Shown here piece by piece: positions 1 through 64,000 of a stretch of DNA of 64,000 nt (positions are counted from its first letter, which is position 1; each line of letters begins with the position of its first letter). A model generated the notes under the pieces. It had not been told where the DNA came from. It saw only the letters and a program-made list of their open reading frames with translations, and made no database searches. Location: contig CAYVXD010000004.1 of assembly GCA_964454265.1 (NCBI GenBank), positions 2,409 to 66,408 on the forward strand. Direction: 5' to 3'. Source of the DNA: an uncultured Candidatus Sumerlaeota bacterium. GTDB taxonomy: Bacteria; Sumerlaeota; Sumerlaeia; MWCT01; JAUWMI01. Position numbers and translations under genes: made by a program.

Positions 1-332
1 TACGTCGTCAGGGTGTTCTCTAGTGCTTCCTGAGCTTTGGGATTGCTCAATCCGAGCTTTTCAATCACGATGTTAAGATGGTTCCGGCATTGCTCCAGGT
101 CGCGACTCCAATAATAGCAGTCCGCCAGCAGCAAGTGCGCATCCAACGCCGCTGGATCGTCAGGATAATCTCGAATAACCTCCTTGGCCTTGATGATCGC
201 GTCAAGTGGTTCTTGTTTCTCCAGCGCTAATTGGGCCTCGTACAGTTTGTCTTCAGGACTCTTCTTCGCGCAGGAAATGAAGAAGGCGGCTAGGATGCTC
301 ACCACCAAAAGCAGGGCTGCGTATCGGTTCAT
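1..332 (-). CDS. lipoprotein, TPR-like (N-terminal part; C-terminus lies beyond window start)
   Basis: Reverse-strand reading frame from ATG at 330-332 with AAGGAG 7 nt upstream. N-terminus MNRYAALLLVVSILAAFFISCAKK is a signal peptide plus lipobox. Runs off the window edge, so absent from the ORF track. Confidence 0.5.
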   Translation of the reverse strand, partial: MNRYAALLLVVSILAAFFISCAKKSPEDKLYEAQLALEKQEPLDAIIKAKEVIRDYPDDPAALDAHLLLADCYYWSRDLEQCRNHLNIVIEKLGLSNPKAQEALENTLTT

Positions 333-703
333 TGAAGTCCATCTCCTTTACTTGAGTTGATAATGCGAGTTAAACACTGGCTTTACTACTTATTTATTGC
401 AAATATGTCAAAGCAAATATTGCCGTTTCACCTTACCGCTTCCTTTTAGGTGTGCATATGGATTTAGGGTATAGGCACTTGGCAAGAATCTGGTATATAT
501 GTATTCGTAGCAGTCCGTTAAAGTAGGGGCACGCCGTGGCGTGCCCTTACAATGTCCATCAAAATAATCCCATGCATTGCATTCAAAAGCAATTAGCCGC
601 AGACGAACGCGGATACAACAGCAGGGCATATTTTTCAGAGGAAATGGGTATCACATATCGTATTGCGTTTCGGAAAAAACATCACCCGGAATGCTTGATG
701 GAT

Positions 704-2131
704 CTACTCCGATCTTCCTGGTGACTTCAGTGTTGTAGTGAGCAGAGCGGTCCCTTCTATAAAGAGGCTTTTCAACTCGTAGAGGCTCTTCACGCCAAGC
801 AGTCGCCGGATGATAAACCCTGGACGTAAGTGAAATGTGCGAATGGCTTTGTTACGCAGTTGCCAGAGCTTCTCCCGGGATAATTGTGGAGTCTCGTAAA
901 CAGGAAAGGAAATGGAATTATCGAGTGTTGTCACATCCGAAGTGACCAGCCCATCCTGTAAGGCCTTTTGGCGGAATTGTGTGCCCATGCGGGGCATGGC
1001 GACGTTGAAGGAGGCAAATTCGGGCTTCAGCTGAAGCGCAAGCCTGATGGTGGCGTTTATATTCTCCTCTGTGTCGCCAGGTAAACCAAGGATAAAATGG
1101 GCCAGAATGCGAATGCCCACCTTCTTGCACATTGCCACCGTGTGCTTGACCTGCTCGCGGGTAAAGGGCTTCGAGTATTGGCCTAATAGCTTCTCGTCCG
1201 CAGTTTCAATGCCGAGTTGAATGGTATGACATCCGGCGAGCTTCATCAGGGTCAATAATTCCTCGTCCAGGACATTAACGCGCGACAGGCAAACCCAGGT
1301 AAACCGCAGTCGCTCGTCAAGCATTCGATTCAGGAAACGCCGCGTGCGTTCCTTGTTTGCGCCGAACGTAAGGTCTTTGAACCAGAGCTCTTTAATTCCA
1401 AGCGATTTAAGATAATACATTTCTTCTATCACATTATCAATGTTGCGGAACTTAAACCCCAGCTCGCCGCCGATGCAGTAGTCGCAACGGAACGGACATC
1501 CGTAGTCGGTCAGAATACCTGCATAAGGAATCCGGCGGCCGTGCGGAATGCGATAGCGTTCGTACGGAAACAGATCGTAGCGCGGTGGTGGCAGTGAAAA
1601 TTCTCCGCGCGGAAACGCCCGGGTTCCCGGCACAATGGCGCCGGAGGGCGCCCGATAGCTGAGCGACGCAAACGGCCGCTCCTCGCCGTTAAGAAAATCA
1701 ACCACCTCAGAAGACGTGAAGTCGAGTATCACTGCGCGCAAATACGGATGTTCCTCCAGAAACTTCTTATCCTCGGCGAAAAGGATATCACCATTGCCAA
1801 TAAACGTGTAGCGATTTGGATGCGTCTGGCTGAGCTGACGCAGGAGGGCAAAATCCTCCACCCAGGAGACCGCACCCGTCAGAAACACAATGATTTCGCA
1901 TCCTGAAGCCTCAATCTGCTTCAGTGTTTCCTGTGGTGTGAGGCGATCGGCAATCGCATCAATAACGCAAAGATCAAAGTGCGGATTTAGAATGCCGCTG
2001 AGTACAATGAGATCATAAGGTCCCCAGTAGTAGTGCGCCTTTGAGGTGTGACTGCAATAGTAGTCGCGCATATAAATGTTTTTACCCGGCGGGTTCAGCA
2101 ACAGAATTTTTGGCCGTGCGTTCGACATCAT
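704..2131 (-). CDS. B12-binding radical SAM enzyme (class B; HpnJ/BchE-like architecture)
   Basis: 475 aa. N-terminal B12-binding Rossmann-like segment (KILLLNPPG) and radical-SAM cysteine triad CPFRCDYC. Paralog of the next gene. Confidence 0.8.
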   Translation of the reverse strand: MMSNARPKILLLNPPGKNIYMRDYYCSHTSKAHYYWGPYDLIVLSGILNPHFDLCVIDAIADRLTPQETLKQIEASGCEIIVFLTGAVSWVEDFALLRQLSQTHPNRYTFIGNGDILFAEDKKFLEEHPYLRAVILDFTSSEVVDFLNGEERPFASLSYRAPSGAIVPGTRAFPRGEFSLPPPRYDLFPYERYRIPHGRRIPYAGILTDYGCPFRCDYCIGGELGFKFRNIDNVIEEMYYLKSLGIKELWFKDLTFGANKERTRRFLNRMLDERLRFTWVCLSRVNVLDEELLTLMKLAGCHTIQLGIETADEKLLGQYSKPFTREQVKHTVAMCKKVGIRILAHFILGLPGDTEENINATIRLALQLKPEFASFNVAMPRMGTQFRQKALQDGLVTSDVTTLDNSISFPVYETPQLSREKLWQLRNKAIRTFHLRPGFIIRRLLGVKSLYELKSLFIEGTALLTTTLKSPGRSE

Positions 2132-2185
2132 TTGCAGTATGTTTCCATTGAAATACGCATCGCACCTTGGCCGTAAGGCACAAGG

Positions 2186-3607
2186 CTATTGATTCTGGAT
2201 GAGGTCTTTCAATTGAATCAGACCATATTTCAGGTAGTTATACAGCACTCTTGGCGATCGGGCCCGCAGGATTGTCTTCCATATCACCTTTGGCCTGAGA
2301 TAGAATCGGCGCATTGCAATGCGTCGCCACCTGCGCAGCTCCTCGAGGCTCATCGTGAAGGTTGGCATGGCCGGCTGCGAATATGCAGCCGTTGGGGTCT
2401 CGCCTGATCGGAGCAAGCCTTCCTTTACGGCCATCTCGTATAGTTCAGTCCCTGGGAATGGATACACATAGAATATTTCGAGAAAATCCGGGTCGAGCTG
2501 CTTTGCGAATGTGATGTCCTCCTGAAGTGTGTCTGGAGTATCCCAGGGTAGGCCGAATAGCAAATAGATGCTCGACAGAATGCCTGCTTCGCGCGTCAGT
2601 TGCATTGCGCGGTACGCGTCTTCCAGTGTGGCGCGCTTGTTCATCTTTTCCAGAATCTCGCGGTTGCCCGTTTCCACACCATAAGCGATCAACCAGCAGT
2701 GAGCCTTGTTCATCCACGCCAGCATTTCCTCGTCAATGGTATCCACCCGGCTGTTACAGACCCATTCGATATCGAGCCCTCTATTCAGAATCTCCTGACA
2801 GAGCTCAATAACCCAGGCTTTGTCGGTCGTAAAGAGGTCCGAGCGAAAGAGAAAGTTACGAATGTGGTAACGCTCAAGGCATTCCTCCATCTCGGCGATG
2901 ATGTTTCCTACCGAACGAACGCGATTTTTCCGTCCTGCAACCTGCGTGGCCAGGCAGAAAATGCAATCAAAAGGACACCCGCGATTTGTGACAATTGTGG
3001 TTTGCGGTTCACCCGTGTCAGGGCGAACATACAGTTCGTTCCGCACCAGATGACGCGCCGGAAATGGTAAGGTATCCAGGTCGTCAATAAAGGGTCGCAG
3101 CGGGTTCCGTATGATCTCTCCCCTGCTATTGCGGTACGTAAGCCCCAGGATTTCCTCCCTGGGTTTTCCTCCGCCGAGTTCCCGGCACGTTTCTTCGTAT
3201 TCGCCGCGAAGTACTATGTCGAGCACAGGATGCTGGTCAAGCGTGGAAACGTCGAGCGCATTAAAGTGCGCGCCCTTGGCAATAGTCACAATGTTCGCGT
3301 TAACCTGTTTGGCGACTTTGGCGGCGCGAAGGTCCTGCTCTAGCGAGGGCGTTGTAATGCTCAGCACAAGAAAATCTGGCGCATAAGACTTGAGCTCAGC
3401 CTCCAGCTCACTCCAACCCAACCGCTCGCCCGGATAATCCACAATCCGACACTCGCATCCTGCGTGTTCGAATTCTGCGGCTGCATACATGAGGTCAATG
3501 GGAGGACGAAGAGAAACGGTCTTGAGATCTTCGATTGGGGTCTGGCAGCGATCCTCGCGGATGTACAATCCCGTGGGTGGGACTATTAGCAGCACCTTAG
3601 GTGTCAT
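2186..3607 (-). CDS. B12-binding radical SAM enzyme (class B), paralog of 704..2131
   Basis: 473 aa. N-terminus KVLLIVPPTG and radical-SAM motif CPFDCIFC. 54-bp gap to the downstream paralog on the same strand. Confidence 0.8.
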   Translation of the reverse strand: MTPKVLLIVPPTGLYIREDRCQTPIEDLKTVSLRPPIDLMYAAAEFEHAGCECRIVDYPGERLGWSELEAELKSYAPDFLVLSITTPSLEQDLRAAKVAKQVNANIVTIAKGAHFNALDVSTLDQHPVLDIVLRGEYEETCRELGGGKPREEILGLTYRNSRGEIIRNPLRPFIDDLDTLPFPARHLVRNELYVRPDTGEPQTTIVTNRGCPFDCIFCLATQVAGRKNRVRSVGNIIAEMEECLERYHIRNFLFRSDLFTTDKAWVIELCQEILNRGLDIEWVCNSRVDTIDEEMLAWMNKAHCWLIAYGVETGNREILEKMNKRATLEDAYRAMQLTREAGILSSIYLLFGLPWDTPDTLQEDITFAKQLDPDFLEIFYVYPFPGTELYEMAVKEGLLRSGETPTAAYSQPAMPTFTMSLEELRRWRRIAMRRFYLRPKVIWKTILRARSPRVLYNYLKYGLIQLKDLIQNQ

Positions 3608-3847
3608 CGGTGTACTTTAAAAGTTCTCTAAAATCATACGTTTCATTCCAGACATATTATAGGAGCGTATTGAACCATTGGGGTACAGTCAAGCGTTTAT
3701 TCAGCAAGAAGCGTTGCGTAATGGCTGCTTCTTGCTCGTGAGCAGTCGGAGCAAAAACAGGAGTATGTTTCGTCTCATAGAATTATGATTCTTGGGATTC
3801 CATAGTGGGTTTGTCTTAAGCATCTATTGGGGATCAGTTCATCAATT

Positions 3848-3875
3848 GTAGGGGCGTTTAATTAAACGCCTCTAC
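3848..3875. repeat. 28-bp palindrome GTAGGGGC-GTTTAATTAAAC-GCCTCTAC
   Basis: Same GTAGRGGC arm family as 43683 and 49737, with a different palindromic 12-bp core. Lies in the 377-bp gap between the FAD oxidoreductase gene and the radical-SAM pair. Confidence 0.75.
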
Positions 3876-3984
3876 TCATGGCGCAAACGTTATAAGCATT
3901 CTGGAAAAAGCCTTAAAAGGCCAAAAATTTTGCTCCCAAATAGTCCGCTACAGATTCCGAAGAACCAGAATTATTCCGGGTTTA

Positions 3985-5403
3985 TCAATCAATGATCCTG
4001 AGGCGTTTGAATTGACCGACGTCCTGATACCACGCTGCAGTGGGATTTGGCTTCGTATGCAGATAATCTGCTGCCTGTAGGCCCATGTAAATTGAATGAT
4101 CCATATTATTATGATGAAAGAGGCCCTGGCGACCGATCGTCATGAGGCCGGGGAATTGCTGTAAGAACTGCCAGAGACGTCCCAGGCGAGTGCTGTATTC
4201 AAGGTCGTAGAGCGGATATGCGTGCTGAATAGAGAAGACAGAAGTTGCGATAACGTCCTCGATTCGATATAGGCCGGTTTGAGCAATTTGGCCAGATACC
4301 TTCGTGGCCAGCTCATCCGAAGGCATGCTCCAGATCTTGTCTCCCTCGTAGCAGGTCACCTCAGCACAAAGCAGGGCCTTGTCCGCCGGCCCCAGCGAGG
4401 GATCGAAATTCTTTGTTTCATACGCCCGGTTGACCAGCATGTCTGGCTCCGGAAAGTAGAGCCAGCTATTAGGGCTGATCTGTGGCTTTCCAACCACAAT
4501 GAAGACCAGTCGCATGGCAATATATTTAAAATCACGGAGCATACCCCTGATACTCTCATCAGAATGATGCTGTAGAAGCATTCCGGCAAGCTCGGTAACC
4601 GGGATGGAGGAGATGCAGAACTTCCCTTCCGCGTGTAGTTCCTGACCGTTACTCGTGTATGTCACGCGGCAGCCGTTTGCTCGATCATTATCAACGTGTA
4701 TGACAGTTGCGGACGTCCGGATTTGCCCCCCGTTGGCACGCACAAGTTCTGCCAGCCGCTCAGGCAGCTTTGCAATCCCTCCTTTTACGTAGATGAACGT
4801 CTTGAGCGTTGTGGAAGAGTTATCGCGCTTGCCTGATACAATTTCTTTAGCGAGTGTTAGCAGTCCACCAGCCGAGACTCTCACGCTAACGATATCAGCC
4901 GAGAGTTGGCGCGGGTCAATCCCCCAGACTTTCTTCGTATAGGGCAGAATCATTGCTCGATAAAGGCTTGGCCCAAATGCCTTTCGCATAGCTGCATCGT
5001 AATTATGGTAATGAGATTTCTTCCCGCCTCCGCGTACCCGTTCGAATAAATAGCTCAGCATGAAACGGCTCAGCGCGATTGGCCCAAGATGGCGCAGCAG
5101 CTCTAATGGCGAAATGGGGTACGCCAGGTATCGTCCGCGAAAGTACATCTGACTCTTTCGCACGACGGTCAGGAGATGATCGCCGAGGAGCTCGTGGAGA
5201 AAGTCGCGAATCTCGGGCAGTTCGGTATGAATGCGATGCGGGCCCAGGTCGGTCACAATGCCCTGGATCTGAAGACTTCGAGCAAGGCCGCCAACTTCGC
5301 GTTCTTTCTCCAGCACCAGCACGTCGTACTCCCCGAGCCTCGTGAGACGATAGGCTGCTGCGAGTCCTGCCAGGCCAGCACCAAGGATAATAACGCGCTT
5401 CAC
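3985..5403 (-). CDS. FAD-dependent oxidoreductase (amine-oxidase / protoporphyrinogen-oxidase / UDP-galactopyranose-mutase-like superfamily)
   Basis: 472 aa. N-terminal dinucleotide-binding motif VIILGAGLAGLAAAY...GG. C-terminal YPLYD...GRQG.FHHNNMDHS block shared with the paralog at 51166..52527. Confidence 0.65.
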   Translation of the reverse strand: MKRVIILGAGLAGLAAAYRLTRLGEYDVLVLEKEREVGGLARSLQIQGIVTDLGPHRIHTELPEIRDFLHELLGDHLLTVVRKSQMYFRGRYLAYPISPLELLRHLGPIALSRFMLSYLFERVRGGGKKSHYHNYDAAMRKAFGPSLYRAMILPYTKKVWGIDPRQLSADIVSVRVSAGGLLTLAKEIVSGKRDNSSTTLKTFIYVKGGIAKLPERLAELVRANGGQIRTSATVIHVDNDRANGCRVTYTSNGQELHAEGKFCISSIPVTELAGMLLQHHSDESIRGMLRDFKYIAMRLVFIVVGKPQISPNSWLYFPEPDMLVNRAYETKNFDPSLGPADKALLCAEVTCYEGDKIWSMPSDELATKVSGQIAQTGLYRIEDVIATSVFSIQHAYPLYDLEYSTRLGRLWQFLQQFPGLMTIGRQGLFHHNNMDHSIYMGLQAADYLHTKPNPTAAWYQDVGQFKRLRIID

Positions 5404-5435
5404 GATCTCAATTCCACCTGTGGGTTAATGGCGAG

Positions 5436-6116
5436 TTAGCGAAAAAAGCGGTATTTGAGCAGCACATATACGGCGATAAGGAAATCGCGCCAGCCGATCT
5501 TCTTGCCTTCCTCTACGGTTCGGGCCGTAAACGTGACCGGCACCTCAATAATTCGTTCGCCCTGGCGCATAACTTTTGCGGTTACCTCAGGACAGAATTC
5601 AAATCGGCGACACGTGAGGTGAAGCTCCTGAGCCACCTCACGGCGGAAGGCTTTATATGCCGTGGCTTCGTCGGTGATTTTCTGGCCGTAGAGAATAGTG
5701 ACGAGGAAGGCCAGGATTTTGTTTGCCACGTAGTTTGCCAGACGCATGCATTTGACTTCGCCAAGAAACCGCGATCCGTAGGCCACCCGCGTTCGGCCGT
5801 CCACAATTGGCTGAATCACCGCAGGAATCTCTTCGGGATTATACTCCAGATCTGCGTCCTGGATGATGACAATATCGCCGGTCGCGTGTTTGAGACCTGT
5901 GCGGATTGACGCACCCTTTCCCCGGTTTTCTGTATGGGTGACTACGCGCGTATCGGGCTTCAATGCTTCCTTTTTCAGAATCTCGGCCGTGCCGTCAGTG
6001 GAACAATCGTCTACTAAAATGAGCTCCTTCTCGATGGGTAAGGCGCGAACCCGCTCAAGAACCGCTTCAATCAGATCTACTTCGTTATAGATAGGAATAA
6101 TGAACGAAAGTTTCAT
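5436..6116 (-). CDS. glycosyltransferase family 2 (polyprenol-phosphate sugar transferase / DPM1-like, soluble form)
   Basis: 226 aa. SFIIPIYNE...LILVDDCSTDGT...DADLEY motifs typical of GT2. 32 bp upstream of the FAD oxidoreductase gene on the same strand. Confidence 0.8.
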   Translation of the reverse strand: MKLSFIIPIYNEVDLIEAVLERVRALPIEKELILVDDCSTDGTAEILKKEALKPDTRVVTHTENRGKGASIRTGLKHATGDIVIIQDADLEYNPEEIPAVIQPIVDGRTRVAYGSRFLGEVKCMRLANYVANKILAFLVTILYGQKITDEATAYKAFRREVAQELHLTCRRFEFCPEVTAKVMRQGERIIEVPVTFTARTVEEGKKIGWRDFLIAVYVLLKYRFFR

Positions 6117-6467
6117 CGCGGGGAGTCTGTGGCCTTTACGTAAGTCTCAGGGTTGATCGGGTTGTTCCTCTTGTCTTTTAAATTGCAAACAATGACAGGC
6201 ACGACATGATGCCGGCTGGCAGCGCCGTAATACCGTTTCTGGTTATGCAATATGAACGCAATGCAATGGAAAAGCCTCAGGCGTGCCTTCGTAAGATTCA
6301 AGCAACCGGCTTTTTGAATTTCAACTGATAGTGGAGGGGCTGAGATTTGTCAATGGCTTTTGTCGTACGGTAAGGGCTAGTTTTATCATTGAGAATTTTC
6401 TTGGTAGGGAATGAAAAATCACGGGCAAGTTGAAAATGCGCCTGTGGCGTGATGCCCGTGCCACTGG

Positions 6468-6583
6468 TATTGGCCTTGGTGGAACCTTGCTACTGTTATT
6501 GGCCTTGGTAGAACCGTGTCACTGCTAATGGCCTTGGTGGAACCTTGCTACTGTTATTGGCCTTGGTAGAACCTTGTCACTGT
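6468..6583. repeat. tandem direct repeat, 4 x 29 bp (equivalently 2 x 58 bp), consensus tattggccttggtRgaaccKtgYYactgY
   Basis: Four contiguous units at 6468-6496, 6497-6525, 6526-6554 and 6555-6583 with no spacers. Flanked by the similar sequences gcccgtgccactggtattggc (6452-6472) and gcccgttggtattcggc (6611-6627). Confidence 0.85.
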
Positions 6584-6658
6584 TATTATTTTTGGTGGAA
6601 CGGGCATCCTGCCCGTTGGTATTCGGCTGAATCCTTTAGAGAAAAAACATTTTCTACG

Positions 6659-7108
6659 CTACGACTCCTTCAGATTTACTTTAATCTTCTTGGGCAACGC
6701 TGCCTCGGCTTTCGGCAGCTTGATCTCAAGAACCCCTTTCTTATAGTTGGCCTTGATCTCCTTTTCTTTGACCTCAACAGGCAGAGGGACGGAGCGGTAG
6801 AAGGAGCCGTGGCTGCATTCCATAAGGTGGTAGTTTTTCCTCTTCTCTTCTTTTTTGAACTTCTTCTTACCCCGAATTATTAGATTGTTGCCCGAGAGTT
6901 CAACGTCAATATCCTCAGGATTCATGCCGGGCAATTCGGCTTTGACGATAATATCTTTGTCCGTCTCCTCAAGATCCACTGCCGGGGCTATCAGATCGGC
7001 AGCTTCTTTACCTTTGCCGCGGCCAAAGAAACTATCGAAGAGGCGATCCATCTCTCTGCGCAAATCGGCCAATGGCCCGAAAATTGGTTTCCATGGCAAT
7101 CGTTCCAT
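6659..7108 (-). CDS. small heat shock protein, Hsp20/alpha-crystallin family
   Basis: 149 aa. The alpha-crystallin domain pattern (VDLEETDKDIIVKAELPG...VELSGNNLIIRG...GSFYRSVPLP...GVLEIKLPK) is recognisable. Confidence 0.9.
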   Translation of the reverse strand: MERLPWKPIFGPLADLRREMDRLFDSFFGRGKGKEAADLIAPAVDLEETDKDIIVKAELPGMNPEDIDVELSGNNLIIRGKKKFKKEEKRKNYHLMECSHGSFYRSVPLPVEVKEKEIKANYKKGVLEIKLPKAEAALPKKIKVNLKES

Positions 7109-7310
7109 TTCTACAACTACCTTTCTTAACAGAATGCTTTATTAGACGCTATTTAGGCTCTACCGCCTGAATTATTCTGACTCTTCAACGGCCAAAATTG
7201 GTTTGGCCGGAATTTTCGCCCTTTGCGAAGTGCCGAAGGTATTCGGGCAAATCCGCCGTAGGCGGATAAACCGCCTCTATTGGCTATTACCGGAAGTAGC
7301 CGAACATTTT

Positions 7311-7523
7311 TCATTGAACAGCTATATACTCTGCGAAAGAATTAGATTCAGGAATAGGTAAATTATCCTCCAGCAGTCCGCGCACATGCATTTCAATAGA
7401 TTCATGCATGTTCCGTTTTGCCTCTTCACGCGTAGAACCGGTAGCCACACACCCAGGCAAATCTGGTGAATATGCTGAATAGTTGTCATTTGGCTTTTCA
7501 ATCACAACAAGAAAACGATACAT
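7311..7523 (-). CDS. hicB: HicB-family antitoxin (UPF0150)
   Basis: 70 aa. YSAYSPDLPGCVATGSTREEA is the characteristic HicB N-terminal segment. No HicA-like ORF is adjacent. Confidence 0.7.
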   Translation of the reverse strand: MYRFLVVIEKPNDNYSAYSPDLPGCVATGSTREEAKRNMHESIEMHVRGLLEDNLPIPESNSFAEYIAVQ

Positions 7524-7589
7524 ATTACTTTGCCTCGTTCAGTTTTGCCTGTTTTAAGATGCTATTCAGGGTACCCGGCGCCAAATCAT

Positions 7590-7964
7590 CTAATGGCTTG
7601 GCTTAAGCGGAAGGCGTGTGCGGCGAATTCGTCTCTTCTCAATGACAATGATGCAATTTGGCAACTCCTGGTTTGGAATCGTTTCAAGAGCACGCCTTAA
7701 ACGTGCTACAGCTTCTTGCTCACTGTAATTTCCGCCCCGGAAGAGTATTATGCCAGGCCCTTCGGCTTGCGTCAGAGCCAAAAGCCGGGGATAGTCCAAA
7801 TCCGCAGTGACTATCACTCGATGCTCATTTCGAGCGCGTTCTAAGATTGCTATATCCGAAGCACGATCTAGTCCTACTTCGACGGCATGAACCGCATCAT
7901 GACCTTGTCGTACAAGCCAGACAGCCAAACCTGGTGAGAGCGGCATGTCAATCAGAAACTTCAC
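7590..7964 (-). CDS. DUF5615 family PIN-like (Mut7-C-like) putative toxin
   Basis: 124 aa. [11 protein letters not shown]...VIVTADLDY pattern of DUF5615. ATGA start/stop overlap with the upstream DUF433 gene. Confidence 0.6.
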   Translation of the reverse strand: MKFLIDMPLSPGLAVWLVRQGHDAVHAVEVGLDRASDIAILERARNEHRVIVTADLDYPRLLALTQAEGPGIILFRGGNYSEQEAVARLRRALETIPNQELPNCIIVIEKRRIRRTRLPLKPSH

Positions 7965-8185
7965 CTCGTAAACTCCACGGTCTCCTCGTCTGCAAGAGAG
8001 GCGGCATAGCGCAGGGCTTCATCAATGTCCTCGGCCTCAAGGTAGGGATACGCCTTGAGAATCGTTTCCTTGGTCTCTCCCGAAGCCAAAAGACCAAGCA
8101 GACGTGAAACCGGAAACCGAAGGGCACGGATGCACGGCTTGCCGGTGCAAACATTCGGATCTACTGTAATGCGTTCAAATTTCAT
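7961..8185 (-). CDS. DUF433 domain protein (putative antitoxin partner of DUF5615)
   Basis: 74 aa. [26 protein letters not shown] matches the DUF433 signature. Translationally coupled to the DUF5615 gene. Confidence 0.65.
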
Positions 8186-8288
8186 CGTTTTCTCCTCCGT
8201 GTTTTTTGCAGCAACATAGAATAAGCCTCAGGCTTATCAATCGGTTTTACTTCCGGTTTTACTTCGAGGAACTTCTCCATGTCCTGAT

Positions 8289-8378
8289 TGGCGGAGAGGG
8301 AGGGATTCGAACCCTCGGGGCAGTTCCCCACCCACACGCTCTCCAGGCGTGCTCCTTCAACCACTCGGACACCTCTCC
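8289..8378 (-). tRNA. tRNA-Ser (anticodon GGA)
   Basis: Reverse complement folds as a 90-nt cloverleaf: acceptor GGAGAGG/CCTCTCC, anticodon stem CACGC/GCGTG with loop CTGGAGA, long variable arm, T-arm GAGGG-TTCGAAT-CCCTC, discriminator G, encoded CCA. Confidence 0.85.
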
Positions 8379-8700
8379 GCGGGATTCTCTAAAAAGCATA
8401 AAATCGAAATACCTGCAATCGCCTTTTCTTATTCTTGATTCCAATTTTAATTGAAAGGTTAGCATTGGCTGCGTATTTTTCAACTGTTTTTTTTTGCTGC
8501 CCTCACCTTATTATAGCCACGGAGACACAAAGGCACAGAGATTTTCAAAGATTTCCTTCAGCTGGGCTGTTGAAGACATATATTGACAACTTTTTGCTCT
8601 GCCCAATAGAATCCCTTACAGATTCTTTGTAAACTTGCCGATACTGCATAATGGCCTACTTGCGACGATTGAGATTGGTGAATGCATATAGCGGAACCGC

Positions 8701-8812
8701 GGAGACACAGAGCATTAAATTGTAGATTGCAAAATGCAAAAGGCAAATTTGAAATTTGATATTTGCAATTTTCATTTTGCATTTTTGGGTATTTCAGGAT
8801 CTCTGTGTCTTC
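8701..8812. repeat. nested inverted repeat: GGAGACACAGAG ... CTCTGTGTCTTC enclosing an AT-rich imperfect palindrome (tgcaaaatgcaaaa / ttttgcattttt)
   Basis: Outer arms lie at 8701-8712 and 8801-8812. A further direct copy ggagacacaaaggcacagag sits at 8521-8540. The element lies in the 640-bp non-coding stretch between the tRNA-Ser gene and the first GT4 gene. Confidence 0.6.
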
Positions 8813-9026
8813 GTGTCATGCGTGCCATACTGATTTCCGGAGAGGAGTATCAAAAACATTACCGCAGACCCTGTGGAAAACTTTTGAAAAAAGGCCTTAA
8901 AACAGAGCTGATTTTGACTTGATTTCCAACACACCATCTCTGTGGCAATCTTTTATGAGCCTCAGGCTCATTGATCAAAATACGCCATAAGGCGAAACTG
9001 TAATAGAGGGAATTCTGCGCTCCGCA

Positions 9027-10145
9027 ATGAACATTGCTCTCGACATTCGTATGATCAATTATTCAGGGATCGGAACGTACATTCGTGGCCTCCTGGAGGG
9101 CTTTTCAGCGCTTGCGGATGAAGATGTGGGCTTCTATTTGATTGGCAGCGAGCCGCAAGCACCTCGCGTTCCGTCAGGGCTGCGCTATGAGTATGGCTGT
9201 CTCTCCCTGCCGATTTACAGTGTTCGCGAACATCTCTTCTATCCGCGCACCATGCCGAATGTGCTCTGCCTCCACTACCCGCATTATCATTGTCCAGCAT
9301 CTTTTCGGGGTCGGCTGGTGGTGACGATACACGATTTGAACCATTTTCTCTTTCCCGATTACTTACCCTCGCATTTGCACCATATGGCGGCCACCTGGGT
9401 TCTGAAGCGCTCGATACGTCGTGCAAGCAGAATTCTTACGGGCTCTGAGTACATCAAGGGAGAATTGATCGAATATCTTCACGCTGAGGCAGAGAAGATT
9501 GACGTAATCCCTCACGCGGTGAGCGAGGAGCTCAAACCATGCGACGATCAGGAACGTCTTGCTCAATTTCAGCAAAGACATCAACTGCCAGCTCAATACC
9601 TGCTTGCCGTGGGGATCAACAAGCCGCATAAGAATTATGTATTTTTGTTGCGGGTGCTGGCCCACTGCTGGCAGAGCAAGGCGGTCGAGCTCCCGCTTGT
9701 GTTTTGTGGTATTTCGGAGCGAAGCAGGGCGAATCTCGTAGCGACTGTTGAATCGCTGAACATAGGACCGCGTGTGATCTTTCTGCCGTATGTTAGTTAC
9801 CCAGATCTGTTTTTGGTATATGCAGGGGCAACGGCTCTGGTTTTCCCGTCGCTGTACGAAGGATTTGGCTTGCCGCTGCTTGAGGCCATGAAGATGAGTG
9901 TCCCAATTGCTGCATCAAAACGACCGCCCATGCCTGAGGTTGCAGGCGATGCAGCGGTTTGGTTTGACCCAACCGACATGGATGATGCAGGGGCAGCAAT
10001 TCAGCGCGTGGTCGGCGACCAGACGTTGCGCACGTCGCTCATCAAACATGGCCGCGAGCGGGCTCAGACGTTTAGCTGGCCGAAAAGCGCCCGCGCAACT
10101 CTGGATGTCTATAAACGCATTCAAGACATGTGTGGCATGCAATGA
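9027..10145 (+). CDS. glycosyltransferase family 4
   Basis: 372 aa. C-terminal GT-B motif FPSLYEGFGLPLLEAM. Confidence 0.8.
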   Translation: MNIALDIRMINYSGIGTYIRGLLEGFSALADEDVGFYLIGSEPQAPRVPSGLRYEYGCLSLPIYSVREHLFYPRTMPNVLCLHYPHYHCPASFRGRLVVTIHDLNHFLFPDYLPSHLHHMAATWVLKRSIRRASRILTGSEYIKGELIEYLHAEAEKIDVIPHAVSEELKPCDDQERLAQFQQRHQLPAQYLLAVGINKPHKNYVFLLRVLAHCWQSKAVELPLVFCGISERSRANLVATVESLNIGPRVIFLPYVSYPDLFLVYAGATALVFPSLYEGFGLPLLEAMKMSVPIAASKRPPMPEVAGDAAVWFDPTDMDDAGAAIQRVVGDQTLRTSLIKHGRERAQTFSWPKSARATLDVYKRIQDMCGMQ

Positions 10146-11242
10146 GAGTAGCACTTGTTCACGACTGGCTCAATGCAATGCGGGGTGGCGAGAAGGTGCT
10201 GGAGCTCCTGTGCGAGCTCTTTCCAGAGGCCGAAATTTTTACATTATTCTACGAGCCGGACAACGTTTCGGCCTTAATTGCGTCCAAGCTAGTACACGCA
10301 TCACCACTCCAGCGGTTTCCATGGGCGCGCAAAGCATATCGTCATTACTTGCCGCTTTACCCTTGGGCGATTGAGCGCTTCCGGCTGCAGGGATTTGATC
10401 TGGTAATCTCAACAAGCCACTGTGCGGCAAAGGGCATCCGGGTTCCGCCGCCAGCCCGCCATGTGTGTTACTGCCTAACGCCCATGCGCTACATTTGGGA
10501 TTTGTTTGATGTCTATTTTCCGCGCCACGGCCCGCGGCCATTGAGCTCGCTGGCTATGCGGTTAATGGTCAAGCGCCTGAGGCGCTGGGACGTAGCGACT
10601 GCTCAGAGAGTAGATTTTTTTATTGCAATTTCCGAGTACATTGCTAGAAAGATTTCCAGGTATTATGGCCGAAGCGCAGCCGTTATCTATCCGCCGGTTG
10701 ATACGGAGTTTTTCACACCGGGTAGTGTAAAGAAGTCCAGACAGTATCTTATCGTTTCAGCCTTGGTTCCGTACAAACGCACTGAAATTGCTATTGCAGC
10801 TTTTAATAAACTCGGGCTTCCTCTGGTGATTGTTGGGGAAGGCCCTGAGGCGCGACGACTGCACGCAATCGCGAAGGGCAATATCACATTCCTGGGGTGG
10901 GTTACAAACGAGCGGCTGCGGCAGCTTTATCGCGAGAGTCAGGCGCTTATATTCCCGGGCGAGGAAGATTTCGGCTTGGTGCCCGTTGAAGCGCAAGCGT
11001 GTGGCACACCGGTGATTGCTTACAAGAAGGGCGGAGTCATGGAGAGCGTGGTGGATGGAGTGACCGGTTGTTTTTTTGAGCCACAAACTGCGGATGCACT
11101 GCGAGAAGCTGTAGAGCGGTTTGACCCGATCCGGTACGAGACCGCGACTGTCCGGAAGAATGCAGAGCAATTCTCAAAGCAATGCTGCGCCGAGCAGCTG
11201 CGCGAATTTGTTGCATTGAAAATGGCGGAGAAAAATGGCTAG
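10130..11242 (+). CDS. glycosyltransferase family 4
   Basis: 370 aa. GEEDFGLVPVEAQACGTPVIAYKKGG motif. The start may instead be the internal ATG at 10142 (MRVALVHDW). Confidence 0.8.
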   Translation: MWHAMRVALVHDWLNAMRGGEKVLELLCELFPEAEIFTLFYEPDNVSALIASKLVHASPLQRFPWARKAYRHYLPLYPWAIERFRLQGFDLVISTSHCAAKGIRVPPPARHVCYCLTPMRYIWDLFDVYFPRHGPRPLSSLAMRLMVKRLRRWDVATAQRVDFFIAISEYIARKISRYYGRSAAVIYPPVDTEFFTPGSVKKSRQYLIVSALVPYKRTEIAIAAFNKLGLPLVIVGEGPEARRLHAIAKGNITFLGWVTNERLRQLYRESQALIFPGEEDFGLVPVEAQACGTPVIAYKKGGVMESVVDGVTGCFFEPQTADALREAVERFDPIRYETATVRKNAEQFSKQCCAEQLREFVALKMAEKNG

Positions 11243-12632
11243 ACGAGACCATAACATGAATATCCTGGGGGCAATTGTACTAACCGATCTTGTTGCTACA
11301 GCTATTGCACTGATCGCAGCTTACTTCTTCCGATTCCATGCCAATATTATTCCGGTGACCAAGGGTTACCGCCCAGAAGATTATCTGCGGCTCCTGCCAT
11401 TTGCCGTGATCCTCTGGATGGTATCGTTGTATTTTGTTCACATGTATCGGCCCGAGCCGCGGGTGTTTAACATGAGCGTGTTCGTCAAAATTGTGAAGGG
11501 CTCGCTATTGGCAATCGTTCTGGTGATCGCCGGGAACTTTTTTGTTCGAGAGGCGGAATATGCGCGAGTGCTCTTCCCCATTGCGATGGTATTTAGCATT
11601 GTCAGTCTGACTGCTGGCCGCTTTGGCGTCGAACGATTCCTTATGTATTTACGCCGTAAGAAAGGGATTGGCATTTCGCGGGTTATCATTGTAGGTGCTA
11701 GCCAGGTGGCCCACGGAATTGGCGACAAAGTCTGCCAGTATCCTCAGTACGGATTTTCGTTGCAGGGTTATGTATCTGATAAGCCTGAGGACGTGGGGCA
11801 AACTATCGGCTCGGTAAAGGTAATTGGCACAACCGACGAGTTGAGTGATCTCGTGAAGCGCTACAATGTTGATCAGGTGCTTGTAGCTCAGCCAGGGCTT
11901 GTTCGGAATCGTATTCTGACGATGATTGACGAATGCGAGCGCGAATTCGTTGAACTCAAGGTTGTCCCTGATCTGCTTGAGATGGTGGCTAGCGAAATAA
12001 GCGTTGAGGAAATTCACGGCATCCCCTTTTTCAGCATAAAGGCCACTCCGCTGCAAGGGTGGAATTTGATTCTAAAGCGAGTGTTTGACGTAACTGTTTC
12101 GGCTTTCTTGCTGGTGGTAATGTCTCCTGTTATTCTGTTTATTTCGCTTCTGATCAAACGCGACTCGGCTGGCCCCGCCTTCTTCAAGCAGGAGCGCATT
12201 GGCTTGGACGGGAAACGGTTTTTGCTCGTTAAATTTCGGACGATGATTTATGATGCCGAGCGCGAGACTGGCCCGGTCTGGGCGAAACCCAACGACCCGC
12301 GTATTACACGTATTGGCAAGTGGCTGCGATCCTATGATCTGGATGAATTGCCTCAGCTCATTAACGTCTTGCGCGGTGATATGAGCCTGGTGGGGCCACG
12401 ACCTGAACGGCCCTTTTTCGTCGAGCAGTTCAAGGAACAACTCCCTCGCTATATGACACGCCATAACGTTAAGTCTGGCATCACTGGGTGGGCACAGGTG
12501 AATGGCTATCGACAGAATAGTTCAATCACTGAGCGCCTGAAGTACGATCTCTTTTACGTTAAGAATTGGACGCTGTGGTTCGACATCAAAATAATTCTAA
12601 TGACCCTCTTTAAGAGAAAGATTATAGGGTAG
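11235..12632 (+). CDS. polyprenyl-phosphate hexose-1-phosphate transferase (WbaP/PssA-type initiating sugar transferase)
   Basis: 465 aa. N-terminal TM helices, central Rossmann/CoA-binding-like region, C-terminal bacterial sugar transferase domain (LLVKFRTM...DELPQLINVLRGDMSLVGPRP). An alternative start is 11256. Confidence 0.85.
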   Translation: MARRDHNMNILGAIVLTDLVATAIALIAAYFFRFHANIIPVTKGYRPEDYLRLLPFAVILWMVSLYFVHMYRPEPRVFNMSVFVKIVKGSLLAIVLVIAGNFFVREAEYARVLFPIAMVFSIVSLTAGRFGVERFLMYLRRKKGIGISRVIIVGASQVAHGIGDKVCQYPQYGFSLQGYVSDKPEDVGQTIGSVKVIGTTDELSDLVKRYNVDQVLVAQPGLVRNRILTMIDECEREFVELKVVPDLLEMVASEISVEEIHGIPFFSIKATPLQGWNLILKRVFDVTVSAFLLVVMSPVILFISLLIKRDSAGPAFFKQERIGLDGKRFLLVKFRTMIYDAERETGPVWAKPNDPRITRIGKWLRSYDLDELPQLINVLRGDMSLVGPRPERPFFVEQFKEQLPRYMTRHNVKSGITGWAQVNGYRQNSSITERLKYDLFYVKNWTLWFDIKIILMTLFKRKIIG

Positions 12633-12653
12633 GAAACACGGAATCTTTCCTAC
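12629..12653. repeat. palindrome GTAGGAAA-N9-TTTCCTAC overlapping the WbaP stop codon
   Basis: Perfect 8-bp arms, gtaggaaa and tttcctac, around a 9-nt centre. The arms begin GTAGG / CCTAC like the 28-bp palindrome family elsewhere in the window. Confidence 0.5.
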
Positions 12654-12761
12654 CGTGGACTAGTCTTCACTCATTTATACCTTTGCTTCAAACAAAATGA
12701 TACAGCTTACATCGGCGTGTTTTTCCAGGTCGAGAAAAGCTTGCCATTGGAGGTCTTGCCA

Positions 12762-13478
12762 ATGAAACGGCTACAGTCGAAAGTAGCGCTGGTAACAGGG
12801 GCAAGCAAAGGGATCGATTTTGCAATTGCTCGCAGCTTTGCCGAAGAGGGCTGTGGCGTTATGTTATGTGCCCGAACAGAGCAATCTTTGCGCGATGTCG
12901 CGAAGACCCTGCAGTCGCTGGGTTCACCGATAGATTTTCTTGCGGCGGACGTCTCTGTTCCGGCTGACGTTGATCGTCTGGTCGAATCAACGCTGAAGCA
13001 ATTTGGCCGCATAGACATTCTAGTAAACAACGCGGGTATCGGCATATTTAAAGGGGTTGATCAGATTTCGGACGAGGAATGGAATCAGACGTTGGCTATT
13101 AATCTCACCGGGCCGTTCTATCTCATGCGGGCTTGCTTGCCCCTGATGAAAAAGCAGCGTAGCGGACACATTATCAACATTTCATCACTAGCCGGGCAAA
13201 ATCCCTTCGCTGGAGGGTCTGCCTACTGTGCCTCAAAATTTGGCCTGAACGGCCTGACCGAATGCGTCATGCTTGAGGCTTGATCCCATAATATTAAAGT
13301 CACGCTTGTGTGCCCGGGCTCAGTCAATACCACCTTTGCTGGCGGCCGCAAGGAAAATCTCTCATGGAAAGTTGTACCGGAAGACATTAGCAGGTTATGT
13401 GTAGAGATGGTTTTGCTCTCCGGTCCTACCCTGGTCTCGAAATACGAAGTTCGTCCTGTCAGTCCGCCGAAAAAGTAG
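12762..13478 (+). pseudogene. short-chain dehydrogenase/reductase (SDR) interrupted by an in-frame TGA at 13281-13283
   Basis: The N-terminal part has TGASKGIDFA and the catalytic YCASK. After the TGA the same frame continues SHNIKVTLVCPGSVNTTF, the conserved SDR C-terminal segment, down to TAG at 13476-13478. TGA is a genuine stop elsewhere in the window. Confidence 0.7.
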
Positions 13479-13606
13479 GACGTTTGCTGGTCTTGCGCCT
13501 ACAGTCAAGCGAATCCACTGGCAACAACTTGTGTGGTAGCGTGTAACGAGGAGCGTAGGAAAATGAATCAACCCAGGCGCCAGAGAGGTAAAACCGAAGA
13601 ATATAA

Positions 13607-14143
13607 TCAGAGGGTTTCAACGGTGATGAAATCATTCGTATGTACGCAAATGGAGGCAGCGATTTTAATAGCCTGTGTTGCAATCTCCTGGGCACTCAGC
13701 TTCGTAAACTGGGTAAGGGCTCGAGCAGCAGCCAGGGCATAACCTCCGCCCGAGCCAATCGCCGCGAGATTATCATCCGGCTCGATTACGTCGCCATTAC
13801 CCGAAAGCACAAGAATGCTTTCCTTATTGGCCGCGACCAAGAGCGCCTCCAGACGACGGAGGTACTTATCGGTGCGCCAATCCTTTGCCAGCTCAACCGC
13901 GGCTCGCTCCAGATTCCCGCTATACTGTTCGAGCTTTGCCTCTAGCTTCTCAAAGAGTGCAAGGGCGTCTGCCGCTGCTCCTGCAAATCCTGCGATAATG
14001 GTATCATTGTATAGGCGTCGCACCTTTCGCGCTTTGCTCTTCAATATTTCCGACTGGTGAGACACCATTCCGTCACCAGCCACGGCAACCTGATCGCCAT
14101 GTTTTACCACAATTATGGTTGTTCCCTTTATGCTGGCGGGCAT
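13607..14143 (-). CDS. hslV: ATP-dependent protease subunit HslV
   Basis: 178 aa. [21 protein letters not shown] and [14 protein letters not shown] motifs. No hslU is adjacent. Confidence 0.9.
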
Positions 14144-14302
14144 CTTCTCTGCTTTCTCCTACGCAGGCACTCGGACTGAATCGCTATGGCGACCGAGCCC
14201 CTGCTCTAGTTCTCAGTTAACATCAATTTTCTCAAGCATCGTGTTGTCAAATTGAAGAGGAAGATGTAATGGACGTAGCCTTTAGGCTCGCGCGACCCTC
14301 TG

Positions 14303-16636
14303 TCATTCGTCGGCCTGTATAATCTGAACAAAGTCGCACTCGGCGCGATAGCATTTTATAATGCGCCGATTATTTCGCTGCTTCTGAAGTAAAAAGGGAT
14401 TGTGACACTTTGGGCATTCTTGGTTCACAGGCATCTCCCACAGGATAAACTTGCATTGGGGATAGCGGTTACAGGCGTAAAACGTCTTTCCCTTTTTTGA
14501 CTGGCGCTCAATCAGCTCGCCAGAACAGTTGGGCACCGGGCAGGCAATGCCCAGGGTCAAAGGCTTAGAATTACGACACTTCGGGTAGCCCGGACACGCC
14601 AGGAAACGCCCTTTCTTGCCGACTTTGATGACCATCCGACGGCCACACTTCTCGCAAATCGTGTCGGTCTCTTCACTCTGGACAATCCGGATTTCTCCAT
14701 TCTTATCGCTGACGTATTCCTTTGTGTTACGGCACTCGGGGTAGTTTGGACACGCCAGAAATCGTCCCTTCTTTCCCCAGCGAATAATCATATTCGCACC
14801 GCACTTTTCACATTTAATCTCCGTTGCTGTGAATTCCTGCTTGAGATTTCGCATAGAATAACGGGCTTCATCGAGGCGTTGTCTGAAGAGTCGGTAGAAA
14901 TTCTGCAACAACTCGGCCCAGTTGACGTTCCCTTCCTCGACCTTGTCCAGCTGGTCTTCCATGATGGCTGTGAATTTAACATCCATCACCTCAGGAAAGC
15001 TCTTAATTAACATATCCGTGACCAGTGTGCCCAGCTCTGTGGGCTTGAATACACCCGAGTCTTGAAGGACGTATTCCTTGTCTTGAATTACGCTGACAAT
15101 GCTGGAGTAAGTGGAGGGCCGGCCGATCCCCTGGCGCTCTAGTTCCTTGATTAGGGAGCTTTCAGTGAAACGCCGCGGCGGCTGTGTGAAGTTTTGCTTT
15201 GGATCGAGGCCAATGAGGCGCAGCTGTTCGCCCTCCGCCACTGGTGGAAGGCGTCTTTTCTCCTCCTTTTCGGACGACTCCGCTAACGCCTGCTCATCTG
15301 TTCCCTCTTCGTAGAGCCTAAGGAATCCCGGGAATTCGAGAACCTGTCCCGTCGTCGAGAAGATGTACTTATTCTTTACCTCAACGTCAACCTTCGTCTG
15401 ATCATATACCGCAGAGCACATTTGAGATGCCACGAACCGGTTCCAGATCAGATGATAGAGGCGATAAAGATCCTTATTGAGATGCGACTTCACTACCTCA
15501 GGAGGCAAGTCCATAGAAGCTGGCCGAATAGCCTCGTGGGCATCCTGCGCAGATCTTTTGTTTCTGTAGATATTTGGCGCCTTGGGTAAATATTCTGTGG
15601 AGTACGTCTTTTCAATGTATGCCCTGACGTGTTTGAGTGCCTCCTCAGACACCCGCATCGAGTCGGTACGCATGTAGGTAATGAGCCCAACAGCCCCCAG
15701 GTCCCCGAGTTCTACTCCTTCATAGAGCCGCTGGGCCAGGAGCATTGTCTTTTTGGAAGAGAAGCGAAGCTTGCGTGCGGCCTCCTGTTGAAGTGTGCTG
15801 GTGATAAATGGGGGTGTAGGATTACGCTTTACCTTTTTCCGCTCTACCTCAGTAACGACAAATGGCTCACTCTCTATATCGCGAACGATCGCCTGAGCCT
15901 TTGCGTCCGTGGCAATGTTCGCTTTCTTCTTGTCAATCGTAGTAAGACGCAGATTGAATTGTGGAGGTTGTGCCGCTTCAACCAGGGCGTCAATTGACCA
16001 GTATTCTTGCGGAACAAAGGTGGAGATCTTCCGCTCGCGATCGCAAATGAGCCGGACAGCAACTGATTGAACCCTACCCGCGCTCAAACCCCTGCGGACA
16101 TTTTTCCAAAGCAGGGGACTTATTTGGTAGCCAACCAACCGATCGAGCACGCGTCGGGCTTGCTGTGCCTCGAAGAGATCGCGGTTCAGGGATCCAGGGT
16201 TCTCAATTGCTCTAAGGACAGAGGCTTTAGTAATTTCATGAAAAATGGCACGGTAAATATTCTGATCCTTGTTTTTGAGCTCTCCTGCGATATGCCATGC
16301 GATTGCTTCCCCCTCACGATCTGGATCCGGGGCCAGGTAGATCTTGCTCGCTTTGCGGGCCGCTTGGATGATATGAGCGATGATCTTTTCTTTGTTCTTA
16401 ATAATCTCGTACTGAGGCTCAAATCCGTGCTCGATATCAACGCCAAGTCGGCTCGTGGGAAGATCCTTGATATGACCAATCGAGGCCTTAACGATAAAGT
16501 CGCTACCAAGGTACTTCTTGATCGTGCTAGCCTTTGCGGGCGACTCGACAATCACCAGCGATTTTTTTCTGTTTCGCACAGGCGTACGGGTAGTGCTGTT
16601 CTTTGTTTTTGCTCTTTTTTTAGTGTCTTGTTTCAT
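14303..16636 (-). CDS. topA: DNA topoisomerase I
   Basis: 777 aa. TOPRIM N-terminus (LVIVESPAKASTIKKYLG), then the topoisomerase IA core, then multiple C-terminal C4 zinc-ribbon repeats. Confidence 0.95.
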   Translation of the reverse strand: MKQDTKKRAKTKNSTTRTPVRNRKKSLVIVESPAKASTIKKYLGSDFIVKASIGHIKDLPTSRLGVDIEHGFEPQYEIIKNKEKIIAHIIQAARKASKIYLAPDPDREGEAIAWHIAGELKNKDQNIYRAIFHEITKASVLRAIENPGSLNRDLFEAQQARRVLDRLVGYQISPLLWKNVRRGLSAGRVQSVAVRLICDRERKISTFVPQEYWSIDALVEAAQPPQFNLRLTTIDKKKANIATDAKAQAIVRDIESEPFVVTEVERKKVKRNPTPPFITSTLQQEAARKLRFSSKKTMLLAQRLYEGVELGDLGAVGLITYMRTDSMRVSEEALKHVRAYIEKTYSTEYLPKAPNIYRNKRSAQDAHEAIRPASMDLPPEVVKSHLNKDLYRLYHLIWNRFVASQMCSAVYDQTKVDVEVKNKYIFSTTGQVLEFPGFLRLYEEGTDEQALAESSEKEEKRRLPPVAEGEQLRLIGLDPKQNFTQPPRRFTESSLIKELERQGIGRPSTYSSIVSVIQDKEYVLQDSGVFKPTELGTLVTDMLIKSFPEVMDVKFTAIMEDQLDKVEEGNVNWAELLQNFYRLFRQRLDEARYSMRNLKQEFTATEIKCEKCGANMIIRWGKKGRFLACPNYPECRNTKEYVSDKNGEIRIVQSEETDTICEKCGRRMVIKVGKKGRFLACPGYPKCRNSKPLTLGIACPVPNCSGELIERQSKKGKTFYACNRYPQCKFILWEMPVNQECPKCHNPFLLQKQRNNRRIIKCYRAECDFVQIIQADE

Positions 16637-16711
16637 GCCAGAGATTTTTCGTCCCCCTCGAAAGCAAGTATATAGCAGAATTCGTAAAAATCCAAATTTT
16701 TACACGCTATT

Positions 16712-17845
16712 TCATACTTTTGCCGTGAAGACCTTTCCCGGCAACTGACGAACCAGCCCCTGCATTTCCAGCTTTAGCAAAATTGTAGACAGCAAGCCTA
16801 CTCGTTGTCTCTGCGGTACCCTATCGTAGAGAAGCAAGAGACTTTCGAACGAGAGCGGTTCGCCTTGGATGAGCGAGTAGACGTAGCGCTCCTCCACTGA
16901 CAGGCGTGTTTCCGGCTTGGCTTCTATGCGCGCCTCAGGCTCTTCCTCCTTGAGCAGACCCCTCAGAAGAAAATGCAAGTCTTCCAGAATGTCGTCACCC
17001 GACTGAACAAGCTTTGCTCCGGCCTGGATCAGTGCGTTTGTGCCCTGGCTGTTGCGCCGTGTAATATCGCCAGGGACAGCGTAGACCGCGCGATTCTCCT
17101 CCAGCGCACATTGTGCCGTGATCAGAGCACCGCTCTTGCGTGATGCTTCGACAATCAGCGTCCCCAAACTGAGACTGGCAATCACCGCATTACGTTCGGG
17201 AAAGTTGCCTTTGTTCGGCAGGGTCTCCATAGGATAAGTCGAAATAACCGCCCCATGCTCGGTTATAGCGTTCATCAGTCGGCGATTTTCCGCCGGGTAG
17301 CAACGGGCCAAGCCATTACCTAAAACGGCGATGGTTCGCGCCCCGTTTTCCAGCGCTGCCTCATGGGCAATCCCATCAATGCCTTTAGCCATGCCACTGA
17401 CAATGATAAAGCCCACTTCAGCCAGCCGTTTGCAAATGTCCTTGCACACACTTTTCCCGTACTGTGTGTTAATCCGTGAGCCAACTACCGAAATCGCAAA
17501 ACGATCCTGATGATTAAGTGTCCCTTTAACATAAAGCAGCGGTGGCGGCAAAGAACCATTCTTGAGGTTCATGGGGTAGTGATCGTCAGAATAGCAGACG
17601 AGCTGCACACCATGCTCTTCGATCAGCTCGAGCTCGTGCTCGAGATGCACGGAGCCCTCATGCTTAACTATATTGCGGGCAGTAATCTCATCTATACCCG
17701 GAACAGCTACCAGCTCTTCGTACCTGGTTTGGAGCACCTGCTGAGGAGTCCCTAATTGTTCAATCAGCGCGAACAACCGCCTTGGGGTCATACCCGGCAC
17801 GGAGCTTAATGTTAACCATGCAATCTGACTGCTGCTATGGGCCAT
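16712..17845 (-). CDS. dprA: DNA processing protein DprA (Smf)
   Basis: Rossmann-like DprA core (AISVVGSRINTQYGKSVCKDICKRLAEVGFIIVSGMAKGIDGIAHEAAL). The ORF track extends to 17938, but the likely start is the internal ATG (MAHSSS). Classic dprA-topA adjacency. Confidence 0.85.
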   Translation of the reverse strand: MAHSSSQIAWLTLSSVPGMTPRRLFALIEQLGTPQQVLQTRYEELVAVPGIDEITARNIVKHEGSVHLEHELELIEEHGVQLVCYSDDHYPMNLKNGSLPPPLLYVKGTLNHQDRFAISVVGSRINTQYGKSVCKDICKRLAEVGFIIVSGMAKGIDGIAHEAALENGARTIAVLGNGLARCYPAENRRLMNAITEHGAVISTYPMETLPNKGNFPERNAVIASLSLGTLIVEASRKSGALITAQCALEENRAVYAVPGDITRRNSQGTNALIQAGAKLVQSGDDILEDLHFLLRGLLKEEEPEARIEAKPETRLSVEERYVYSLIQGEPLSFESLLLLYDRVPQRQRVGLLSTILLKLEMQGLVRQLPGKVFTAKV

Positions 17846-18253
17846 CGGCGTTGAACAACCTCTCCCCTGGCATCCCAGACCCGAGCTACTCGAGCAGCCG
17901 TTTCCGTCCAGTTGTTGCATAAAGATACTAGGCGCCACGCATTAACTAATGCTCACCGGCCTGGCGTGCTTCTTATCAGGCGCTGCCGAACCATCTTCTT
18001 ATATTCCAAGGCTGACCCTGCATGATGAGGTCAGCAAACAAAAAAGCGTCCTGTCCTCCAAAGGAACCGGATATATCTCGTCAGATACAGGAGAGGAGCT
18101 ATTTGCTATTAGGACGGGAACACGCAAATTCACAAAATACCTTGTAGTATGAAAAAGCGAAGTCAGGGCAGCATGCCTAAAATCTTTTTCCGATCCGAAT
18201 TAGCTCGATCTCAGCTCGCGAGAAAGCTCGCCTTTCTCCCCAGGAGAATTGTC

Positions 18254-19279
18254 CTAAAGCGCCTTGAATACCTCGGATTTGATCCGCTGTTGTGAATCCT
18301 TGTTTGAAGAGCGTAAAAAGACCAGCATATTCATCTTGCAAAATACGGTCGTCAGGTACGGGGTCCCGGTTGGGTCATTTTTTCCCTCCGGGGGGAGAAG
18401 TCCGATCCACTTCTGGTACTTGGCAAGGACATTCTCAGCGTCTCCAGGCATCTGGAACAGGAATATGTGGGCTTGTATTGACTCATTTCTGATCCTGAAT
18501 GTACGAAATTCGAACTCCTTGCTGCTCATCAGGTCGTTCTTAATGTTGAGGGCAGTACTGCTATAGATCATTTCCACAATTTCTTTACGACTATACTGGC
18601 CTGTTGTTCCTCTCCCAATGCCCGGAATTTCTTCCTCGTCCAATTTGAAGTCCTCAATGCGCTCGTAAGGGATATTACTATTGATATGTTCTCGGTAGAA
18701 ATCCATGAATGCGTAGTAAGGGCCTTTGGTATATTTATAGTTCTTCAGATCGTGATAATCATAGATGCCGAGTGTCGGGATGCCCCAGATGACAAACAAA
18801 ACGCCAATGGCTATTAGTACGAGCCTCGTATAAATACTTCTAGCAGCGGCCACTGCAAAGGTGACTAGTTTCTTCTGGAAGTCTGACATTGCATACTGGA
18901 AGCCACTGACGGTCCCCAGCTTCTCCTTCTTTTCTTCCAGATAACCGATGGTTTCATTCAGCAGGAGGTATGACTCGTGCCATTCAATTTCGATCTTCTT
19001 GATCTCGGCAATGCTTAGCTTGTTGATGTGTCGCAAGGTGATGCACCGCGAGACGATACTCAAGACATTCTGGCCGATATTTTGATCATGCGTGAGTACT
19101 TCCATGAAGACGTCGTGCAGCATAGCGATGTTGCTCTTATTTTCGAGGAACGTGGCTTCTTTGTCAGGGGTGACGTCGGTTCCTTTGACGCCGATGGCAA
19201 AGAAGTCGTGGAATTTCCGCCAGGTCGCAGCGAGGTTTCTGCAATCCTCAAGCTGTTTCTCTAACTTCAGGTCAATCAT
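18254..19279 (-). CDS. hypothetical bitopic membrane protein (no recognisable family)
   Basis: 341 aa. Single central hydrophobic helix LVLIAIGVLFVIWGIPTLGIY. Codon usage is visibly more AT-rich than its neighbours. Lies 177 bp downstream of the PilC-like gene on the same strand. Confidence 0.5.
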   Translation of the reverse strand: MIDLKLEKQLEDCRNLAATWRKFHDFFAIGVKGTDVTPDKEATFLENKSNIAMLHDVFMEVLTHDQNIGQNVLSIVSRCITLRHINKLSIAEIKKIEIEWHESYLLLNETIGYLEEKKEKLGTVSGFQYAMSDFQKKLVTFAVAAARSIYTRLVLIAIGVLFVIWGIPTLGIYDYHDLKNYKYTKGPYYAFMDFYREHINSNIPYERIEDFKLDEEEIPGIGRGTTGQYSRKEIVEMIYSSTALNIKNDLMSSKEFEFRTFRIRNESIQAHIFLFQMPGDAENVLAKYQKWIGLLPPEGKNDPTGTPYLTTVFCKMNMLVFLRSSNKDSQQRIKSEVFKAL

Positions 19280-19455
19280 AGCTTCTTAGAGGAACGCCAG
19301 TTTGCGAAAAAGCACCGCACATGTTGTGTTTCTCAAGGTGCGCACACGCCATACTTTGCTCGACGCACTCTGTTGACAAGAGCGTCCCGCATATCCTTGC
19401 AATACTTGGCCTGCTTAACACGCAGGGTCTTCACCTAATGGGATGCTGGCCTGTG

Positions 19456-20673
19456 CTAGTGGGACACCATTTCCACCATTTTGAACAAGGGCATGAACAT
19501 TGAGATGACGATGAATCCAACAACCACCCCAAGAAACACAATCAGGAGAGGTTCTATCATGGACGTAAGGCCAGCCACTGACGCATTAACCTGATCTTCG
19601 TAAAAATCGGCAATCTTTGTCAACATACTTTCTAACGCGCCTGTCCGTTCGCCAACGTCAATCATGCGCGTTACCATGGGTGGAAACACCTGCGAGTCAA
19701 CTAAAGGCTTCGTGATACTTTCCCCACCCTGAATACTCGTTCGAGTCCGATACAGGGCCTCTTCAATCACAGCGTTGCCCGAAGTCTTCGCGACGATTTC
19801 AAGTGCATAGAGAATATTTACGCCTGCCCGGATAAGGGTGCCCAGCGTACGGGTGAATTTGGCAATAGCTGCCTTGAGTATCAGCGGTCCAAATATTGGA
19901 ATCTTTAATTTGACTGCATCAATTTTCGCGCGACCTGTCTTGGTTTTCCCCCATTGCCACAGCCCTATGCAGCAACCTCCGAGAATCAGCCCTACTACTA
20001 GCCAGTTCTCCTTGACCAACTTGCTTAATCCGACGGTAATTCGCGTCGGGAGCGGAAGCTCTCCACCGAGATCTACGAAAATGTTCTCGAACACAGGGAC
20101 AACTTTGACCAGCAAGAAGGTAGTTATGAGCAGAGCAACACTGGAGACCACCGCTGGATACATAGTCGCCGACTTAATCTTGCGTTGGATCGAAACCAGT
20201 TTCTCTAAGTAAAGGGCCACCTGATCCAAAATAGTATCCAGCATGCCGCTCGCTTCTCCCGCTTTTATCATACTGATAAAGAAGGGGCTGAAAACCTTTG
20301 GGTGCTTTTGAATGGCTTCGGTCAATGACGAGCCGCCCTCGATATCCCGTTCAATCTCCCGCAGGATATCTCTGAACACCTTCTTTTCCACCTGTTCGGC
20401 AAGGATGTCAATTACCTCAATCAAGGGAAGGCCTGCGCGAATCATGGTTGCCATCTGTCGGCTGAAAATGACGAGGTCGTCAAGCTTTACCCGACCGCGG
20501 CGCCCAGCTTTCTTGCGCGCGACCTGTGCCCCAGCGCTCGCTTGTTGGATAGTCGTGGGTATTAGGCCTTGGTCGCGAAGCATCTTGACCACCGCCGACT
20601 GAGTCGAGGCTTCAGTTGAACCGGTGACTGTTTTCCCCTGAGGACTTCGGGCAACATACTGATAGAATGGCAT
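19456..20673 (-). CDS. type II secretion / type IV pilus platform protein (GspF/PilC/MshG family)
   Basis: 405 aa with two T2SSF domains and three TM segments. 25 bp downstream of the ATPase gene. Confidence 0.85.
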   Translation of the reverse strand: MPFYQYVARSPQGKTVTGSTEASTQSAVVKMLRDQGLIPTTIQQASAGAQVARKKAGRRGRVKLDDLVIFSRQMATMIRAGLPLIEVIDILAEQVEKKVFRDILREIERDIEGGSSLTEAIQKHPKVFSPFFISMIKAGEASGMLDTILDQVALYLEKLVSIQRKIKSATMYPAVVSSVALLITTFLLVKVVPVFENIFVDLGGELPLPTRITVGLSKLVKENWLVVGLILGGCCIGLWQWGKTKTGRAKIDAVKLKIPIFGPLILKAAIAKFTRTLGTLIRAGVNILYALEIVAKTSGNAVIEEALYRTRTSIQGGESITKPLVDSQVFPPMVTRMIDVGERTGALESMLTKIADFYEDQVNASVAGLTSMIEPLLIVFLGVVVGFIVISMFMPLFKMVEMVSH

Positions 20674-20697
20674 CGGATCCTCCTGTCAACGTTAAAC

Positions 20698-22455
20698 TTA
20701 ATCCGCAACAGTAGTAGCGAGAACTTCTTCTGGCGTCGTTAGGCCTTCAAGCACCTTTTTCGTGCCGGATTGACGTAATGTTTCCATACCCTCTTCTATC
20801 GCCACTTTCTTTATATTGGTAGAAGAGATACCTTCGATTATCAGGTCACGCATTCTATCTGAGACCAACATTACCTCATAGAGTGCGATGCGGCCTTTGT
20901 AGCCGGTCATGCGGCACCGGTCGCATCCGATCCCCTTATATATCTTGATCTCTTTGGAGTCCTGAACGTTCAGGACCGCCATGAGATCTGGGGAGAGATT
21001 ATAGACCTCTTTGCAGTTTTCACAAATGCGTCGCACCAGGCGCTGAGCTACTACTATATTGATTGATGCCGTGACCAGAAATGGCTCGACCCCCATGTTT
21101 GTCAGGCGGTTGATACTGCTGGGAGCATCGTTGGTGTGGAGCGTACTGAGCACCAGATGGCCTGTGAGTGCGGCCTTGACTGCAATTTCCGCGGTTTCGA
21201 GATCCCGAACCTCGCCAACCATGATAATGTCCGGATCCTGACGAAGGAAAGAGCGGAGTCCTTCGGCAAAAGTCAGGCCGATTTCAGGCTTTGCCTGAAC
21301 TTGATTGATCCCTTTTAGCTGATATTCAATTGGATCTTCAATGGTAATGATGTTCTTGCGCGGATCGTTGATGGTACTAAGAGCAGAATAGAGGGTAGTT
21401 GATTTTCCGCTTCCTGTTGGCCCGGTGACCAGCATCATTCCCCATGGCTGCCGGATTTGCGCTTCAAACTTCTTCAAAGCATCTGGCTCAAATCCCAGCT
21501 CAGAAAGGCCTAGCATCAAGATGCTCTGGTCCAGAATACGCATAACCACTTTCTCTCCGAACGCGGTCGGGCAGACTGACACCCGGAAATCGATCGGCCG
21601 ATTCTGTATCCGTACCTTAAAGCGTCCGTCCTGTGGAAGGCGCCGCTCAGCAATGTCCAGCTCCGAAAGTATTTTAATGCGCGAGATAATTGCGTTCTGG
21701 AACTTTTTTGGAGGCGGTGTCATTTCCTGGAGCACGCCATCAATCCGGTAGCGTAACCGAAGGCTCTTTTCGTAGGGCTCGACGTGAATATCACTTGCCT
21801 TGGCCTTAATGGCTTCTGAAATGATCAGATTTACCAGCTGGATTACCGGCGCATCATTGACCGTCACCGCCAGGTCGGTATCATCTTCTGCTTCTGCCTC
21901 CTCGTCTTCTTTGATAACCTCCATCTCCTGGTCGGTAATATCCTTCAGCATCTCCTCGAAGTTGTCCTCTTCGCGGGAATAATAGCGACTAATTGCTTCG
22001 GCGATGTCGGATTCAAAACTGATTACCGGAATGATTTGACATTTCGTGAGGAGCCGAAGTTCATCGAGCAGGTAGATGTTTGATGGGTCCGAGAGGGCGA
22101 TAGTCAGCGTGTCGCCTGTCTTATCAACCGGGACAATTTTATATTTCCTGACAATTGACTCCGGGATGCTCTCAAGTACCTGGCGGTCAATTTCATAGTG
22201 TGAGAGCGTAATAAAAGGAACGTTTAGCTGCTTGCCAAGTGCTGCAGCCATCTCCCATTCTGAGGCTAAACCGAGCTCCACCAGAATGTGGCCCAAACTG
22301 ATGCCGCTTTTCTCTTGTTTTTCAAGTGCGGCCTCGAGATCTTCCGGCGTGATGATCCGATCCTTCACCAGCATCTCGCCCAGTTTGCGTTCCATCGCTG
22401 TCGGCATCACAACAACTCCAACAAGAAATTGAGCATCAGCCAGAGAATTAGACAA
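20698..22455 (-). CDS. GspE/PilB-family secretion ATPase with N-terminal MshEN (c-di-GMP-binding) domain, i.e. MshE-like
   Basis: 585 aa. Walker A GPTGSGKST, Asp/His boxes and a C-terminal tetracysteine (CENC...CDRC). The N-terminus carries two 24-residue MshEN motifs, KLGEMLVKDRIITPEDLEAALEKQ and SLGHILVELGLASEWEMAAALGKQ, separated by 5 residues. The likely start is an internal ATG near 22395 (MERK). Confidence 0.85.
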   Translation of the reverse strand: MSNSLADAQFLVGVVVMPTAMERKLGEMLVKDRIITPEDLEAALEKQEKSGISLGHILVELGLASEWEMAAALGKQLNVPFITLSHYEIDRQVLESIPESIVRKYKIVPVDKTGDTLTIALSDPSNIYLLDELRLLTKCQIIPVISFESDIAEAISRYYSREEDNFEEMLKDITDQEMEVIKEDEEAEAEDDTDLAVTVNDAPVIQLVNLIISEAIKAKASDIHVEPYEKSLRLRYRIDGVLQEMTPPPKKFQNAIISRIKILSELDIAERRLPQDGRFKVRIQNRPIDFRVSVCPTAFGEKVVMRILDQSILMLGLSELGFEPDALKKFEAQIRQPWGMMLVTGPTGSGKSTTLYSALSTINDPRKNIITIEDPIEYQLKGINQVQAKPEIGLTFAEGLRSFLRQDPDIIMVGEVRDLETAEIAVKAALTGHLVLSTLHTNDAPSSINRLTNMGVEPFLVTASINIVVAQRLVRRICENCKEVYNLSPDLMAVLNVQDSKEIKIYKGIGCDRCRMTGYKGRIALYEVMLVSDRMRDLIIEGISSTNIKKVAIEEGMETLRQSGTKKVLEGLTTPEEVLATTVAD

Positions 22456-22676
22456 TTTATCTATAATACAGGTATATTAGATATTGCAGTTTTGCTCGGG
22501 TGTCAATTCAAAAGATGGCAACAAAATATTCCATCTTCACGCTATGGTCTATCACTGCCTTCAACAGCGATCTTCTCATTTCCTTAGGGTTACGACCAGA
22601 AACCTAACACCAGACATGAAGTTAATCGCCAGGATCTGCCTTTCGCAAAGGCTTTGGTCCTTATGGCCCGAGGTGC

Positions 22677-23933
22677 CTATTCACGGGTGTGCCCGGAGCC
22701 AAAGACGATGAATTTTGACGTCGTGAGCTCCTTAAGGCCCATGGGCCCGCGAGCATGCAGCTTATCTGTACTAATGCCGACCTCGCAGCCCATACCAAAT
22801 TCACCGCCATCGCTAAATCTGGTCGAGGCATTGACAAACACACATGCCGAATCAACCTGGTTGAGAAACGCCATTGCACTGGCGTGGTTCTGCGTAATAA
22901 TAGCATCTGTGTGATGCGAGCCATACGTATTGATGAATGTAATGGCCGCCTCAGTGCTTTCGATAATTTTAACCGAGAGAATAAGAGCAAGATACTCGGT
23001 AACCCAGTCTTCTTGTGTGGCTGGCTTGAGCTGAGGGAAGTGTGCGCGAACCTGTTCACAAGCCCGAATTTCCACACCTGCTTTTTCCAAAGCAGGGATC
23101 AGAACGGGCAGCAGCTTATCGGCGATCTGCTTATGTATCAGGAGCGACTCAACAGCATTGCACACCCCAGGGCGTTGCGTCTTGGCGTTCAGAATGATGC
23201 GGTTGGCCATTGTCACGTCGGCCGATGCATCAACGTGGATGTAGCAATTGCCATCATAATGCTTGATCACCGGAATGGTGGAGTTCTTGACCACTGTTTC
23301 GATTAATGCGCGTCCTCCTCGAGGAATAATCAGATCAATGTATTCGTTCAGCCTGAGCATTTCGCTTACTACTTCGCGCTCTGTTACGGGAACGAGTTGA
23401 ATAGCTCCCTCAGGGAGTCCGTTCCGAGTGCCAGCCTCCGCAATGACATCGGCAATCTTGCGGTTCGAATTGATGGCCTCCGAGCCCCCGCGCAGAATTA
23501 CGGCATTTCCTGATTTTACACACAGAGAGGCGGCATCCGACGTGACATTGGGACGCGATTCGTAAATGAAGCCAATTACCCCGATGGGAACCCGCATGCG
23601 TCCAACCCTCAGGCCGTTGGGACGGGTATGCATATCGTAGATCTCCCCTACCGGGTCGTCCAGAGCCGCAACCTGGCGAATCGAGTCTGCCATGGCCTGG
23701 ATGCGTTTCTCATTGAGAAGCAGCCGATCAAGCAATGCTGCTGATCTTCCCTGGGCTTTCCCCTTCTCAAGATCCTGTTGATTTGCTGCCTGCAGCTCTG
23801 CCTGGTTATCCTGGAGTGCATTTGCCATGGCGAGCAAAGCCCTATTCTTCACCTTTGGTTCTATCGCTGCAAGAATCGCGGCTGCGGCTTTTGCATTCTG
23901 TGCCAACTCGAGAATCAATTCGCGCGGCTTCAT
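22677..23933 (-). CDS. proA: gamma-glutamyl phosphate reductase
   Basis: 418 aa, aldehyde dehydrogenase fold, ProA-typical length and sequence. Lies downstream of proB. Confidence 0.9.
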   Translation of the reverse strand: MKPRELILELAQNAKAAAAILAAIEPKVKNRALLAMANALQDNQAELQAANQQDLEKGKAQGRSAALLDRLLLNEKRIQAMADSIRQVAALDDPVGEIYDMHTRPNGLRVGRMRVPIGVIGFIYESRPNVTSDAASLCVKSGNAVILRGGSEAINSNRKIADVIAEAGTRNGLPEGAIQLVPVTEREVVSEMLRLNEYIDLIIPRGGRALIETVVKNSTIPVIKHYDGNCYIHVDASADVTMANRIILNAKTQRPGVCNAVESLLIHKQIADKLLPVLIPALEKAGVEIRACEQVRAHFPQLKPATQEDWVTEYLALILSVKIIESTEAAITFINTYGSHHTDAIITQNHASAMAFLNQVDSACVFVNASTRFSDGGEFGMGCEVGISTDKLHARGPMGLKELTTSKFIVFGSGHTRE

Positions 23934-24060
23934 TTGCTTCTCCTTCGAGGGGAGTCTGGAAGGCCGGAATCAAGCCGATTGTTTGGCTGGGGAAATCGCA
24001 TGAGCTTCATCCGCTCCTCGAATTCTTCCATTCTCTGGCGCGGTATTTTCTCCTTCTTGC

Positions 24061-26266
<2,206 letters not shown>

Positions 26267-26400
26267 TTATTGTGCATTCGGATCCGGTACGGTCATGCCA
26301 TAACCACGGATTACAAAAAACTACCCCCTCATCTGGTGTCACATCGCGAACCATTCGCACGTCTATGCCATACATGGCAATGCGTACCGGAGAGGAGGAG

Positions 26401-26670
26401 CTAGTTAGTTGTGGAAGGTGCCATTACGTTAACGATACGTTTCTTGCCATTCTGACGGCGGACAAATTTGACTATTCCGCTTATCTTGGCAAAGAGCGTA
26501 TCGTCTTTGCCCCGGCCGACGTTTTGGCCAGGAAAAAATTGGGTGCCTCGCTGACGTACTAGAATTGTTCCGCCGGTCACCATCTGGCCGTCAGAAGATT
26601 TCACGCCGAGTCGCTGTGAGTGGCTATCACGCCCGTTTCTTGAACTGCCTACGCCTTTCTTGTGTGCCAT
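26401..26670 (-). CDS. rpmA: 50S ribosomal protein L27
   Basis: [24 protein letters not shown]... The ORF track begins 23 codons upstream, but the conserved L27 N-terminus MAHKKG fixes the start near 26670. Confidence 0.9.
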
Positions 26671-26742
26671 ATTTCTTACGCCTCCCGTAAAACGCTGCGC
26701 CAGGCAACGCGCTGCCCGCGCGCCATGGCTTGTCGGCACTGT

Positions 26743-27087
26743 CTAGGCTTCCTGCGCCGCTTTCTGGCGAGCCTGACGCAACTTGATTTTGTCAATCGTA
26801 ATTTCAGTAAAATCTTGCCGATGTCCGCGTCGCTTCTCGTATCCCTTACGCCGCTTGAAGGTATAGACGAGAACCTTTCGTCCACGGCCGTGTCGCACAA
26901 TGGTGCCTTCGATCTTAGCATTGGCCACTTTGGGAGTTCCAATAAGGACGTCATTGTCCTTCTTCACCATCAGCACGGTATTCAGTGTTACTTTGCTTCC
27001 AACATCACCGGGGATCCTCTCAATACGAAGCCTCTCCCCTTCCTTGACGCGGTATTGTTTTCCGCCGGTCTGAACAATGGCGTACAT
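26743..27087 (-). CDS. rplU: 50S ribosomal protein L21
   Basis: 114 aa, MYAIVQTGGKQYRVKEGERL. Confidence 0.9.
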   Translation of the reverse strand: MYAIVQTGGKQYRVKEGERLRIERIPGDVGSKVTLNTVLMVKKDNDVLIGTPKVANAKIEGTIVRHGRGRKVLVYTFKRRKGYEKRRGHRQDFTEITIDKIKLRQARQKAAQEA

Positions 27088-27118
27088 TCCGTATGAGCCT
27101 CTACACGATTCGCGTATT

Positions 27119-27144
27119 CAAAAATAAAAAAGCGCTAGCGCATT
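27119..27144 (-). terminator. putative weak intrinsic terminator/attenuator between aspS and rplU
   Basis: On the minus strand the perfect palindrome AAAAGCGCTAGCGCTTTT is followed by TTTTTTATTTTT. Confidence 0.3.
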
Positions 27145-27170
27145 CTGGTACTTGTCCAACAAATCGCGTT

Positions 27171-28979
27171 CTATTTCAAACCAAATTGCTTCAGATTGTC
27201 AACAAGTGTTTTAATATAGAGTTCGCGCAGCTGGCCATCGTCCACATCCGATGGCGCCCCGGTCAGCGGGCACAGCCCACTCTGGGTCTTTGGAAATGGG
27301 ATCACTTCGCGAATGGACTGTTCCCCCAATAGAATCATAAGAATCCGATCAAAGCCAAATGCGATGCCGCCGTGCGGCGGTGCCCCAAAACTCAGTGCTT
27401 CAAGCAGAAAACCGAACCTCTTCTGGGCTTCTTCGGGCGATATGCCAATTGCGCGAAAAACCTTTTCCTGCACGTCTCGGCGGTGAATTCTTATGCTTCC
27501 TCCGCCAATTTCTTCACCATTCAATACCAGATCGTACGCAAGGGCGCGAACCTTTTCCGGCGCCGTCTCCAATAACGGAATGTCGTCGGGAACTGGGGAG
27601 GTGAACGGGTGATGCATGGCCACGAAACGCCTCTCCTTTTCGTCCCATTCAAGCATTGGGAAATCTACAACCCAGACAAATGTCACCTTCTTTGGATCAA
27701 TAAGCGACAACTCTTTGCCAAGCTTGAGTCGTAAGCTGTCCAGAGCAGCGCAGACCACCTTTTCGCTGTCAGCGACGAAGAGAAGGAGGTCGTCCGGCCT
27801 TGCCTTCATCCGATCAGTGAGCGCCTTGAGCGTGTCAGAGGTAAAGAATTTCGCGATGGGTGAGCTCAATCCCTCATTGGTCACCCGAAACCACGCAAGC
27901 CCCTTTGCCCCATGTGTACCGACAAAAGAAGTGAGATCATCCAGCTGCTTCCGGCTGAATTTGCTTCCGCACGGCACGCAAATCCCCCGGATGACGCCAC
28001 CGTTCTTACTGACGTCGTTAAAAACTTGAAATTCGCAGCCATGCTGGACAACGTCAGTTGCGTCTTCAATCGTCATCCCGAAGCGTGTGTCTGGCTTGTC
28101 TGTTCCATATTTCAGCATTGCCTCCGCATAGGGGAGCCGGGGAAAAGGTACCGAGATGGTAATGTCGCAAATCTCCCGGTAAATAGCCTGCATCATTTCT
28201 TCGATTACTGTAAAAAGGTCATCCGGTTGTATGAATGACATTTCGATGTCAATCTGGGTGAACTCCGGCTGCCGATTAGCGCGGAAGTCTTCATCACGGA
28301 AACAGCGCGCAATTTGGTAGTATTTGTCGTAGCACGCGACCATGAGGAGCTGCTTGAAGAGCTGTGGTGATTGCGGCAGGGCATAGAATTGCCCGGGACT
28401 CAGCCGACTTGGCACCAAGAAATCGCGAGCTCCTTCCGGCGTACTCTTAGTTAAAATAGGGGTTTCAACCTCGATAAATCCTTCGGCATTCAAGTAATTT
28501 CGCACAACGCTGTAAAGCTTCGCGCGGGTCCGAATATTGCGCTGCATCTCTTCGCGCCGCAAATCCAGATAGCGATAGCGCAGCCTAATCTCCTCATTAA
28601 TAGTAGTGTATTCATCAAGTCGAAAAGGCAATGGCGCAGCCGGGCTCAGCAACTCGAAAATACTCACACGGACTTCGATCTCGCCTGTAGCAATATTGGG
28701 ATTCACGGTTCCTTCGGGGCGAGCATTAACGCAACCTTCAACAGCCAGCACATACTCATTGCGCAAAGCATGCGCCTTATCAAAATCGTCACGATTCATG
28801 GTTTCTGGATTCAGAACCACCTGACAAAGCCCCGTGCGATCCCGCAGGTCAATGAAAATTAAGCCCCCATGGTCGCGGCGGCGATGTACCCAGCCTTTCA
28901 GGACAACCACTTCTCCGATATTATCAGACCGCAGTTCACCGCAGTAATGCGTACGTCTTTTTGTTAAAAGTTCACCCAC
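27171..28979 (-). CDS. aspS: aspartate--tRNA ligase
   Basis: 602 aa. N-terminal OB anticodon-binding domain and class II aaRS motifs (FRDEDFRANRQPEFTQID; GGGSIRIH). Confidence 0.95.
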   Translation of the reverse strand: MGELLTKRRTHYCGELRSDNIGEVVVLKGWVHRRRDHGGLIFIDLRDRTGLCQVVLNPETMNRDDFDKAHALRNEYVLAVEGCVNARPEGTVNPNIATGEIEVRVSIFELLSPAAPLPFRLDEYTTINEEIRLRYRYLDLRREEMQRNIRTRAKLYSVVRNYLNAEGFIEVETPILTKSTPEGARDFLVPSRLSPGQFYALPQSPQLFKQLLMVACYDKYYQIARCFRDEDFRANRQPEFTQIDIEMSFIQPDDLFTVIEEMMQAIYREICDITISVPFPRLPYAEAMLKYGTDKPDTRFGMTIEDATDVVQHGCEFQVFNDVSKNGGVIRGICVPCGSKFSRKQLDDLTSFVGTHGAKGLAWFRVTNEGLSSPIAKFFTSDTLKALTDRMKARPDDLLLFVADSEKVVCAALDSLRLKLGKELSLIDPKKVTFVWVVDFPMLEWDEKERRFVAMHHPFTSPVPDDIPLLETAPEKVRALAYDLVLNGEEIGGGSIRIHRRDVQEKVFRAIGISPEEAQKRFGFLLEALSFGAPPHGGIAFGFDRILMILLGEQSIREVIPFPKTQSGLCPLTGAPSDVDDGQLRELYIKTLVDNLKQFGLK

Positions 28980-29061
28980 GTTGTGTTTGCTCCTTCTGCG
29001 TTCTCGGTGCTTTTTGGCTCTACAAATTGAGCAAGAAAGCCGCCACTACGTCTCGCTGATC

Positions 29062-30324
29062 CTATTTCCCCAAACCCTGGAGAAAGGCTTCGCACTCTTT
29101 TATCGTCATGTTCTGCTGCTGGCCGGACTGTAGGTGTTTCACCATCACCTGCTGGTGTTCCAGTTCATGCTTCCCGATGATAACGACGTGTTGAGCCCCT
29201 GCCTTGTCAGCTGCCCGCAGTCCGCTTCTCAGACTGCGCAGAATGCCATCAAATCGGGTGCGAATCATGCTGCGCCGCGCGAGGTCAGCCAGCCGACTCG
29301 CCAGCGCCATGGCTTCTTCATCAATGGCTAGGATGAACACCCTGACGTCTTGTTCCGCTGGAACCGCAATATGTTGCTTCTGCATCGCGACGATAATGCG
29401 CTCAATGCCAAAACTGACGCCAACAGCCGGTGTTGGCGGCCCCCCGAGCTCTTCGATCAAATTGTCGTAGCGTCCTCCGCCCAAAACAGCATCCTGTGCT
29501 CCCAGGCCGCTGAGGCTGGTCTCGAAAACAGTTCTCGTATAATAGTCAAAACCGCGAACAAGATTCCTGGAAACGGTAACATTAACCTGAAAATCCCTGA
29601 GGAGATGGACAAGGGTGTTAAAGTGATGCTCGCAGTCTTTGCACGTAAAATCAGACATATCAGGCGCATGCATCAGTTCCCCTTTGCAGGCCGTTTGCTT
29701 ACAATCGAAGACTCGCAACGGATTAACCTCAGCGCGATGCTGGCAGTCCGCACACAGCTTCTGCAGGCGTTGGCGCAAAAAGCCTTTCAGCGCCACATTG
29801 TACTTTGGCCGGCATGCCTCGCAGCCTATGGTATTGATGGTCGTCGTAACGTTCTGGAAGCCAATGCCTTTTAGGAAATGATTTGACAATGAAATCACTT
29901 CTGCATCAGCCGTTGGCTCGGCAACGCCGAAGAACTCCGCGCCGAATTGCGTAAATTGCCGCTGGCGCCCGTACTGGGGCCGCTCGTAGCGAAACATCGG
30001 CCCAATATAGAAGAGCTTCACGGCCTGGTTGCTTTTCAGCAGATTGTGCTCAATTACGGCCCGCACTACAGGTGCAGTCCCTTCTGGCCGAAGCGTAAGA
30101 CTTCTCCCCTTGCGGTCTGCAAAAGTATACATCTCCTTTGATACAATGTCTGTCGAAGCTCCAATGCCTCGGACAAAGAGATCGGTAGATTCAAATATTG
30201 GCGTGCGAATTTCCCCATAATCGTATGCTGCAAATATCTTGCACGCCGTGCGCTCGAGAAATTCGAAGCATGAGGCCTCGTTGGGAAGAATGTCTTTAGT
30301 GCCTCTCTGGGCTTTGAGTTCCAT
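29062..30324 (-). CDS. hisS: histidine--tRNA ligase
   Basis: The HisS N-terminal motif MELKAQRGTKDILP fixes the start near 30324. The ORF track extends to 30537 through an unconserved upstream extension. Class II motifs and a C-terminal anticodon-binding domain are present. Confidence 0.9.
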   Translation of the reverse strand: MELKAQRGTKDILPNEASCFEFLERTACKIFAAYDYGEIRTPIFESTDLFVRGIGASTDIVSKEMYTFADRKGRSLTLRPEGTAPVVRAVIEHNLLKSNQAVKLFYIGPMFRYERPQYGRQRQFTQFGAEFFGVAEPTADAEVISLSNHFLKGIGFQNVTTTINTIGCEACRPKYNVALKGFLRQRLQKLCADCQHRAEVNPLRVFDCKQTACKGELMHAPDMSDFTCKDCEHHFNTLVHLLRDFQVNVTVSRNLVRGFDYYTRTVFETSLSGLGAQDAVLGGGRYDNLIEELGGPPTPAVGVSFGIERIIVAMQKQHIAVPAEQDVRVFILAIDEEAMALASRLADLARRSMIRTRFDGILRSLRSGLRAADKAGAQHVVIIGKHELEHQQVMVKHLQSGQQQNMTIKECEAFLQGLGK

Positions 30325-30463
30325 CCGCAATTTCCCCATTATTGCCCACGCGCGCGTGCCTGGCTTGCCTGCGATCGCTGCGATCCTGCTGACTCTCTCC
30401 TGATTGCTGGAAATTGGTTTTCTGAAGATTCCCCTCTCAGCGACTTGCCGCACTTTGAAACTT

Positions 30464-32083
30464 TCAGCTTGACCCTTTGTCCGTCTTACGGCGTTTGAAT
30501 CGGCGTTCCTCATTCTTGAGCAGTGTATATTCCACACTGTCTACAATTGCGCGCCAGCTTGCCTCAATGATATTTTCTGATACGCCGACAGTGCCCCATT
30601 CATGCTTCCCGTCAGAGGTTTCGATCAGGACCCGCACCTTAGCCGCAGTTCCTTCTTTCGGGTCAATCACGCGTACTTTGAAATCGGACAATTGGATGTT
30701 GCGTAATTCTGGATAGCTTTCACTCAGGGCCTTGCGTAGTGCGCAGTCCAGAGCATTGACCGGGCCGTCGCCATCAGAGGCCGTGTGCTTGAGCTCACCG
30801 TTGATTAGAAGCTTAATCGTGGCTTCAGATAAACAAGGCTCCTTCGGGCCGCGCTTCTCGATAATCACCCGAAATCCCTGTAGATCGAAAAACGTTTTAT
30901 GCTTGCCCAGCGCCTTCTTTAGCAGCACTTCAAACGAGCCTTCGGCCGCCTCGAACTGATAGCCTTCATCTTCCATTTCTTTAATATCGGCCAACAATCC
31001 GCGCGTTTCCTCGCTCGCAGTGGACAGATCAATGCCTAACTCCTCGGCTTTTGACTGAATGTTGCTCTTGCCGGAAAGTTCCGACACCAGAATGTGCCGC
31101 TTATTGCCAACGAGCTCCGGCTTGATGTGCTCGTACGTTTGTGGATTGCGGAGTACCGCACTAACATGCACCCCACCCTTATGGGAGAACACGTAGCGGC
31201 CAACGTAAGGATGGCGCGGATTTGGAACCAGGTTGGCCATTTCATTGACATAATGCGAGACCTCGGTCAGTTTACGTAGCTGCACCCGCGGGATGCAGCG
31301 TTTGTTGTATTTGAGAACCAGGCTCGGAATGATTTGAATCAGGTCAGCATTTCCGCAGCGCTCGCCAAAGCCGTTGATTGTACCCTGCACGTGGTTTGCT
31401 CCATAATAAATCGCAATCAGGGAGTTCGACACAGCCAGGCCGGCATCGTTGTGGGCGTGGATACCCAGCGGGCTCCCTATTACTCGTTGCACCTGCTCCA
31501 TTATGGTGGGAATCTCGGTAGACATGGTGCCGCCATTAGTATCGCACAGAACAATGGTATCAGCGCCTGCCTCAGCAGCCACCTGAATTGTTTTCAGCGC
31601 GTAGTCAGGATTGTTTTTGTAACCATCAAAAAAATGTTCCGCATCGTAAATCACTTCTTTGCCCTTGGTTTTCAGATAGGCAATAGAGTCGCGAATCATA
31701 TTTACATTCTCGTCGAGCGAGACGCGAAGGGCATCGCGCACGTGCAGATCCCAAGTCTTGCCGAAGATCGTGACCACAGGGGTTTCTGCCTCAATGAGGG
31801 CGGCAATATTGGAATCAAGGGCCGCTTTGGATTTTGCGCGACAGGTACTCCCGAACGCCGAGAGGCGCGCCTGCTTGAGTTTTACCTCCTTCATACGGTG
31901 GAAGAACCGAATGGCTTTGGGATTCGATCCAGGCCAGCCCCCTTCTATGTAATCCAGACCAAATTCGTCCAGCTTCTGGGCAATACGAATCTTGTCCTGC
32001 AGCGAAAATGCAATCCCTTCGCCTTGTTCGCCATCGCGCAATGTTGTGTCATACAGATAGATGTCTTTTTTCATAACTATCAA
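30464..32083 (-). CDS. cimA: (R)-citramalate synthase-like enzyme of the LeuA/CimA family
   Basis: 539 aa. N-terminal DTTLRDGEQ and EGGWPGSNPK (CimA-type), HMGL-like TIM barrel (HAHND) and a C-terminal LeuA-dimer regulatory domain. Assigning CimA rather than LeuA is an inference. Confidence 0.6.
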   Translation of the reverse strand: MIVMKKDIYLYDTTLRDGEQGEGIAFSLQDKIRIAQKLDEFGLDYIEGGWPGSNPKAIRFFHRMKEVKLKQARLSAFGSTCRAKSKAALDSNIAALIEAETPVVTIFGKTWDLHVRDALRVSLDENVNMIRDSIAYLKTKGKEVIYDAEHFFDGYKNNPDYALKTIQVAAEAGADTIVLCDTNGGTMSTEIPTIMEQVQRVIGSPLGIHAHNDAGLAVSNSLIAIYYGANHVQGTINGFGERCGNADLIQIIPSLVLKYNKRCIPRVQLRKLTEVSHYVNEMANLVPNPRHPYVGRYVFSHKGGVHVSAVLRNPQTYEHIKPELVGNKRHILVSELSGKSNIQSKAEELGIDLSTASEETRGLLADIKEMEDEGYQFEAAEGSFEVLLKKALGKHKTFFDLQGFRVIIEKRGPKEPCLSEATIKLLINGELKHTASDGDGPVNALDCALRKALSESYPELRNIQLSDFKVRVIDPKEGTAAKVRVLIETSDGKHEWGTVGVSENIIEASWRAIVDSVEYTLLKNEERRFKRRKTDKGSS

Positions 32084-32199
32084 TCCTCCCTATCCCCACT
32101 GGCCGGTACTGTATGTATCGCAGCGTATTTCATCAAAAGCTCAGACGATCTCCGCTGATTGGTCTGGTGAATCTACCGTGGGTGCTGAAGAAAGCCAGC

Positions 32200-32652
32200 T
32201 CATTTTCTCAGGAGGGCTTTCAATTCGTCGGAGAACTCACTGACGTCCCGGAACTGTCGGTAAACTGAGGCAAATCGTACGTAGGCGACCTCGTCGAGAT
32301 CCTTCAATCGCTTCAAGACCATTTCGCCGATTTTCAGGGAGCTGACTTCTTTGTCCATTTCATTATACAGGGTTTTTTCGACGAAGTCCACGATTTTCTC
32401 GATGTCCTGGAGCGCCACAGGACGCTTCTCGCACGCCTTAAGAATCCCATTCAGAATTTTCTGTGGGTCAAAGGTCTCGCGTTTGCCGTCCCGCTTGATT
32501 ACCATTAGCGGGATCTTTTCAATGACTTCAAATGTGGTGAAACGTCGGCGACAACTCAGACATTCGCGTCGGCGACGAACCGATTCCCCATTCTGGCACA
32601 GCCGGGAGTTGACGACTTTATCCTTCACGTTACCGCAGTAGGGACATTGCAT
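32200..32652 (-). CDS. nrdR: transcriptional repressor NrdR
   Basis: 150 aa. N-terminal zinc ribbon MQCPYCG...CLSC followed by an ATP-cone domain. Confidence 0.9.
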
Positions 32653-32786
32653 ATGGCACCTCTCTCTGCGCTGTTGAGCTTTATGATCTCCTCTGAATGA
32701 ACAAATACGCCGGGGATGTAAGACGACCTTGGCCCAAGCGCTTTATTGTCATTTGACAACAATGAAGGAAGATACGCCAGCGCATC

Positions 32787-33119
32787 TTAGCCAATATGCT
32801 TGTCAATTGCCTTCTTCAGCACCTCTTTAGGTACTGCACCTACAATGCGTTCCTTAGCCTCGCCAGATTTGACCAGGATGATGGTTGGTATGCTCTGAAT
32901 GCTGAAATGTATTGCTATCTTCTGATTTTCGTCAACATTTAGCCTTCCCACTTTCAGTTTCCCCTGGTATTCGTTGGCCAACTCCTCGATGATGGGTTCT
33001 ACGCGCAGACAGGGACCGCACCATGGTGCCCAAAAATCAATTAATACCGGTAACTCGCTTTTGATCACCTCAGTCTCAAACTTATCGTCGCTAAATAAAG
33101 CAACATTTTCACCCGTCAT
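32787..33119 (-). CDS. trxA: thioredoxin
   Basis: WCGPC active site. The likely start is MTGENV (33119); the ORF track begins 8 codons upstream. Confidence 0.9.
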   Translation of the reverse strand: MTGENVALFSDDKFETEVIKSELPVLIDFWAPWCGPCLRVEPIIEELANEYQGKLKVGRLNVDENQKIAIHFSIQSIPTIILVKSGEAKERIVGAVPKEVLKKAIDKHIG

Positions 33120-33161
33120 TTTTCCCTCCAGCCAGAAGTTCAAAGAATGTCTAGGTAACTG

Positions 33162-33352
33162 AGGGGTCGGGGAGTTTTACCTCCGACCCCTCATCCCGAC
33201 CCTGAACAAAGTGAAGGGGAGGGATCTCCTTCAGGATGAATCCTTTCAAGCAATTATAGAGATCCATCCACAGTCATTATAGGAGTAAGATCCTTCGTCG
33301 CTTCGCTCCTCAGGATGAGCAGTCGGCGTTATAGAAAACTCCCCGACTGCTC
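33162..33352. mobile_element. MITE-like non-autonomous element (191 bp) with imperfect terminal inverted repeats and 9-bp flanking direct repeats
   Basis: 5' end aggggTCGGGGAGTTTT and 3' end AAAACTCCCCGActgctc give a 12-bp perfect TIR that extends with mismatches. The 9-bp flanking direct repeat AGGTAACTG lies at 33153-33161 and 33353-33361. Internal direct repeats ctcaggatga. The element contains no ORF. Confidence 0.5.
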
Positions 33353-33441
33353 AGGTAACTGTAATAATTCTGCTCGTCAAGTCAAGTTAAATAACGGTAA
33401 ATCCTTTGTTTAAGGAAGATCCGTGACCCTAAAGACCGGTC

Positions 33442-34182
33442 TTACAGTGTCTCAATCGCTGATATTGCTTCCTCTAACTTCATTCTGCCGCTGTATAATG
33501 CCTTTCCTATAATTACTCCTGTTATGTTAGGGCGGTTCAGACGTCCGATCGCCAACACATCATCAATGCTGCTGATTCCGCCTGAAGCAATGACGCTGCA
33601 CGGAACTTGCCGGGCCAGGGCGTCAATGCCAGCGAGATTGGGACCGACGAGCATCCCATCGCACTTTATATCAGTGTAAATGATGGTAGAGACTCCTGAA
33701 GAGGCAACTCTGCGAGCGTAGCTAACTGCGTCATCGGCCTCCAGTTCCTGCCAGCCTTTTACCGCCACCTTCCCTTCTCGCGCGTCAATGCCCACTGCAA
33801 TTTTCTCTCCGTATTGCGCGACTAAAGTACGTAGAAACTCAGGAGATTCGTATGCTTTGGTTCCCAGCACGACACGATCAATACCTAAATGGAGCACCCT
33901 GGTGATATGCTCCAGATCGCGAAGCCCGCCGCCAAATTGTATGCGCGCCTGCACGTTCTGGCGAATCCTTTTCACCACATCAAGATTCTGTGGTGTGCCC
34001 TGAAACGCCCCATCCAGGTCCACAATGTGGATTATTTCTGCTCCTGCCGCCTCCCAACGCCTTGCGACTTCCACCGGATCGTTGGAATAGATGGTCTTTT
34101 GTGTCTTCTGGCCCTGCATTAATCTGACACAATTGCCAGCCATAAGATCAATGGCTGGAATCACCGTAAGGCCTTTTGCCAT
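33442..34182 (-). CDS. hisA: ProFAR isomerase (HisA)
   Basis: 246 aa. IPAIDLMAGNCVRLMQG N-terminus and a (beta/alpha)8 HisA pattern. Not flanked by other his genes. Confidence 0.85.
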   Translation of the reverse strand: MAKGLTVIPAIDLMAGNCVRLMQGQKTQKTIYSNDPVEVARRWEAAGAEIIHIVDLDGAFQGTPQNLDVVKRIRQNVQARIQFGGGLRDLEHITRVLHLGIDRVVLGTKAYESPEFLRTLVAQYGEKIAVGIDAREGKVAVKGWQELEADDAVSYARRVASSGVSTIIYTDIKCDGMLVGPNLAGIDALARQVPCSVIASGGISSIDDVLAIGRLNRPNITGVIIGKALYSGRMKLEEAISAIETL

Positions 34183-34626
34183 ACCAGATCCTTCGTAAGG
34201 TTTTAAAATGTAAGCATTTATAGCACATTCGGAGCAATGTCAAACCCTTTTTTTGGACGTCTCAAAAGGCAACTGAATGAACAGTTTTTCCTCGTGATGC
34301 TAGTGATAGTGGTATGCGTTGTGACAGTTGAAGAACACCTCGTTCCAATAGCATGGGATGCACAAAGTCGCAGCAGCGCCTTTAGTCAGTGAAAAAAGTG
34401 GATGAAGCTCCTGGCGAGAAAAGGTTGAAAACTGCGCCATTCCGGTTAGAGTATAAAAACAGTTGACTTATGGAACGCAAAAAGTTTTACTCGGATAGTT
34501 CATCTATAAAGAGTTAGCGCTTGTAAAGCGCGACATTCTGTGTAATCCGAATTGATTTGCCCTAATGGCTGCTTGCTTTAAGTTTTGCAGTGGTCGAATT
34601 ACGCCTAATCAGAGGTCATCAGGCTC

Positions 34627-36048
34627 TTGAACGCCTCGGTCTCCCGATTGCTCCATAAGCTCCTCCTCGTTCACGTGGCGCTCCTACTGTTTTTAACGCC
34701 ACTTTTCCTTTTGCCTCGTCTGGCGACATACAATCCTGTTATTGATTCCAAGAAGCTGATTGCATTCTTTCTCTTGTGCTCCTTTTTCATTTTCTATTGC
34801 ATCCGTATTGTGGTTGCGGGCATTCCGCGCTTTCAGGTGTCGCTGGTGAACGTATCGGCAGGACTGTTGCTAGTGTCTGTGATAATTGCATGTGTGGCGT
34901 CAGGAAACGTGATCTATTGCTTTCAAGAGGCGTTGATTTCCATCTTCCTGCTGGGATTGTTCTTTGTGCTTCAACCGCTCCTGACAGGGCATCAGGAGAT
35001 TAAAAAGTTGCAACTGGTGGCGATACTGGCTGCTGTCCTCGTCAGCATATACGGCTTGCTTCAGTATTTCAATCTGAACGTGCTAGCCGGCGCGTTTCCT
35101 TACGTGCGTCCGAGCAAAGAGAGCCGGAACTTTATTCTATCAACCATCGGCAATCCTGAGTACCTGGGCGGCTACCTGGCGCCATTTGCCGTTATGTTGA
35201 TTCCGCAGCTGCTGGCGCATCGCAAAGTAATGGCCCGCTTCCTCAGGGCTTTAGGGTTTGTCCTGTTTGCATTCGTGATGCTTCTGACGGGTGCGCGCGG
35301 CGCATGGCTCGGGATGCTTGGCGGCGCTCTGTTTGTTGCATATTGGATAGTGCGCTGGAAGCCGTTGCGTATTTCGCCACGCGCTGGCTGGATTTCGGTG
35401 ATTTTAGGAGCGATAGTGGTTTTGCTGCTGGTTGTCTTTTCGTTTCCTAATCCAATTAATACGCGCGACGCACGGGTAATGGGTCGCTTCAAGGAGCTGG
35501 CTGATCCGAGATCAGAATCCATCAAACAGCGCATTCTGTTTTATGCAATCTGTGCTGAGATGGTTGGCGACCGTCCGATTGTGGGTTTTGGCGAGGGCAT
35601 GTTTCAGGTTAACTTCTACGAGTACGTGAAGCGGCTCGTTGAGAAAGATGAACGAGCGGGTATGACACTATTTGCGATTGATCTGGAAAACCGTGTGGCT
35701 GAGCATGCGCATAATGATTATTTGCAATTTTGGGTCGAGCGTGGCAGTATGGGGCTTTTCCTCTTTGTCCTGTTGCTGCTGGCGTACTTTTTCGCGGTGA
35801 ACGGTCAGCTGCGTACTGCTCATTGCGGCAGCGCAGTCTGGCTCCTGCAGCTGAGTCTGAGCGGTGCTATCGTCTGCCTGTTGATTAGCAGCACGTTTAG
35901 CTTTCCCCTGCATTTGCCTACTCGAGCGTCGCTCTTCTGGATTCTGCTTTCTATGAGTGTATGTTTAGCATTTCCGGCTTCTCGAAATGATGCTACAGGC
36001 AGAGATGCCTGTGCTACCGATGCAAGGCCGCGAGGCGATGAGGCGTAG
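34627..36048 (+). CDS. O-antigen ligase / Wzy_C-domain polytopic membrane protein
   Basis: 473 aa and about 10-12 TM helices. A periplasmic loop carries the HAHNDYLQ...ERG signature of the O-antigen ligase family. Confidence 0.7.
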   Translation: MNASVSRLLHKLLLVHVALLLFLTPLFLLPRLATYNPVIDSKKLIAFFLLCSFFIFYCIRIVVAGIPRFQVSLVNVSAGLLLVSVIIACVASGNVIYCFQEALISIFLLGLFFVLQPLLTGHQEIKKLQLVAILAAVLVSIYGLLQYFNLNVLAGAFPYVRPSKESRNFILSTIGNPEYLGGYLAPFAVMLIPQLLAHRKVMARFLRALGFVLFAFVMLLTGARGAWLGMLGGALFVAYWIVRWKPLRISPRAGWISVILGAIVVLLLVVFSFPNPINTRDARVMGRFKELADPRSESIKQRILFYAICAEMVGDRPIVGFGEGMFQVNFYEYVKRLVEKDERAGMTLFAIDLENRVAEHAHNDYLQFWVERGSMGLFLFVLLLLAYFFAVNGQLRTAHCGSAVWLLQLSLSGAIVCLLISSTFSFPLHLPTRASLFWILLSMSVCLAFPASRNDATGRDACATDARPRGDEA

Positions 36049-36050
36049 CT

Positions 36051-37202
36051 GTGAAAGTTCTTTTTCTTCTGAACGCCTATGAGGAAGACGGACCTGGATT
36101 GTTGATCTTTTCAATTATTCAAGAAATGCAACGCTCTGGCGCAGTTGCATGTTCCACTGTGGCACTGTCGAGAGGAGGGCCGCTGCAAGAGCGATTTGAC
36201 GCGCTCGGAGTACCTACAGCCGTGGTGGGGATGAAAAGCGTTTGTGACATTGCAGCGATCGGGCGATTTATTCGGCATCTAAAACAGGAGCGCTGCAGCG
36301 TGCTTCATACAAATCTCATCCGGGCCGATCTGATTGGTCGGATGGCGGCCAAGCTGGCCGGGGTTCCTCTTATCGTGACTACGGAGCACGGCATTCACAC
36401 GTGGGATGTGAAAGGTCGGGTTGTGAAATGGTTGGTGCGTCTCTTGTATCGTTTGACAACGCGGTTTACCGATCGGATTATTGCGGTCTCCGAGTTTGTA
36501 GCACAGGATCTCAGGCGTAATGGCATCTCCGATGTGAAGATCACACGCATCTATAACGGGATTGATACTGATCCGTACCATCCGCTGCCAGAGGAGCAAC
36601 GGCGTGAGCTTTGCCCATACCTGGCAGACTGGGAGGTGCAGCATCTGGTCGGGGTTATAGGCAATATGGTGGCGCTGAAGGGACACGCCTGGTGTGTTCA
36701 GGCGATTCCTGCGATTGTCGCGCAGCACCCTGACACGCTCTTTGTCTTCGTTGGCAAAGGACCGCTGCGTCAGGAGATCCAGCAAATGGTGAGCTCTCTT
36801 GGCCTTGAGAAGCATGTGCGGTTCACGGGGCATCTGTCGGCATTGTTGCCACGGCTCATGGGATCGCTTGACGTGCTGGTTCAGCCGAGTCTGGTAGAAT
36901 CGTTCGGATTGGCAGTTGTGGAAGCTCAGGCATGTGGGGTGCCGGTAGTTGCCACAAGAGTAGGAGGATTGCCCGAGATTGTTGTTGATGGTGAAACCGG
37001 GTTTTTGGTGACATCAGAAGATCCTGAGGCACTGGCAGACAAGGTCAATGTGCTCCTGAGCGAGCCTGTGCTTGCGCGAAGTATGGGTAGAAGGGGACGG
37101 GAGAAAGTCCTGGCCCAGTTTCAGATTCAGCAGACAGCCAGTGCTTATGCGGAGCTTTATCGAAAGTTGGCTAGGGAAAAAGCCATAGACAGCGAATCAT
37201 GA
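36051..37202 (+). CDS. glycosyltransferase family 4
   Basis: 383 aa. QPSLVESFGLAVVEAQACGVPVVATRVGGLPE motif. Confidence 0.8.
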   Translation: MKVLFLLNAYEEDGPGLLIFSIIQEMQRSGAVACSTVALSRGGPLQERFDALGVPTAVVGMKSVCDIAAIGRFIRHLKQERCSVLHTNLIRADLIGRMAAKLAGVPLIVTTEHGIHTWDVKGRVVKWLVRLLYRLTTRFTDRIIAVSEFVAQDLRRNGISDVKITRIYNGIDTDPYHPLPEEQRRELCPYLADWEVQHLVGVIGNMVALKGHAWCVQAIPAIVAQHPDTLFVFVGKGPLRQEIQQMVSSLGLEKHVRFTGHLSALLPRLMGSLDVLVQPSLVESFGLAVVEAQACGVPVVATRVGGLPEIVVDGETGFLVTSEDPEALADKVNVLLSEPVLARSMGRRGREKVLAQFQIQQTASAYAELYRKLAREKAIDSES

Positions 37203-37222
37203 ATGCCAGGGATTCATAACTA

Positions 37223-38221
37223 GTGGCAGACTATCAGGTGCACAGCATTCAGGAGCGACATTATCGTCTGTGGGATGACTTTGTTGCTGCTTCGCCGCAG
37301 GGATGTTTCTACCACACCAGCTGCTGGAAACAGATCATTGATACCGGGACAACGTATACCATGCGTTTGTACGGATGTTTCCTTGGTGGCACGCTTGTGG
37401 GCGGCTGTACACTGACTGAGAAGGTTCAGCTGGGCCGTCATGCAGCGGTAAACGCCTTGACCACGCCGTATGCCGGGTTTCTGCTGCCGTCTACTTCGGG
37501 GACGAAGATTTCCGATCAAACCTCCCACGAGCACGCAATTCTCTCTGCTTTGAGTCGCTTTCTCGAAGCGCGGTTTCATCAGATTACGCTGTACAATTCG
37601 CCGGGACTGGCAGACGTGCGGCCGCTGACGCAGAGCGGCTGGAGCGCGGTGCCGTGTTATACGTATGTGCTGGATATCAGCGAGCCGAGGCGAGTGTGGG
37701 AACGTATGGATGGAAGCGTGCGACAGGCAATTCGAAAAGCCGTGAAACAGCAGTTTCATGTTGGTACGTCCACAGATGTGGATAGCTTTTATGGTCTCCT
37801 GGACAAGACACTTGGCAGGCGCCGCTTGCCAAATTTGATTCCCAGACGCCTGCTTGATACATTGATGCACACCGACAGTCTGAAAGATCGTCGGTTCTTA
37901 CTCACAGCGCAGCCCAAGAGCGGAGGACTTGCGAGCGGCATCCTGGTGCTGTGGGATCAGACCACTGCCTACTACGCGCTTGCTGCCACTGACCCTGCTC
38001 TGTACGGTAGCGGTGTCCACTCGCTCTTGATCTGGGAGCTGATTCAGCGTCTTTCACCGGTTGTTGGGATACTGGATTTTGTTGGTGCGAATATTCCCAG
38101 CATTGCACGATTTAAAGAAGGGTTCAACCCACAGCTCGAGACCCATTATTGTGTTGAGAAATGGCGATCCCTTCTATTGAAATGGAGCAAACGGCTGGTT
38201 CGTCGCCTCCGGGGTTATTGA
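37223..38221 (+). CDS. FemAB-like / BioF2-like GNAT-fold acyl- or aminoacyl-transferase
   Basis: 332 aa with a bipartite GNAT-like organisation (YHTSCWKQII ... ILVLWDQTTAYYALAATD). No exact family can be confirmed from sequence alone. Confidence 0.45.
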   Translation: MADYQVHSIQERHYRLWDDFVAASPQGCFYHTSCWKQIIDTGTTYTMRLYGCFLGGTLVGGCTLTEKVQLGRHAAVNALTTPYAGFLLPSTSGTKISDQTSHEHAILSALSRFLEARFHQITLYNSPGLADVRPLTQSGWSAVPCYTYVLDISEPRRVWERMDGSVRQAIRKAVKQQFHVGTSTDVDSFYGLLDKTLGRRRLPNLIPRRLLDTLMHTDSLKDRRFLLTAQPKSGGLASGILVLWDQTTAYYALAATDPALYGSGVHSLLIWELIQRLSPVVGILDFVGANIPSIARFKEGFNPQLETHYCVEKWRSLLLKWSKRLVRRLRGY

Positions 38222-38383
38222 AGTAGAAAAATTCCTGGCAATTCCCTGGTGCAATGGTGTATGAAGCTGCGCGCGATGCACGCCAAAGACCAGCTGTGAT
38301 AAACTGAACCCCTTTTTCATGGGGGAGAAAAGACTCATCGTGCGTATTGTCTTGAGACTCTTTCTACAAATGAGGCTGCACTC

Positions 38384-39160
38384 ATGAAGATTCATCCGAC
38401 GGCAATTGTCAGCCCAAAGGCACAGCTGGATACGACAGTGGAAGTTGGCCCATACGCGATAGTTGAGGAGAACGTAAAGATCGGAGCGCGAACAATAGTA
38501 ATGGCGCACGCCTACATTAGCGGATGGACGGAGATTGGCGAGGATAACCGAATTCACATCGGGGCTGTGATTGGTCATGTTCCGCAATACATTGCGTTCA
38601 AGGGCCAGAGGTCTTATGTCCGGATCGGCAACGGGAATACGATTCGCGAGTATGTGACGATCCACCGCTCGATTGAAGAGGAGCATGCTACGGTGATTGG
38701 TGATCGGAATTTTCTCATGGCCATGAGCCATGTGGCGCATGACTGCGTATTGGGAAATGAAATAATACTTGCGAACTCAGTGTTGCTCGCCGGCCATGTA
38801 GCCATTCAGGACAAGGTGATGATTTCAGGCAGTAGTGGGGTGCATCAGTATGTGCGGGTAGGAAGGATTGCCATGGTTTCCGGCCTGACGCGCGTAGTCA
38901 AAGACGTTCCACCGTTCATGATAGTCGAGGGCGAATCCACGGTGCGCGGGTTGAATGTTATCGGGATGCGGCGTGCGAATATTCCACCAGAGAATCGCGA
39001 GGCAGTGAAGCGCGCATATCGGCTTCTCTACCGGAGCGGGCTAAACTTACCGCATGCGCTGGAGGCCATTCAGTCGGAACCCATATGCGAGGAAGTCCGG
39101 CTGATTGTCGAGTTCGTGCAGCAGTCGCAGCGGGGGATTTGCAAGCACTATGTTAAATAA
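38384..39160 (+). CDS. acyl-ACP--UDP-GlcNAc O-acyltransferase-like enzyme (LpxA family, left-handed beta-helix)
   Basis: 258 aa. Hexapeptide repeats, the LpxA-type MKIHPTAIVSPKAQL N-terminus and a C-terminal helical domain. No lpxC/lpxD/fabZ/lpxB are nearby. Confidence 0.7.
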   Translation: MKIHPTAIVSPKAQLDTTVEVGPYAIVEENVKIGARTIVMAHAYISGWTEIGEDNRIHIGAVIGHVPQYIAFKGQRSYVRIGNGNTIREYVTIHRSIEEEHATVIGDRNFLMAMSHVAHDCVLGNEIILANSVLLAGHVAIQDKVMISGSSGVHQYVRVGRIAMVSGLTRVVKDVPPFMIVEGESTVRGLNVIGMRRANIPPENREAVKRAYRLLYRSGLNLPHALEAIQSEPICEEVRLIVEFVQQSQRGICKHYVK

Positions 39161-39232
39161 ATGGGTAGCCAAGTAGCGCACTTTAGCGGCTTGTGGTGCA
39201 AGACCGGCAGCTTCCGGCTGAAAGCCTAGTCC

Positions 39233-40231
39233 GTGGATTTCCCCATTTTCGATTCTGACATGGAAGAGACTGAACAGACGTCACTTGTTTCCGTCATTAT
39301 AGTGAATTGGAATACGTATGCAGAGCTCCGGCTGTGTCTTGAGGCCTTGCGTGGCCAGCAGGTAATTCCGCTTGAGATTATCGTGGTGGATAATAACTCT
39401 TCGAATGGTAGTGCCCGGAACTTGCCACATGAGTTTCCGTCAGTCCGCCTGATTGCTAATCGAGAGAATCTCGGCTTCGCAGAGGGATGCAATCAGGGTT
39501 TGCGCATTAGCCAGGGGCACTACATGCTCTTGCTTAACCCAGACACAGTTCCGAATCCCGATGCAATCAAGGCAATGGCTCGGTTCCTTGAGACGAATCA
39601 ATCGGCTGGAGCTGTGGGGTGTCAACTCGTTTTGCCTGATGGGACAGCGCAGATTACCTATAGCGCGTTACCGAATTTCCGGACCTACCTGGTGCTGCAT
39701 TCCCTCTTGAGTCCGATGATAAGGAAAATGCGAAGAATTGCACGTGCGGTACGCCAGGGGCTTGGCATTCGTGAACGCATGGCTGGGCCCAGGGAAGTTG
39801 GCTGGCTGATGGGCGCATGCATGATGGTGCGGCGGAAGATGGTTGATCAGGTGGGCCTGTTGGACAGCGAGTTCTTTATGTATTGTGAAGATACGGATTG
39901 GTGCAAGCGCATGCACGACCACGGATGGCAGATATTTTATCTTCCGTCGGCTTCGATTGCACACTTGCATCAGCGCAGTAGCCGACAACGGAAATTTGCC
40001 ACACTCGTCCAGCTCTATACATCGCTTCGCAGATATTATCTGAAGCACAAATCTGGTAATGCTTTGCTAGTGCTGACAGTGCTGGTGACCGTTGATATGA
40101 TATCTCGTCTTGTTTTGCTAGCACTCGCGAGAGTGGTCACGTTTGACCAGAGCGATGTGAATCGAGAGCGGCATCGTGCTGTGCGGGAAATCCTCAGGCT
40201 CTATTGGCATCCCCGGAGCTCAGACCGATGA
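39233..40231 (+). CDS. glycosyltransferase family 2
   Basis: VSVIIVNWNT...IIVVDNNSSNGS and DxD motifs. An alternative start is 39260. Confidence 0.8.
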   Translation: MDFPIFDSDMEETEQTSLVSVIIVNWNTYAELRLCLEALRGQQVIPLEIIVVDNNSSNGSARNLPHEFPSVRLIANRENLGFAEGCNQGLRISQGHYMLLLNPDTVPNPDAIKAMARFLETNQSAGAVGCQLVLPDGTAQITYSALPNFRTYLVLHSLLSPMIRKMRRIARAVRQGLGIRERMAGPREVGWLMGACMMVRRKMVDQVGLLDSEFFMYCEDTDWCKRMHDHGWQIFYLPSASIAHLHQRSSRQRKFATLVQLYTSLRRYYLKHKSGNALLVLTVLVTVDMISRLVLLALARVVTFDQSDVNRERHRAVREILRLYWHPRSSDR

Positions 40232-41355
40232 AGATCGCGCTGAATGCGCTTCAGGTGCGAGCTGCGAAAAGCGGAGTCGGCCACTACATCGCCTGCCTGC
40301 TTGAGGCGCTACTGGAAATTGATTCGACCAATTCGTATTTGGTCTTTGCCAGCCCCTATAATTATCTTAACTACCAATTCTGCTCGCCGGGCTATCAGCT
40401 CGAAATCTGGGGCAGCCGGTCCAAAAGCAAGACGGTGCGATTACTCTATGAATATGCTTTTCTCCCTTGTTCGGTGAGGAAGCGCGAGGTGGATCTATTT
40501 CACGGCCCATCTAATCTGCTTCCGTTACGCAAAGTCGCGCCGTATGTTCTCACAATTCATGACATGTCCTATTTTGTAGATCCAAAGCGTTATACGCGGA
40601 GGAAGGTCATGTACTGGCATGCGGTCACGTATCGCAGTGCTCGACTGGCAGATTACATCATTACCGACTCGGCGTATTCGAAGCAGGACATTGTAAAGTA
40701 TCTCAGCTATCCCTCAGATAGGATCAGGGTTATCCCAATGGCGGCGCACCGGCGGTTTCGCCCAATTCGTGATCGGGCTGCACTTGAGGGATTTCGAAGT
40801 CGCTATGGGCTGACGCATCCGTATATCTTGTGTGTGGGTACGTTGGAGCCTGGGAAGAATCTTGTGCGTGTGGTGCGTGCATTTGCGCGGCTGCGCGGGG
40901 CAGGAGCTGGCGACTATCACCTGTTGCTCGTTGGTGATAAGGGATGGCTCTACCATGATATTTTTGCTGAGGTACGGCGGCTTGGGTTGCAGGAGCAGGT
41001 ACGTTCGCTAGGACATATCCCGGATGACGACCTCCCGCTGGCTTATAATTGTGCTGAGATTTTTGTGTTTCCGTCGCTGAATGAAGGATTTGGCCTGCCG
41101 GTACTGGAGGCAATGGCATGTGGGGCGCCGGTGGTCACGTCAAATTGCTCGGCACTTCCTGAGGTCGCTGGTGATGCGGCCTGTCTGGTTGATCCTTACG
41201 ACGAAGCAGCCATTGCCAAAGGTATGGAAAGCGTGCTTGGCGATGTGCCGAAACGTGAGGAGCTGGTACAGAGAGGGCTAAAGCGGAGTACGGTCTTCAG
41301 CTGGAAGCGCACAGCTCGAGAAACTCTGGAAGTATATGAAGCAGTCGCTCAATAA
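40228..41355 (+). CDS. glycosyltransferase family 4
   Basis: [26 protein letters not shown] motif. Start MKIALNA at 40228 forms an ATGA overlap with the GT2 stop. The ORF track begins at 40204. Confidence 0.8.
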
Positions 41356-41644
41356 AGCCCATAGAATGCAACGAAAACCTGTTTTTTTTGCTGAGTCCAG
41401 AAACCGGTAAAGTGAGCTCCGCAGCTGAAATAGTCAGTGGACGGCCTGCAAGAGCTGTTTTGTTGAGGGATCTGTTAGCGGGACTTTTTTTAAAAAATTA
41501 ATTATCTTGACAGCTCTTCTTCATTAGCAAAAATAAATTATTAGAAGGTGTAAAGAAGTTAGCTATAAGAGCTAAACCATAAAATTAGCTTTATAAAGTT
41601 GCGGACGTTCAGTACGTTAAGATAGATCCGAGACGTAGGCTAGA

Positions 41645-42778
41645 ATGAAAATTCACGAGTATCAGGCCAAAGCGATTCTCGAGTCCTTCGGTGCACCGGT
41701 GCCTGATGGCCAGGTGGCAACGTCGGCACGTGATGCGCGGAAGATCGCCGACCGCATCGGCTTCCCAGCGGTTGTAAAGGCGCAAGTGCATGTGGGTGGT
41801 CGTGGCAAAGCAGGCGGCGTGAAATTGGCTAACAATCTGGCTGAGATTGAGGCAGCTGCCGGTTCTATTCTTGGTATGTTGATCAAAGGAACAAAAGTCC
41901 ACAAAATCCTGATTGAAACGGCAGCTAATATTAATCATGAGTACTACATTGGAATCGTTATTGATCGGGCCAGGAAAAATCCAGTTATGATGGTCAGTGC
42001 CGCAGGGGGCGTGGATATTGAAGAAGTTGCGGCCAAAACACCGGAAAAGATTTTGAAAATCTACATCAAGCGCCAGCTCGGTATCCTGGCATTTCAAGTT
42101 CGCCAGGCGACATACTTCCTCGATCTGCCGCGCAGTACTGCAAAGTCATTTTCGCTTATTACAAAGGCCCTTTACGGCGCGTTTATGGCGAAGGACTGTT
42201 CACTGGCAGAGATAAATCCATTGGTGCTGACCAAAGATGGCGAGATGATGTGTTGCGATGCAAAAATGAACTTCGATGATAACGCACTCTGGCGCCATCC
42301 TGACATCGAGGCCATGCGCGACGAAGAAGAAGAGGAGCCTCTGGAAACAGCGGCAAGAAAGAAGCGAGTGAGCTATGTGAAGCTTAATGGGAATATTGGC
42401 TGCATCGTGAATGGTGCAGGCCTGGCTATGGCCACTATGGATATGGTGAAGCACTTTGGTGGCGAGCCAGCGAATTTCCTCGACATTGGCGGCGGCGCCA
42501 AGGCGGAGCAGGTGACCGAGGCGTTACGCATCGTTACCTCTGACCCGAATGTTAAAACCGTTCTCTTTAATATTTTTGGCGGGATTGTGCGATGCGACCT
42601 CGTGGCAAAGGGTATTCTTGAGGCACTGGCCACGCTTGACCTCACGCTTCCGATTGTCATTCGGCTGTCGGGGACAAACGAAGAAGAGGCACGCGCGATG
42701 CTGAAAGACACCGCGCTCCTTGCAATGCCCACCATGTCGGAAGCGGCAAAGGAGGCTGTGGAGGTCAGCCAGCGATGA
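41645..42778 (+). CDS. sucC: succinyl-CoA synthetase beta subunit
   Basis: 377 aa. ATP-grasp N-terminus [20 protein letters not shown]. Confidence 0.9.
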
Positions 42779-43653
42779 GTATTCTCGTGGATAAACAGAC
42801 ACGCTTACTCATTCAGGGCATTACAGGTAGTGAAGGCCAGTTTCACGGCGCCCAGATAATCGACTACGGAACCAATGTCGTGGGTGGCGTTACCCCCGGC
42901 AAAGGTGGACAACAGACCCTGGGGGTTGAGGTGTTTAATACCGTCAGGGAGGCAGTCGAGAAAACACAAGCGAACGCCAGTGTAGTATACGTTCCTGCGG
43001 GCTTTGCTGCGGATGCCGTGCTGGAGGCGATTGACGCGGGGATTAAGCTTATTGTCTGTATAACTGAGGGGATTCCTACTCTGCAAATGATTACGGTGTA
43101 CTGGGAAGCGAAAGTTAACAATGTGGTGCTAATCGGGCCGAACTGCCCGGGCGTGATTTCCCCCGGCAAAGCAAAGGTCGGCATCATGCCTGGACACATT
43201 CATCGTGAAGGGCGCATTGGCGTGGTATCGCGCAGTGGGACATTGACCTATGAGATCGTAAAGGAACTGACCACGGCAGGGCTCGGGCAATCAACGTGCA
43301 TTGGAATCGGAGGGGATCCGATTATTGGCACAACATTTGTAGATGCACTGACAATGTTTGAGTCCGACACGGAGACCGAGGCCGTGGTGTTGATTGGAGA
43401 GATCGGCGGTACGGATGAAGAGATTGCGGCTGACTATATCAAGCAGCACATGACGAAGCCGGTGGTGGGATTTGTTGCTGGCTTAACAGCTCCTCCGGGC
43501 AAGCGGATGGGTCATGCGGGGGCAATCATATCCGGAGGGAAAGGTACTGCCAGAGAAAAAATTGCAGCGCTCGAAGCTGCGGGAATTCCCGTTGCCAAGC
43601 GGCCCGATGAAATCGGCGAGCTGGTGAAAGAGGTACTAGCGAGGAAAGCGTAG
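42775..43653 (+). CDS. sucD: succinyl-CoA synthetase alpha subunit
   Basis: 292 aa. CoA-binding and CoA-ligase domains. Overlaps the sucC stop. Confidence 0.9.
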
Positions 43654-43682
43654 TAGTGAACTGCGTGGCAAGGGAGACTATA

Positions 43683-43710
43683 GTAGAGGCAGATCATGAT
43701 CTGTCCCTAC
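43683..43710. repeat. 28-bp palindrome GTAGAGGC-AGATCATGATCT-GTCCCTAC
   Basis: Near-perfect dyad symmetry. Sits in the sucD-korD intergenic region. The same 12-bp core with sibling arms recurs at 49737-49764. Confidence 0.8.
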
Positions 43711-43777
43711 GCGGCGAACACGCAGTTAGAGCGAATAGAAGTGCAGAGTATTTAGCGCGCAGTAAAGGAGGTAGCGC

Positions 43778-44011
43778 GTGGCAAGGCCAAAGGATCAGAT
43801 TTTTCTGTGGATAAATCGCCGGTGGTGCAAACGCTGTGGTATTTGTGCGGCGGTGTGTCCCACGAAAGTCATTGAAATTGAGAAAAGCGGCTATCCAGTT
43901 CTTGAGCATATGGATAAGTGTATAGACTGCGGTATGTGTGTCATTATGTGTCCAGACTTTGCGATCTTCGATGATCAAGAGGATAAGAAGCTGCTGGCCA
44001 AGATTTTGTAA
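43778..44011 (+). CDS. korD: 2-oxoglutarate:ferredoxin oxidoreductase delta subunit (2x[4Fe-4S] ferredoxin)
   Basis: 77 aa with two CxxCxxCxxxCP motifs. Immediately upstream of korA. Confidence 0.7.
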   Translation: MARPKDQIFLWINRRWCKRCGICAAVCPTKVIEIEKSGYPVLEHMDKCIDCGMCVIMCPDFAIFDDQEDKKLLAKIL

Positions 44012-44053
44012 GCCGTGGCATCTGGGTGTTCTTAGGCGCGGAAAGAAAGGCGT

Positions 44054-45211
44054 ATGAGTAAGCAACCTGATGTGCGATTGATGCAGGGCAATGAAGCGTG
44101 TGCACGCGCTGCACTGCTGGCCGGGTGCCGATTTTTCGCAGGCTACCCCATTACTCCGTCATCGGAGATTGCAGAAGTTCTCTCGCGCGAACTTCCCATA
44201 GTGGGCGGGAAATTTATCCAGATGGAGGATGAGATTGCCAGTATGGCGGCAGTCATTGGCGCCTCACTGGCCGGCGTGAAATCCCTGACAGCGACCAGCG
44301 GCCCCGGCTTTTCGCTCAAGCAGGAAAACCTGGGCTATGCGTCATTTACCGAGGTGCCGTGTGTTATCGTTAATGTAATGCGGGGCGGCCCAAGTACTGG
44401 TCTACCAACGCTTACCTCTCAGGGCGACGTCATGCAGGCGAAATGGGGATCGCACGGCGACCATTCCGTGATTGCCCTGGCGCCCAGTTCGGTGAATGAA
44501 ACGATTGAGCTCACGATTCGCGCCTTCAATCTGGCAGAACAGTATCGGGTGCCCGTGGTGCTCCTGCTCGACGAAGTGGTTGGCCATATGCGGGAAAAGG
44601 TAGTCATGCCAGAGCCGGGCGATGTTACGCTAATCGAGCGCAAGAAGCCAACATGTCCCCCGGAAGAGTATCGCCCCTTTGAGAATACGCCTGACCTGGT
44701 TCCTCCTCTGGCAGTATTTGGAATTGGGTATCGTTTTCACGTGACCGGGTTGACACACGATGAGTTTGGATTCCCATCGAATAATCCGCAGGAGGCCACG
44801 GCCCTGCTCGACCGTCTTAAGAAAAAGCTCGAGCACAATAAGGATAAGATTTGTACTCTCAGAACATTTCAGTGTGAGGATCAGCCCGAGATTCTGCTGA
44901 TTTCCTATGGAAGCAGTGCCCGTGTTGCCAAACGCGCGGTTATCCAGGCTCGATCCGAAGGCCTCCGAGCAGGAATGGTACAGCTTCTTACCATCTGGCC
45001 GTTTCCTGACAAGCAGATAGAGACGCTTTGCCACTCGGCAAAAGCCGTGTTGGTCCCAGAACTCAATCAAGGCCAACTCATCTGCGAGATTGACCGCTAT
45101 GTGCCAACTGGAGTCCCTGTGGTTGGCGTTAATCGCTTCGACGGCAATTTAATAGAGCCTTCAGAGATTCTGGAGGTTGTCCGAAAGGTGGCAAACAAAG
45201 GATGTCTATAG
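44054..45211 (+). CDS. korA: 2-oxoglutarate:ferredoxin oxidoreductase alpha subunit
   Basis: 385 aa. Pyruvate-flavodoxin/ferredoxin oxidoreductase N-terminal domain. Confidence 0.85.
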   Translation: MSKQPDVRLMQGNEACARAALLAGCRFFAGYPITPSSEIAEVLSRELPIVGGKFIQMEDEIASMAAVIGASLAGVKSLTATSGPGFSLKQENLGYASFTEVPCVIVNVMRGGPSTGLPTLTSQGDVMQAKWGSHGDHSVIALAPSSVNETIELTIRAFNLAEQYRVPVVLLLDEVVGHMREKVVMPEPGDVTLIERKKPTCPPEEYRPFENTPDLVPPLAVFGIGYRFHVTGLTHDEFGFPSNNPQEATALLDRLKKKLEHNKDKICTLRTFQCEDQPEILLISYGSSARVAKRAVIQARSEGLRAGMVQLLTIWPFPDKQIETLCHSAKAVLVPELNQGQLICEIDRYVPTGVPVVGVNRFDGNLIEPSEILEVVRKVANKGCL

Positions 45212-46047
45212 TTCATAAATACTTGCGGACCAGGAAGAGATTTCCGCACGTCTGGTGTTCGGGGTGCTCGGATGGGATTGTGCTTGCTGCCCTCGCGCGG
45301 GCTATTCACAAGCTCCAGCTTCATCGCGACGACGTAGTTCTGGTGTCGGGCATCGGTTGTTCCTCACGAGCTCCGGTTTACGTGGATTTCAACACGTTGC
45401 ATACCACCCATGGACGTGCGCTTCCCTTTGCTACTGGCGTAAAAATTGCCAATCCGAAGCTGGAGATGGTTATCATTACAGGCGACGGCGATGCACTGGC
45501 TATTGGTGGCAATCATTTCATCCATACGTGCCGCCGCAATATTGACATGACGGCGATCGTGTTTAACAATTATATCTATGGCATGACGGGAGGACAGGTT
45601 TCGCCCACCACACCGTTTGGGAAAATGGCATCTACAAGTCCTTACGGCAGCACTGACAATCCGATGCCTGTATGTGAACTGGCCATTGCAGCTGGTGCGA
45701 CGTTCGTGGCCCGGGCCACTGCATACCATGCGCGGCAGCTCGATATGCTGATCGAAAAGGGCATCAAACATAAGGGCTTTTCGGTGATTGAGGTGATGAG
45801 TACCTGCCCAACGATTTATGGGCGTCTGAACAAGCTTGGTAACCCTACACAAATGCTCCTCTGGCAAAAGAGCAACGCCATGTCGGTACAGTCATGGCAA
45901 AAGCTGTCCACTGAAGAGGAGAAACAACAGGCCAAGGAGGAAAAGATCATCACCGGCGTCCTTCACGAAACTGAAAAGCCAGAGTATACTGAAGAGTATC
46001 AGAAGATAATTGACCGGTACCAGACGAAGGAGTTTGAACGCGTATGA
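45202..46047 (+). CDS. korB: 2-oxoglutarate:ferredoxin oxidoreductase beta subunit (TPP-binding)
   Basis: 281 aa. TPP-binding GDG...N motif (ITGDGDALAIGGNHF). Confidence 0.85.
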   Translation: MSIVHKYLRTRKRFPHVWCSGCSDGIVLAALARAIHKLQLHRDDVVLVSGIGCSSRAPVYVDFNTLHTTHGRALPFATGVKIANPKLEMVIITGDGDALAIGGNHFIHTCRRNIDMTAIVFNNYIYGMTGGQVSPTTPFGKMASTSPYGSTDNPMPVCELAIAAGATFVARATAYHARQLDMLIEKGIKHKGFSVIEVMSTCPTIYGRLNKLGNPTQMLLWQKSNAMSVQSWQKLSTEEEKQQAKEEKIITGVLHETEKPEYTEEYQKIIDRYQTKEFERV

Positions 46048-46607
46048 GCGATCGCTATGAAGTGCGCCTCAGTGGAGCGGGTGGACAGGGCTTGATCCTG
46101 GCAGGGATTATTCTGGCTGAGGCGGTCGGCATTTTCGATGGGAAAAACGTCACGCAAACCCAGAGCTATGGCCCGGAAGCGCGTGGCGGAGCTAGCAAGT
46201 CGGATGTGGTGATCAGCGGTGAAGAAATTGATTATCCCAAAGCCGAGGAACTTGATGTGCTGCTGGCGTTGACCCAGGAGTCGTATGAAACGTACAGAGG
46301 TAATCTCAAACCCGGTGGCTTGCTCATTGTTGATAGCGAGCGAGTAAAACTGGGCGATGATGTTGGGGAAAATGTGAAGGTATTTGCTGCTCCTATGTCA
46401 AAAGTCGCGCGTGAGCAGGTCGGCCGAGAACTGGTGACTAACATTGTCTCGCTGGGGGTAATTGCTGAGTTGACTTCAATTGTCACCCAGAAATCACTCG
46501 AAAAGGCCGTACTTCAAAAGGTTCCGCGCGGCACGGAAGAGCTGAACAAAAAGGCCTTGACCGCAGGATATACGCTGGCCCAGAAGAGCTCAGTTTCTAC
46601 GTCGTGA
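46044..46607 (+). CDS. korC: 2-oxoacid:ferredoxin oxidoreductase gamma subunit
   Basis: 187 aa. GAGGQG N-terminus typical of gamma subunits. Confidence 0.8.
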   Translation: MSDRYEVRLSGAGGQGLILAGIILAEAVGIFDGKNVTQTQSYGPEARGGASKSDVVISGEEIDYPKAEELDVLLALTQESYETYRGNLKPGGLLIVDSERVKLGDDVGENVKVFAAPMSKVAREQVGRELVTNIVSLGVIAELTSIVTQKSLEKAVLQKVPRGTEELNKKALTAGYTLAQKSSVSTS

Positions 46608-46974
46608 AGCAACTGCACAGATAAGCAATACCGTTTCCCGAATGCTTTATTTCCACGTTTAACCGTCCGTCCTTTTGAAATTTCTGGGATCTCCCCTTCC
46701 CAATATTTGCAGGCGAATCAATTGACGTGATCAGGTGTGTGTTAGAGCTGACCAGATGAAAGAGGGCGCCATACGGATGCGTGCTATGGCACATACGAAT
46801 GGGCGTCTTGACGAGGCAGTGAAGTGAGTCGGACCGTGGCAGAGAGTGCGAGGCTCCGCCGCACGGAACTGCATTGCTGCGAGAAGAGAATATCAAGGCT
46901 ACGTGAGCAGTGCTACGGGTAGTAATTGTGCCAGGTGAGAGACACGTAGACTTGGCGCGAGGAGATAGGATGTG

Positions 46975-47364
46975 CTACCGGGATTTTTGCTGTTTCTTTT
47001 CTAACCAAGCGGCAAGGCCGATGTGTTGAATTTCTTCCAAATTTGTCCGCGATTGGCCGTAGGATACGAGATGATCGTTGTAGAAAATATCGAGTTTTTC
47101 GCACACATACTCTGGGCATTCATGGCAAAAGGTAATTGCTTTTGCTCTGGCACAGCGGCGAATTTCGCAATTCCTCCCGTAGCAGCTGGCATCGTCGCTA
47201 TTGCATCCCTCACAGACAATGTTTACATGGAGTGTGGTGGTTGAGGACTCGCCACGGCTGGATTGCGTATTGCTGTCCTGCTGGCCCGGCTCTTTTGGGT
47301 GACAGGCAAGATAAATCGCGCATTCTGCACAGTATAATCCACAATAACCTACCGGAATCTTCAT
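46975..47364 (-). CDS. DUF3795 cysteine-rich protein
   Basis: 129 aa. GYCGLYCAECAIY and a C-terminal CHECPEYVC cysteine cluster. Confidence 0.55.
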   Translation of the reverse strand: MKIPVGYCGLYCAECAIYLACHPKEPGQQDSNTQSSRGESSTTTLHVNIVCEGCNSDDASCYGRNCEIRRCARAKAITFCHECPEYVCEKLDIFYNDHLVSYGQSRTNLEEIQHIGLAAWLEKKQQKSR

Positions 47365-47396
47365 TCGTCATTTCTCCCCTATGATTATGATCCCTA

Positions 47397-47424
47397 CCAT
47401 TGACTATGTGCCATTGACTATGTG
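47397..47424. promoter_or_regulatory. tandem 14-bp duplication ccattgactatgtg x2 in a divergent promoter region
   Basis: Exact adjacent copies at 47397-47410 and 47411-47424, between DUF3795 (minus strand) and DUF72 (plus strand). Confidence 0.5.
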
Positions 47425-47608
47425 ATGTTATTTATCACAGAAAACCGAGGATGGCAAGCTCAGATTCCAGTATTGGGGCATGTGTTTGGGAGTTTTTCTG
47501 GTCGTGCCTCCGAGGGTGATCACACGCTGGATGATTTTTTGTTTATTTTCTTGCTTCTGCAACACGAAAGCGGTTTAAATAAGACGTTATGTGCTGGAGC
47601 ACTGATCT

Positions 47609-48514
47609 ATGAAGCGAGAGTCAACAAAGCTTTACGTTGGAACAGCCGGGTGGTCGTACAAGGATTGGTGCGGGATCGTGTATCCCGACCCACGGCCCCG
47701 AGGGTTTTCCGAACCGCTCTATCTGGCTCAGTTTTTCAACGTTATTGAGATCAACGCCTCGTTTTATCAGATCCCATCAGTAAAAATGACAGAACGCTGG
47801 GCCAGGCTTGTAAGCGACGTCCCGGATTTCCTTTATGTGATGAAGCTATGGCAGGGTTTCACACATGACCGCTCCCTGCTGGAGGAAGACTCGGTTGGGA
47901 GTTTTCGGACTGCCCTTCAACCCCTTGTTGATACGCATCGGCTGGGTTGTGTGCTGGTGCAGTTTCCGTGGTCATTTCGCTACACACCGCAACATTGGGA
48001 CTGGGTGAGACAATTGGTCGAGGTCTTTAGTTCCTATCCCCTGGCGATAGAGATGCGCCATGCCAGCTGGGTGCGCGATAAATATCTTAATTTTCTTAAA
48101 GGAGCAAGCGTGGCATTTTGCAATATTGATCAGCCGCAATTTGGCGACTCTCTACCCCCCTCAGATTATGCCACGGCAGAGCACGCGTACGTGCGGCTAC
48201 ATGGTCGCAATAAAGCAATGTGGTTTCAGCAAAACGTTGGAGTGAATGAACGCTATAATTATCTCTATCGGAGTGATGAGCTGCAGGGTTGGGTGGAGAT
48301 CATCCGGCGGCTTCTCGGTATAGTGCGGCGCGTCTTTGTGATCACAAATAATCATTTCCGCGGCCAGGCGGTCTGTAATGCCCTTCAATTGAAGGCCGCT
48401 CTGGAAGAACGGAAGATCTCGATTCCCGCGCATCTCACCGCCAACTTTCCTCCCCTCACTAGTATTGCCCTACCCGAGACAATGGGTAAAGATACGCAGC
48501 TCGAACTATTCTGA
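47609..48514 (+). CDS. DUF72 (UPF0759) family protein
   Basis: 301 aa. LYVGTAGWSYKDW N-terminal signature. Confidence 0.8.
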   Translation: MKRESTKLYVGTAGWSYKDWCGIVYPDPRPRGFSEPLYLAQFFNVIEINASFYQIPSVKMTERWARLVSDVPDFLYVMKLWQGFTHDRSLLEEDSVGSFRTALQPLVDTHRLGCVLVQFPWSFRYTPQHWDWVRQLVEVFSSYPLAIEMRHASWVRDKYLNFLKGASVAFCNIDQPQFGDSLPPSDYATAEHAYVRLHGRNKAMWFQQNVGVNERYNYLYRSDELQGWVEIIRRLLGIVRRVFVITNNHFRGQAVCNALQLKAALEERKISIPAHLTANFPPLTSIALPETMGKDTQLELF

Positions 48515-48587
48515 CCTGTCTTTCCTTACCAGAGTGCTTATTGTGATCAAATTGCCGGCGTACGCCATAGTCACACCTGGCGAGGTA

Positions 48588-49694
48588 CTAGCGCACGAGA
48601 AAGAAGAAAAGAAAGAGGATGAATAAGGTGTAGTAGATGAATTCTGGGTATATAAAAAAACCAACCGCAATCAAGACTAGTAAAGGGGGAAACATCATCC
48701 TAACTAATGCCGGCACGGTGGTTCGTATCTCCTGTTCATACCAGTGTGCCTGGCGGTTCATCAGCTCGCTGGTGGAGGCCGAGTATTCTCCTGCCTTGAT
48801 CATGCTGAGCGCCTCGCGCTTTATGACCCCAGTCAGCGCGAGTGTATCATGAATCTTCTCGCCTGCACTTAGATAATACTCGCGTTCCAGTAATGCTTTT
48901 TCTATCGCCTTATTGTTTGTGGACTCCGCGGCAGTGCGATATGCCATATTAAGATTCATACCCGAGTCGAGAGTGATAGCGAACATCCGGAAAAATGTCG
49001 CCACAGAATAGTTGTGCATCATCGAGCCCCAGATGGGGGTTTTCAATATGATGCGATCTATTACGGTTTTGATTCTTGGCTCCCGGAGTAGCTGAGCAAG
49101 GACAAAAGCAAAAAGCAGAACGTAGAGCACGCCGCTGAAGTACCGGCCTAATACGAAAATCGCAGACGATAGTTCAAATGCCTTTTGGTCGATACTGCTA
49201 ATAATGATGCTTGTAGCGGCGAATATAAGCAGCCCTAAGAGCAAGACTACGATGGGATACCAGATGACTGAGAGGACAACGCGGCGCAATTCTAGTGCCC
49301 AGAGATGGTGCCGCGCAAGAATGTCAAGCACCGAGAGAAGCGAGCCTGATTTCTCCCCCACAACAATACTTTTTGCAAAGAAGGGCGAGAATATCCGCTG
49401 TCTGGACACGGCCTCTTCGAGTGACATTCCTTTGGCGCAATCCCGAGCCATGGCACGGCAGGCCTGCTTCAGGCGGTAGTTGCGCGAGTTCTCTTCAAGG
49501 ATAGTCAGAGTATTGATCATTGGAAAGCCGGCACTCAGCAGAGAGCGGAGCTGCAGGCAGAAGTAGTAAATGTCACGCTGGGAGGGGCCAAAAAGGCCTA
49601 GTGAGAGAAGTGCCGAGAGTTTCCGGCGTCGGCCCTTGAGATGCCTCGGCAGCACAGGTTTGCGGCGAGCAGAATTGCGAGGTGTTTGTGGCAT
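48588..49694 (-). CDS. GspF/PilC-family platform protein paralog (solitary)
   Basis: 368 aa with two T2SSF domains and an Arg-rich N-terminal extension. No ATPase, pilin or secretin genes are adjacent. Confidence 0.7.
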   Translation of the reverse strand: MPQTPRNSARRKPVLPRHLKGRRRKLSALLSLGLFGPSQRDIYYFCLQLRSLLSAGFPMINTLTILEENSRNYRLKQACRAMARDCAKGMSLEEAVSRQRIFSPFFAKSIVVGEKSGSLLSVLDILARHHLWALELRRVVLSVIWYPIVVLLLGLLIFAATSIIISSIDQKAFELSSAIFVLGRYFSGVLYVLLFAFVLAQLLREPRIKTVIDRIILKTPIWGSMMHNYSVATFFRMFAITLDSGMNLNMAYRTAAESTNNKAIEKALLEREYYLSAGEKIHDTLALTGVIKREALSMIKAGEYSASTSELMNRQAHWYEQEIRTTVPALVRMMFPPLLVLIAVGFFIYPEFIYYTLFILFLFFFLVR

Positions 49695-49736
49695 GATTCC
49701 TCGCGGGTGCTAAGGACCGTGTTTCTTTTAGGAGTT

Positions 49737-49764
49737 GTAGGGGCAGATCATGATCTGCTCCTAC
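49737..49764. repeat. 28-bp palindrome GTAGGGGC-AGATCATGATCT-GCTCCTAC
   Basis: Sibling of 43683-43710. Lies 43 bp upstream of the GspF-like start codon. Confidence 0.8.
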
Positions 49765-49832
49765 TTTGGTATTGTATTTGTGGCATATTGCCATGTGCAC
49801 AAGATGTCAGATGTCGTTCCTTACGAATATTA

Positions 49833-50573
49833 TTACTGGTTTTTCAATCGGGAGGCGTGGTCCTTCTGAGATACGAGCTGCTGGGCATGCACAAGGGATT
49901 CGAACGTGCCCGCGTCAGTCCACCATCCATCCAGAATGTCATACGTGAGCATGTTCTTCGCAATATACGCATTGTTAACATCGGTAATTTCCAGTTCATT
50001 GCGTTGCGAGGGAACAAGTGTGTGGATGATTTCCCAGATCTGTCGGTCGTACATGTAAATTCCCGTAACCGAGTAAGGACTCTTCGGCTGCTTGGGTTTT
50101 TCCTCAATAGCCACAATTTTATCCCCCTGAATGACCGGTACACCAAACCGCTGTGGGTCAGGGACTTCCTTAATGATAATTTTGGCCCCCTCTTCTTGAC
50201 GCTTATAGCGCTCAACGTACGACTTGATACTTTTTTCAAAGATATTGTCTCCCAGAATCACGATACACCGATCTTCTTCAACAAAATGCTCGGCCAAACT
50301 CAGAGCATCTGCAATGCCTCCCTCCCCTTCCTGGTACGTATAGTGCAGGTCTTTCAGGCCGAACTCACGGCCATTGCCCAGGAGCTGGAGAAAGTCGCCA
50401 GCAAAGTTTCCCCCTGTGACAATCATGATATCTTCGATACCCGCATCAATAAGAGCTTCAATTGGATAGTAAATCATCGGCTTATTGTAAACCGGCAGCA
50501 GGTGCTTGTTGGTGATTTTGGTTAAAGGATAGAGCCGCTTGCCCAATCCCCCTGCCAGAATAACACCCTTCAT
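49833..50573 (-). CDS. sugar-phosphate nucleotidyltransferase (RmlA-like short form; glucose-1-phosphate thymidylyltransferase-like)
   Basis: MKGVILAGGLGKRLYPLT N-terminus. The start is taken at MKGV; the ORF track extends 7 codons upstream. Confidence 0.7.
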   Translation of the reverse strand: MKGVILAGGLGKRLYPLTKITNKHLLPVYNKPMIYYPIEALIDAGIEDIMIVTGGNFAGDFLQLLGNGREFGLKDLHYTYQEGEGGIADALSLAEHFVEEDRCIVILGDNIFEKSIKSYVERYKRQEEGAKIIIKEVPDPQRFGVPVIQGDKIVAIEEKPKQPKSPYSVTGIYMYDRQIWEIIHTLVPSQRNELEITDVNNAYIAKNMLTYDILDGWWTDAGTFESLVHAQQLVSQKDHASRLKNQ

Positions 50574-50593
50574 TGTGCCTCTCCTTTCATCCA

Positions 50594-51052
50594 TCAGCCT
50601 TCTTTGATAGCCCAGTCGTAAGGGATCTCTTTTGAATGTGGATCAATGCGATGTTCGTCGGGCGCTTTGTAGTTATACAGCGTGGTTGGAATGTTGACCA
50701 CGATCCCCTCAGTCTCACCGATACACTTGAAACCATGAAGAACTAACGGAGGAATCTGCAAAAACACGGGATTATGAATGCCCATAAAGAACTCGTTAAC
50801 TTCACCGTGGGTTGGCGAATCAGGGCGGTTGTCGTAGAGCACAACTTTCATCATGCCGTGGACAACGGCAAAGTTGTCGGTCTGGCGCTTGTGGTAGTGC
50901 CATGCCTTCACGACACCAGGGTAGGCTGTAGTCATATAGACCTGCCCGAACTGGATGAAGAATTCCTGATCATCGCTGCGCAGCAGTTCCATCAGGCGAC
51001 CCCGCTCATCTGGGATCACTTTAAGGGTCTTTACCTTGACTCCCTCAATCAT
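50594..51052 (-). CDS. dTDP-4-dehydrorhamnose 3,5-epimerase-like cupin (RmlC family)
   Basis: Cupin core FIQFGQVYMT...KAWHYH. Start MIEGVK at 51052 with a GGAGGAG RBS. The ORF track extends to 51169. Confidence 0.65.
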   Translation of the reverse strand: MIEGVKVKTLKVIPDERGRLMELLRSDDQEFFIQFGQVYMTTAYPGVVKAWHYHKRQTDNFAVVHGMMKVVLYDNRPDSPTHGEVNEFFMGIHNPVFLQIPPLVLHGFKCIGETEGIVVNIPTTLYNYKAPDEHRIDPHSKEIPYDWAIKEG

Positions 51053-51165
51053 TTGTCTCCTCCTCGTTACAGTAATTTGAGTGTTGCGACTTGAATTGCT
51101 TTTAACGAGTAATGATGTGACGATCCAGCCTGACGTGAGGATATTATTGTCCTTTGCATAGCTAT

Positions 51166-52527
51166 TCAACCCAGCAAAGGGAAATCTGCAATGACTTTTT
51201 CCCGTTCTCCACTAAGCAGATGATCAACCAGTTCAACGCCCTGCATGACCGAGTGATCCATGTTACCAATTTCGTATAGCCAGAGGCCGAAGCGACCCCT
51301 GGTGTAAATCTGCTCGCGTGCCAGGAATTGCACAATAGATGCAAGAATCTGATTTCGCTCAAGCGTAGGCACAGGATAGGCATATTCGGCATCAATGAGA
51401 AAGGTCGAAACAATGTGAGAGCGGTCGGCCTCGCTCAAGAGGCCCGTGGCGATCAATCCGCGAATCGTTTCCTCGATGATCGAGGAGCGATTGACAGACT
51501 TGGATGCTGAATACGAGGTTTCACACATCAGAGAATAGTGATCCGGGCCGGGGACGTTTTCTGGTGAGTAATTGGAGAAGTATGTGACCCGATAGAATGG
51601 CGACTCCTCGCCCGGAAAGTATATCCAGCATTTGGGACTGGGACATGGTTGTGCAAGGCCGATGCCAACAATGAGAGTTCCGGTAGCGCGCAACTGCTCA
51701 GCCTGCTGAATGAGCTGCGGGTTGGCCGGATGGATGTGTGCAACTAACTCTGTCAAAGGCGTTGTGTTGATCAGAATGTCATAGTGCTCGGAGCTTCCAT
51801 CAGCATACATTGCACGTCGCTGTGCAGGTTCTACCCGTGTGAGTTTGCGATTCAGGGCCAGATGATCCCGCACAGCTGGTAGGAATGCCTGATATATTGC
51901 TCCAGTTCCGCCCGCGCGTGGGAACTTGAATGTTCTGTTTGGCCCCCAATCAATGTCGTCCAGTTGCAGAATTACATTGCGCAAGACGCGCTGGAAATCA
52001 ATAACGCTGACACGGTGGGCGATCCACTCGTGGCTCATCAGCTCCAATGGTGTTGCCCAGTTTTTTTCATTGTAAGGAAGCATGAAATGCGAAGCGATAC
52101 CATGGCCAAAGGTGCGCAGAATCCACTCGCGAAAGTTTCCCGGGGCGCCGGCATGCCTTTGATTTGTCTCCCATAGCCCATTGAGACATTCCCACAGCGC
52201 CTCTTTTGTCAAGTAGCGGAGGTTATTCTGAAATGGGTACGGCACAAAGCGATCTAGCAACCAGATCCATGAGTTTCGCACATGTTCGAGATACTGGTTG
52301 GCTAGCAGGCGATCAACCAGTCGGGTAAAGTAGTCATAGCCTGAAAAGAGAATATGGCCGCCAATGTCCCAGGTGAAGCCGCTTACATCACGAAAGCTGG
52401 CAGCCAGGCCGCCAACGTAATCATGCTGTTCCACAATTTGCCAGTTGCGATAGCCGAGCTCGGCCAGGCGATATGCAGCCCCCAGGCCTGTTGGACCAGC
52501 GCCAATGATCAGGATTTTTTTGTCCAT
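51166..52527 (-). CDS. FAD-dependent oxidoreductase, paralog of 3985..5403 (UDP-galactopyranose-mutase / amine-oxidase-like)
   Basis: ILIIGAGPTGLGAAYRL...VGGLAAS dinucleotide-binding N-terminus. C-terminal block YAYPVP...GRFGLWLYEIGNMDHS shared with the 3985..5403 paralog. The likely start is MDKK; the ORF track extends to 52602. Confidence 0.6.
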   Translation of the reverse strand: MDKKILIIGAGPTGLGAAYRLAELGYRNWQIVEQHDYVGGLAASFRDVSGFTWDIGGHILFSGYDYFTRLVDRLLANQYLEHVRNSWIWLLDRFVPYPFQNNLRYLTKEALWECLNGLWETNQRHAGAPGNFREWILRTFGHGIASHFMLPYNEKNWATPLELMSHEWIAHRVSVIDFQRVLRNVILQLDDIDWGPNRTFKFPRAGGTGAIYQAFLPAVRDHLALNRKLTRVEPAQRRAMYADGSSEHYDILINTTPLTELVAHIHPANPQLIQQAEQLRATGTLIVGIGLAQPCPSPKCWIYFPGEESPFYRVTYFSNYSPENVPGPDHYSLMCETSYSASKSVNRSSIIEETIRGLIATGLLSEADRSHIVSTFLIDAEYAYPVPTLERNQILASIVQFLAREQIYTRGRFGLWLYEIGNMDHSVMQGVELVDHLLSGEREKVIADFPLLG

Positions 52528-52770
52528 CGTGACTGTGTCTACTTTTGCGGGCATCGAGTTCAGGAGCAGATGCCGAATGCAATGGCGAAGGGAATATTTC
52601 AAAAATCTCTTGCAAAATCAAGATAAAAAGCCACACTGCAGACGACATTACATACATCCCCAGATCTAAGAAGAACAAAAGAAAAAGATATTGACACGAC
52701 CTGTGTTCTCTATATTGAATAGCTAACACAGAGCGTCAGGTTGTGGTGATACTATTAGCGCGAGATTCAC

Positions 52771-54177
52771 ATGGTGACATATGCAGAGCTAAAGCGAGCA
52801 TCAAGGGGTTTTCTCATTCCTCTTGGTCTCGCGGGAATCATTCACTGTTTTTATTTGGGTGGACTCCTGTTTGGCTACCTGAATCACTTGGCGTACGACA
52901 CGCGCTACTTTTCGAATCCTGAAGCCCACTACTGGGCTCTTGGGCCGGATTTCTTTGTTCTCTACGAAGCGGGATGGGACTTTTTGCATGGACGGAATAT
53001 GTATTTACGCGACGATGTGGACATGAGCCCTGAGGAGGCATTGGAGCGCGGGCTTCAACATGCTCCCTACTATGCAACATACCGCTATATTCCTTTCTAT
53101 GGATTCACTTTAGGAGTGGTATTAAGTGTTTTCCCACCGTTCGTGGCATATTGGCTGTGGATTATAGTGAATGAAATCCTGCTGGGGATTAATATTCACA
53201 TGACGCGCAGGTTGTGCCGTCGGCCCGAGCCCTTTGCACTCTGCATCGTCTTCTGGATCAGCCCGTTTCCCTTGTTTGTGGAGTATTTCATGGGTCAATA
53301 TTCGCTTCTAATGGGTACATTGATCTTCTGGACTGCGGTTTTTCTGATTCGTGGGCGCAAGGTGGGAGCGAGCGTTTGCTGGATACTCTCCGTGCTGCTG
53401 AAATCATATACACTACTGATGGCGCCGCTCTTTTACCGACTGAAGCGGCGTGTGGATATACTGATCTGTGTTGGGCTTGTAGCGGCGACCAGTATCCCGT
53501 ATTTCCTAGTATTTCCCGAAGGTTTTGAGAAGTTCTATGAATATGGTTTGAAGGAGCGAGTAGGCGCAGGTACTGCGCAATTGTACATGGGGAGCCAGGG
53601 AGTCCAGATGGGGCTTCAGGCGCTGGCGAATCTGCTGCGTTTGCAGAGCGTTCAGTTTCCTCTGTTCTCCGTACAACTGTCGGTGGCCAAGCTGCTCATT
53701 GTCCTTTTTTCGCTATCTATTCTGGCGTTCTTGGTGATCATTACTTTTCGGCGGGACTACGATGTGCTCTCGCTTTATTGCCTTTGGGCCTTAACCTTTT
53801 TTCTTCTGTATCGTGATCTCTGGGAGCATCATTACGTCATGCTCATTCCTGTGCTGGTACTTATGACTTCCACGGAGCGATTGCCACTGTGGATGGTAGT
53901 AACTGTGTTTGTACTCATTGGTACGCCGACGCTGTATCGGCTATTCAGCTCTCAGAGTGTAGTGCGGCTACTGCATCAGGTTAATGCATATGATTTGGTG
54001 CACACGCTTTATTTCTTGATCAAACCTGCTGGTGTTGGAATTCTGTTCGTGGGTATTGTTCAGCATGCCAGGACGAAGCCGTTTTTGATCTCTTCTGCGG
54101 ACAGCCAGCTGATGCCGAAGAAGCCTGAGGACACAATGAGGACGACGACACTTACTGCCAATCACATGCATAAGTAA
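52771..54177 (+). CDS. polytopic membrane protein, DUF2029 / GT-C-like putative glycosyltransferase
   Basis: 468 aa, about 11 TM helices, and a conserved early acidic-loop organisation typical of GT-C (GT87-like) enzymes. Family assignment is tentative. Confidence 0.5.
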   Translation: MVTYAELKRASRGFLIPLGLAGIIHCFYLGGLLFGYLNHLAYDTRYFSNPEAHYWALGPDFFVLYEAGWDFLHGRNMYLRDDVDMSPEEALERGLQHAPYYATYRYIPFYGFTLGVVLSVFPPFVAYWLWIIVNEILLGINIHMTRRLCRRPEPFALCIVFWISPFPLFVEYFMGQYSLLMGTLIFWTAVFLIRGRKVGASVCWILSVLLKSYTLLMAPLFYRLKRRVDILICVGLVAATSIPYFLVFPEGFEKFYEYGLKERVGAGTAQLYMGSQGVQMGLQALANLLRLQSVQFPLFSVQLSVAKLLIVLFSLSILAFLVIITFRRDYDVLSLYCLWALTFFLLYRDLWEHHYVMLIPVLVLMTSTERLPLWMVVTVFVLIGTPTLYRLFSSQSVVRLLHQVNAYDLVHTLYFLIKPAGVGILFVGIVQHARTKPFLISSADSQLMPKKPEDTMRTTTLTANHMHK

Positions 54178-54190
54178 GGAGTTTAGAGCG

Positions 54191-55123
54191 ATGAAATGGT
54201 GGATGCGAATTTTCCGACTGGGCATTGGAGCAATACTTTTTCTGGTGCTGAATGCGTGTTCGCTGGTGATCGGGCCGTCACAGCGGCACGCTGAAGACGA
54301 GGCGAATCGTGAGGCCCAGGCGCCATCACTTGCGTCACAGAGTGAAGAACCGAGAACTGAACGAGCGCGGGCCGAAGCTTTGGTGGCTGAAGTAAATGGC
54401 GAGAGAATTACGCGGACGGATTTTGAGCGTGCGTTTCAGGTGTTTCTAGACAAGCAAAGTGCAGAGGCAGATGAACAACTTTCGCGAAAGGCATTTCTGC
54501 ATCAGATGATCATTGACACCTTGATTCTGCAATATGCAAAAAAGCAAGGTGTGGAACGTGACCCTGACTATCAAAAGGCACTAAAGGAGAGCCAGCGCAC
54601 GTTTCTCCTAGCCAACATCAAGCAACTACGCCATTTCGACTCCAACCAGGTCTGCAAAGCAGAAAATGAACACTACTATGAAACCCATGCGGAGGGCTAC
54701 TTCCAACCCGAGAAAATTCAGGTCCGCCATATTTTGACCAATACGTACGAGGAAGCCGCCGCTGCACTTCAGCGTATCAAGAACAGCGAGGATTTTCGTG
54801 AGGTTGCGCGCAAGATTTCAATTCATGCTTCGCGGACTCAAGGCGGAGAGCTTCCGCCCTTTTCTCGCGGGACGTACAATAAGCCATTCGAAGATGCGGC
54901 GTTCGCTCTGCATGTTGGTGAATTAAGCGGAATTATCAAAACCGAATTGGGATACCATATTATTGAGAAAACCGGGGAGGCGCCAAGGCAACTCCGACCG
55001 CTTAGCGAAGTGCGGAGCCAAATCTCGTCCCATCTTTTTGAACAGAAAAAGCAGCAGATGCTTCAGGAATTCTTGGAGACCTTACGAAGCCAGGCACGAA
55101 TTCGTATCATGTACACGCCATAG
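54191..55123 (+). CDS. parvulin-type peptidyl-prolyl isomerase lipoprotein (SurA/PrsA-like)
   Basis: Signal peptide plus lipobox (LVLNAC). PpiC domain (QVRHILT...GGELPPFSRG...GYHIIEK). Confidence 0.7.
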   Translation: MKWWMRIFRLGIGAILFLVLNACSLVIGPSQRHAEDEANREAQAPSLASQSEEPRTERARAEALVAEVNGERITRTDFERAFQVFLDKQSAEADEQLSRKAFLHQMIIDTLILQYAKKQGVERDPDYQKALKESQRTFLLANIKQLRHFDSNQVCKAENEHYYETHAEGYFQPEKIQVRHILTNTYEEAAAALQRIKNSEDFREVARKISIHASRTQGGELPPFSRGTYNKPFEDAAFALHVGELSGIIKTELGYHIIEKTGEAPRQLRPLSEVRSQISSHLFEQKKQQMLQEFLETLRSQARIRIMYTP

Positions 55124-55170
55124 GATCGGCACCTGAATTGAATTTTCTCCTACGAAAGGAGTCGGATGGG

Positions 55171-56118
55171 ATGCTGTGTGAGCGGGTGCTAGGAGTGAGC
55201 GGGGCAGTAGTTTGTCTGATGCTTGCAGCTGTGGGACTGGTATGGGCTGGCGAGGTCGAACATATCGTTGCAATGGCAAATGGACAGGCGATCACTTCGA
55301 GCGAACTGGATCAGGAGATTGTATATAGGCAAATCTGCGATCCAATTCTTGCCTTTCCTCCCACTCGTCAGGAAAAGAAATTGATCCTGGAGCGGTTAAT
55401 TGACCGGATGCTTTTATTGCAGGAAGCTGAGGCGCAGAAGATCAGCGCTGAACAGGAGGCCATTAAGAAAACAGTGGGTAACTTTCTTCGTGACATTCAG
55501 CGCGAATATCCCTCGCGTGAGGCGTTTGAACAGGAGTTGGAATCTCTTGGCATTGAGATCGGACAGTTACGAGAGGCGTTACGGACTCTAGAGACCGAAC
55601 GGGCTCAGATAGACCAGCTCGTCGCGCGACAAGTGGTTGTCACAGAGCAGGAGGTCGAGGCTTACAAGTCTGAATTGCGCCAGGCCAGGCAACCGACTGT
55701 CAGTTATCATCTGGCTCACATCCTGCTACGGTGTCCCCCAACTGCCTCTAAGGAGGAAATCGAAGCCACTGAGCAGCGGGCGCTTGAACTTCTTATCGAG
55801 CTGCAGCAGGGAGCACCATTTGAAACGGTCGCCCAGCAAGTGTCTGAAGATGCTTCAACCAAGGCTCTTGGTGGAGACATGGGTTACGTGGATGCCGGCG
55901 CGTTTGATCCTGTTCTGGAAAAGGCAGTCGCAGGGCTGGAGGTTGGGGCGCTGAGCTCGCCGGTGCGCAACGCAGCCGGGTTTCATATTCTCAAACTGCT
56001 GGACAAACGAACTGCCCGGGATTTTCTTTATTCACGGCGCTTTGTGGAAGCTCAGGACATGCTGATCAAGAGATTGCGGGCGAAAGCTGATATTCAGATT
56101 TTTGAGCAATTTCTCTGA
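55171..56118 (+). CDS. surA: SurA-like periplasmic chaperone / parvulin PPIase
   Basis: Signal peptide MLCERVLGVSGAVVCLMLAAVGLVWA. SurA N-terminal chaperone region plus PpiC domain (YHLAHILL...GGDMGYV...GFHILK). Position upstream of pdxA-ksgA as in the E. coli surA operon. Confidence 0.7.
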   Translation: MLCERVLGVSGAVVCLMLAAVGLVWAGEVEHIVAMANGQAITSSELDQEIVYRQICDPILAFPPTRQEKKLILERLIDRMLLLQEAEAQKISAEQEAIKKTVGNFLRDIQREYPSREAFEQELESLGIEIGQLREALRTLETERAQIDQLVARQVVVTEQEVEAYKSELRQARQPTVSYHLAHILLRCPPTASKEEIEATEQRALELLIELQQGAPFETVAQQVSEDASTKALGGDMGYVDAGAFDPVLEKAVAGLEVGALSSPVRNAAGFHILKLLDKRTARDFLYSRRFVEAQDMLIKRLRAKADIQIFEQFL

Positions 56119-57220
56119 AGGCAAACAGTCTGGAGCACCGGCAGGGGGAATAATGCAGAGAACGAGTTTTAATGCGAAAGAAGAAACACAGCGTACCCCA
56201 CGCCGTATTCGCCTTGGCGTTACGATGGGTGATCCGGGCGGCATTGGGCCGGAAATTATCCTCAAGGCGTTTCAGGCATCGGATCTGTATGTGGAATGCG
56301 ATCCAGTGGTTATTGGGTATGAGCGTGTAATGGAGCATTATCGTACCCTGCTTAATGTGCCGATGCGGCTTAATGTGATCGAGACACCTAGTGAGTGTGT
56401 TCGGCAAAGGGAGCTCATGAATATTATCGAGCCCCGGGCTGAGTCACTTGCAGGCGTCGCAGTTGTTCCAGGCGAGACGAATGTGCACTATGGACAGATT
56501 GTCTTTCACTGTATTGAGCATGCGGTTCGCCTGGCCATGCAGCGCAAGATTGATGCAATCTGCACCGCTCCCATCAGTAAGGAGACGCTCCATCAGGCAG
56601 GCTATCTTTATCCCGGGCACACAGAGATCCTGGCCACGCTTAGCCGAGTCAAGCGCTACGCCATGATGATGGAGGGAGGCGGTCTGAGAGTGGTTTTGGC
56701 GACCATCCACATCCCTCTTCGCGAGGTTGCGTTGCGAATCCAACGCGCAAAGATTCTTGCGCTTATTCAGCTAACAGCGAAATTCATGAGGTATTTCGAT
56801 GTTCCGCATCCGCGTATTGGGGTCGCGGCCCTGAATCCCCACGCAGGCGAAAAGGGGTTATTTGGCAAGGAGGATGCTCAGGAAATTCATCCGGCAGTTG
56901 TCAGCGCCCAGAAGAAAGGCATTACGATTTCAGGCCCCCATCCGGCTGATACGCTGTTTTATCAGATGCTGCAAGGAAAGTTCGACGTGCTGATAGCGAT
57001 GTATCACGATCAGGCGCTGATCCCCGTAAAGACGCTGGACTTTTCGCGCGGCGTGAACATTACGATGGGCCTCCCTTTTATTCGAACATCAGTAGATCAT
57101 GGAACCGCATTTGACATTGCAGGCCGAGGTGTGGCTGACCCGACCAGCCTGGTTGAGGCCATGAAAACTGCAATCCGCTTGGCCAGAACCAAGCAGAAGG
57201 TTGACACGTCAAATGGCTAG
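56102..57220 (+). CDS. pdxA: 4-hydroxythreonine-4-phosphate dehydrogenase
   Basis: ITMGDPGGIGPEI N-terminal motif and conserved PdxA core. The start is uncertain; it is probably downstream of the track start. Confidence 0.85.
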   Translation: MSNFSEGKQSGAPAGGIMQRTSFNAKEETQRTPRRIRLGVTMGDPGGIGPEIILKAFQASDLYVECDPVVIGYERVMEHYRTLLNVPMRLNVIETPSECVRQRELMNIIEPRAESLAGVAVVPGETNVHYGQIVFHCIEHAVRLAMQRKIDAICTAPISKETLHQAGYLYPGHTEILATLSRVKRYAMMMEGGGLRVVLATIHIPLREVALRIQRAKILALIQLTAKFMRYFDVPHPRIGVAALNPHAGEKGLFGKEDAQEIHPAVVSAQKKGITISGPHPADTLFYQMLQGKFDVLIAMYHDQALIPVKTLDFSRGVNITMGLPFIRTSVDHGTAFDIAGRGVADPTSLVEAMKTAIRLARTKQKVDTSNG

Positions 57221-58106
57221 TGCGCAGGAAGTAAGACTACCGCCATTGCGAACGCTGAGGGCACGCTATGGACTTATTCTGCGCAAAGGATTGGGTCAGT
57301 ACCTTCTGTGCAATGAGCGCATCCTGCGGCGCATCGCACAATGCTGCGAGCTTACGCCCGAGAGCATTGTCATTGAGATCGGTGCTGGGTTTGGCCATCT
57401 TACGTGCCAGCTTGCCCGGCAGGCCTACCGCGTCCTGGCAATTGAATATGATGACCGCTTTCGGCCAATCCACGAACGGTATCTTGCTGCTAATTCGAAC
57501 ATTAAGGTTCTCTACGCTGATTTTCTTCGCCTTGATCTTCAGCAACTGGTGAGAGAGATCGGCTGCAAGAAGCCGGTCGTTGTTGGAAACATTCCGTATC
57601 GCATTACGTCCAGAATAGTGCTGAAGTGTCTGAGTGAACTGCCGACTTTCGCCAAAATGGTCCTTACGATGCAGAAAGAAGTTGCCGAGCGAATTGTCGC
57701 TCTCCCTGGCAAAAAAACATTTGGCAGCCTGACTGTAAAGGTACAGTTTTTTAGCAAGCCGCGCCTGGAGTTTCTAATCGGACGGGAAAATTTCTTGCCT
57801 TCACCGAAAGTAGATTCAGCCACAGTGAGCTTTGTTCCAGTGGAAAGAAGAAAGTTGCCTTGCAACGGAGATTGGAGAGATTTCTTTGAGTTTATTGAGG
57901 TTATCTGCCGACATCGAAGGAAAAGCTTGAAGACTATTCTTCGAATGTCTGGTCTGTGCGGCGTATCAAAAGCCAATATTCAATGTCTACTTGATCAAGT
58001 TCATATCGAGTCTAATTTGCGGCCTGAGTCACTGAGTCTGGAGAACTATATTGCCCTATATGAGGCGATACAGCAACGGCGCCAGGAATCGCTTGAAAGC
58101 CGTTAG
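57201..58106 (+). CDS. rsmA: 16S rRNA (adenine1518/1519-N6)-dimethyltransferase
   Basis: LRKGLGQYLL...IEIGAGFGHLT SAM-binding motif. Follows pdxA. Confidence 0.9.
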   Translation: MTRQMASAQEVRLPPLRTLRARYGLILRKGLGQYLLCNERILRRIAQCCELTPESIVIEIGAGFGHLTCQLARQAYRVLAIEYDDRFRPIHERYLAANSNIKVLYADFLRLDLQQLVREIGCKKPVVVGNIPYRITSRIVLKCLSELPTFAKMVLTMQKEVAERIVALPGKKTFGSLTVKVQFFSKPRLEFLIGRENFLPSPKVDSATVSFVPVERRKLPCNGDWRDFFEFIEVICRHRRKSLKTILRMSGLCGVSKANIQCLLDQVHIESNLRPESLSLENYIALYEAIQQRRQESLESR

Positions 58107-58229
58107 GTTTTGGGGCTGAGCGAGTCTGTTAAGAATAGCCAAGGGTGAGGAATAAAAAATACTTGATTTTTCCTTTTCCAAAGTTATTGTATACAAGTTA
58201 GTTAGATTGCTGCATGGAGGGAGGAACCT

Positions 58230-58505
58230 ATGATAAAGGCGGACATTGTGAAAAGCGTCGGCGAGGCCTTGAACATGAAAGATAAGGAAGCATTAGCCGT
58301 TGTGGATGCCATTGTTGAAAGTATGAAAGAAGTCATCATCCGTGATAAACGGCTGGAAGTGCGTGATTTTGGCGTTTTTCAAGTTAAGGAGCGTAAGCAG
58401 CGAATTGGCAGGAATCCCAAGAACAAGAAAGAATATCCAATTCCACCAAGGAAAGTTGTTACCTTTAAGTCAGGCAAGGAAGTTAAAAATCTTTCGCGTT
58501 CATAG
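58230..58505 (+). CDS. HU/IHF family DNA-binding protein
   Basis: 91 aa. MIKADIV...GFGVFQVKERKQRIGRNPKNKKEYPIPPRKVVTFKSGK beta-arm signature. Confidence 0.85.
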   Translation: MIKADIVKSVGEALNMKDKEALAVVDAIVESMKEVIIRDKRLEVRDFGVFQVKERKQRIGRNPKNKKEYPIPPRKVVTFKSGKEVKNLSRS

Positions 58506-60309
58506 CCACAGCGGACTGAGGTTTCACTGCTGTGGACGAGCTTATGACCTTCGGTGTATCCTCCTGAGGCTTCTCCTTCCAGTTTGTAAAATAGTACGCA
58601 ATAATATTCTTAGCAAGCGGGGCTGCTACGGCTCCGCCATGCCCACCTTTCTCAACGAGTACCAGGACTGCAATCTTTGGGTCGTCATAGGGCGCAAAGC
58701 CCACGAACCACGCATCTGTAGCCTCTAGGTCACGCTGGGCTGTTCCGGTTTTCCCCGCCACTTTCCAGTCGCGGAGAAACCCCGCCTTGTAGGCAGTTCC
58801 CCCTTCTTCGTTCACTGCTGCCACGAGCCCTTCCATTATAGTGCTGCGAGCCGAGTTGCTCAGGTGAATCTCGTGATACTTGGGATCGGTGAGGATCATA
58901 ACCTCGCCGCCATGTGATTCAATGCGATCCAGGAGATGGGGAGTCCAGAGCCGTCCGCCATTGGCAAACGCGCAGTAGGCATTGAGAATCTGAAGAGGAG
59001 TTGCGGCAATGCGGCCTTGACCAATACCCAACAGAATCACCTCGCCTGGGGGCAATCCGGCGGCCAGATTCAAGGGCAGATACCCCCTCACTTCTCCAGA
59101 CAGGTCAATACCAGTCAGGCTGCCAAGGCCCAGCTGGAACGCACAATCAACCAGGCGCTTTGCACCAACTGCCTCAGCCAGTTGGTAAAAATATATGTTG
59201 CAGGAATATTTAATAGCCTCCTGCATATTCACCCAGCCGTGTCCACTGGGCAGAAAGCAGGTGAACGGCTTATTCCACTGGGGCAGATAGAACTTGCCAT
59301 TGCAATAGAATTTCTTCTCGCGGCTGATCCCAGCGCGGAGCGCAGCCAGACAGGTGATCAGTTTGAACGTTGAGCCTGGGGGGTAATGTTCCTGGATCGC
59401 CTTATTCAGAAAACAGCTCCCCTCTTTGGAAAACGATCCGGGGTCATTTGGGTCAAAACCCGGAGTACTGACCATAGCCAGAATCGCTCCATTAGACGGA
59501 TCCATTACAATAATTACGCCGGAACGACCTTGTAATTGCCGATACGTATACTCTTGGAGCTTGAGATCCAGGGTCAGAAAGACGTTGTTGCCGGACTCGG
59601 GGGGGTGGCTGACATAGGCATCCCGTTTTCGTCCGCGGGCGTCTCGCCGCACAATTTCCTCGCCAGCGTGTCCCAGCAAACTCGATTCATAAATCCGCTC
59701 GATATTGACAATGCCGACAAAATCTTTGGGATCGTAGTTCTGGTCAAGAAACTGAGAGACAAGCGATTCGGGAATCATGCCCATGTGTCCTGAGATATGA
59801 CAGGTCGCTGGCCCAGCAGGATAGTAACGCTTGAAACCCTCCTCAACGATCAGTCCGGGTAAATTATACTGTTCCTCCAGTATGGGAGTGATCTCTGCCA
59901 GAGAAAGATTCTTCGCCAGAAGCACCTTCTGCCATTTTGAGTTTAAACGTCTCAGGCGATCTTCTAAGCTGATAACATCGCGGTTCAAGAGTGCCGACAG
60001 CCGGGTAAGAGTCTCATGAATCGTTTGCAGCTCTAGCTTGAAAGGGCTCACGTATACGGAGAACGTGACGCGACTGACTGCAATGGTCAGATGATTCCGA
60101 TCAAAAATGGTTCCTCGCGGTGCCTCAAGCCGTTGCGGAACCAGAAAATTATTCTCAGAAAGTTCACGGTAATATTTGCCCTGGATCAGGGTTATTGGAA
60201 AGAGGCGCAGGGCAAGTACCACGAAGCTCGCTGCTAACAGGAGGATTAGTATTTTGAAGCGTCGATGTAAGAACTGATATTCACTTGGCTTGGTCTTTTC
60301 TTTCAGCAT
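58483..60309 (-). CDS. mrdA: class B penicillin-binding protein (PBP2-like peptidoglycan D,D-transpeptidase)
   Basis: 608 aa. N-terminal TM anchor, PBP dimerisation domain and transpeptidase motifs STFK, SCN and KTGTA. The 3' end overlaps the convergent HU/IHF gene by 23 bp. No mreCD or rodA are adjacent. Confidence 0.85.
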   Translation of the reverse strand: MLKEKTKPSEYQFLHRRFKILILLLAASFVVLALRLFPITLIQGKYYRELSENNFLVPQRLEAPRGTIFDRNHLTIAVSRVTFSVYVSPFKLELQTIHETLTRLSALLNRDVISLEDRLRRLNSKWQKVLLAKNLSLAEITPILEEQYNLPGLIVEEGFKRYYPAGPATCHISGHMGMIPESLVSQFLDQNYDPKDFVGIVNIERIYESSLLGHAGEEIVRRDARGRKRDAYVSHPPESGNNVFLTLDLKLQEYTYRQLQGRSGVIIVMDPSNGAILAMVSTPGFDPNDPGSFSKEGSCFLNKAIQEHYPPGSTFKLITCLAALRAGISREKKFYCNGKFYLPQWNKPFTCFLPSGHGWVNMQEAIKYSCNIYFYQLAEAVGAKRLVDCAFQLGLGSLTGIDLSGEVRGYLPLNLAAGLPPGEVILLGIGQGRIAATPLQILNAYCAFANGGRLWTPHLLDRIESHGGEVMILTDPKYHEIHLSNSARSTIMEGLVAAVNEEGGTAYKAGFLRDWKVAGKTGTAQRDLEATDAWFVGFAPYDDPKIAVLVLVEKGGHGGAVAAPLAKNIIAYYFTNWKEKPQEDTPKVISSSTAVKPQSAVAMNAKDF

Positions 60310-60396
60310 GAAGGAACAACTTTAGGAAAGTGGCGTTGGCGAACTGCCGCCCGGTGGCGAGACAAGCGAAGGCACACGACATGCCCACTCTGGGGG

Positions 60397-61125
60397 CTAC
60401 TCTTTTCCCTCCTTTTCCCCAGGCTCTTTTGGGCTGGTTGGCCCTTCGAAAATCAAACCGTTGATTTCGTACAGGATTACTGCCCAAAGGCCCCACCCGA
60501 GCAGGGTGTAAAGAAAGATATCGAACGCGCTGAGCTTAGCAAGCCTGTTCTGGATATCGGGATTCGTGAAGAGGACATATATAATGATCGCAAGAGGTAA
60601 AAAGCAGAATATTGGAAAGGCCGTATAGTGCACCAACCGATACAGCATGGATTGCGGTCGAACTACCGCAACAGCTGCCTCACCTTTTTCTGGAGGATAT
60701 TGCTTCAAGGCCTCTTCAATATCACTGGTGCTGGCGATCGCTGGTTTGATGCGCATACCTACCAGTGTCTTGAGATTATCAAGAAGAACGAGGTCCGAGG
60801 GGTCTTCCATTGCGACAACCAGTCCGTCGCGTTCCATGCGAATAGGAACCAAATGGTGTTTCGTGGCAATGTGCCGTGGGATCAAGGTGAGCGTCAACGG
60901 TGCGATTTCCATGCCGGCGAGGGAGACGAGATCGTAGCCAAGTTGTCGTTTTAAGAAGCCCATTTTTACACTTTCTGTAATCACACCCATCTCCACCAGA
61001 ATTCGTCCCAAGGGCATATCACTTTCACGCTGCTTTTTCAGGGCTTCGTCGAGTTGCGCATTGTTGATAATCCCCTCGCGAAGCAAGATTTCTCCCACAC
61101 TTCCGGCCACTCTGTTTGGGGTCAT
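60397..61125 (-). CDS. stand-alone MshEN (T2SSE_N, c-di-GMP receptor-type) domain protein with two C-terminal TM helices
   Basis: 242 aa. Tandem 24-residue motifs SVGEILLREGIINNAQLDEALKKQ and PLGRILVEMGVITESVKMGFLKRQ with a 5-residue spacer, then the rest of the T2SSE_N fold, then helices LVHYTAFPIFCFLPLAIIIYVLF and IFLYTLLGWGLWAVILYEI. No ATPase domain. 87 bp upstream of the PBP2 gene on the same strand. Confidence 0.65.
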   Translation of the reverse strand: MTPNRVAGSVGEILLREGIINNAQLDEALKKQRESDMPLGRILVEMGVITESVKMGFLKRQLGYDLVSLAGMEIAPLTLTLIPRHIATKHHLVPIRMERDGLVVAMEDPSDLVLLDNLKTLVGMRIKPAIASTSDIEEALKQYPPEKGEAAVAVVRPQSMLYRLVHYTAFPIFCFLPLAIIIYVLFTNPDIQNRLAKLSAFDIFLYTLLGWGLWAVILYEINGLIFEGPTSPKEPGEKEGKE

Positions 61126-61555
61126 CTTTGTTTCCTCTTAATCTGGATAACAGCGTTCTCCATCGCAAGCACAGAAACGATTCTGAAAAGGTTTTCTCCT
61201 TTTATAGAAGGAAAACAGGACGAAAAATTAACATTGCAACTGAGGCATGTCAAGCAGAAACATAGTGGTAACTTTAGCTAAATTAAAGGTGTAAGATAAA
61301 GTAACGGAAAATTTATTGTCATATACGCACTGCCAGCATCTGGCAGCATTGACGCTGCAACGTATGCCATGGTGGCGTCATTTTTGCCTGGCATTAATCT
61401 CCTTGACAGCGGCTGTATTTATTCCATAATTTACCAGCATTTCTAGCGGAGCGTAGCTTGCACGATAGGTTCTCCCCTTTTCATTTGTGGGGCGAAGTTG
61501 AAGCCAGATGTTAAACATAAGGAGCTGAGCGAATTCAAGAAAAGCAGACACTAAC

Positions 61556-62398
61556 ATGAAGCAATTCAAACTGCAAAATAGTGTAGCGGAATTAAAAGAA
61601 ATCGCCAAACAGATGCGCGTTGCCATACTGAAAATGCTCCATCGCGCTGGGTCTGGTCATAGCGGCGGCTCGCTTTCATGCGTCGAGTTGATCTCTGGGC
61701 TTTACTTCTCCGAGTTACGACATGATCCCCGTAACCCAAGCTGGGAAGACCGGGACCGCTTCATAATCTCAAAAGGCCACGGTTGCCCAACTGTTTATGC
61801 GGCCCTGGCGTTTGCGGGATACTTTCCACTTACGGAGCTGGATACATTGCGAAAACTCGACAGCATTTTGCAAGGACATCCATATTCCCGGGCGACGACC
61901 GGCGTTGAAGTCTCGACGGGAAGTCTGGGACACGGGCTTGCGATGGCCAATGGAATCGCTCTGGCCGCGCGTCTCAATAAACGGAACCACCATGTGTTCT
62001 GTTTACTAGGCGATGGCGAGATTCAGGAGGGTGAGGTTTGGGAAGCTGCAATGGCTGCGGCTCACTACCGGTTAGACCGCGTGTGTGCAATTCTGGATCA
62101 CAATGGACTCCAGATTGATGGGCCAAATGATGAAATCATGAAGGTGATGCCGGTAGTGGAGAAATGGCAAGCGTTCGGGTGGCACACCATTCAGATTGAT
62201 GGACACAACTTCGACCAGATTCTTGCCGCTTACCGTGCCGCAAGGAAAGTTGTTGGAAAACCTACCATGATCGTCGCTGAGACAGTGAAAGGCAAAGGCG
62301 TTTCCTTTATGGAAAATGTAGTGGATTTCCATGGTGTAGCTCCAACGGAAGAGCAACTGGTCCGGGCGCTACAGGAAATCGAATCAAGCCAACCGTGA
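61556..62398 (+). CDS. tktA: transketolase, N-terminal (TPP-binding) subunit of a split enzyme
   Basis: 280 aa. GSGHSGGSLS and GDGE...E TPP motifs. Confidence 0.9.
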   Translation: MKQFKLQNSVAELKEIAKQMRVAILKMLHRAGSGHSGGSLSCVELISGLYFSELRHDPRNPSWEDRDRFIISKGHGCPTVYAALAFAGYFPLTELDTLRKLDSILQGHPYSRATTGVEVSTGSLGHGLAMANGIALAARLNKRNHHVFCLLGDGEIQEGEVWEAAMAAAHYRLDRVCAILDHNGLQIDGPNDEIMKVMPVVEKWQAFGWHTIQIDGHNFDQILAAYRAARKVVGKPTMIVAETVKGKGVSFMENVVDFHGVAPTEEQLVRALQEIESSQP

Positions 62399-62520
62399 GG
62401 ATGAATAATTGTGGGAGCTTAGCAAGAGTCAGCTTCTGAGGTATTACGGCATATTGATGTTGCAAATGGTGTTGTTTTGTTCTATCGAACGAACGTTCAT
62501 GCTGGCAATGGAGAAGTCTG

Positions 62521-63456
62521 ATGACGGCTGACAAGATTGCAACACGGGATGCCTATGGTGAAGTGCTGGTCGAGCTTGGGGAGCAGCATGAGGAGATTGT
62601 GGTGCTCGATGCCGACTTGTCAAAATCCACACGTACAATCAAGTTTGCCAAGCGCTTCCCCGATCGCTTTTTCAACATGGGCATAGCTGAGCAAAATATG
62701 ATGGATACGGCCTGTGGCCTTGCTGTTTCGGGCAAGACGGTATTTGCCAGTTCGTTTGCAATATTTGCATCTGGCCGCGCATGGGAACAGGTGCGGAATT
62801 CGATCTGCTATTCTCGCTACAACGTGAAGGTAGTTGCCACTCATGCAGGGATTTCGGTTGGTGAAGATGGGGTGTCGCATCAGGCCTGCGAGGATGTGGC
62901 GATTATGCGAGCCATCCCTAACATGCGCATTTTCGTGCCAGCTGACTCGGTGGAGACAAAGGCCATTATAAGGACAGTTGCGCAGGACCAGAAGCCGGCG
63001 TACGTGCGGCTAGGCCGGGCTAAGGTTCCTGTAATTTACGACGACACCTATGTCTTCTATCCTGGCAAGGCCTCTCAGCTACGCGAAGGGTCGGACGTCG
63101 CGCTCATCGCCATGGGAGCGACAGTTGTCATCGCACTTGAAGCTGCGTCACGGCTTGCCGAGGAACGGATTAGCGTCCGGGTTATTAATATGTCGACAGT
63201 TAAGCCTATTGACCGTGACGCAATTCTGGCTGCCAGCAATGAGACGCGGGCTATCGTTACTATCGAAGAACATAATGTGATTGGCGGACTCGGCTCTGCG
63301 GTGGCGGAAGTACTAGTCACACTTCCCCATCGAGTGCCGATGCGCATGATTGGATTGGAGGATACGTTTGCCCAGTCAGGCAACTATGCCGAGTTGTTCG
63401 ACCGCTACGGATTAAGTGTTCCCAACATGATCAGGGTAGTTAAAGAGATTTTATGA
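62521..63456 (+). CDS. tktB: transketolase, C-terminal (pyrimidine-binding + C-terminal domain) subunit
   Basis: 311 aa. FNMGIAEQNMM and HAGISVGEDGVSHQ motifs. Confidence 0.9.
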   Translation: MTADKIATRDAYGEVLVELGEQHEEIVVLDADLSKSTRTIKFAKRFPDRFFNMGIAEQNMMDTACGLAVSGKTVFASSFAIFASGRAWEQVRNSICYSRYNVKVVATHAGISVGEDGVSHQACEDVAIMRAIPNMRIFVPADSVETKAIIRTVAQDQKPAYVRLGRAKVPVIYDDTYVFYPGKASQLREGSDVALIAMGATVVIALEAASRLAEERISVRVINMSTVKPIDRDAILAASNETRAIVTIEEHNVIGGLGSAVAEVLVTLPHRVPMRMIGLEDTFAQSGNYAELFDRYGLSVPNMIRVVKEIL

Positions 63457-63495
63457 TCAACTGAAAGGAAGAAGGCCGCCAGAGGAGGAGGGGTC

Positions 63496-63888
63496 ATGAA
63501 AGCAAAAAAGAAAGTTCTGGTTATTGATGATGAGAATGATATTTTGCTCATTATAAAGAGCGCTCTTCATGAAGAAGGCTACGACGTGGTAACTGCTAAT
63601 AATGGATACGATGGCCTCGCACTGGCAGAAGATGCGTCTCCGGATTTGATTATACTGGATATTATGATGCCGGAGATGGATGGGTTTGAAGTATTACAGC
63701 AATTGAAGGAGAATGAAAAAACAGCACGAATCCCCGTAGTTATCCTTACTGGAATGTCAAGCAAAGATAAAATTCGTGAGGCTCTGGACAAGGGCATTGA
63801 CTATTATATTGTGAAGCCTTTCGAGTATCAGGATCTCGTATCAAAAGTGAAAATTGCTATTGATGATGCGGAAAGGCAGCCTTCATAG
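63496..63888 (+). CDS. single-domain response regulator (CheY-like receiver only)
   Basis: 130 aa. The DD...D...T...K receiver residues are recognisable (VLVIDDENDIL, LIILDIMMPEMDG, VVILTGM, KP). Confidence 0.85.
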   Translation: MKAKKKVLVIDDENDILLIIKSALHEEGYDVVTANNGYDGLALAEDASPDLIILDIMMPEMDGFEVLQQLKENEKTARIPVVILTGMSSKDKIREALDKGIDYYIVKPFEYQDLVSKVKIAIDDAERQPS

Positions 63889-64000
63889 GGGCCCTCGATT
63901 CGTCACAGTGTCGCAGCGTATTACTCACCTGTTCGGGCGCGGCGAAGTTTGCTTGTGTGCGCTTTCTTCTTGGCTATCCGTTTTAGCGTCCTACCATGAA

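Follow-up and report, generated by a model that had tools for sequence, protein, structure and literature searches.

The window, by which we mean the whole 64-kb stretch of Sumerlaeota DNA analysed here, carries a cassette of four same-strand genes encoding a GT2 glycosyltransferase, a flavoenzyme resembling eukaryotic-type UDP-galactopyranose mutase (UGM), and two paralogous radical-SAM proteins (rSAM1 and rSAM2). This is no chance grouping of genes. Our tentative preference, held a little short of calling it probable, is that the cassette constitutes a conserved module in which a sugar linked to polyprenyl phosphate is tailored for a cell-envelope glycan or glycolipid.

Layout, recurrence and borders of the cassette

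ORF calling on the window confirmed four minus-strand ORFs within 704–6116, with exactly the coordinates and gaps of the original prediction (Table 1). The domain assignments made there also hold, by Pfam, NCBIfam and PDB matches.

Table 1. Positions in the window of the cassette genes, the gaps between them and other features discussed in the text
Feature	Position	Strand	Size	Remarks
GT2	5436–6116	-	226 aa	
GT2/flavoenzyme gap	5404–5435		32 bp	
Flavoenzyme	3985–5403	-	472 aa	GTG start; N-terminal GxGxxG
Flavoenzyme/rSAM1 gap	3608–3984		377 bp	
Palindrome	3848–3875		28 bp	Variable part of the 377-bp gap
Conserved block	about 3608–3728		~120 bp	Nearest rSAM1
TATAAT/GATAAT box	3661–3656			-10-like
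rSAM1	2186–3607	-	473 aa	
rSAM1/rSAM2 gap	2132–2185		54 bp	
rSAM2	704–2131	-	475 aa	
TPR lipoprotein gene	1–332	-		Truncated, runs off the window start; signal peptide, lipobox-like Cys
GT4, GT4, Bac_transf phosphoglycosyltransferase	9027–12632	+		Pfam; divergent from the cassette
Flavoenzyme paralogue	51166–52602			
GT87	52771–54177			GT-C

The order GT2, flavoenzyme, rSAM1, rSAM2 recurs in at least nine other distinct loci (L002, L003, L004/L005, L019, L024, L027, L063, L091 and L093/L094), which span Sumerlaeota-like and Omnitrophota genomes and have unrelated flanks. A variant order, flavoenzyme, rSAM1, rSAM2, TPR, rSAM3, was found in Hinthialibacteria-type genomes (L015, L016, L021, L022 and L023). 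The flavoenzyme precedes rSAM1 in 15 of the 15 loci that have this flavoenzyme. Co-conservation of the genes, whose loss the original prediction had named as telling against it, thus extends across phyla. In several Sumerlaeota genomes a lone rSAM1 (L001) or a lone rSAM2 (L006, L007, L009) lies among housekeeping genes, and in L013, L014 and L018 the sequence covered shows the rSAM pair but no homologue of the flavoenzyme or GT2. The four genes thus need not occur as a unit.

Beyond rSAM2, after a gap of 371 bp, lies a TPR lipoprotein gene that is homologous (E 3e-9 to 2e-3 for the fragment in the window) to the TPR genes that come next after rSAM2 in L013 and the five variant loci. The cassette therefore probably reaches past position 704, and the TPR lipoprotein is probably its fifth member. 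The extent originally given was right for the four genes but not for the end at 704, which the TPR gene (332–1) follows. In L091, on a contig near-identical to the window, the TPR protein has 365 aa with faint YfiO/BamD-like matches, and the next gene encodes a GHL10 protein.

Alignment with L091, L093 and L002 indicated that the part of the 377-bp gap nearest rSAM1, including the -10-like box, is kept in close relatives and that the remainder is variable. The gap had no match in Rfam. It shrinks to an operon-like 9–31 bp in L019 and in variant loci (L015, L016, L021, L023). The cassette comprises two sub-units, GT2 with the flavoenzyme and rSAM1 with rSAM2 (and the TPR gene), and in the Sumerlaeota lineage of the window these probably have separate promoters.

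A polyprenyl-phosphate sugar synthase-type GT2

The GT2 matches PF00535 in Pfam with 124 bits. Its best NCBIfam models (AglJ, ArnC, Dol-P-hexose transferase and PpgS) all score below cut-off, and its best solved relatives are the Pyrococcus dolichol-phosphate mannose synthase 5mlz (E 7.5e-24, full length) and ArnC (E about 2e-19). The DAD motif is intact (D87-A88-D89), and identity to counterparts in other cassette loci is 61–76%. Its sequence marks the GT2 as a DPM1/ArnC/PpgS-like enzyme, of the polyprenyl-phosphate sugar synthase type and not HpnI-like. Sequence and structure matches place it in the same class as the enzymes of the DPM1, ArnC/ArnT, PpgS/Rv3779 and GtrB-type pathways feeding GT-C, although it is missing the C-terminal transmembrane helices of DPMS, ArnC and GtrB (no transmembrane helix was predicted). 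As in those pathways, GT-C (PMT_2) genes adjoin some related loci, but the window cassette itself has no flippase or GT-C. The Arn pathway modifies its sugar once this has been loaded on the lipid (ArnD). We know of no polyprenyl-phosphate sugar pathway with radical-SAM enzymes or a UGM-like flavoenzyme.

A flavoenzyme resembling eukaryotic-type UGM

In Pfam, the flavoenzyme matches Amino_oxidase (90 bits), NAD_binding_8 and, sub-threshold, GLF; it belongs to the PRK07208 group and falls below the cut-offs of the bacterial UGM models TIGR00031 and PF03275. All of its PDB sequence matches better than E 1e-9 are UGMs (4dsg at E 1e-18, residues 3–448), and it is 20–23% identical to the eukaryotic-type UGMs of T. 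cruzi (4dsg) and A. fumigatus (3ute). Foldseek comparison of its AF2 model (pLDDT 89) returned UGM as the top match (TM 0.81), followed by protoporphyrinogen oxidase (TM 0.77–0.80). When we compared it with the catalytic and phosphate-binding residues of T. cruzi UGM (PMC4192007), seven of 11 active-site residues were identical (H56, R175, Y316, R326, Y396, R425 and N433), and these seven are invariant in 34–39 homologues. The similarity to eukaryotic-type UGM is thus full-length and includes all three active-site arginines and the flavin-side histidine. The other four positions differ and are fixed in the flavoenzyme family, with P55, R57, L200 and H431 in place of UGM G61, V63, N201 and Y429. 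The sole low-confidence segment of the model (176–196), which would correspond to a mobile active-site flap in UGMs, starts at R175, the residue aligned to the catalytic Arg176 of T. cruzi UGM.

With four UGM active-site positions changed, the bacterial UGM models failed and protoporphyrinogen oxidase nearly as good a fold match, the flavoenzyme may instead have an oxidase or dehydrogenase role. A second paralogue in the window has motifs nearer to UGM than the cassette copy, which suggests that the latter has diverged in substrate. The flavoenzyme has also diverged much more quickly than GT2, rSAM1 and rSAM2, with identities across loci of 31–52% versus 44–76%.

Two radical-SAM families apart from HpnJ and BchE

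rSAM1 has Pfam matches to Radical_SAM (PF04055, 76 bits) and B12-binding (PF02310, 45.8 bits, cut-off 32.1); rSAM2 matches PF04055 (68 bits) and has no Pfam match to a B12-binding domain. Their paralogy, as originally claimed, spans the whole length (28% identity, residues 3–451 versus 7–449, E 8e-47), so rSAM2 has at its N terminus a homologue of the rSAM1 B12-type domain that Pfam fails to detect. Both have the class-B architecture and contain the CxxxCxxC motif (C211/215/218 in rSAM1, C212/216/219 in rSAM2). The invariant cysteines of the rSAM2 family are C26, C212, C216, C219, C301 and C335. Both families have extra invariant cysteines not present in HpnJ and BchE, an observation that favours neither a methylase nor a non-methylase reading.

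The best-scoring characterised family for both proteins is HpnJ (NCBIfam TIGR03471), with 245 bits for rSAM1 and 166 bits for rSAM2 versus a cut-off of 577.6. For rSAM1, BchE comes next (169 bits versus 481), and methylase models score lower than HpnJ, BchE and AprD4; for rSAM2, HpnJ is followed by PhpK, which matches the core only. The AprD4 model gives 131 and 81 bits (cut-off 500), and the TIGR04072 model, ‘lipid biosynthesis B12/radical SAM’, matches weakly (97 and 81 bits, cut-off 360). Identity to genuine HpnJ is about 24–30%. In the phylogeny each protein forms its own clade (bootstrap 100 for rSAM1 and 96 for rSAM2) with genuine HpnJ and BchE outside. We therefore rejected HpnJ or BchE as the identity of either protein, given scores far below the cut-offs and separate bootstrapped clades. 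Clustering with BchE or another characterised family, an outcome that the original prediction had listed against itself, was not seen. rSAM1 belongs to a family of its own, apart from HpnJ and BchE, with an N-terminal B12-binding-type Rossmann domain and homologues at 60–89% identity that are mostly named Sumerlaeota. rSAM2 is assigned to a very large uncharacterised radical-SAM family (2,419 clusters at 50% identity, E ≤ 1e-30).

The top fold match of the rSAM1 structure model (pLDDT 92.6) is AprD4 (TM 0.76/0.79), followed by the cobalamin-dependent methylases QCMT, TsrM, TokK and CysS. By sequence, too, no solved structure comes closer than AprD4 (6fd2; E 4e-31, 23–24% identity). In apramycin biosynthesis it serves as a 1,2-diol dehydratase of the radical-SAM type. 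Its architecture, a Rossmann-like domain at the N terminus and then a radical-SAM barrel, is shared with the rSAMs; its target is a sugar ring, and it binds no cobalamin. The substrate of AprD4 is a soluble aminoglycoside, and the enzyme is paired with a reductase, AprD3; no AprD3-type reductase is present at the cassette.

Glycan genes around the cassette and its relatives

Neighbours across 80 loci are mainly glycan genes. Of 79 rSAM2-type loci, 31 have a GT2 no more than 7 kb away, and in 10 it is the immediate upstream gene in the same orientation; genes for GT9, NodB deacetylase, class I methyltransferase and NDP-sugar dehydratase are recurrent neighbours. In L017, L020 and L034 a DPM1-like GT2 (41% identical to that of the window) is sandwiched between class-B rSAMs, and on a Lawsonia plasmid a related rSAM lies within a heptose/GT2/methyltransferase glycan cluster. 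PMT_2-type GT-C genes adjoin L004/L005, L017, L020 and L056, and a GT-C adjoins only about 5 of 79 loci. Most of the ~600-aa neighbours suspected as GT-C turned out to be M61 peptidases, an amidase and similar proteins. The sole GT-C of the window, a GT87, is 47 kb from the cassette. L002, L091 and L093 likewise have the GT4-GT4-phosphoglycosyltransferase trio diverging from the cassette; in more distant loci the trio is absent beside it. The association is lineage-specific and probably a sign of the same glycan pathway.

A proposed pathway and its alternatives

In the pathway that we propose, the GT2, given its strong homology to DPM1, ArnC and PpgS, would act at the cytoplasmic face of the membrane and load polyprenyl (undecaprenyl) phosphate with the sugar of a nucleotide-sugar donor. 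The UGM-like flavoenzyme, with reduced FAD, could plausibly open and re-close the ring of a diphospho- or phospho-activated sugar by pyranose-to-furanose-type chemistry via a flavin-N5 adduct, thereby supplying or converting the sugar handled by the GT2. rSAM1 and rSAM2 might then each abstract an H atom from the sugar in two successive radical modifications; these could be rearrangement, ring contraction, deoxygenation or C–C bond formation, nearer to their relatives HpnJ and AprD4 than to simple methylation. The gene context suggests that the modified lipid-linked sugar may be flipped and transferred by a GT-C, ligase or polymerase encoded elsewhere onto an outer-envelope glycan or glycolipid, and the TPR lipoprotein may act on the periplasmic or outer-membrane side. 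Since the likely substrate is a polyprenyl-phosphate-sugar, itself a glycolipid intermediate, the glycolipid tailoring first suggested for the cassette survives in this narrower sense, but not as an HpnI/HpnJ- or Cds-like lipid headgroup.

Both rSAMs could instead be cobalamin-dependent C-methyltransferases that act on unactivated carbons of the same GT2-made lipid-linked sugar or of a nucleotide sugar (cf. GenK and Fom3), yielding a branched or C-methylated sugar. Most characterised class-B radical-SAM enzymes are methylases according to reviews, four methylases come after AprD4 in the fold comparison, PhpK ranks second among the NCBIfam models of rSAM2, and the above-cut-off B12-binding domain of rSAM1 keeps methylation in play. 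We consider this unlikely, though worth keeping in view, because the best models of rSAM1 are non-methylases, HpnJ outscores the core-only PhpK match, rSAM2 has no B12-binding domain detectable by Pfam, and the closest solved structure works without cobalamin. A pair acting on the isoprenoid lipid and not on the sugar, for example by cyclising or cross-linking the polyprenyl chain, has a precedent in GrsA and GrsB, two paralogous B12-domain radical-SAM enzymes that act sequentially on archaeal tetraether isoprenoid chains (PMC13459092). GrsA/GrsB and Cds all make five-membered carbocycles, Cds from a glycosyl headgroup (review); their likeness to the cassette is by analogy and description, not by sequence comparison, and the cassette lies among bacterial glycan genes, not tetraether lipid genes. 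The weak TIGR04072 matches fit an isoprenoid substrate but are far under the cut-off, sugars or tetrapyrroles are the substrates of the closest relatives by structure and HMM, and the deacetylase, dehydratase and GT9 context indicates sugar chemistry, all of which makes this alternative very improbable.

The cassette might also tailor a membrane-lipid headgroup (a hopanoid side chain or other polar lipid), so that a glycosyl headgroup becomes a carbocyclic cyclitol as with HpnI/HpnK/HpnJ or calditol synthase. The HpnI/HpnK/HpnJ pathway to bacteriohopanetetrol cyclitol ether likewise combines a GT2 with a class-B-type radical-SAM enzyme, HpnJ, proposed to rearrange the sugar ring, and HpnJ is the top characterised model for both rSAMs. 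Squalene-hopene cyclase (SHC) has been reported in some Omnitrophota (PMC12324291). In L043, a distant cyanobacterial locus, an rSAM2-like gene (42% identical) sits between hpnH (556 bits versus a cut-off of 225) and shc (E 1e-165), with a GT2 and a deacetylase in between that resemble HpnI/K/J logic, and this arrangement leaves room for a hopanoid or lipid acceptor. We nevertheless find a lipid headgroup improbable: the HpnJ scores are less than half of the cut-off, the bootstrapped clades leave out genuine HpnJ, and the GT2 is DPM1/ArnC-like, with HpnI and HpnK homologues absent in L043 and elsewhere. The cassette differs in having two rSAMs and a UGM-like flavoenzyme, and HpnK is absent from the window. 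The absence of SHC and hpnCDE genes, as first noted, is borne out: no SHC or hpn genes occur among window ORFs of ≥ 120 aa. Outside L043, neither SHC nor HpnH turned up in the window or in the remaining ~93 loci, about 1.5 Mb of sequence in all, and L043 is the one locus of 80 with hopanoid genes. rSAM2-like genes also occur beside GT2 genes in CPR bacteria and DPANN archaea, and the recurrent neighbours are glycan genes. With the rSAMs outside the HpnJ clade, a GT2 that is not HpnI-like and a glycan-type neighbourhood, the HpnI/HpnJ- or Cds-like framing of the original prediction is not supported in the form given. Finally, two independent operons might lie side by side, GT2 and flavoenzyme making a furanose or other sugar donor and the rSAMs (with the TPR lipoprotein) serving an unrelated substrate. 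The conserved block and -10-like box upstream of rSAM1, the seven loci with rSAMs alone or paired without GT2 or flavoenzyme, and the faster evolution of the flavoenzyme fit such an arrangement, but it is made quite improbable by the unbroken flavoenzyme–rSAM1 order with gaps down to 9–31 bp, and retention of the four-gene order across phyla despite unrelated flanks is unexpected for unrelated operons.

On the preferred reading, tailoring of a polyprenyl-phosphate-linked sugar, this cassette, shared by several uncultured bacterial phyla, would most likely build an unusual modified envelope sugar.

Architecture of the cassette

The four minus-strand genes of the cassette encode a family 2 glycosyltransferase (GT2), an FAD-dependent flavoenzyme and two paralogous radical-SAM proteins (rSAM1 and rSAM2). 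They are separated by gaps of 32, 377 and 54 bp, exactly as in the original prediction. A truncated gene for a TPR-like lipoprotein comes next and is homologous (E 3e-9) to the TPR genes of loci of the type of L015, L016, L021, L022 and L023 (L numbers denote comparison loci from other genomes). In the near-identical contig L091 the TPR protein has 365 aa and faint BamD/YfiO-like matches, and a GHL10 protein follows.

Features of the window, with positions as window coordinates
Feature	Position	Strand	Length (aa)	Domains and remarks
TPR-like lipoprotein gene	332-1 (starts 332, runs off window)	minus		371 bp downstream of rSAM2
Imperfect palindrome	523-550			~155 nt 3' of rSAM2 stop codon; no T-run after it
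rSAM2	704-2131	minus	475	Pfam Radical_SAM only
rSAM1	2186-3607	minus	473	Pfam Radical_SAM + B12-binding
Imperfect palindrome	3848-3875			~110 nt 3' of flavoenzyme stop codon; no T-run after it
Flavoenzyme	3985-5403	minus	472	Pfam Amino_oxidase + NAD_binding_8, sub-threshold GLF
GT2	5436-6116	minus	226	Pfam Glycos_transf_2
Tandem repeat	6459-6601			29-bp unit x4.9; 58-bp super-period; 80-94% matches
DUF5615/PIN-like toxin-type gene	7590-7964	minus
tRNA gene	8292-8378	minus
Second envelope-glycan cluster	34627-41355	plus		Wzy_C (O-antigen ligase/polymerase-like), GT4, FemAB-like acetyltransferase, LpxA, rhamnosyltransferase-like GT2, GT4
Third copy of palindrome start	49737			GTAGGGGC
RmlA-like nucleotidyltransferase	49833-50594
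RmlC-like cupin	50594-51169
Second UGM-like flavoprotein	51166-52602	minus		PRK07208-type
GT87-family GT-C glycosyltransferase	52771-54177	plus

The 377-bp gap between the flavoenzyme and rSAM1 genes matches no Rfam family, and a cobalamin or other riboswitch there was rejected on that basis; the tRNA gene was the only element that the scan returned. Conservation with L091 and L093 is confined to the rSAM1-proximal ~120 bp of the gap; the rest is variable. Inside the conserved block, a TATAAT/GATAAT box lies ~49 nt upstream of the rSAM1 start codon; the rSAM1-rSAM2 pair of this lineage is probably transcribed from its own promoter. Counts from scans for sigma-70 promoters and intrinsic terminators were not above those in shuffled sequence.

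The variable part of the gap contains a 28-bp imperfect palindrome, and another lies downstream of rSAM2; both begin with GTAGGGGC. With its third copy, this sequence occurs three times in the window, which is not above chance (10 of 100 shuffles reach three), and a hairpin pattern search found none. We therefore rejected a REP-like family built on these palindromes. The tandem repeat between the GT2 and Hsp20 genes is present as a single copy in L093 and L094. The toxin-type gene and the tRNA gene sit between the cassette/Hsp20 region and a GT4-GT4-phosphoglycosyltransferase unit, a place where relatives have a HicAB pair.

Distribution and co-conservation

Homologues of rSAM1 at 60-89% identity are abundant, and the named ones come from Candidatus Sumerlaeota (BRC1). 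Those of rSAM2 include Sumerlaeota, Omnitrophota and Hinthialibacter. A search of the full library with rSAM2 retrieved 2419 clusters at 50% identity (E <= 1e-30). Scanning genomes with the rSAM2 alignment gave 80 loci from Sumerlaeota, Omnitrophota, Hinthialibacteria, CPR bacteria, DPANN archaea, cyanobacteria, Chloroflexota, Aminicenantes, Elusimicrobia, Planctomycetota and others. The identity of 60-70% for rSAM1 and rSAM2 among recovered homologues, mostly named Sumerlaeota, suggests a core function.

We mapped the four window proteins onto all loci and also read the called genes of metagenomic contigs. The full order GT2-flavoenzyme-rSAM1-rSAM2 was found, with unrelated flanks, in L002, L003, L004/L005, L019, L024, L027, L063, L091 and L093/L094, and the order flavoenzyme-rSAM1-rSAM2-TPR-rSAM3 in L015, L016, L021, L022 and L023. 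In every case rSAM1 lay directly 3' of the flavoenzyme gene, and in other lineages the gap between the two shrinks to about 9-31 bp at its shortest. In the distant cassette loci, identity to the window proteins is 61-76% for GT2, 51-70% for rSAM1, 43-69% for rSAM2 and just 31-52% for the flavoenzyme. Linkage of the cassette is not obligate. Some Sumerlaeota genomes have a solitary rSAM1 (L001) or rSAM2 (L006, L007, L009) amid housekeeping genes, and in L013, L014 and L018 the rSAM pair is present but the available locus sequence shows no homologue of the flavoenzyme or of GT2.

The third paralogue, rSAM3, comes after the TPR lipoprotein gene that lies 3' of rSAM2 in L015, L016, L021, L022, L023, L035 and L060, and is about 43% identical to rSAM1, to which it forms a sister clade (bootstrap 99). 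In L035 the rSAM3 position is taken by an unclustered 410-aa ORF. Such loci, of Hinthialibacteria/Omnitrophota type, thus have three class-B-type radical-SAM genes in one operon.

Radical-SAM proteins of uncharacterized families

Paralogy between the two radical-SAM proteins extends along their entire length (28% identity, E 8e-47). The CxxxCxxC motif lies inside PF04055 (C211/C215/C218 in rSAM1 and C212/C216/C219 in rSAM2) and is invariant in both families. The B12-binding domain PF02310 was found in rSAM1 (45.8 bits, cut-off 32.1); rSAM2 has no match to it, although the N-termini of the two proteins align. The rSAM1 model (pLDDT 92.6) superposes on AprD4, QCMT, TsrM, TokK and OxsB. AprD4, a sugar-ring diol dehydratase whose B12-like domain binds no cobalamin, is the closest solved structure by sequence (E 4e-31) and by fold (TM 0.76/0.79, rSAM1 model).

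Neither protein could be assigned to HpnJ, which the original prediction cited by analogy. HpnJ (TIGR03471) is the top NCBIfam model of both, but at 245.1 (rSAM1) and 165.9 bits (rSAM2) against a cut-off of 577.6. It is followed for rSAM1 by BchE (TIGR02026, 169.3 bits), ApyD, Sden_1168 and AprD4, and for rSAM2 by PhpK (114 bits), BchE (81.8 bits), a ladderane model (81 bits) and AprD4 (81 bits), all below their cut-offs (481.35 bits for BchE). The HpnR model gives 88 (rSAM1) and 29 bits (rSAM2) against 650. For a tree, HpnJ (Mycetohabitans, Paraburkholderia) and BchE references from annotated plasmids were aligned with 130 class-B-type radical-SAM proteins of the fetched loci. By neighbor joining on p-distances with 100 bootstraps, a rough method, support was 100 for the rSAM1 clade, 99 for rSAM1 plus rSAM3 and 96 for the rSAM2 clade. 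The HpnJ and BchE references fall outside all three clades, with no resolution of the deeper branching, and none of the 100 replicates recovered HpnJ, rSAM1 and rSAM3 as a monophyletic group.

Both families share invariant cysteines that are missing from HpnJ and BchE (rSAM1/rSAM2: C21/C26 in an N-terminal R..(R)C motif and C304/C301 in AGCW/AGCH), and each has one more (C243 in rSAM1, C335 in rSAM2). These might serve as ligands of an auxiliary Fe-S cluster or as a hydrogen-atom donor. Taken together, the sub-cut-off scores, the separate clades and the families' own cysteines place rSAM1 and rSAM2, by sequence, in uncharacterized families that are neither HpnJ nor BchE.

A polyprenyl-phosphate-type GT2 and a UGM-like flavoenzyme

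Residues 1-222 of GT2 align with residues 23-249 of the Pyrococcus dolichol-phosphate mannose synthase (5mlz, E 7.5e-24), so that the catalytic domain and the interface helices are covered over the full length of GT2. ArnC structures match at E about 2e-19. A DxD-type DAD motif is kept at residues 87-89, and prediction of transmembrane (TM) helices gave none. The best NCBIfam models are AglJ (109 bits, cut-off 325), ArnC (88, cut-off 529), Dol-P-hexose transferase (80, cut-off 375) and PpgS (67, cut-off 370), and GT2 reaches no specific equivalog cut-off that would have pointed to a particular sugar. From the alignments, the motif and the top models, GT2 is assigned with strong homology to the polyprenyl-phosphate sugar synthase type (DPM1/ArnC/PpgS/AglJ).

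The flavoenzyme belongs to the PRK07208 group, which has only 'hypothetical protein' models. The solved proteins that match it best are without exception eukaryotic-type UDP-galactopyranose mutases (UGMs), the T. cruzi enzyme (TcUGM, 4dsg) matching residues 3-448 at E 1e-18. The first match other than a UGM has E 3e-8 and is confined to the FAD-binding N-terminus. Scores under UGM models were 59.8 bits for TIGR00031 (cut-off 303.75) and 17.8 bits for PF03275 GLF (cut-off 26.3), models taken to describe bacterial-type UGM.

The AlphaFold model of the flavoenzyme (pLDDT 89) has a sole disordered stretch, 176-196, which presumably corresponds to the mobile flap of UGMs. It starts at R175, which aligns with the catalytic Arg176 of TcUGM. 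Foldseek placed UGMs first (TM 0.81) with protoporphyrinogen oxidase close behind (0.77-0.80), values too close for the fold to separate the two, so the case for UGM rests on the sequence matches and the active-site residues. Eleven catalytic and diphosphate-binding residues of TcUGM (G61, H62, V63, R176, N201, Y317, R327, Y395, R423, Y429, N433; PMC4192007) were mapped onto the alignment. Seven of them (H62, R176, Y317, R327, Y395, R423, N433) are identical in the flavoenzyme, as H56, R175, Y316, R326, Y396, R425 and N433, and these are invariant across 34-39 homologues. The other four are changed (G61 to P55, V63 to R57, N201 to L200, Y429 to H431). Weighing the conserved active-site residues against the four fixed changes and the fold alternative of protoporphyrinogen oxidase, our confidence in UGM-like chemistry is moderate.

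The window encodes a second UGM-like flavoprotein, 27% identical to the cassette flavoenzyme, whose motifs (GGH; GRFGLWLYEIGNMDHS) are nearer canonical UGM than those of the cassette copy. It is in an apparent operon with the RmlC-like cupin and the RmlA-like nucleotidyltransferase and is divergent from the GT87-family gene. The arrangement resembles a pathway that pairs an NDP-furanose with a GT-C transferase.

Genomic context

Around the cassette and rSAM2-type loci the neighborhood is glycan-type, with the exception of L043. In the window and close relatives, the unit of two GT4 genes and a Bac_transf phosphoglycosyltransferase gene is divergent from the cassette. Among 79 rSAM2-type loci, a GT2 gene is near the rSAM2-type gene in 31, and in 10 it is immediately upstream on the same strand. 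Other recurrent neighbors are further class-B and other radical-SAM proteins, GT9, NodB-type polysaccharide deacetylase, class I methyltransferase and NDP-sugar 4,6-dehydratase/epimerase. In L017, L020 and L034, a DPM1-like GT2 (41% identical to the window GT2) is flanked on both sides by class-B radical-SAM genes.

Some candidate neighbors did not hold up. PMT_2-type GT-C genes adjoin L004/L005, L017, L020 and L056 and were confirmed nowhere else; GT-C was rejected as a regular cassette neighbor because most of the ~600-aa neighbors are M61 peptidases, an amidase, DUF6807 or match-less proteins. Of five 'rSAM + DUF3463-cluster' proteins, the L043 one alone is a genuine HpnH, and the rest are SPASM/twitch enzymes.

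Directly downstream of the cassette in L024, a locus near the Omnitrophota cassettes, we observed a 602-aa protein (8578-10386) with no Pfam match, several TM helices near its N-terminus and a large domain at its C-terminus, which might be an unrecognized GT-C-like transferase. A match-less 604-aa protein in the equivalent position of L063 (11582-13396) has fewer predicted TM helices and no detectable similarity to it. In L025 (Candidatus Nealsonbacteria, complete genome CP179887.1) and L028 (Saccharibacteria), a pair of GT2 and rSAM2-like genes is surrounded by up to six paralogous radical-SAM proteins of ~300-365 aa (cluster 9), a neighborhood that is unusually dense for small CPR genomes. 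Elsewhere in the window, the LpxA gene of the second envelope-glycan cluster points to lipid A synthesis in this organism.

Among plasmid-borne relatives of rSAM1, the best (29% identity over 99% of the length) is on plasmid 1 of Lawsonia intracellularis (L086, NC_008012.1), in a cluster with GT2 genes, GalE, SIS, GHMP kinase, HAD-IIIA hydrolase, a second radical-SAM protein and five class I methyltransferases. Judged by gene content, this is an uncharacterized, heptose-like glycan locus, and its presence in a cultured pathogen makes it a possible experimental handle.

A model for the cassette

The most economical model, which we hold tentatively, is that the cassette is a module tailoring a polyprenyl-phosphate-linked sugar for an envelope glycan or glycolipid. 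In it, GT2 would attach a sugar to the lipid carrier, the activated sugar would be the substrate for flavin-dependent ring chemistry by the UGM-like enzyme and for two radical steps by the two radical-SAM proteins, and the product would be exported to the envelope. Such a cassette would work like a hybrid, one half being the polyprenyl-phosphate sugar pathways (DPM1, ArnC/ArnT, PpgS/Rv3779) and the other the glycosyltransferase plus radical-SAM, sugar-rearranging logic of HpnI/HpnJ. It belongs to neither system; the cut-offs for HpnJ, BchE, AprD4, bacterial UGM and the specific GT2 equivalogs were all missed. We found no description of this gene combination in the literature and curated families searched, and literature searches on Sumerlaeota radical SAM, or on cobalamin radical SAM with undecaprenyl, returned nothing relevant.

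The same pathway logic with rSAM1 and rSAM2 as C-methylating enzymes is unlikely. The preference for ring contraction (as by HpnJ) or dehydration (as by AprD4) over methylation is weak and rests on the nearest relatives. If they were ordinary sugar C-methylases, the cassette would be a routine addition to O-antigen-like diversity. That it comprises two unrelated operons side by side is distinctly improbable; the long gap and probable promoter in this lineage are to be read beside the constant adjacency of rSAM1 and the flavoenzyme gene in other loci. A GrsA/B-like modification of the isoprenoid chain is highly improbable.

The original prediction had proposed a possible tailoring of a lipid headgroup or glycolipid by analogy with HpnI/HpnJ or Cds; its reading as tailoring of a lipid or hopanoid headgroup is one that we consider quite unlikely. 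Two things speak for it: SHC (squalene-hopene cyclase) is reported in some Omnitrophota (PMC12324291), and in L043, from a Xenococcaceae cyanobacterium MAG (5879-20664), a gene 42% identical to rSAM2 lies between hpnH and shc. HpnH (556 bits, cut-off 225) and SHC (E 1e-165) are genuine there. The interval also contains a DPM1-like GT2, a NodB deacetylase, a second GT2 and genes for three paralogous polytopic membrane proteins of ~570-595 aa with no Pfam or PDB match. HpnI and HpnK homologues are absent from L043, which may represent an HpnIJK-independent route to hopanoid decoration. Against the hopanoid framing stand the missed HpnJ cut-off, the separate clades and the 64-kb window, in which tblastn and annotation of ORFs of at least 120 aa found no shc, in agreement with the original prediction, and no hpnH, hpnI or hpnK. 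Across the loci and the window (about 1.5 Mb), tblastn with SHC, HpnH, HpnI and HpnK matched only the source loci L043 and L087.

A bolder form of the carrier-lipid model, which we regard as rather unlikely, is a multi-phylum pathway in which a flavin ring-opening mutase and two radical-SAM proteins would turn a polyprenyl-phosphate-borne hexose into a carbocyclic or skeleton-rearranged pseudo-sugar. This would be transferred to envelope glycans and, in some cyanobacteria (L043), to hopanoids without HpnIJK. If true, it would be a bacterial carrier-lipid counterpart of calditol/cyclitol-ether formation.

Significance

The hosts are uncultured, and the cassette offers a small, broadly conserved and experimentally accessible way into two large uncharacterized radical-SAM families. 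To our knowledge, neither family has a characterized member or a curated model, and the rSAM2 type comprises >2400 clusters at 50% identity, from candidate phyla to cyanobacteria, CPR bacteria and DPANN archaea. Just four genes provide a testable biochemical setting, in which the entry point is predictable (polyprenyl phosphate as the substrate of a DPM1-like GT2) and the flavoenzyme has recognizable UGM-type catalytic residues. Once solved, the chemistry would be a new reaction type in sugar and glycolipid biosynthesis. Knowing the product would identify a constituent of the cell envelope in Sumerlaeota and Omnitrophota, and could account for hopanoid-linked variants in cyanobacteria.

Follow-up and report, generated by a model that had tools for sequence, protein, structure and literature searches.

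A membrane-anchored MshEN-domain protein of Candidatus Sumerlaeota, encoded beside PBP2, is a candidate signalling adaptor

Results

A stand-alone MshEN protein with a membrane hairpin

The MshEN-hairpin protein encoded in the window (the whole 64,000-nucleotide stretch of DNA that was analysed) may be a membrane-tethered signalling adaptor which is co-transcribed here with PBP2 and possibly regulates it via a cyclic dinucleotide; we give this reading a probability of roughly 35%. It rests on the gene, its fold and family, a topology prediction, an operon-like layout and the partial conservation of the gene pair, from which we infer which ligand is bound, that its binding is coupled to a conformational change and that PBP2 is the target. 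The gene and the main parts of its product are as follows.

60397..61125, minus strand: MshEN-hairpin gene, member of a Sumerlaeota-restricted family (ORF, 105 homologous clusters, Pfam, AlphaFold2 and Foldseek)
60682..60942, minus strand: MshEN_C/T2SSE_N1 subdomain, residues 62–148, the best-conserved part (AMEDPSD...D...K...G; PF05157, pLDDT about 90)
60568..60630, minus strand: predicted TM helix 1, residues ~166–186 (Kyte-Doolittle peak 2.4; AlphaFold2 helix 160–187)
60451..60525, minus strand: predicted TM helix 2, residues ~201–225, motif LYxxLxWGxWxxxxxExNGL (Kyte-Doolittle peak 1.75; AlphaFold2 helix 200–226)

The ORF starts with ATG, encodes 242 amino acids, and is preceded by AAGAGGAAA, a good Shine-Dalgarno sequence situated 6–14 nt 5' of the start. 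The sequence-only reading had described the product as a stand-alone, membrane-anchored MshEN protein without an ATPase, and had proposed a profile search and a structure prediction as checks. Both agreed with this description. The protein matched Pfam MshEN (PF05157) over residues 62–148 with 75.7 bits, well above the cut-off of 23.1, and the NCBIfam c-di-GMP_motif model NF053729 over residues 11–61 with 60.8 bits (cut-off 38), while NCBIfam NfrB models aligned with residues 8–153. Invariant columns within residues 62–148 include M106 and P109. The AlphaFold2 model, with a pLDDT of 85–91 for residues 10–145, agrees with a four-helix MshEN_N bundle followed by a T2SSE_N1 alpha/beta subdomain, and its top solved-structure match in Foldseek was c-di-GMP-bound MshE (5HTL; E 1.4e-9, TM 0.74), with 9G1W (TM 0.78) and 8PDK among the further matches. 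No match to the T2SSE ATPase (PF00437) was obtained with Pfam or NCBIfam, and the chain stops at residue 242 after the hairpin; the true PilB of the window (20698..22455) carries PF00437 at 487 bits. Since the ATPase domain is absent, a secretion ATPase of the GspE/PilB/MshE type was rejected.

The two TM helices that had been proposed to follow the MshEN domain are likewise predicted here, from the hydrophobic segments and the AlphaFold2 helices. P171 and L178 of helix 1 are conserved in the family, and W211, G212, W214, E220 and G223 of helix 2 are each conserved in at least 90%. A phmmer search with residues 150–242 against 1.84 billion representatives returned 35 matches, most of which share the family length and the C-terminal position of the match; MshEN was present in seven of the ten that were scanned with Pfam. 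The hairpin thus appears to occur almost only in this family, whose 105 homologous clusters are nearly all full length and were found in Candidatus Sumerlaeota only. A TM2 domain (PF05154) is a C-terminal extra in 41 of 104 relatives and is absent from the window protein. An exact search of public assemblies for the window protein gave no entry.

The profile matches extend to the N-terminal domains of PilB and PilF, and the protein shares 38% identity with the N-terminal part of the PilB encoded in the window. This likeness, and nothing more, would speak for a chance ORF or a pseudogene left over from the N-terminal part of PilB. Such an origin is refuted by the conservation of the family, over 100 clusters of which keep the full length, hairpin included, at identities as low as ~31%, and the Shine-Dalgarno sequence and the confidently predicted fold also oppose it; we consider it practically impossible.

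The two-repeat motif is a variant one

61030..61101, minus strand: repeat I, residues 9–32, SVGEILLREGIINNAQLDEALKKQ (read from the translation; NF053729 covers residues 11–61)
60943..61014, minus strand: repeat II, residues 38–61, PLGRILVEMGVITESVKMGFLKRQ, with the family signature P38, R41 and K54 (translation and family alignment)

Two 24-residue motifs five residues apart had been noted previously, and the repeats are indeed 24 residues each with a spacer of exactly five (RESDM), their residue numbering coinciding with that of Vibrio cholerae MshE. Of the consensus quoted for them, the repeats and the spacing stood, whereas S or P takes the place of R at position 1, and repeat II has K (residue 54) where position 17 calls for a hydrophobic residue. 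The ‘motif arginines’ invoked at that time are absent from both repeats, S9 and P38 being found instead. In the family, position 9 is N, T or S and never R, position 38 is S or P, and position 54 is K or R in 104 of 104 members; of 114 other MshEN domains, 113 have a hydrophobic residue at this last position. Relative to MshE, R9 is replaced by S, R38 by P, D41 by R and L54 by K, and the ligand site here is putative. In MshE, the residue at position 54 is part of the Gua2 stacking triangle (PMC5013675). The motif (R/K/L)LGxxhhxxGhhxxxxLxxxLxxQ does not describe both repeats, as repeat I begins with S and repeat II has K54; the initial P of repeat II is permitted by the relaxed motif.

Other key residues are retained. 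The window protein keeps V10 (Leu in MshE), G11, L25, L29 and Q32 in repeat I, and L39, G40, L58 and Q61 in repeat II; mutating the equivalents of these nine residues in MshE lowers the affinity 9- to 72-fold or abolishes binding (PMC5013675, Suppl. Table 1). Q32 is kept in 95 of 104 family members and G11 in 81 of the 92 ungapped ones. G40 is M, V, L or I in all 41 relatives with a TM2 domain (41/104), and the mutation G40I in MshE accounts for the 72-fold loss of affinity (PMC5013675, Suppl. Table 1).

The three domains of Thermus thermophilus PilF (GSPII-A, -B and -C; PMC11731258, PMC12002112) share the fold, as the matches to 9G1W and 8PDK indicate, and provide a useful comparison even though they belong to a soluble hexameric ATPase and not to a hairpin-anchored protein. 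Position 1 of repeat II is Pro in GSPII-C, as in the window protein, and Leu in GSPII-B, and both domains bind c-di-GMP; GSPII-B also has the ‘LGRILV’ that is found in the MshEN-hairpin protein. An Arg at repeat position 1 is not needed, since c-di-GMP is bound at 6 nM by GSPII-B, which has K/L there, and is also bound by GSPII-C, which has Pro (PMC11731258). GSPII-A is a non-binder despite its near-consensus repeat I, and restoring its consensus residues did not restore binding (PMC12002112), so the sequence alone cannot decide the matter. NF053729 accepts GSPII-A at 52.5 bits, i.e. this motif HMM cannot separate binders from non-binders. Because Arg is dispensable in proven binders, yet a proven non-binder passes the motif model, we regard c-di-GMP binding by the MshEN-hairpin protein as plausible, with odds close to even.

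An alternative is that the domain no longer binds c-di-GMP, its site being degenerate or retuned to another ligand, and that the protein serves as a membrane protein-protein scaffold without a second messenger. The loss of the arginines from both repeats, the family-wide change of L54 to K/R, the loss of G40 in the TM2-domain relatives and the failure of the motif HMM to discriminate binders are all consistent with this, and the non-binder XpsE is altered at the same positions (R38G, G40L and L54H; PMC5013675). Moreover, of the three PilF domains, the non-binding GSPII-A obtains the highest score with the family profile (72.5 bits, versus 36.5 and 57.4 for the binders). The retention in the window protein of nine of the residues with mutagenesis-proven importance, together with that of Q32 and G11 in most of the family, points the other way, as do the PilF motifs that bind at nanomolar affinity without Arg or with Pro. 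In addition, the strictly basic residues 41 and 54 beside the Gua2 pocket resemble a remodelled anion/guanine site rather than decay. On balance, we find loss of binding somewhat unlikely.

Genes and RNAs of c-di-GMP signalling were also looked for. Pfam scans of ~50 ORFs revealed no GGDEF, EAL or HD-GYP genes in the window, and Rfam scans of the window gave a tRNA at 8292..8378 only, with no c-di-GMP riboswitch or leader RNA. The absence of the signalling genes and of the riboswitch counts against the adaptor reading. A search for cyclases and phosphodiesterases in 0.6–1.9 Mb of loci by regex and tblastn, with GGDEF/EAL-like queries and no positive control, yielded no match and carries no weight, and a literature search on Sumerlaeota and c-di-GMP found no report.

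The gene is very probably co-transcribed with PBP2, and the pairing is partially conserved

58483..60309, minus strand: PBP2, class B transpeptidase of the MrdA type, 608 aa, downstream gene of the presumed operon (TIGR03423, Pfam, motifs)
60310..60396, minus strand: spacer of 87 nt separating the MshEN-hairpin gene from PBP2, with probable transcriptional read-through (no terminator or promoter, unstructured)
61126..61555, no strand: intergenic region from which the MshEN-hairpin gene and the split transketolase genes diverge, presumed promoter region (promoter-like sites)

The product of 58483..60309 scored 501.5 bits with TIGR03423 pbp2_mrdA (cut-off 455) and has PBP_dimer and Transpeptidase domains, STFK, SCN and KTG motifs and an N-terminal TM segment, in keeping with the earlier description of a PBP2-like transpeptidase 87 nt further on. 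Scanning of the gene strand of the spacer revealed no terminator-like or promoter-like sites, and the predicted RNA fold was not more stable than those of shuffled sequences (z = +1.87). Conservation of the spacer extends to L002 and to L001, a 95% identical locus on contig JAUWMI010000018.1. The genes flanking the pair both lie on the opposite strand. Given the common strand, the short gap, the unstructured spacer free of terminator and promoter sites and the opposite-strand flanks, the two genes are very probably co-transcribed. The divergent intergenic region has a promoter-like site for each direction, 61322..61293 (minus strand) and 61403..61430 (plus strand), and gave no Rfam match.

The observation that the PBP gene lacks the usual mreCD/rodA neighbours was borne out, in that no mreB, mreC, mreD or rodA was found among the ~50 ORFs of the window by Pfam scans or near the family loci, where the sole MreB candidate (in L009) proved to be DnaK. 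The absence is not special, though, as PBP2 genes of Sumerlaeota outside the pair likewise have no mreCD/rodA neighbours.

PBP2 lies directly 3' of the MshEN-hairpin gene at 11 loci (WIN, which is the window, and L001, L002, L172, L161, L164, L165, L167, L168, L018 and L104) representing about six diverged Sumerlaeota lineages. The gaps between the genes are 16–87 bp, and the identity to the window proteins falls to 36–38% for MshEN and 33–40% for PBP2. This spread suggests that the pairing is probably ancestral. The pair is absent from ~37 of ~48 family loci, where the next gene encodes NAD kinase, a GDSL-like hydrolase, FabF or others; in one large clade, NAD kinase follows the MshEN-hairpin gene and PBP2 sits after dxs-tlyA. 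Conservation of the pair in relatives thus holds for some lineages and fails in most loci, and any coupling between the two proteins must be dispensable. The N-termini of PBP2 from paired and unpaired lineages, compared in search of a tail motif specific to pairing, differ in a manner that tracks phylogeny. An inversion that parted the two genes was also considered; the DNA examined from the paired lineages contains neither tlyA nor nadK.

REC-domain genes are more frequent neighbours than PBP2

63496..63888, plus strand: single-domain response regulator, REC only, 130 aa, with two transketolase genes between it and the MshEN-hairpin gene (Pfam Response_reg, 106.8 bits)

Orthologues of this gene (66–73% identical) are found 274–316 bp upstream on the opposite strand at 15 loci, and in L161, L166 and L017 a different REC-domain gene precedes the MshEN-hairpin gene on its own strand. 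Together with four loci of the window lineage, these make a REC-domain gene the commonest neighbour (22 loci, versus 11 for PBP2). The window also holds pilB-pilC and a lone T2SSF gene, as judged by Pfam.

The real partner of the membrane adaptor might accordingly be the REC protein or a T4P/T2S platform, the latter being where the N1-like subdomain of GspE/PilB usually docks, in which case the adjacency of PBP2 would reflect inherited gene order without regulation. The frequency of REC neighbours, the existence of MshEN-REC fusions, the pil-type genes of the window and the loss of the PBP2 pairing from most lineages all fit such a partner. So does the fact that the soluble domain has its nearest homologues in PilB N-termini, and the fold matches 2BH1, 4PHT and 7LKO include N1-GspL and PilB N-terminus-PilZ complexes. 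Yet no pil or gsp gene is adjacent in the examined loci, except for a pilin-like gene two genes downstream in three loci, and the REC neighbours vary, showing four architectures and two orientations. Furthermore, PBP2 adjacency with gaps of 16–87 bp recurs over very deep divergence, beyond the usual random synteny. We consider a partner other than PBP2 somewhat unlikely.

Discussion

Under the reading that we prefer, a signalling adaptor acting on PBP2, the N-terminal domain would be cytoplasmic, with the c-di-GMP receptor fold of MshE/PilB, and a short linker would join it to the C-terminal hairpin, which is predicted to anchor the protein in the inner membrane, leaving a ~14-residue loop outside. 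The ligand of the domain would be a cyclic dinucleotide that contains guanine, most likely c-di-GMP, and would be bound through the variant motif, which has lost the usual arginine lids and carries basic residues at 41 and 54. On ligand binding, the subdomains might change orientation relative to each other, a movement documented in PilF GSPII-B, and this shift would alter the contact of the conserved hairpin or of the N1-like subdomain with a membrane partner. In the lineage of the window, the partner would most likely be PBP2, a single-pass transpeptidase, so that the MshEN-hairpin protein would tune elongation-type peptidoglycan cross-linking or its placement. The CheY-like REC protein encoded nearby may add a second signal. 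A bolder version is that the adaptor, gated by the second messenger and possibly by REC, binds the TM/juxtamembrane region of PBP2 and switches or localises elongasome transpeptidation, that the coupling is ancestral, and that the remodelled site (R41/K54 for R38/L54) has perhaps acquired a new nucleotide specificity; this combination is distinctly improbable.

MreC/MreD and RodZ are small membrane regulators of PBP2, and c-di-GMP affects cell shape and envelope polymers. The former offer a conceptual analogy only, i.e. a small inner-membrane protein by PBP2 that could modulate the elongasome, as they share neither sequence nor fold similarity with the MshEN-hairpin protein. A literature search found no description of a c-di-GMP receptor acting directly on a penicillin-binding protein.

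Closer relatives are known for the soluble part. The MshEN domain of V. cholerae MshE (Wang et al. 2016, PMC5013675) has the repeats, the five-residue spacer, the fold and the N1-like second subdomain in common with the protein described here, whereas the T2SSE ATPase of MshE is replaced by a membrane hairpin. Escherichia coli NfrB, a glycosyltransferase that is activated by c-di-GMP and has MshEN as its C-terminal domain (PMC8669469), similarly places MshEN at the inner membrane beside an envelope-polymer enzyme. In NfrB, however, the domain and the multi-pass glycosyltransferase are parts of one polypeptide, whereas here it forms a separate hairpin-anchored protein, and the candidate enzyme PBP2 is encoded by a separate gene in some lineages only. 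The fusions MshEN_N-Peptidase_M23 and MshEN-REC listed by Wang et al. (2016; PMC5013675, Suppl. Table 4) are precedents tying MshEN to peptidoglycan-active proteins and receiver domains, but they are sequence-predicted, come from cyanobacteria, Deltaproteobacteria and Deinococcus-Thermus, and include none with a hairpin or a penicillin-binding protein.

Taken together, the variant motif and the partial pairing make a link from a second messenger to cell-wall synthesis possible, though unproven. If true, peptidoglycan cross-linking would be under direct post-translational control by a second messenger in this phylum, which lacks a cultured model. Regardless of PBP2, the family amounts to an experiment of nature with the MshEN site, with an invariant K/R54 and R41 replacing near-universal residues. 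The identity of the family's ligand would extend or bound the sequence rules by which c-di-GMP receptors are predicted in genomes; should its members not bind, they would be one more case of a motif or HMM match over-predicting receptors.

Domain structure and family of the MshEN-hairpin protein

60397..61125, minus strand: MshEN-hairpin gene, an ORF of 242 residues with a good ribosome-binding site

The sequence-only reading of this ORF, a stand-alone MshEN domain with two repeats five residues apart, two transmembrane helices and no ATPase domain, was borne out by the ORF itself and by the profile search and structure prediction that it had proposed. Two 24-residue repeats (residues 9–32 and 38–61) are separated by a five-residue gap, and the numbering is identical to that of V. 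cholerae MshE. The profile search gave matches above cut-off to both PF05157 (Pfam MshEN; 75.7 bits, residues 62–148) and NF053729 (NCBIfam, a 53-residue c-di-GMP motif; 60.8 bits, residues 11–61, cut-off 38). No T2SSE ATPase domain was found in the protein with the Pfam/NCBIfam profiles, and a secretion ATPase was rejected on this ground. The AlphaFold2 model, built with 104 homologues, had a pLDDT of 85–91 for residues 10–145, and its top match among solved structures was 5HTL, c-di-GMP-bound MshE (TM 0.74), followed by PilF GSPII-A and GSPII-B. Profile, fold and repeat geometry all place the protein in the MshEN domain family, with c-di-GMP binding as a putative property. Hydrophobic helices at approximately residues 166–186 and 201–225 follow a linker of approximately 15 residues; since the MshEN domain must be cytoplasmic, these helices should form a hairpin with its loop of approximately 14 residues outside.

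The family search (5.8 billion proteins) returned 105 clusters, nearly all of 225–350 residues, in which the match spans the whole length, hairpin included. Every named cluster belonged either to Candidatus Sumerlaeota (BRC1) or to an unclassified ‘bacterium’. A locus in one Sumerlaeota MAG (L001) was 95% identical to the window, with synteny across 20 kb, which places the window in this uncultured phylum. The hairpin carries the motif LYxxLxWGxWxxxxxExNGL, with W211, G212, W214, E220 and G223 each at least 90% conserved. When residues 150–242 alone were compared by phmmer with 1.84 billion representatives, only 35 matches were obtained, most of them of family-like length and matching at the C-terminus. 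The MshEN domain preceded the hairpin in seven of the ten phmmer matches scanned with Pfam. The hairpin is therefore not a promiscuous module, and the two parts represent a single evolutionary unit. An extra C-terminal TM2 domain (PF05154, ‘NINE protein’) was present in 41 of the 104 relatives in the family alignment (e.g. P0034, P0048 and P0082).

The soluble domain of the protein is paralogous to the N-terminal part of PilB: identity to that part of the PilB encoded in the window (20698..22455) is 38%, and the family profile scored 142 bits against M. xanthus PilB. The window PilB is a canonical ATPase of 585 aa, with T2SSE and an MshEN domain of its own, followed by PilC/T2SSF (19456..22455 together, minus strand), and its repeats are off consensus (KLGEMLVKDR, with R in place of the second Gly; repeat II begins with S). 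One MAG, Zod_Metabat.321, has two family paralogues, L005 (49% identity to the window protein) and L009 (45%). Neither adjoins PBP2, and L009 is preceded by DnaJ-like and DnaK genes.

Predicted c-di-GMP-binding site

The ligand-site residues V10, G11, L25, L29, Q32, L39, G40, L58 and Q61 are kept in the window protein; in MshE, mutations at these positions cost 9- to 72-fold affinity or abolish binding (PMC5013675, Suppl. Table 1). Both consensus arginines are missing (S9 and P38). This loss is no bar to binding: PilF GSPII-B, with K and L at the arginine positions, binds c-di-GMP at 6 nM, and PilF GSPII-C retains binding although its repeat II begins with Pro (PMC11731258).

Compared with the strict motif, each repeat is mismatched at its first position, and repeat II is also mismatched at position 17, i.e. 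residue 54. This residue is K in the window protein and K/R in all 104 family members, and it is hydrophobic in 113 of 114 MshEN domains of other phyla obtained from the same scans. L54 of MshE belongs to the leucine triangle stacking on the second guanine (PMC5013675), and residue 54 is the serious deviation from the binding motif. Position 41 is R in 81 of the 104 members but T/D/E outside the family, and G40 is replaced by M/V/L/I in all 41 TM2-bearing members. A change of this repeat-II glycine costs 72-fold affinity in MshE, and the non-binder XpsE departs from MshE at R38G, G40L and L54H among others (PMC5013675). Of the c-di-GMP motif claimed from the sequence, the repeat geometry stood, but S9, P38 and K54 are off consensus.

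As a control, the proven non-binder PilF GSPII-A passed NF053729 at 52.5 bits (cut-off 38), and the binder GSPII-B scored 61.1. A hit to this profile is therefore not evidence of binding, and annotations built on it (‘c-di-GMP_motif’) can over-call c-di-GMP receptors. Putting consensus residues back into GSPII-A did not restore binding (PMC12002112).

R38 and L54 are lost and R41 and K/R54 gained in a coordinated, strictly conserved change, which seems to suggest that the site was remodelled rather than that it decayed. We put the odds that the window protein binds c-di-GMP at about even; that it is a non-binding scaffold seems rather unlikely.

The PBP2 neighbour and conservation of the pairing

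58483..60309, minus strand: PBP2 gene

The next gene, 87 nt downstream on the same strand, scored 501.5 bits on TIGR03423 (cut-off 455), has an N-terminal transmembrane segment and the motifs STFK, SCN and KTG, and encodes a genuine PBP2. In the 87-nt spacer, neither a terminator-like nor a promoter-like site was detected by pattern scanning, and the predicted folding of its RNA was not better than that of shuffled sequences. Because the genes on both sides, HU (convergent) and split transketolase, run on the other strand, the MshEN-hairpin gene and PBP2 constitute an isolated two-gene unit, in agreement with the apparent operon with a class-B PBP described before. PBP2 converges with the HU-like gene (58230..58505, plus strand), and their 3′ ends share 23 nt (58483..58505). 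In L172, 84% identical, a lytic transglycosylase with an SLT domain and TPR repeats is encoded at 143..1486 (minus strand), upstream of the MshEN-hairpin gene by approximately 6.5 kb; it is a further peptidoglycan enzyme in the wider neighbourhood, past the window's end.

Among approximately 50 window ORFs scanned with Pfam, there was no mreB, mreC, mreD or rodA, and no GGDEF, EAL or HD-GYP gene. The absence of mreCD/rodA, to which the sequence-only reading had drawn attention, is real in the window but not special, Sumerlaeota PBP2 genes generally being without these neighbours.

Approximately 50 family loci were gathered from genome and metagenome collections plus exact look-ups. PBP2 lay directly downstream in 11 loci, with gaps of 16–87 bp and PBP2 identity down to 33–40%, but not in approximately 37 others with sufficient downstream sequence; the pair is thus conserved only in part.

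Family loci with and without PBP2 directly downstream
Paired, window group: WIN (window locus) and its close relatives L001, L002, L172; relatives 84–95% identical
Paired: L161, L165, L167; L161 and L165 53–54% identical
Paired: L164; approximately 51–53% identical
Paired: L168; found starting from PBP2
Paired, deep-branching: L018, L104; 36–38% identical
Unpaired clade: 15 loci; NAD kinase then TPR protein downstream
Unpaired, TM2-type members: GDSL-like hydrolase, or 680-aa unknown protein then 285-aa membrane protein (Lgt-like by eye)
Unpaired: L166; FabF downstream

Since the adjacency persists in approximately six lineages despite great divergence, the operon is old and probably ancestral. 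In the NAD-kinase clade, PBP2 comes immediately after dxs-tlyA (L162 9161..11758; L170 3166..5746; L003 10001..11700). The tlyA-nadK pair is widespread, and one inversion with breakpoints at hairpin gene/PBP2 and tlyA/nadK would yield both new junctions. The hairpin-PBP2 link exists and is old, dispensable and moderately conserved.

Other candidate partners

63496..63888, plus strand: REC-only response regulator, CheY-like, 130 aa
48588..49694, minus strand: lone T2SSF (PilC/GspF-like) platform gene

Orthologues of the REC-only gene (66–73% identical) lie 274–316 bp upstream of the family gene, divergent from it, in 15 loci (including L003, L004, L006, L081–L090 and L094); this gene is the family's most conserved neighbour, commoner than PBP2. 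Two (split) transketolase genes (window 61556..63456) lie between the family gene and the REC gene in WIN, L001, L002 and L172. Other REC-domain proteins are encoded directly upstream on the same strand in L161 (227 aa), L166 (662 aa, two REC stretches) and L017 (406 aa, PP2C-like by eye), and MshEN-REC fusions are on record (PMC5013675, Suppl. Table 4). The gene context supports a phosphorelay input or REC partner at least as well as a PBP2 link. That the true partner is a REC protein or a pilus platform and the PBP2 adjacency passive seems rather unlikely.

The lone T2SSF gene is approximately 11 kb from the MshEN-hairpin gene and has no adjacent ATPase; an opposite-strand ORF of 294 aa with no Pfam match overlaps it. 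Further window features were:

9027..12632, plus strand: polysaccharide-synthesis cluster with a priming enzyme (Bac_transf) and GT4 glycosyltransferases
34627..41355, plus strand: polysaccharide-synthesis cluster with Wzy_C polymerase/ligase-like, GT2, GT4 and LpxA-like acyltransferase genes
50594..51169, minus strand: 191-aa ORF matching dTDP_sugar_isom (40–186) and Polysacc_synt_C (54–172) on the same stretch, an odd combination that may come from a wrongly called start or frame

Proposed mechanism

We propose that the window protein would be a hairpin-anchored cytoplasmic sensor, in which nucleotide binding to the four-helix bundle would reorient the N1-like subdomain, a movement documented in PilF GSPII-B (PMC11731258). 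This could alter how a membrane partner is contacted by the hairpin or by the N1 surface. The best candidate in the window lineage would be the co-transcribed single-pass PBP2, whose juxtamembrane and transmembrane region (HRRFK, then the transmembrane segment) could pack on the conserved E220/N222 end of the hairpin. The data here back the fold, family, predicted topology, operon-like layout and partial conservation; the ligand, coupling and target we infer. We give the whole chain, a nucleotide-gated hairpin sensor acting on PBP2, a probability of roughly 0.35; the rival explanations overlap with it and with one another.

The second-messenger input into peptidoglycan transpeptidation put forward from the sequence is partly supported; the adjacency to PBP2 is dispensable, and direct second-messenger control of PBP2 is improbable. 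Literature searches turned up no c-di-GMP receptor described as acting on a penicillin-binding protein. For a connection with peptidoglycan, the listed MshEN_N-Peptidase_M23 fusions offer a precedent (PMC5013675, Suppl. Table 4). In function, the closest analogue is NfrB, in which c-di-GMP control is conferred by an MshEN domain fused to a membrane glycosyltransferase (PMC8669469), whereas the window MshEN is a separate membrane-anchored protein. The family is a new form of a known family of receptor domains; it is restricted to one phylum and its binding site carries a distinctive signature.
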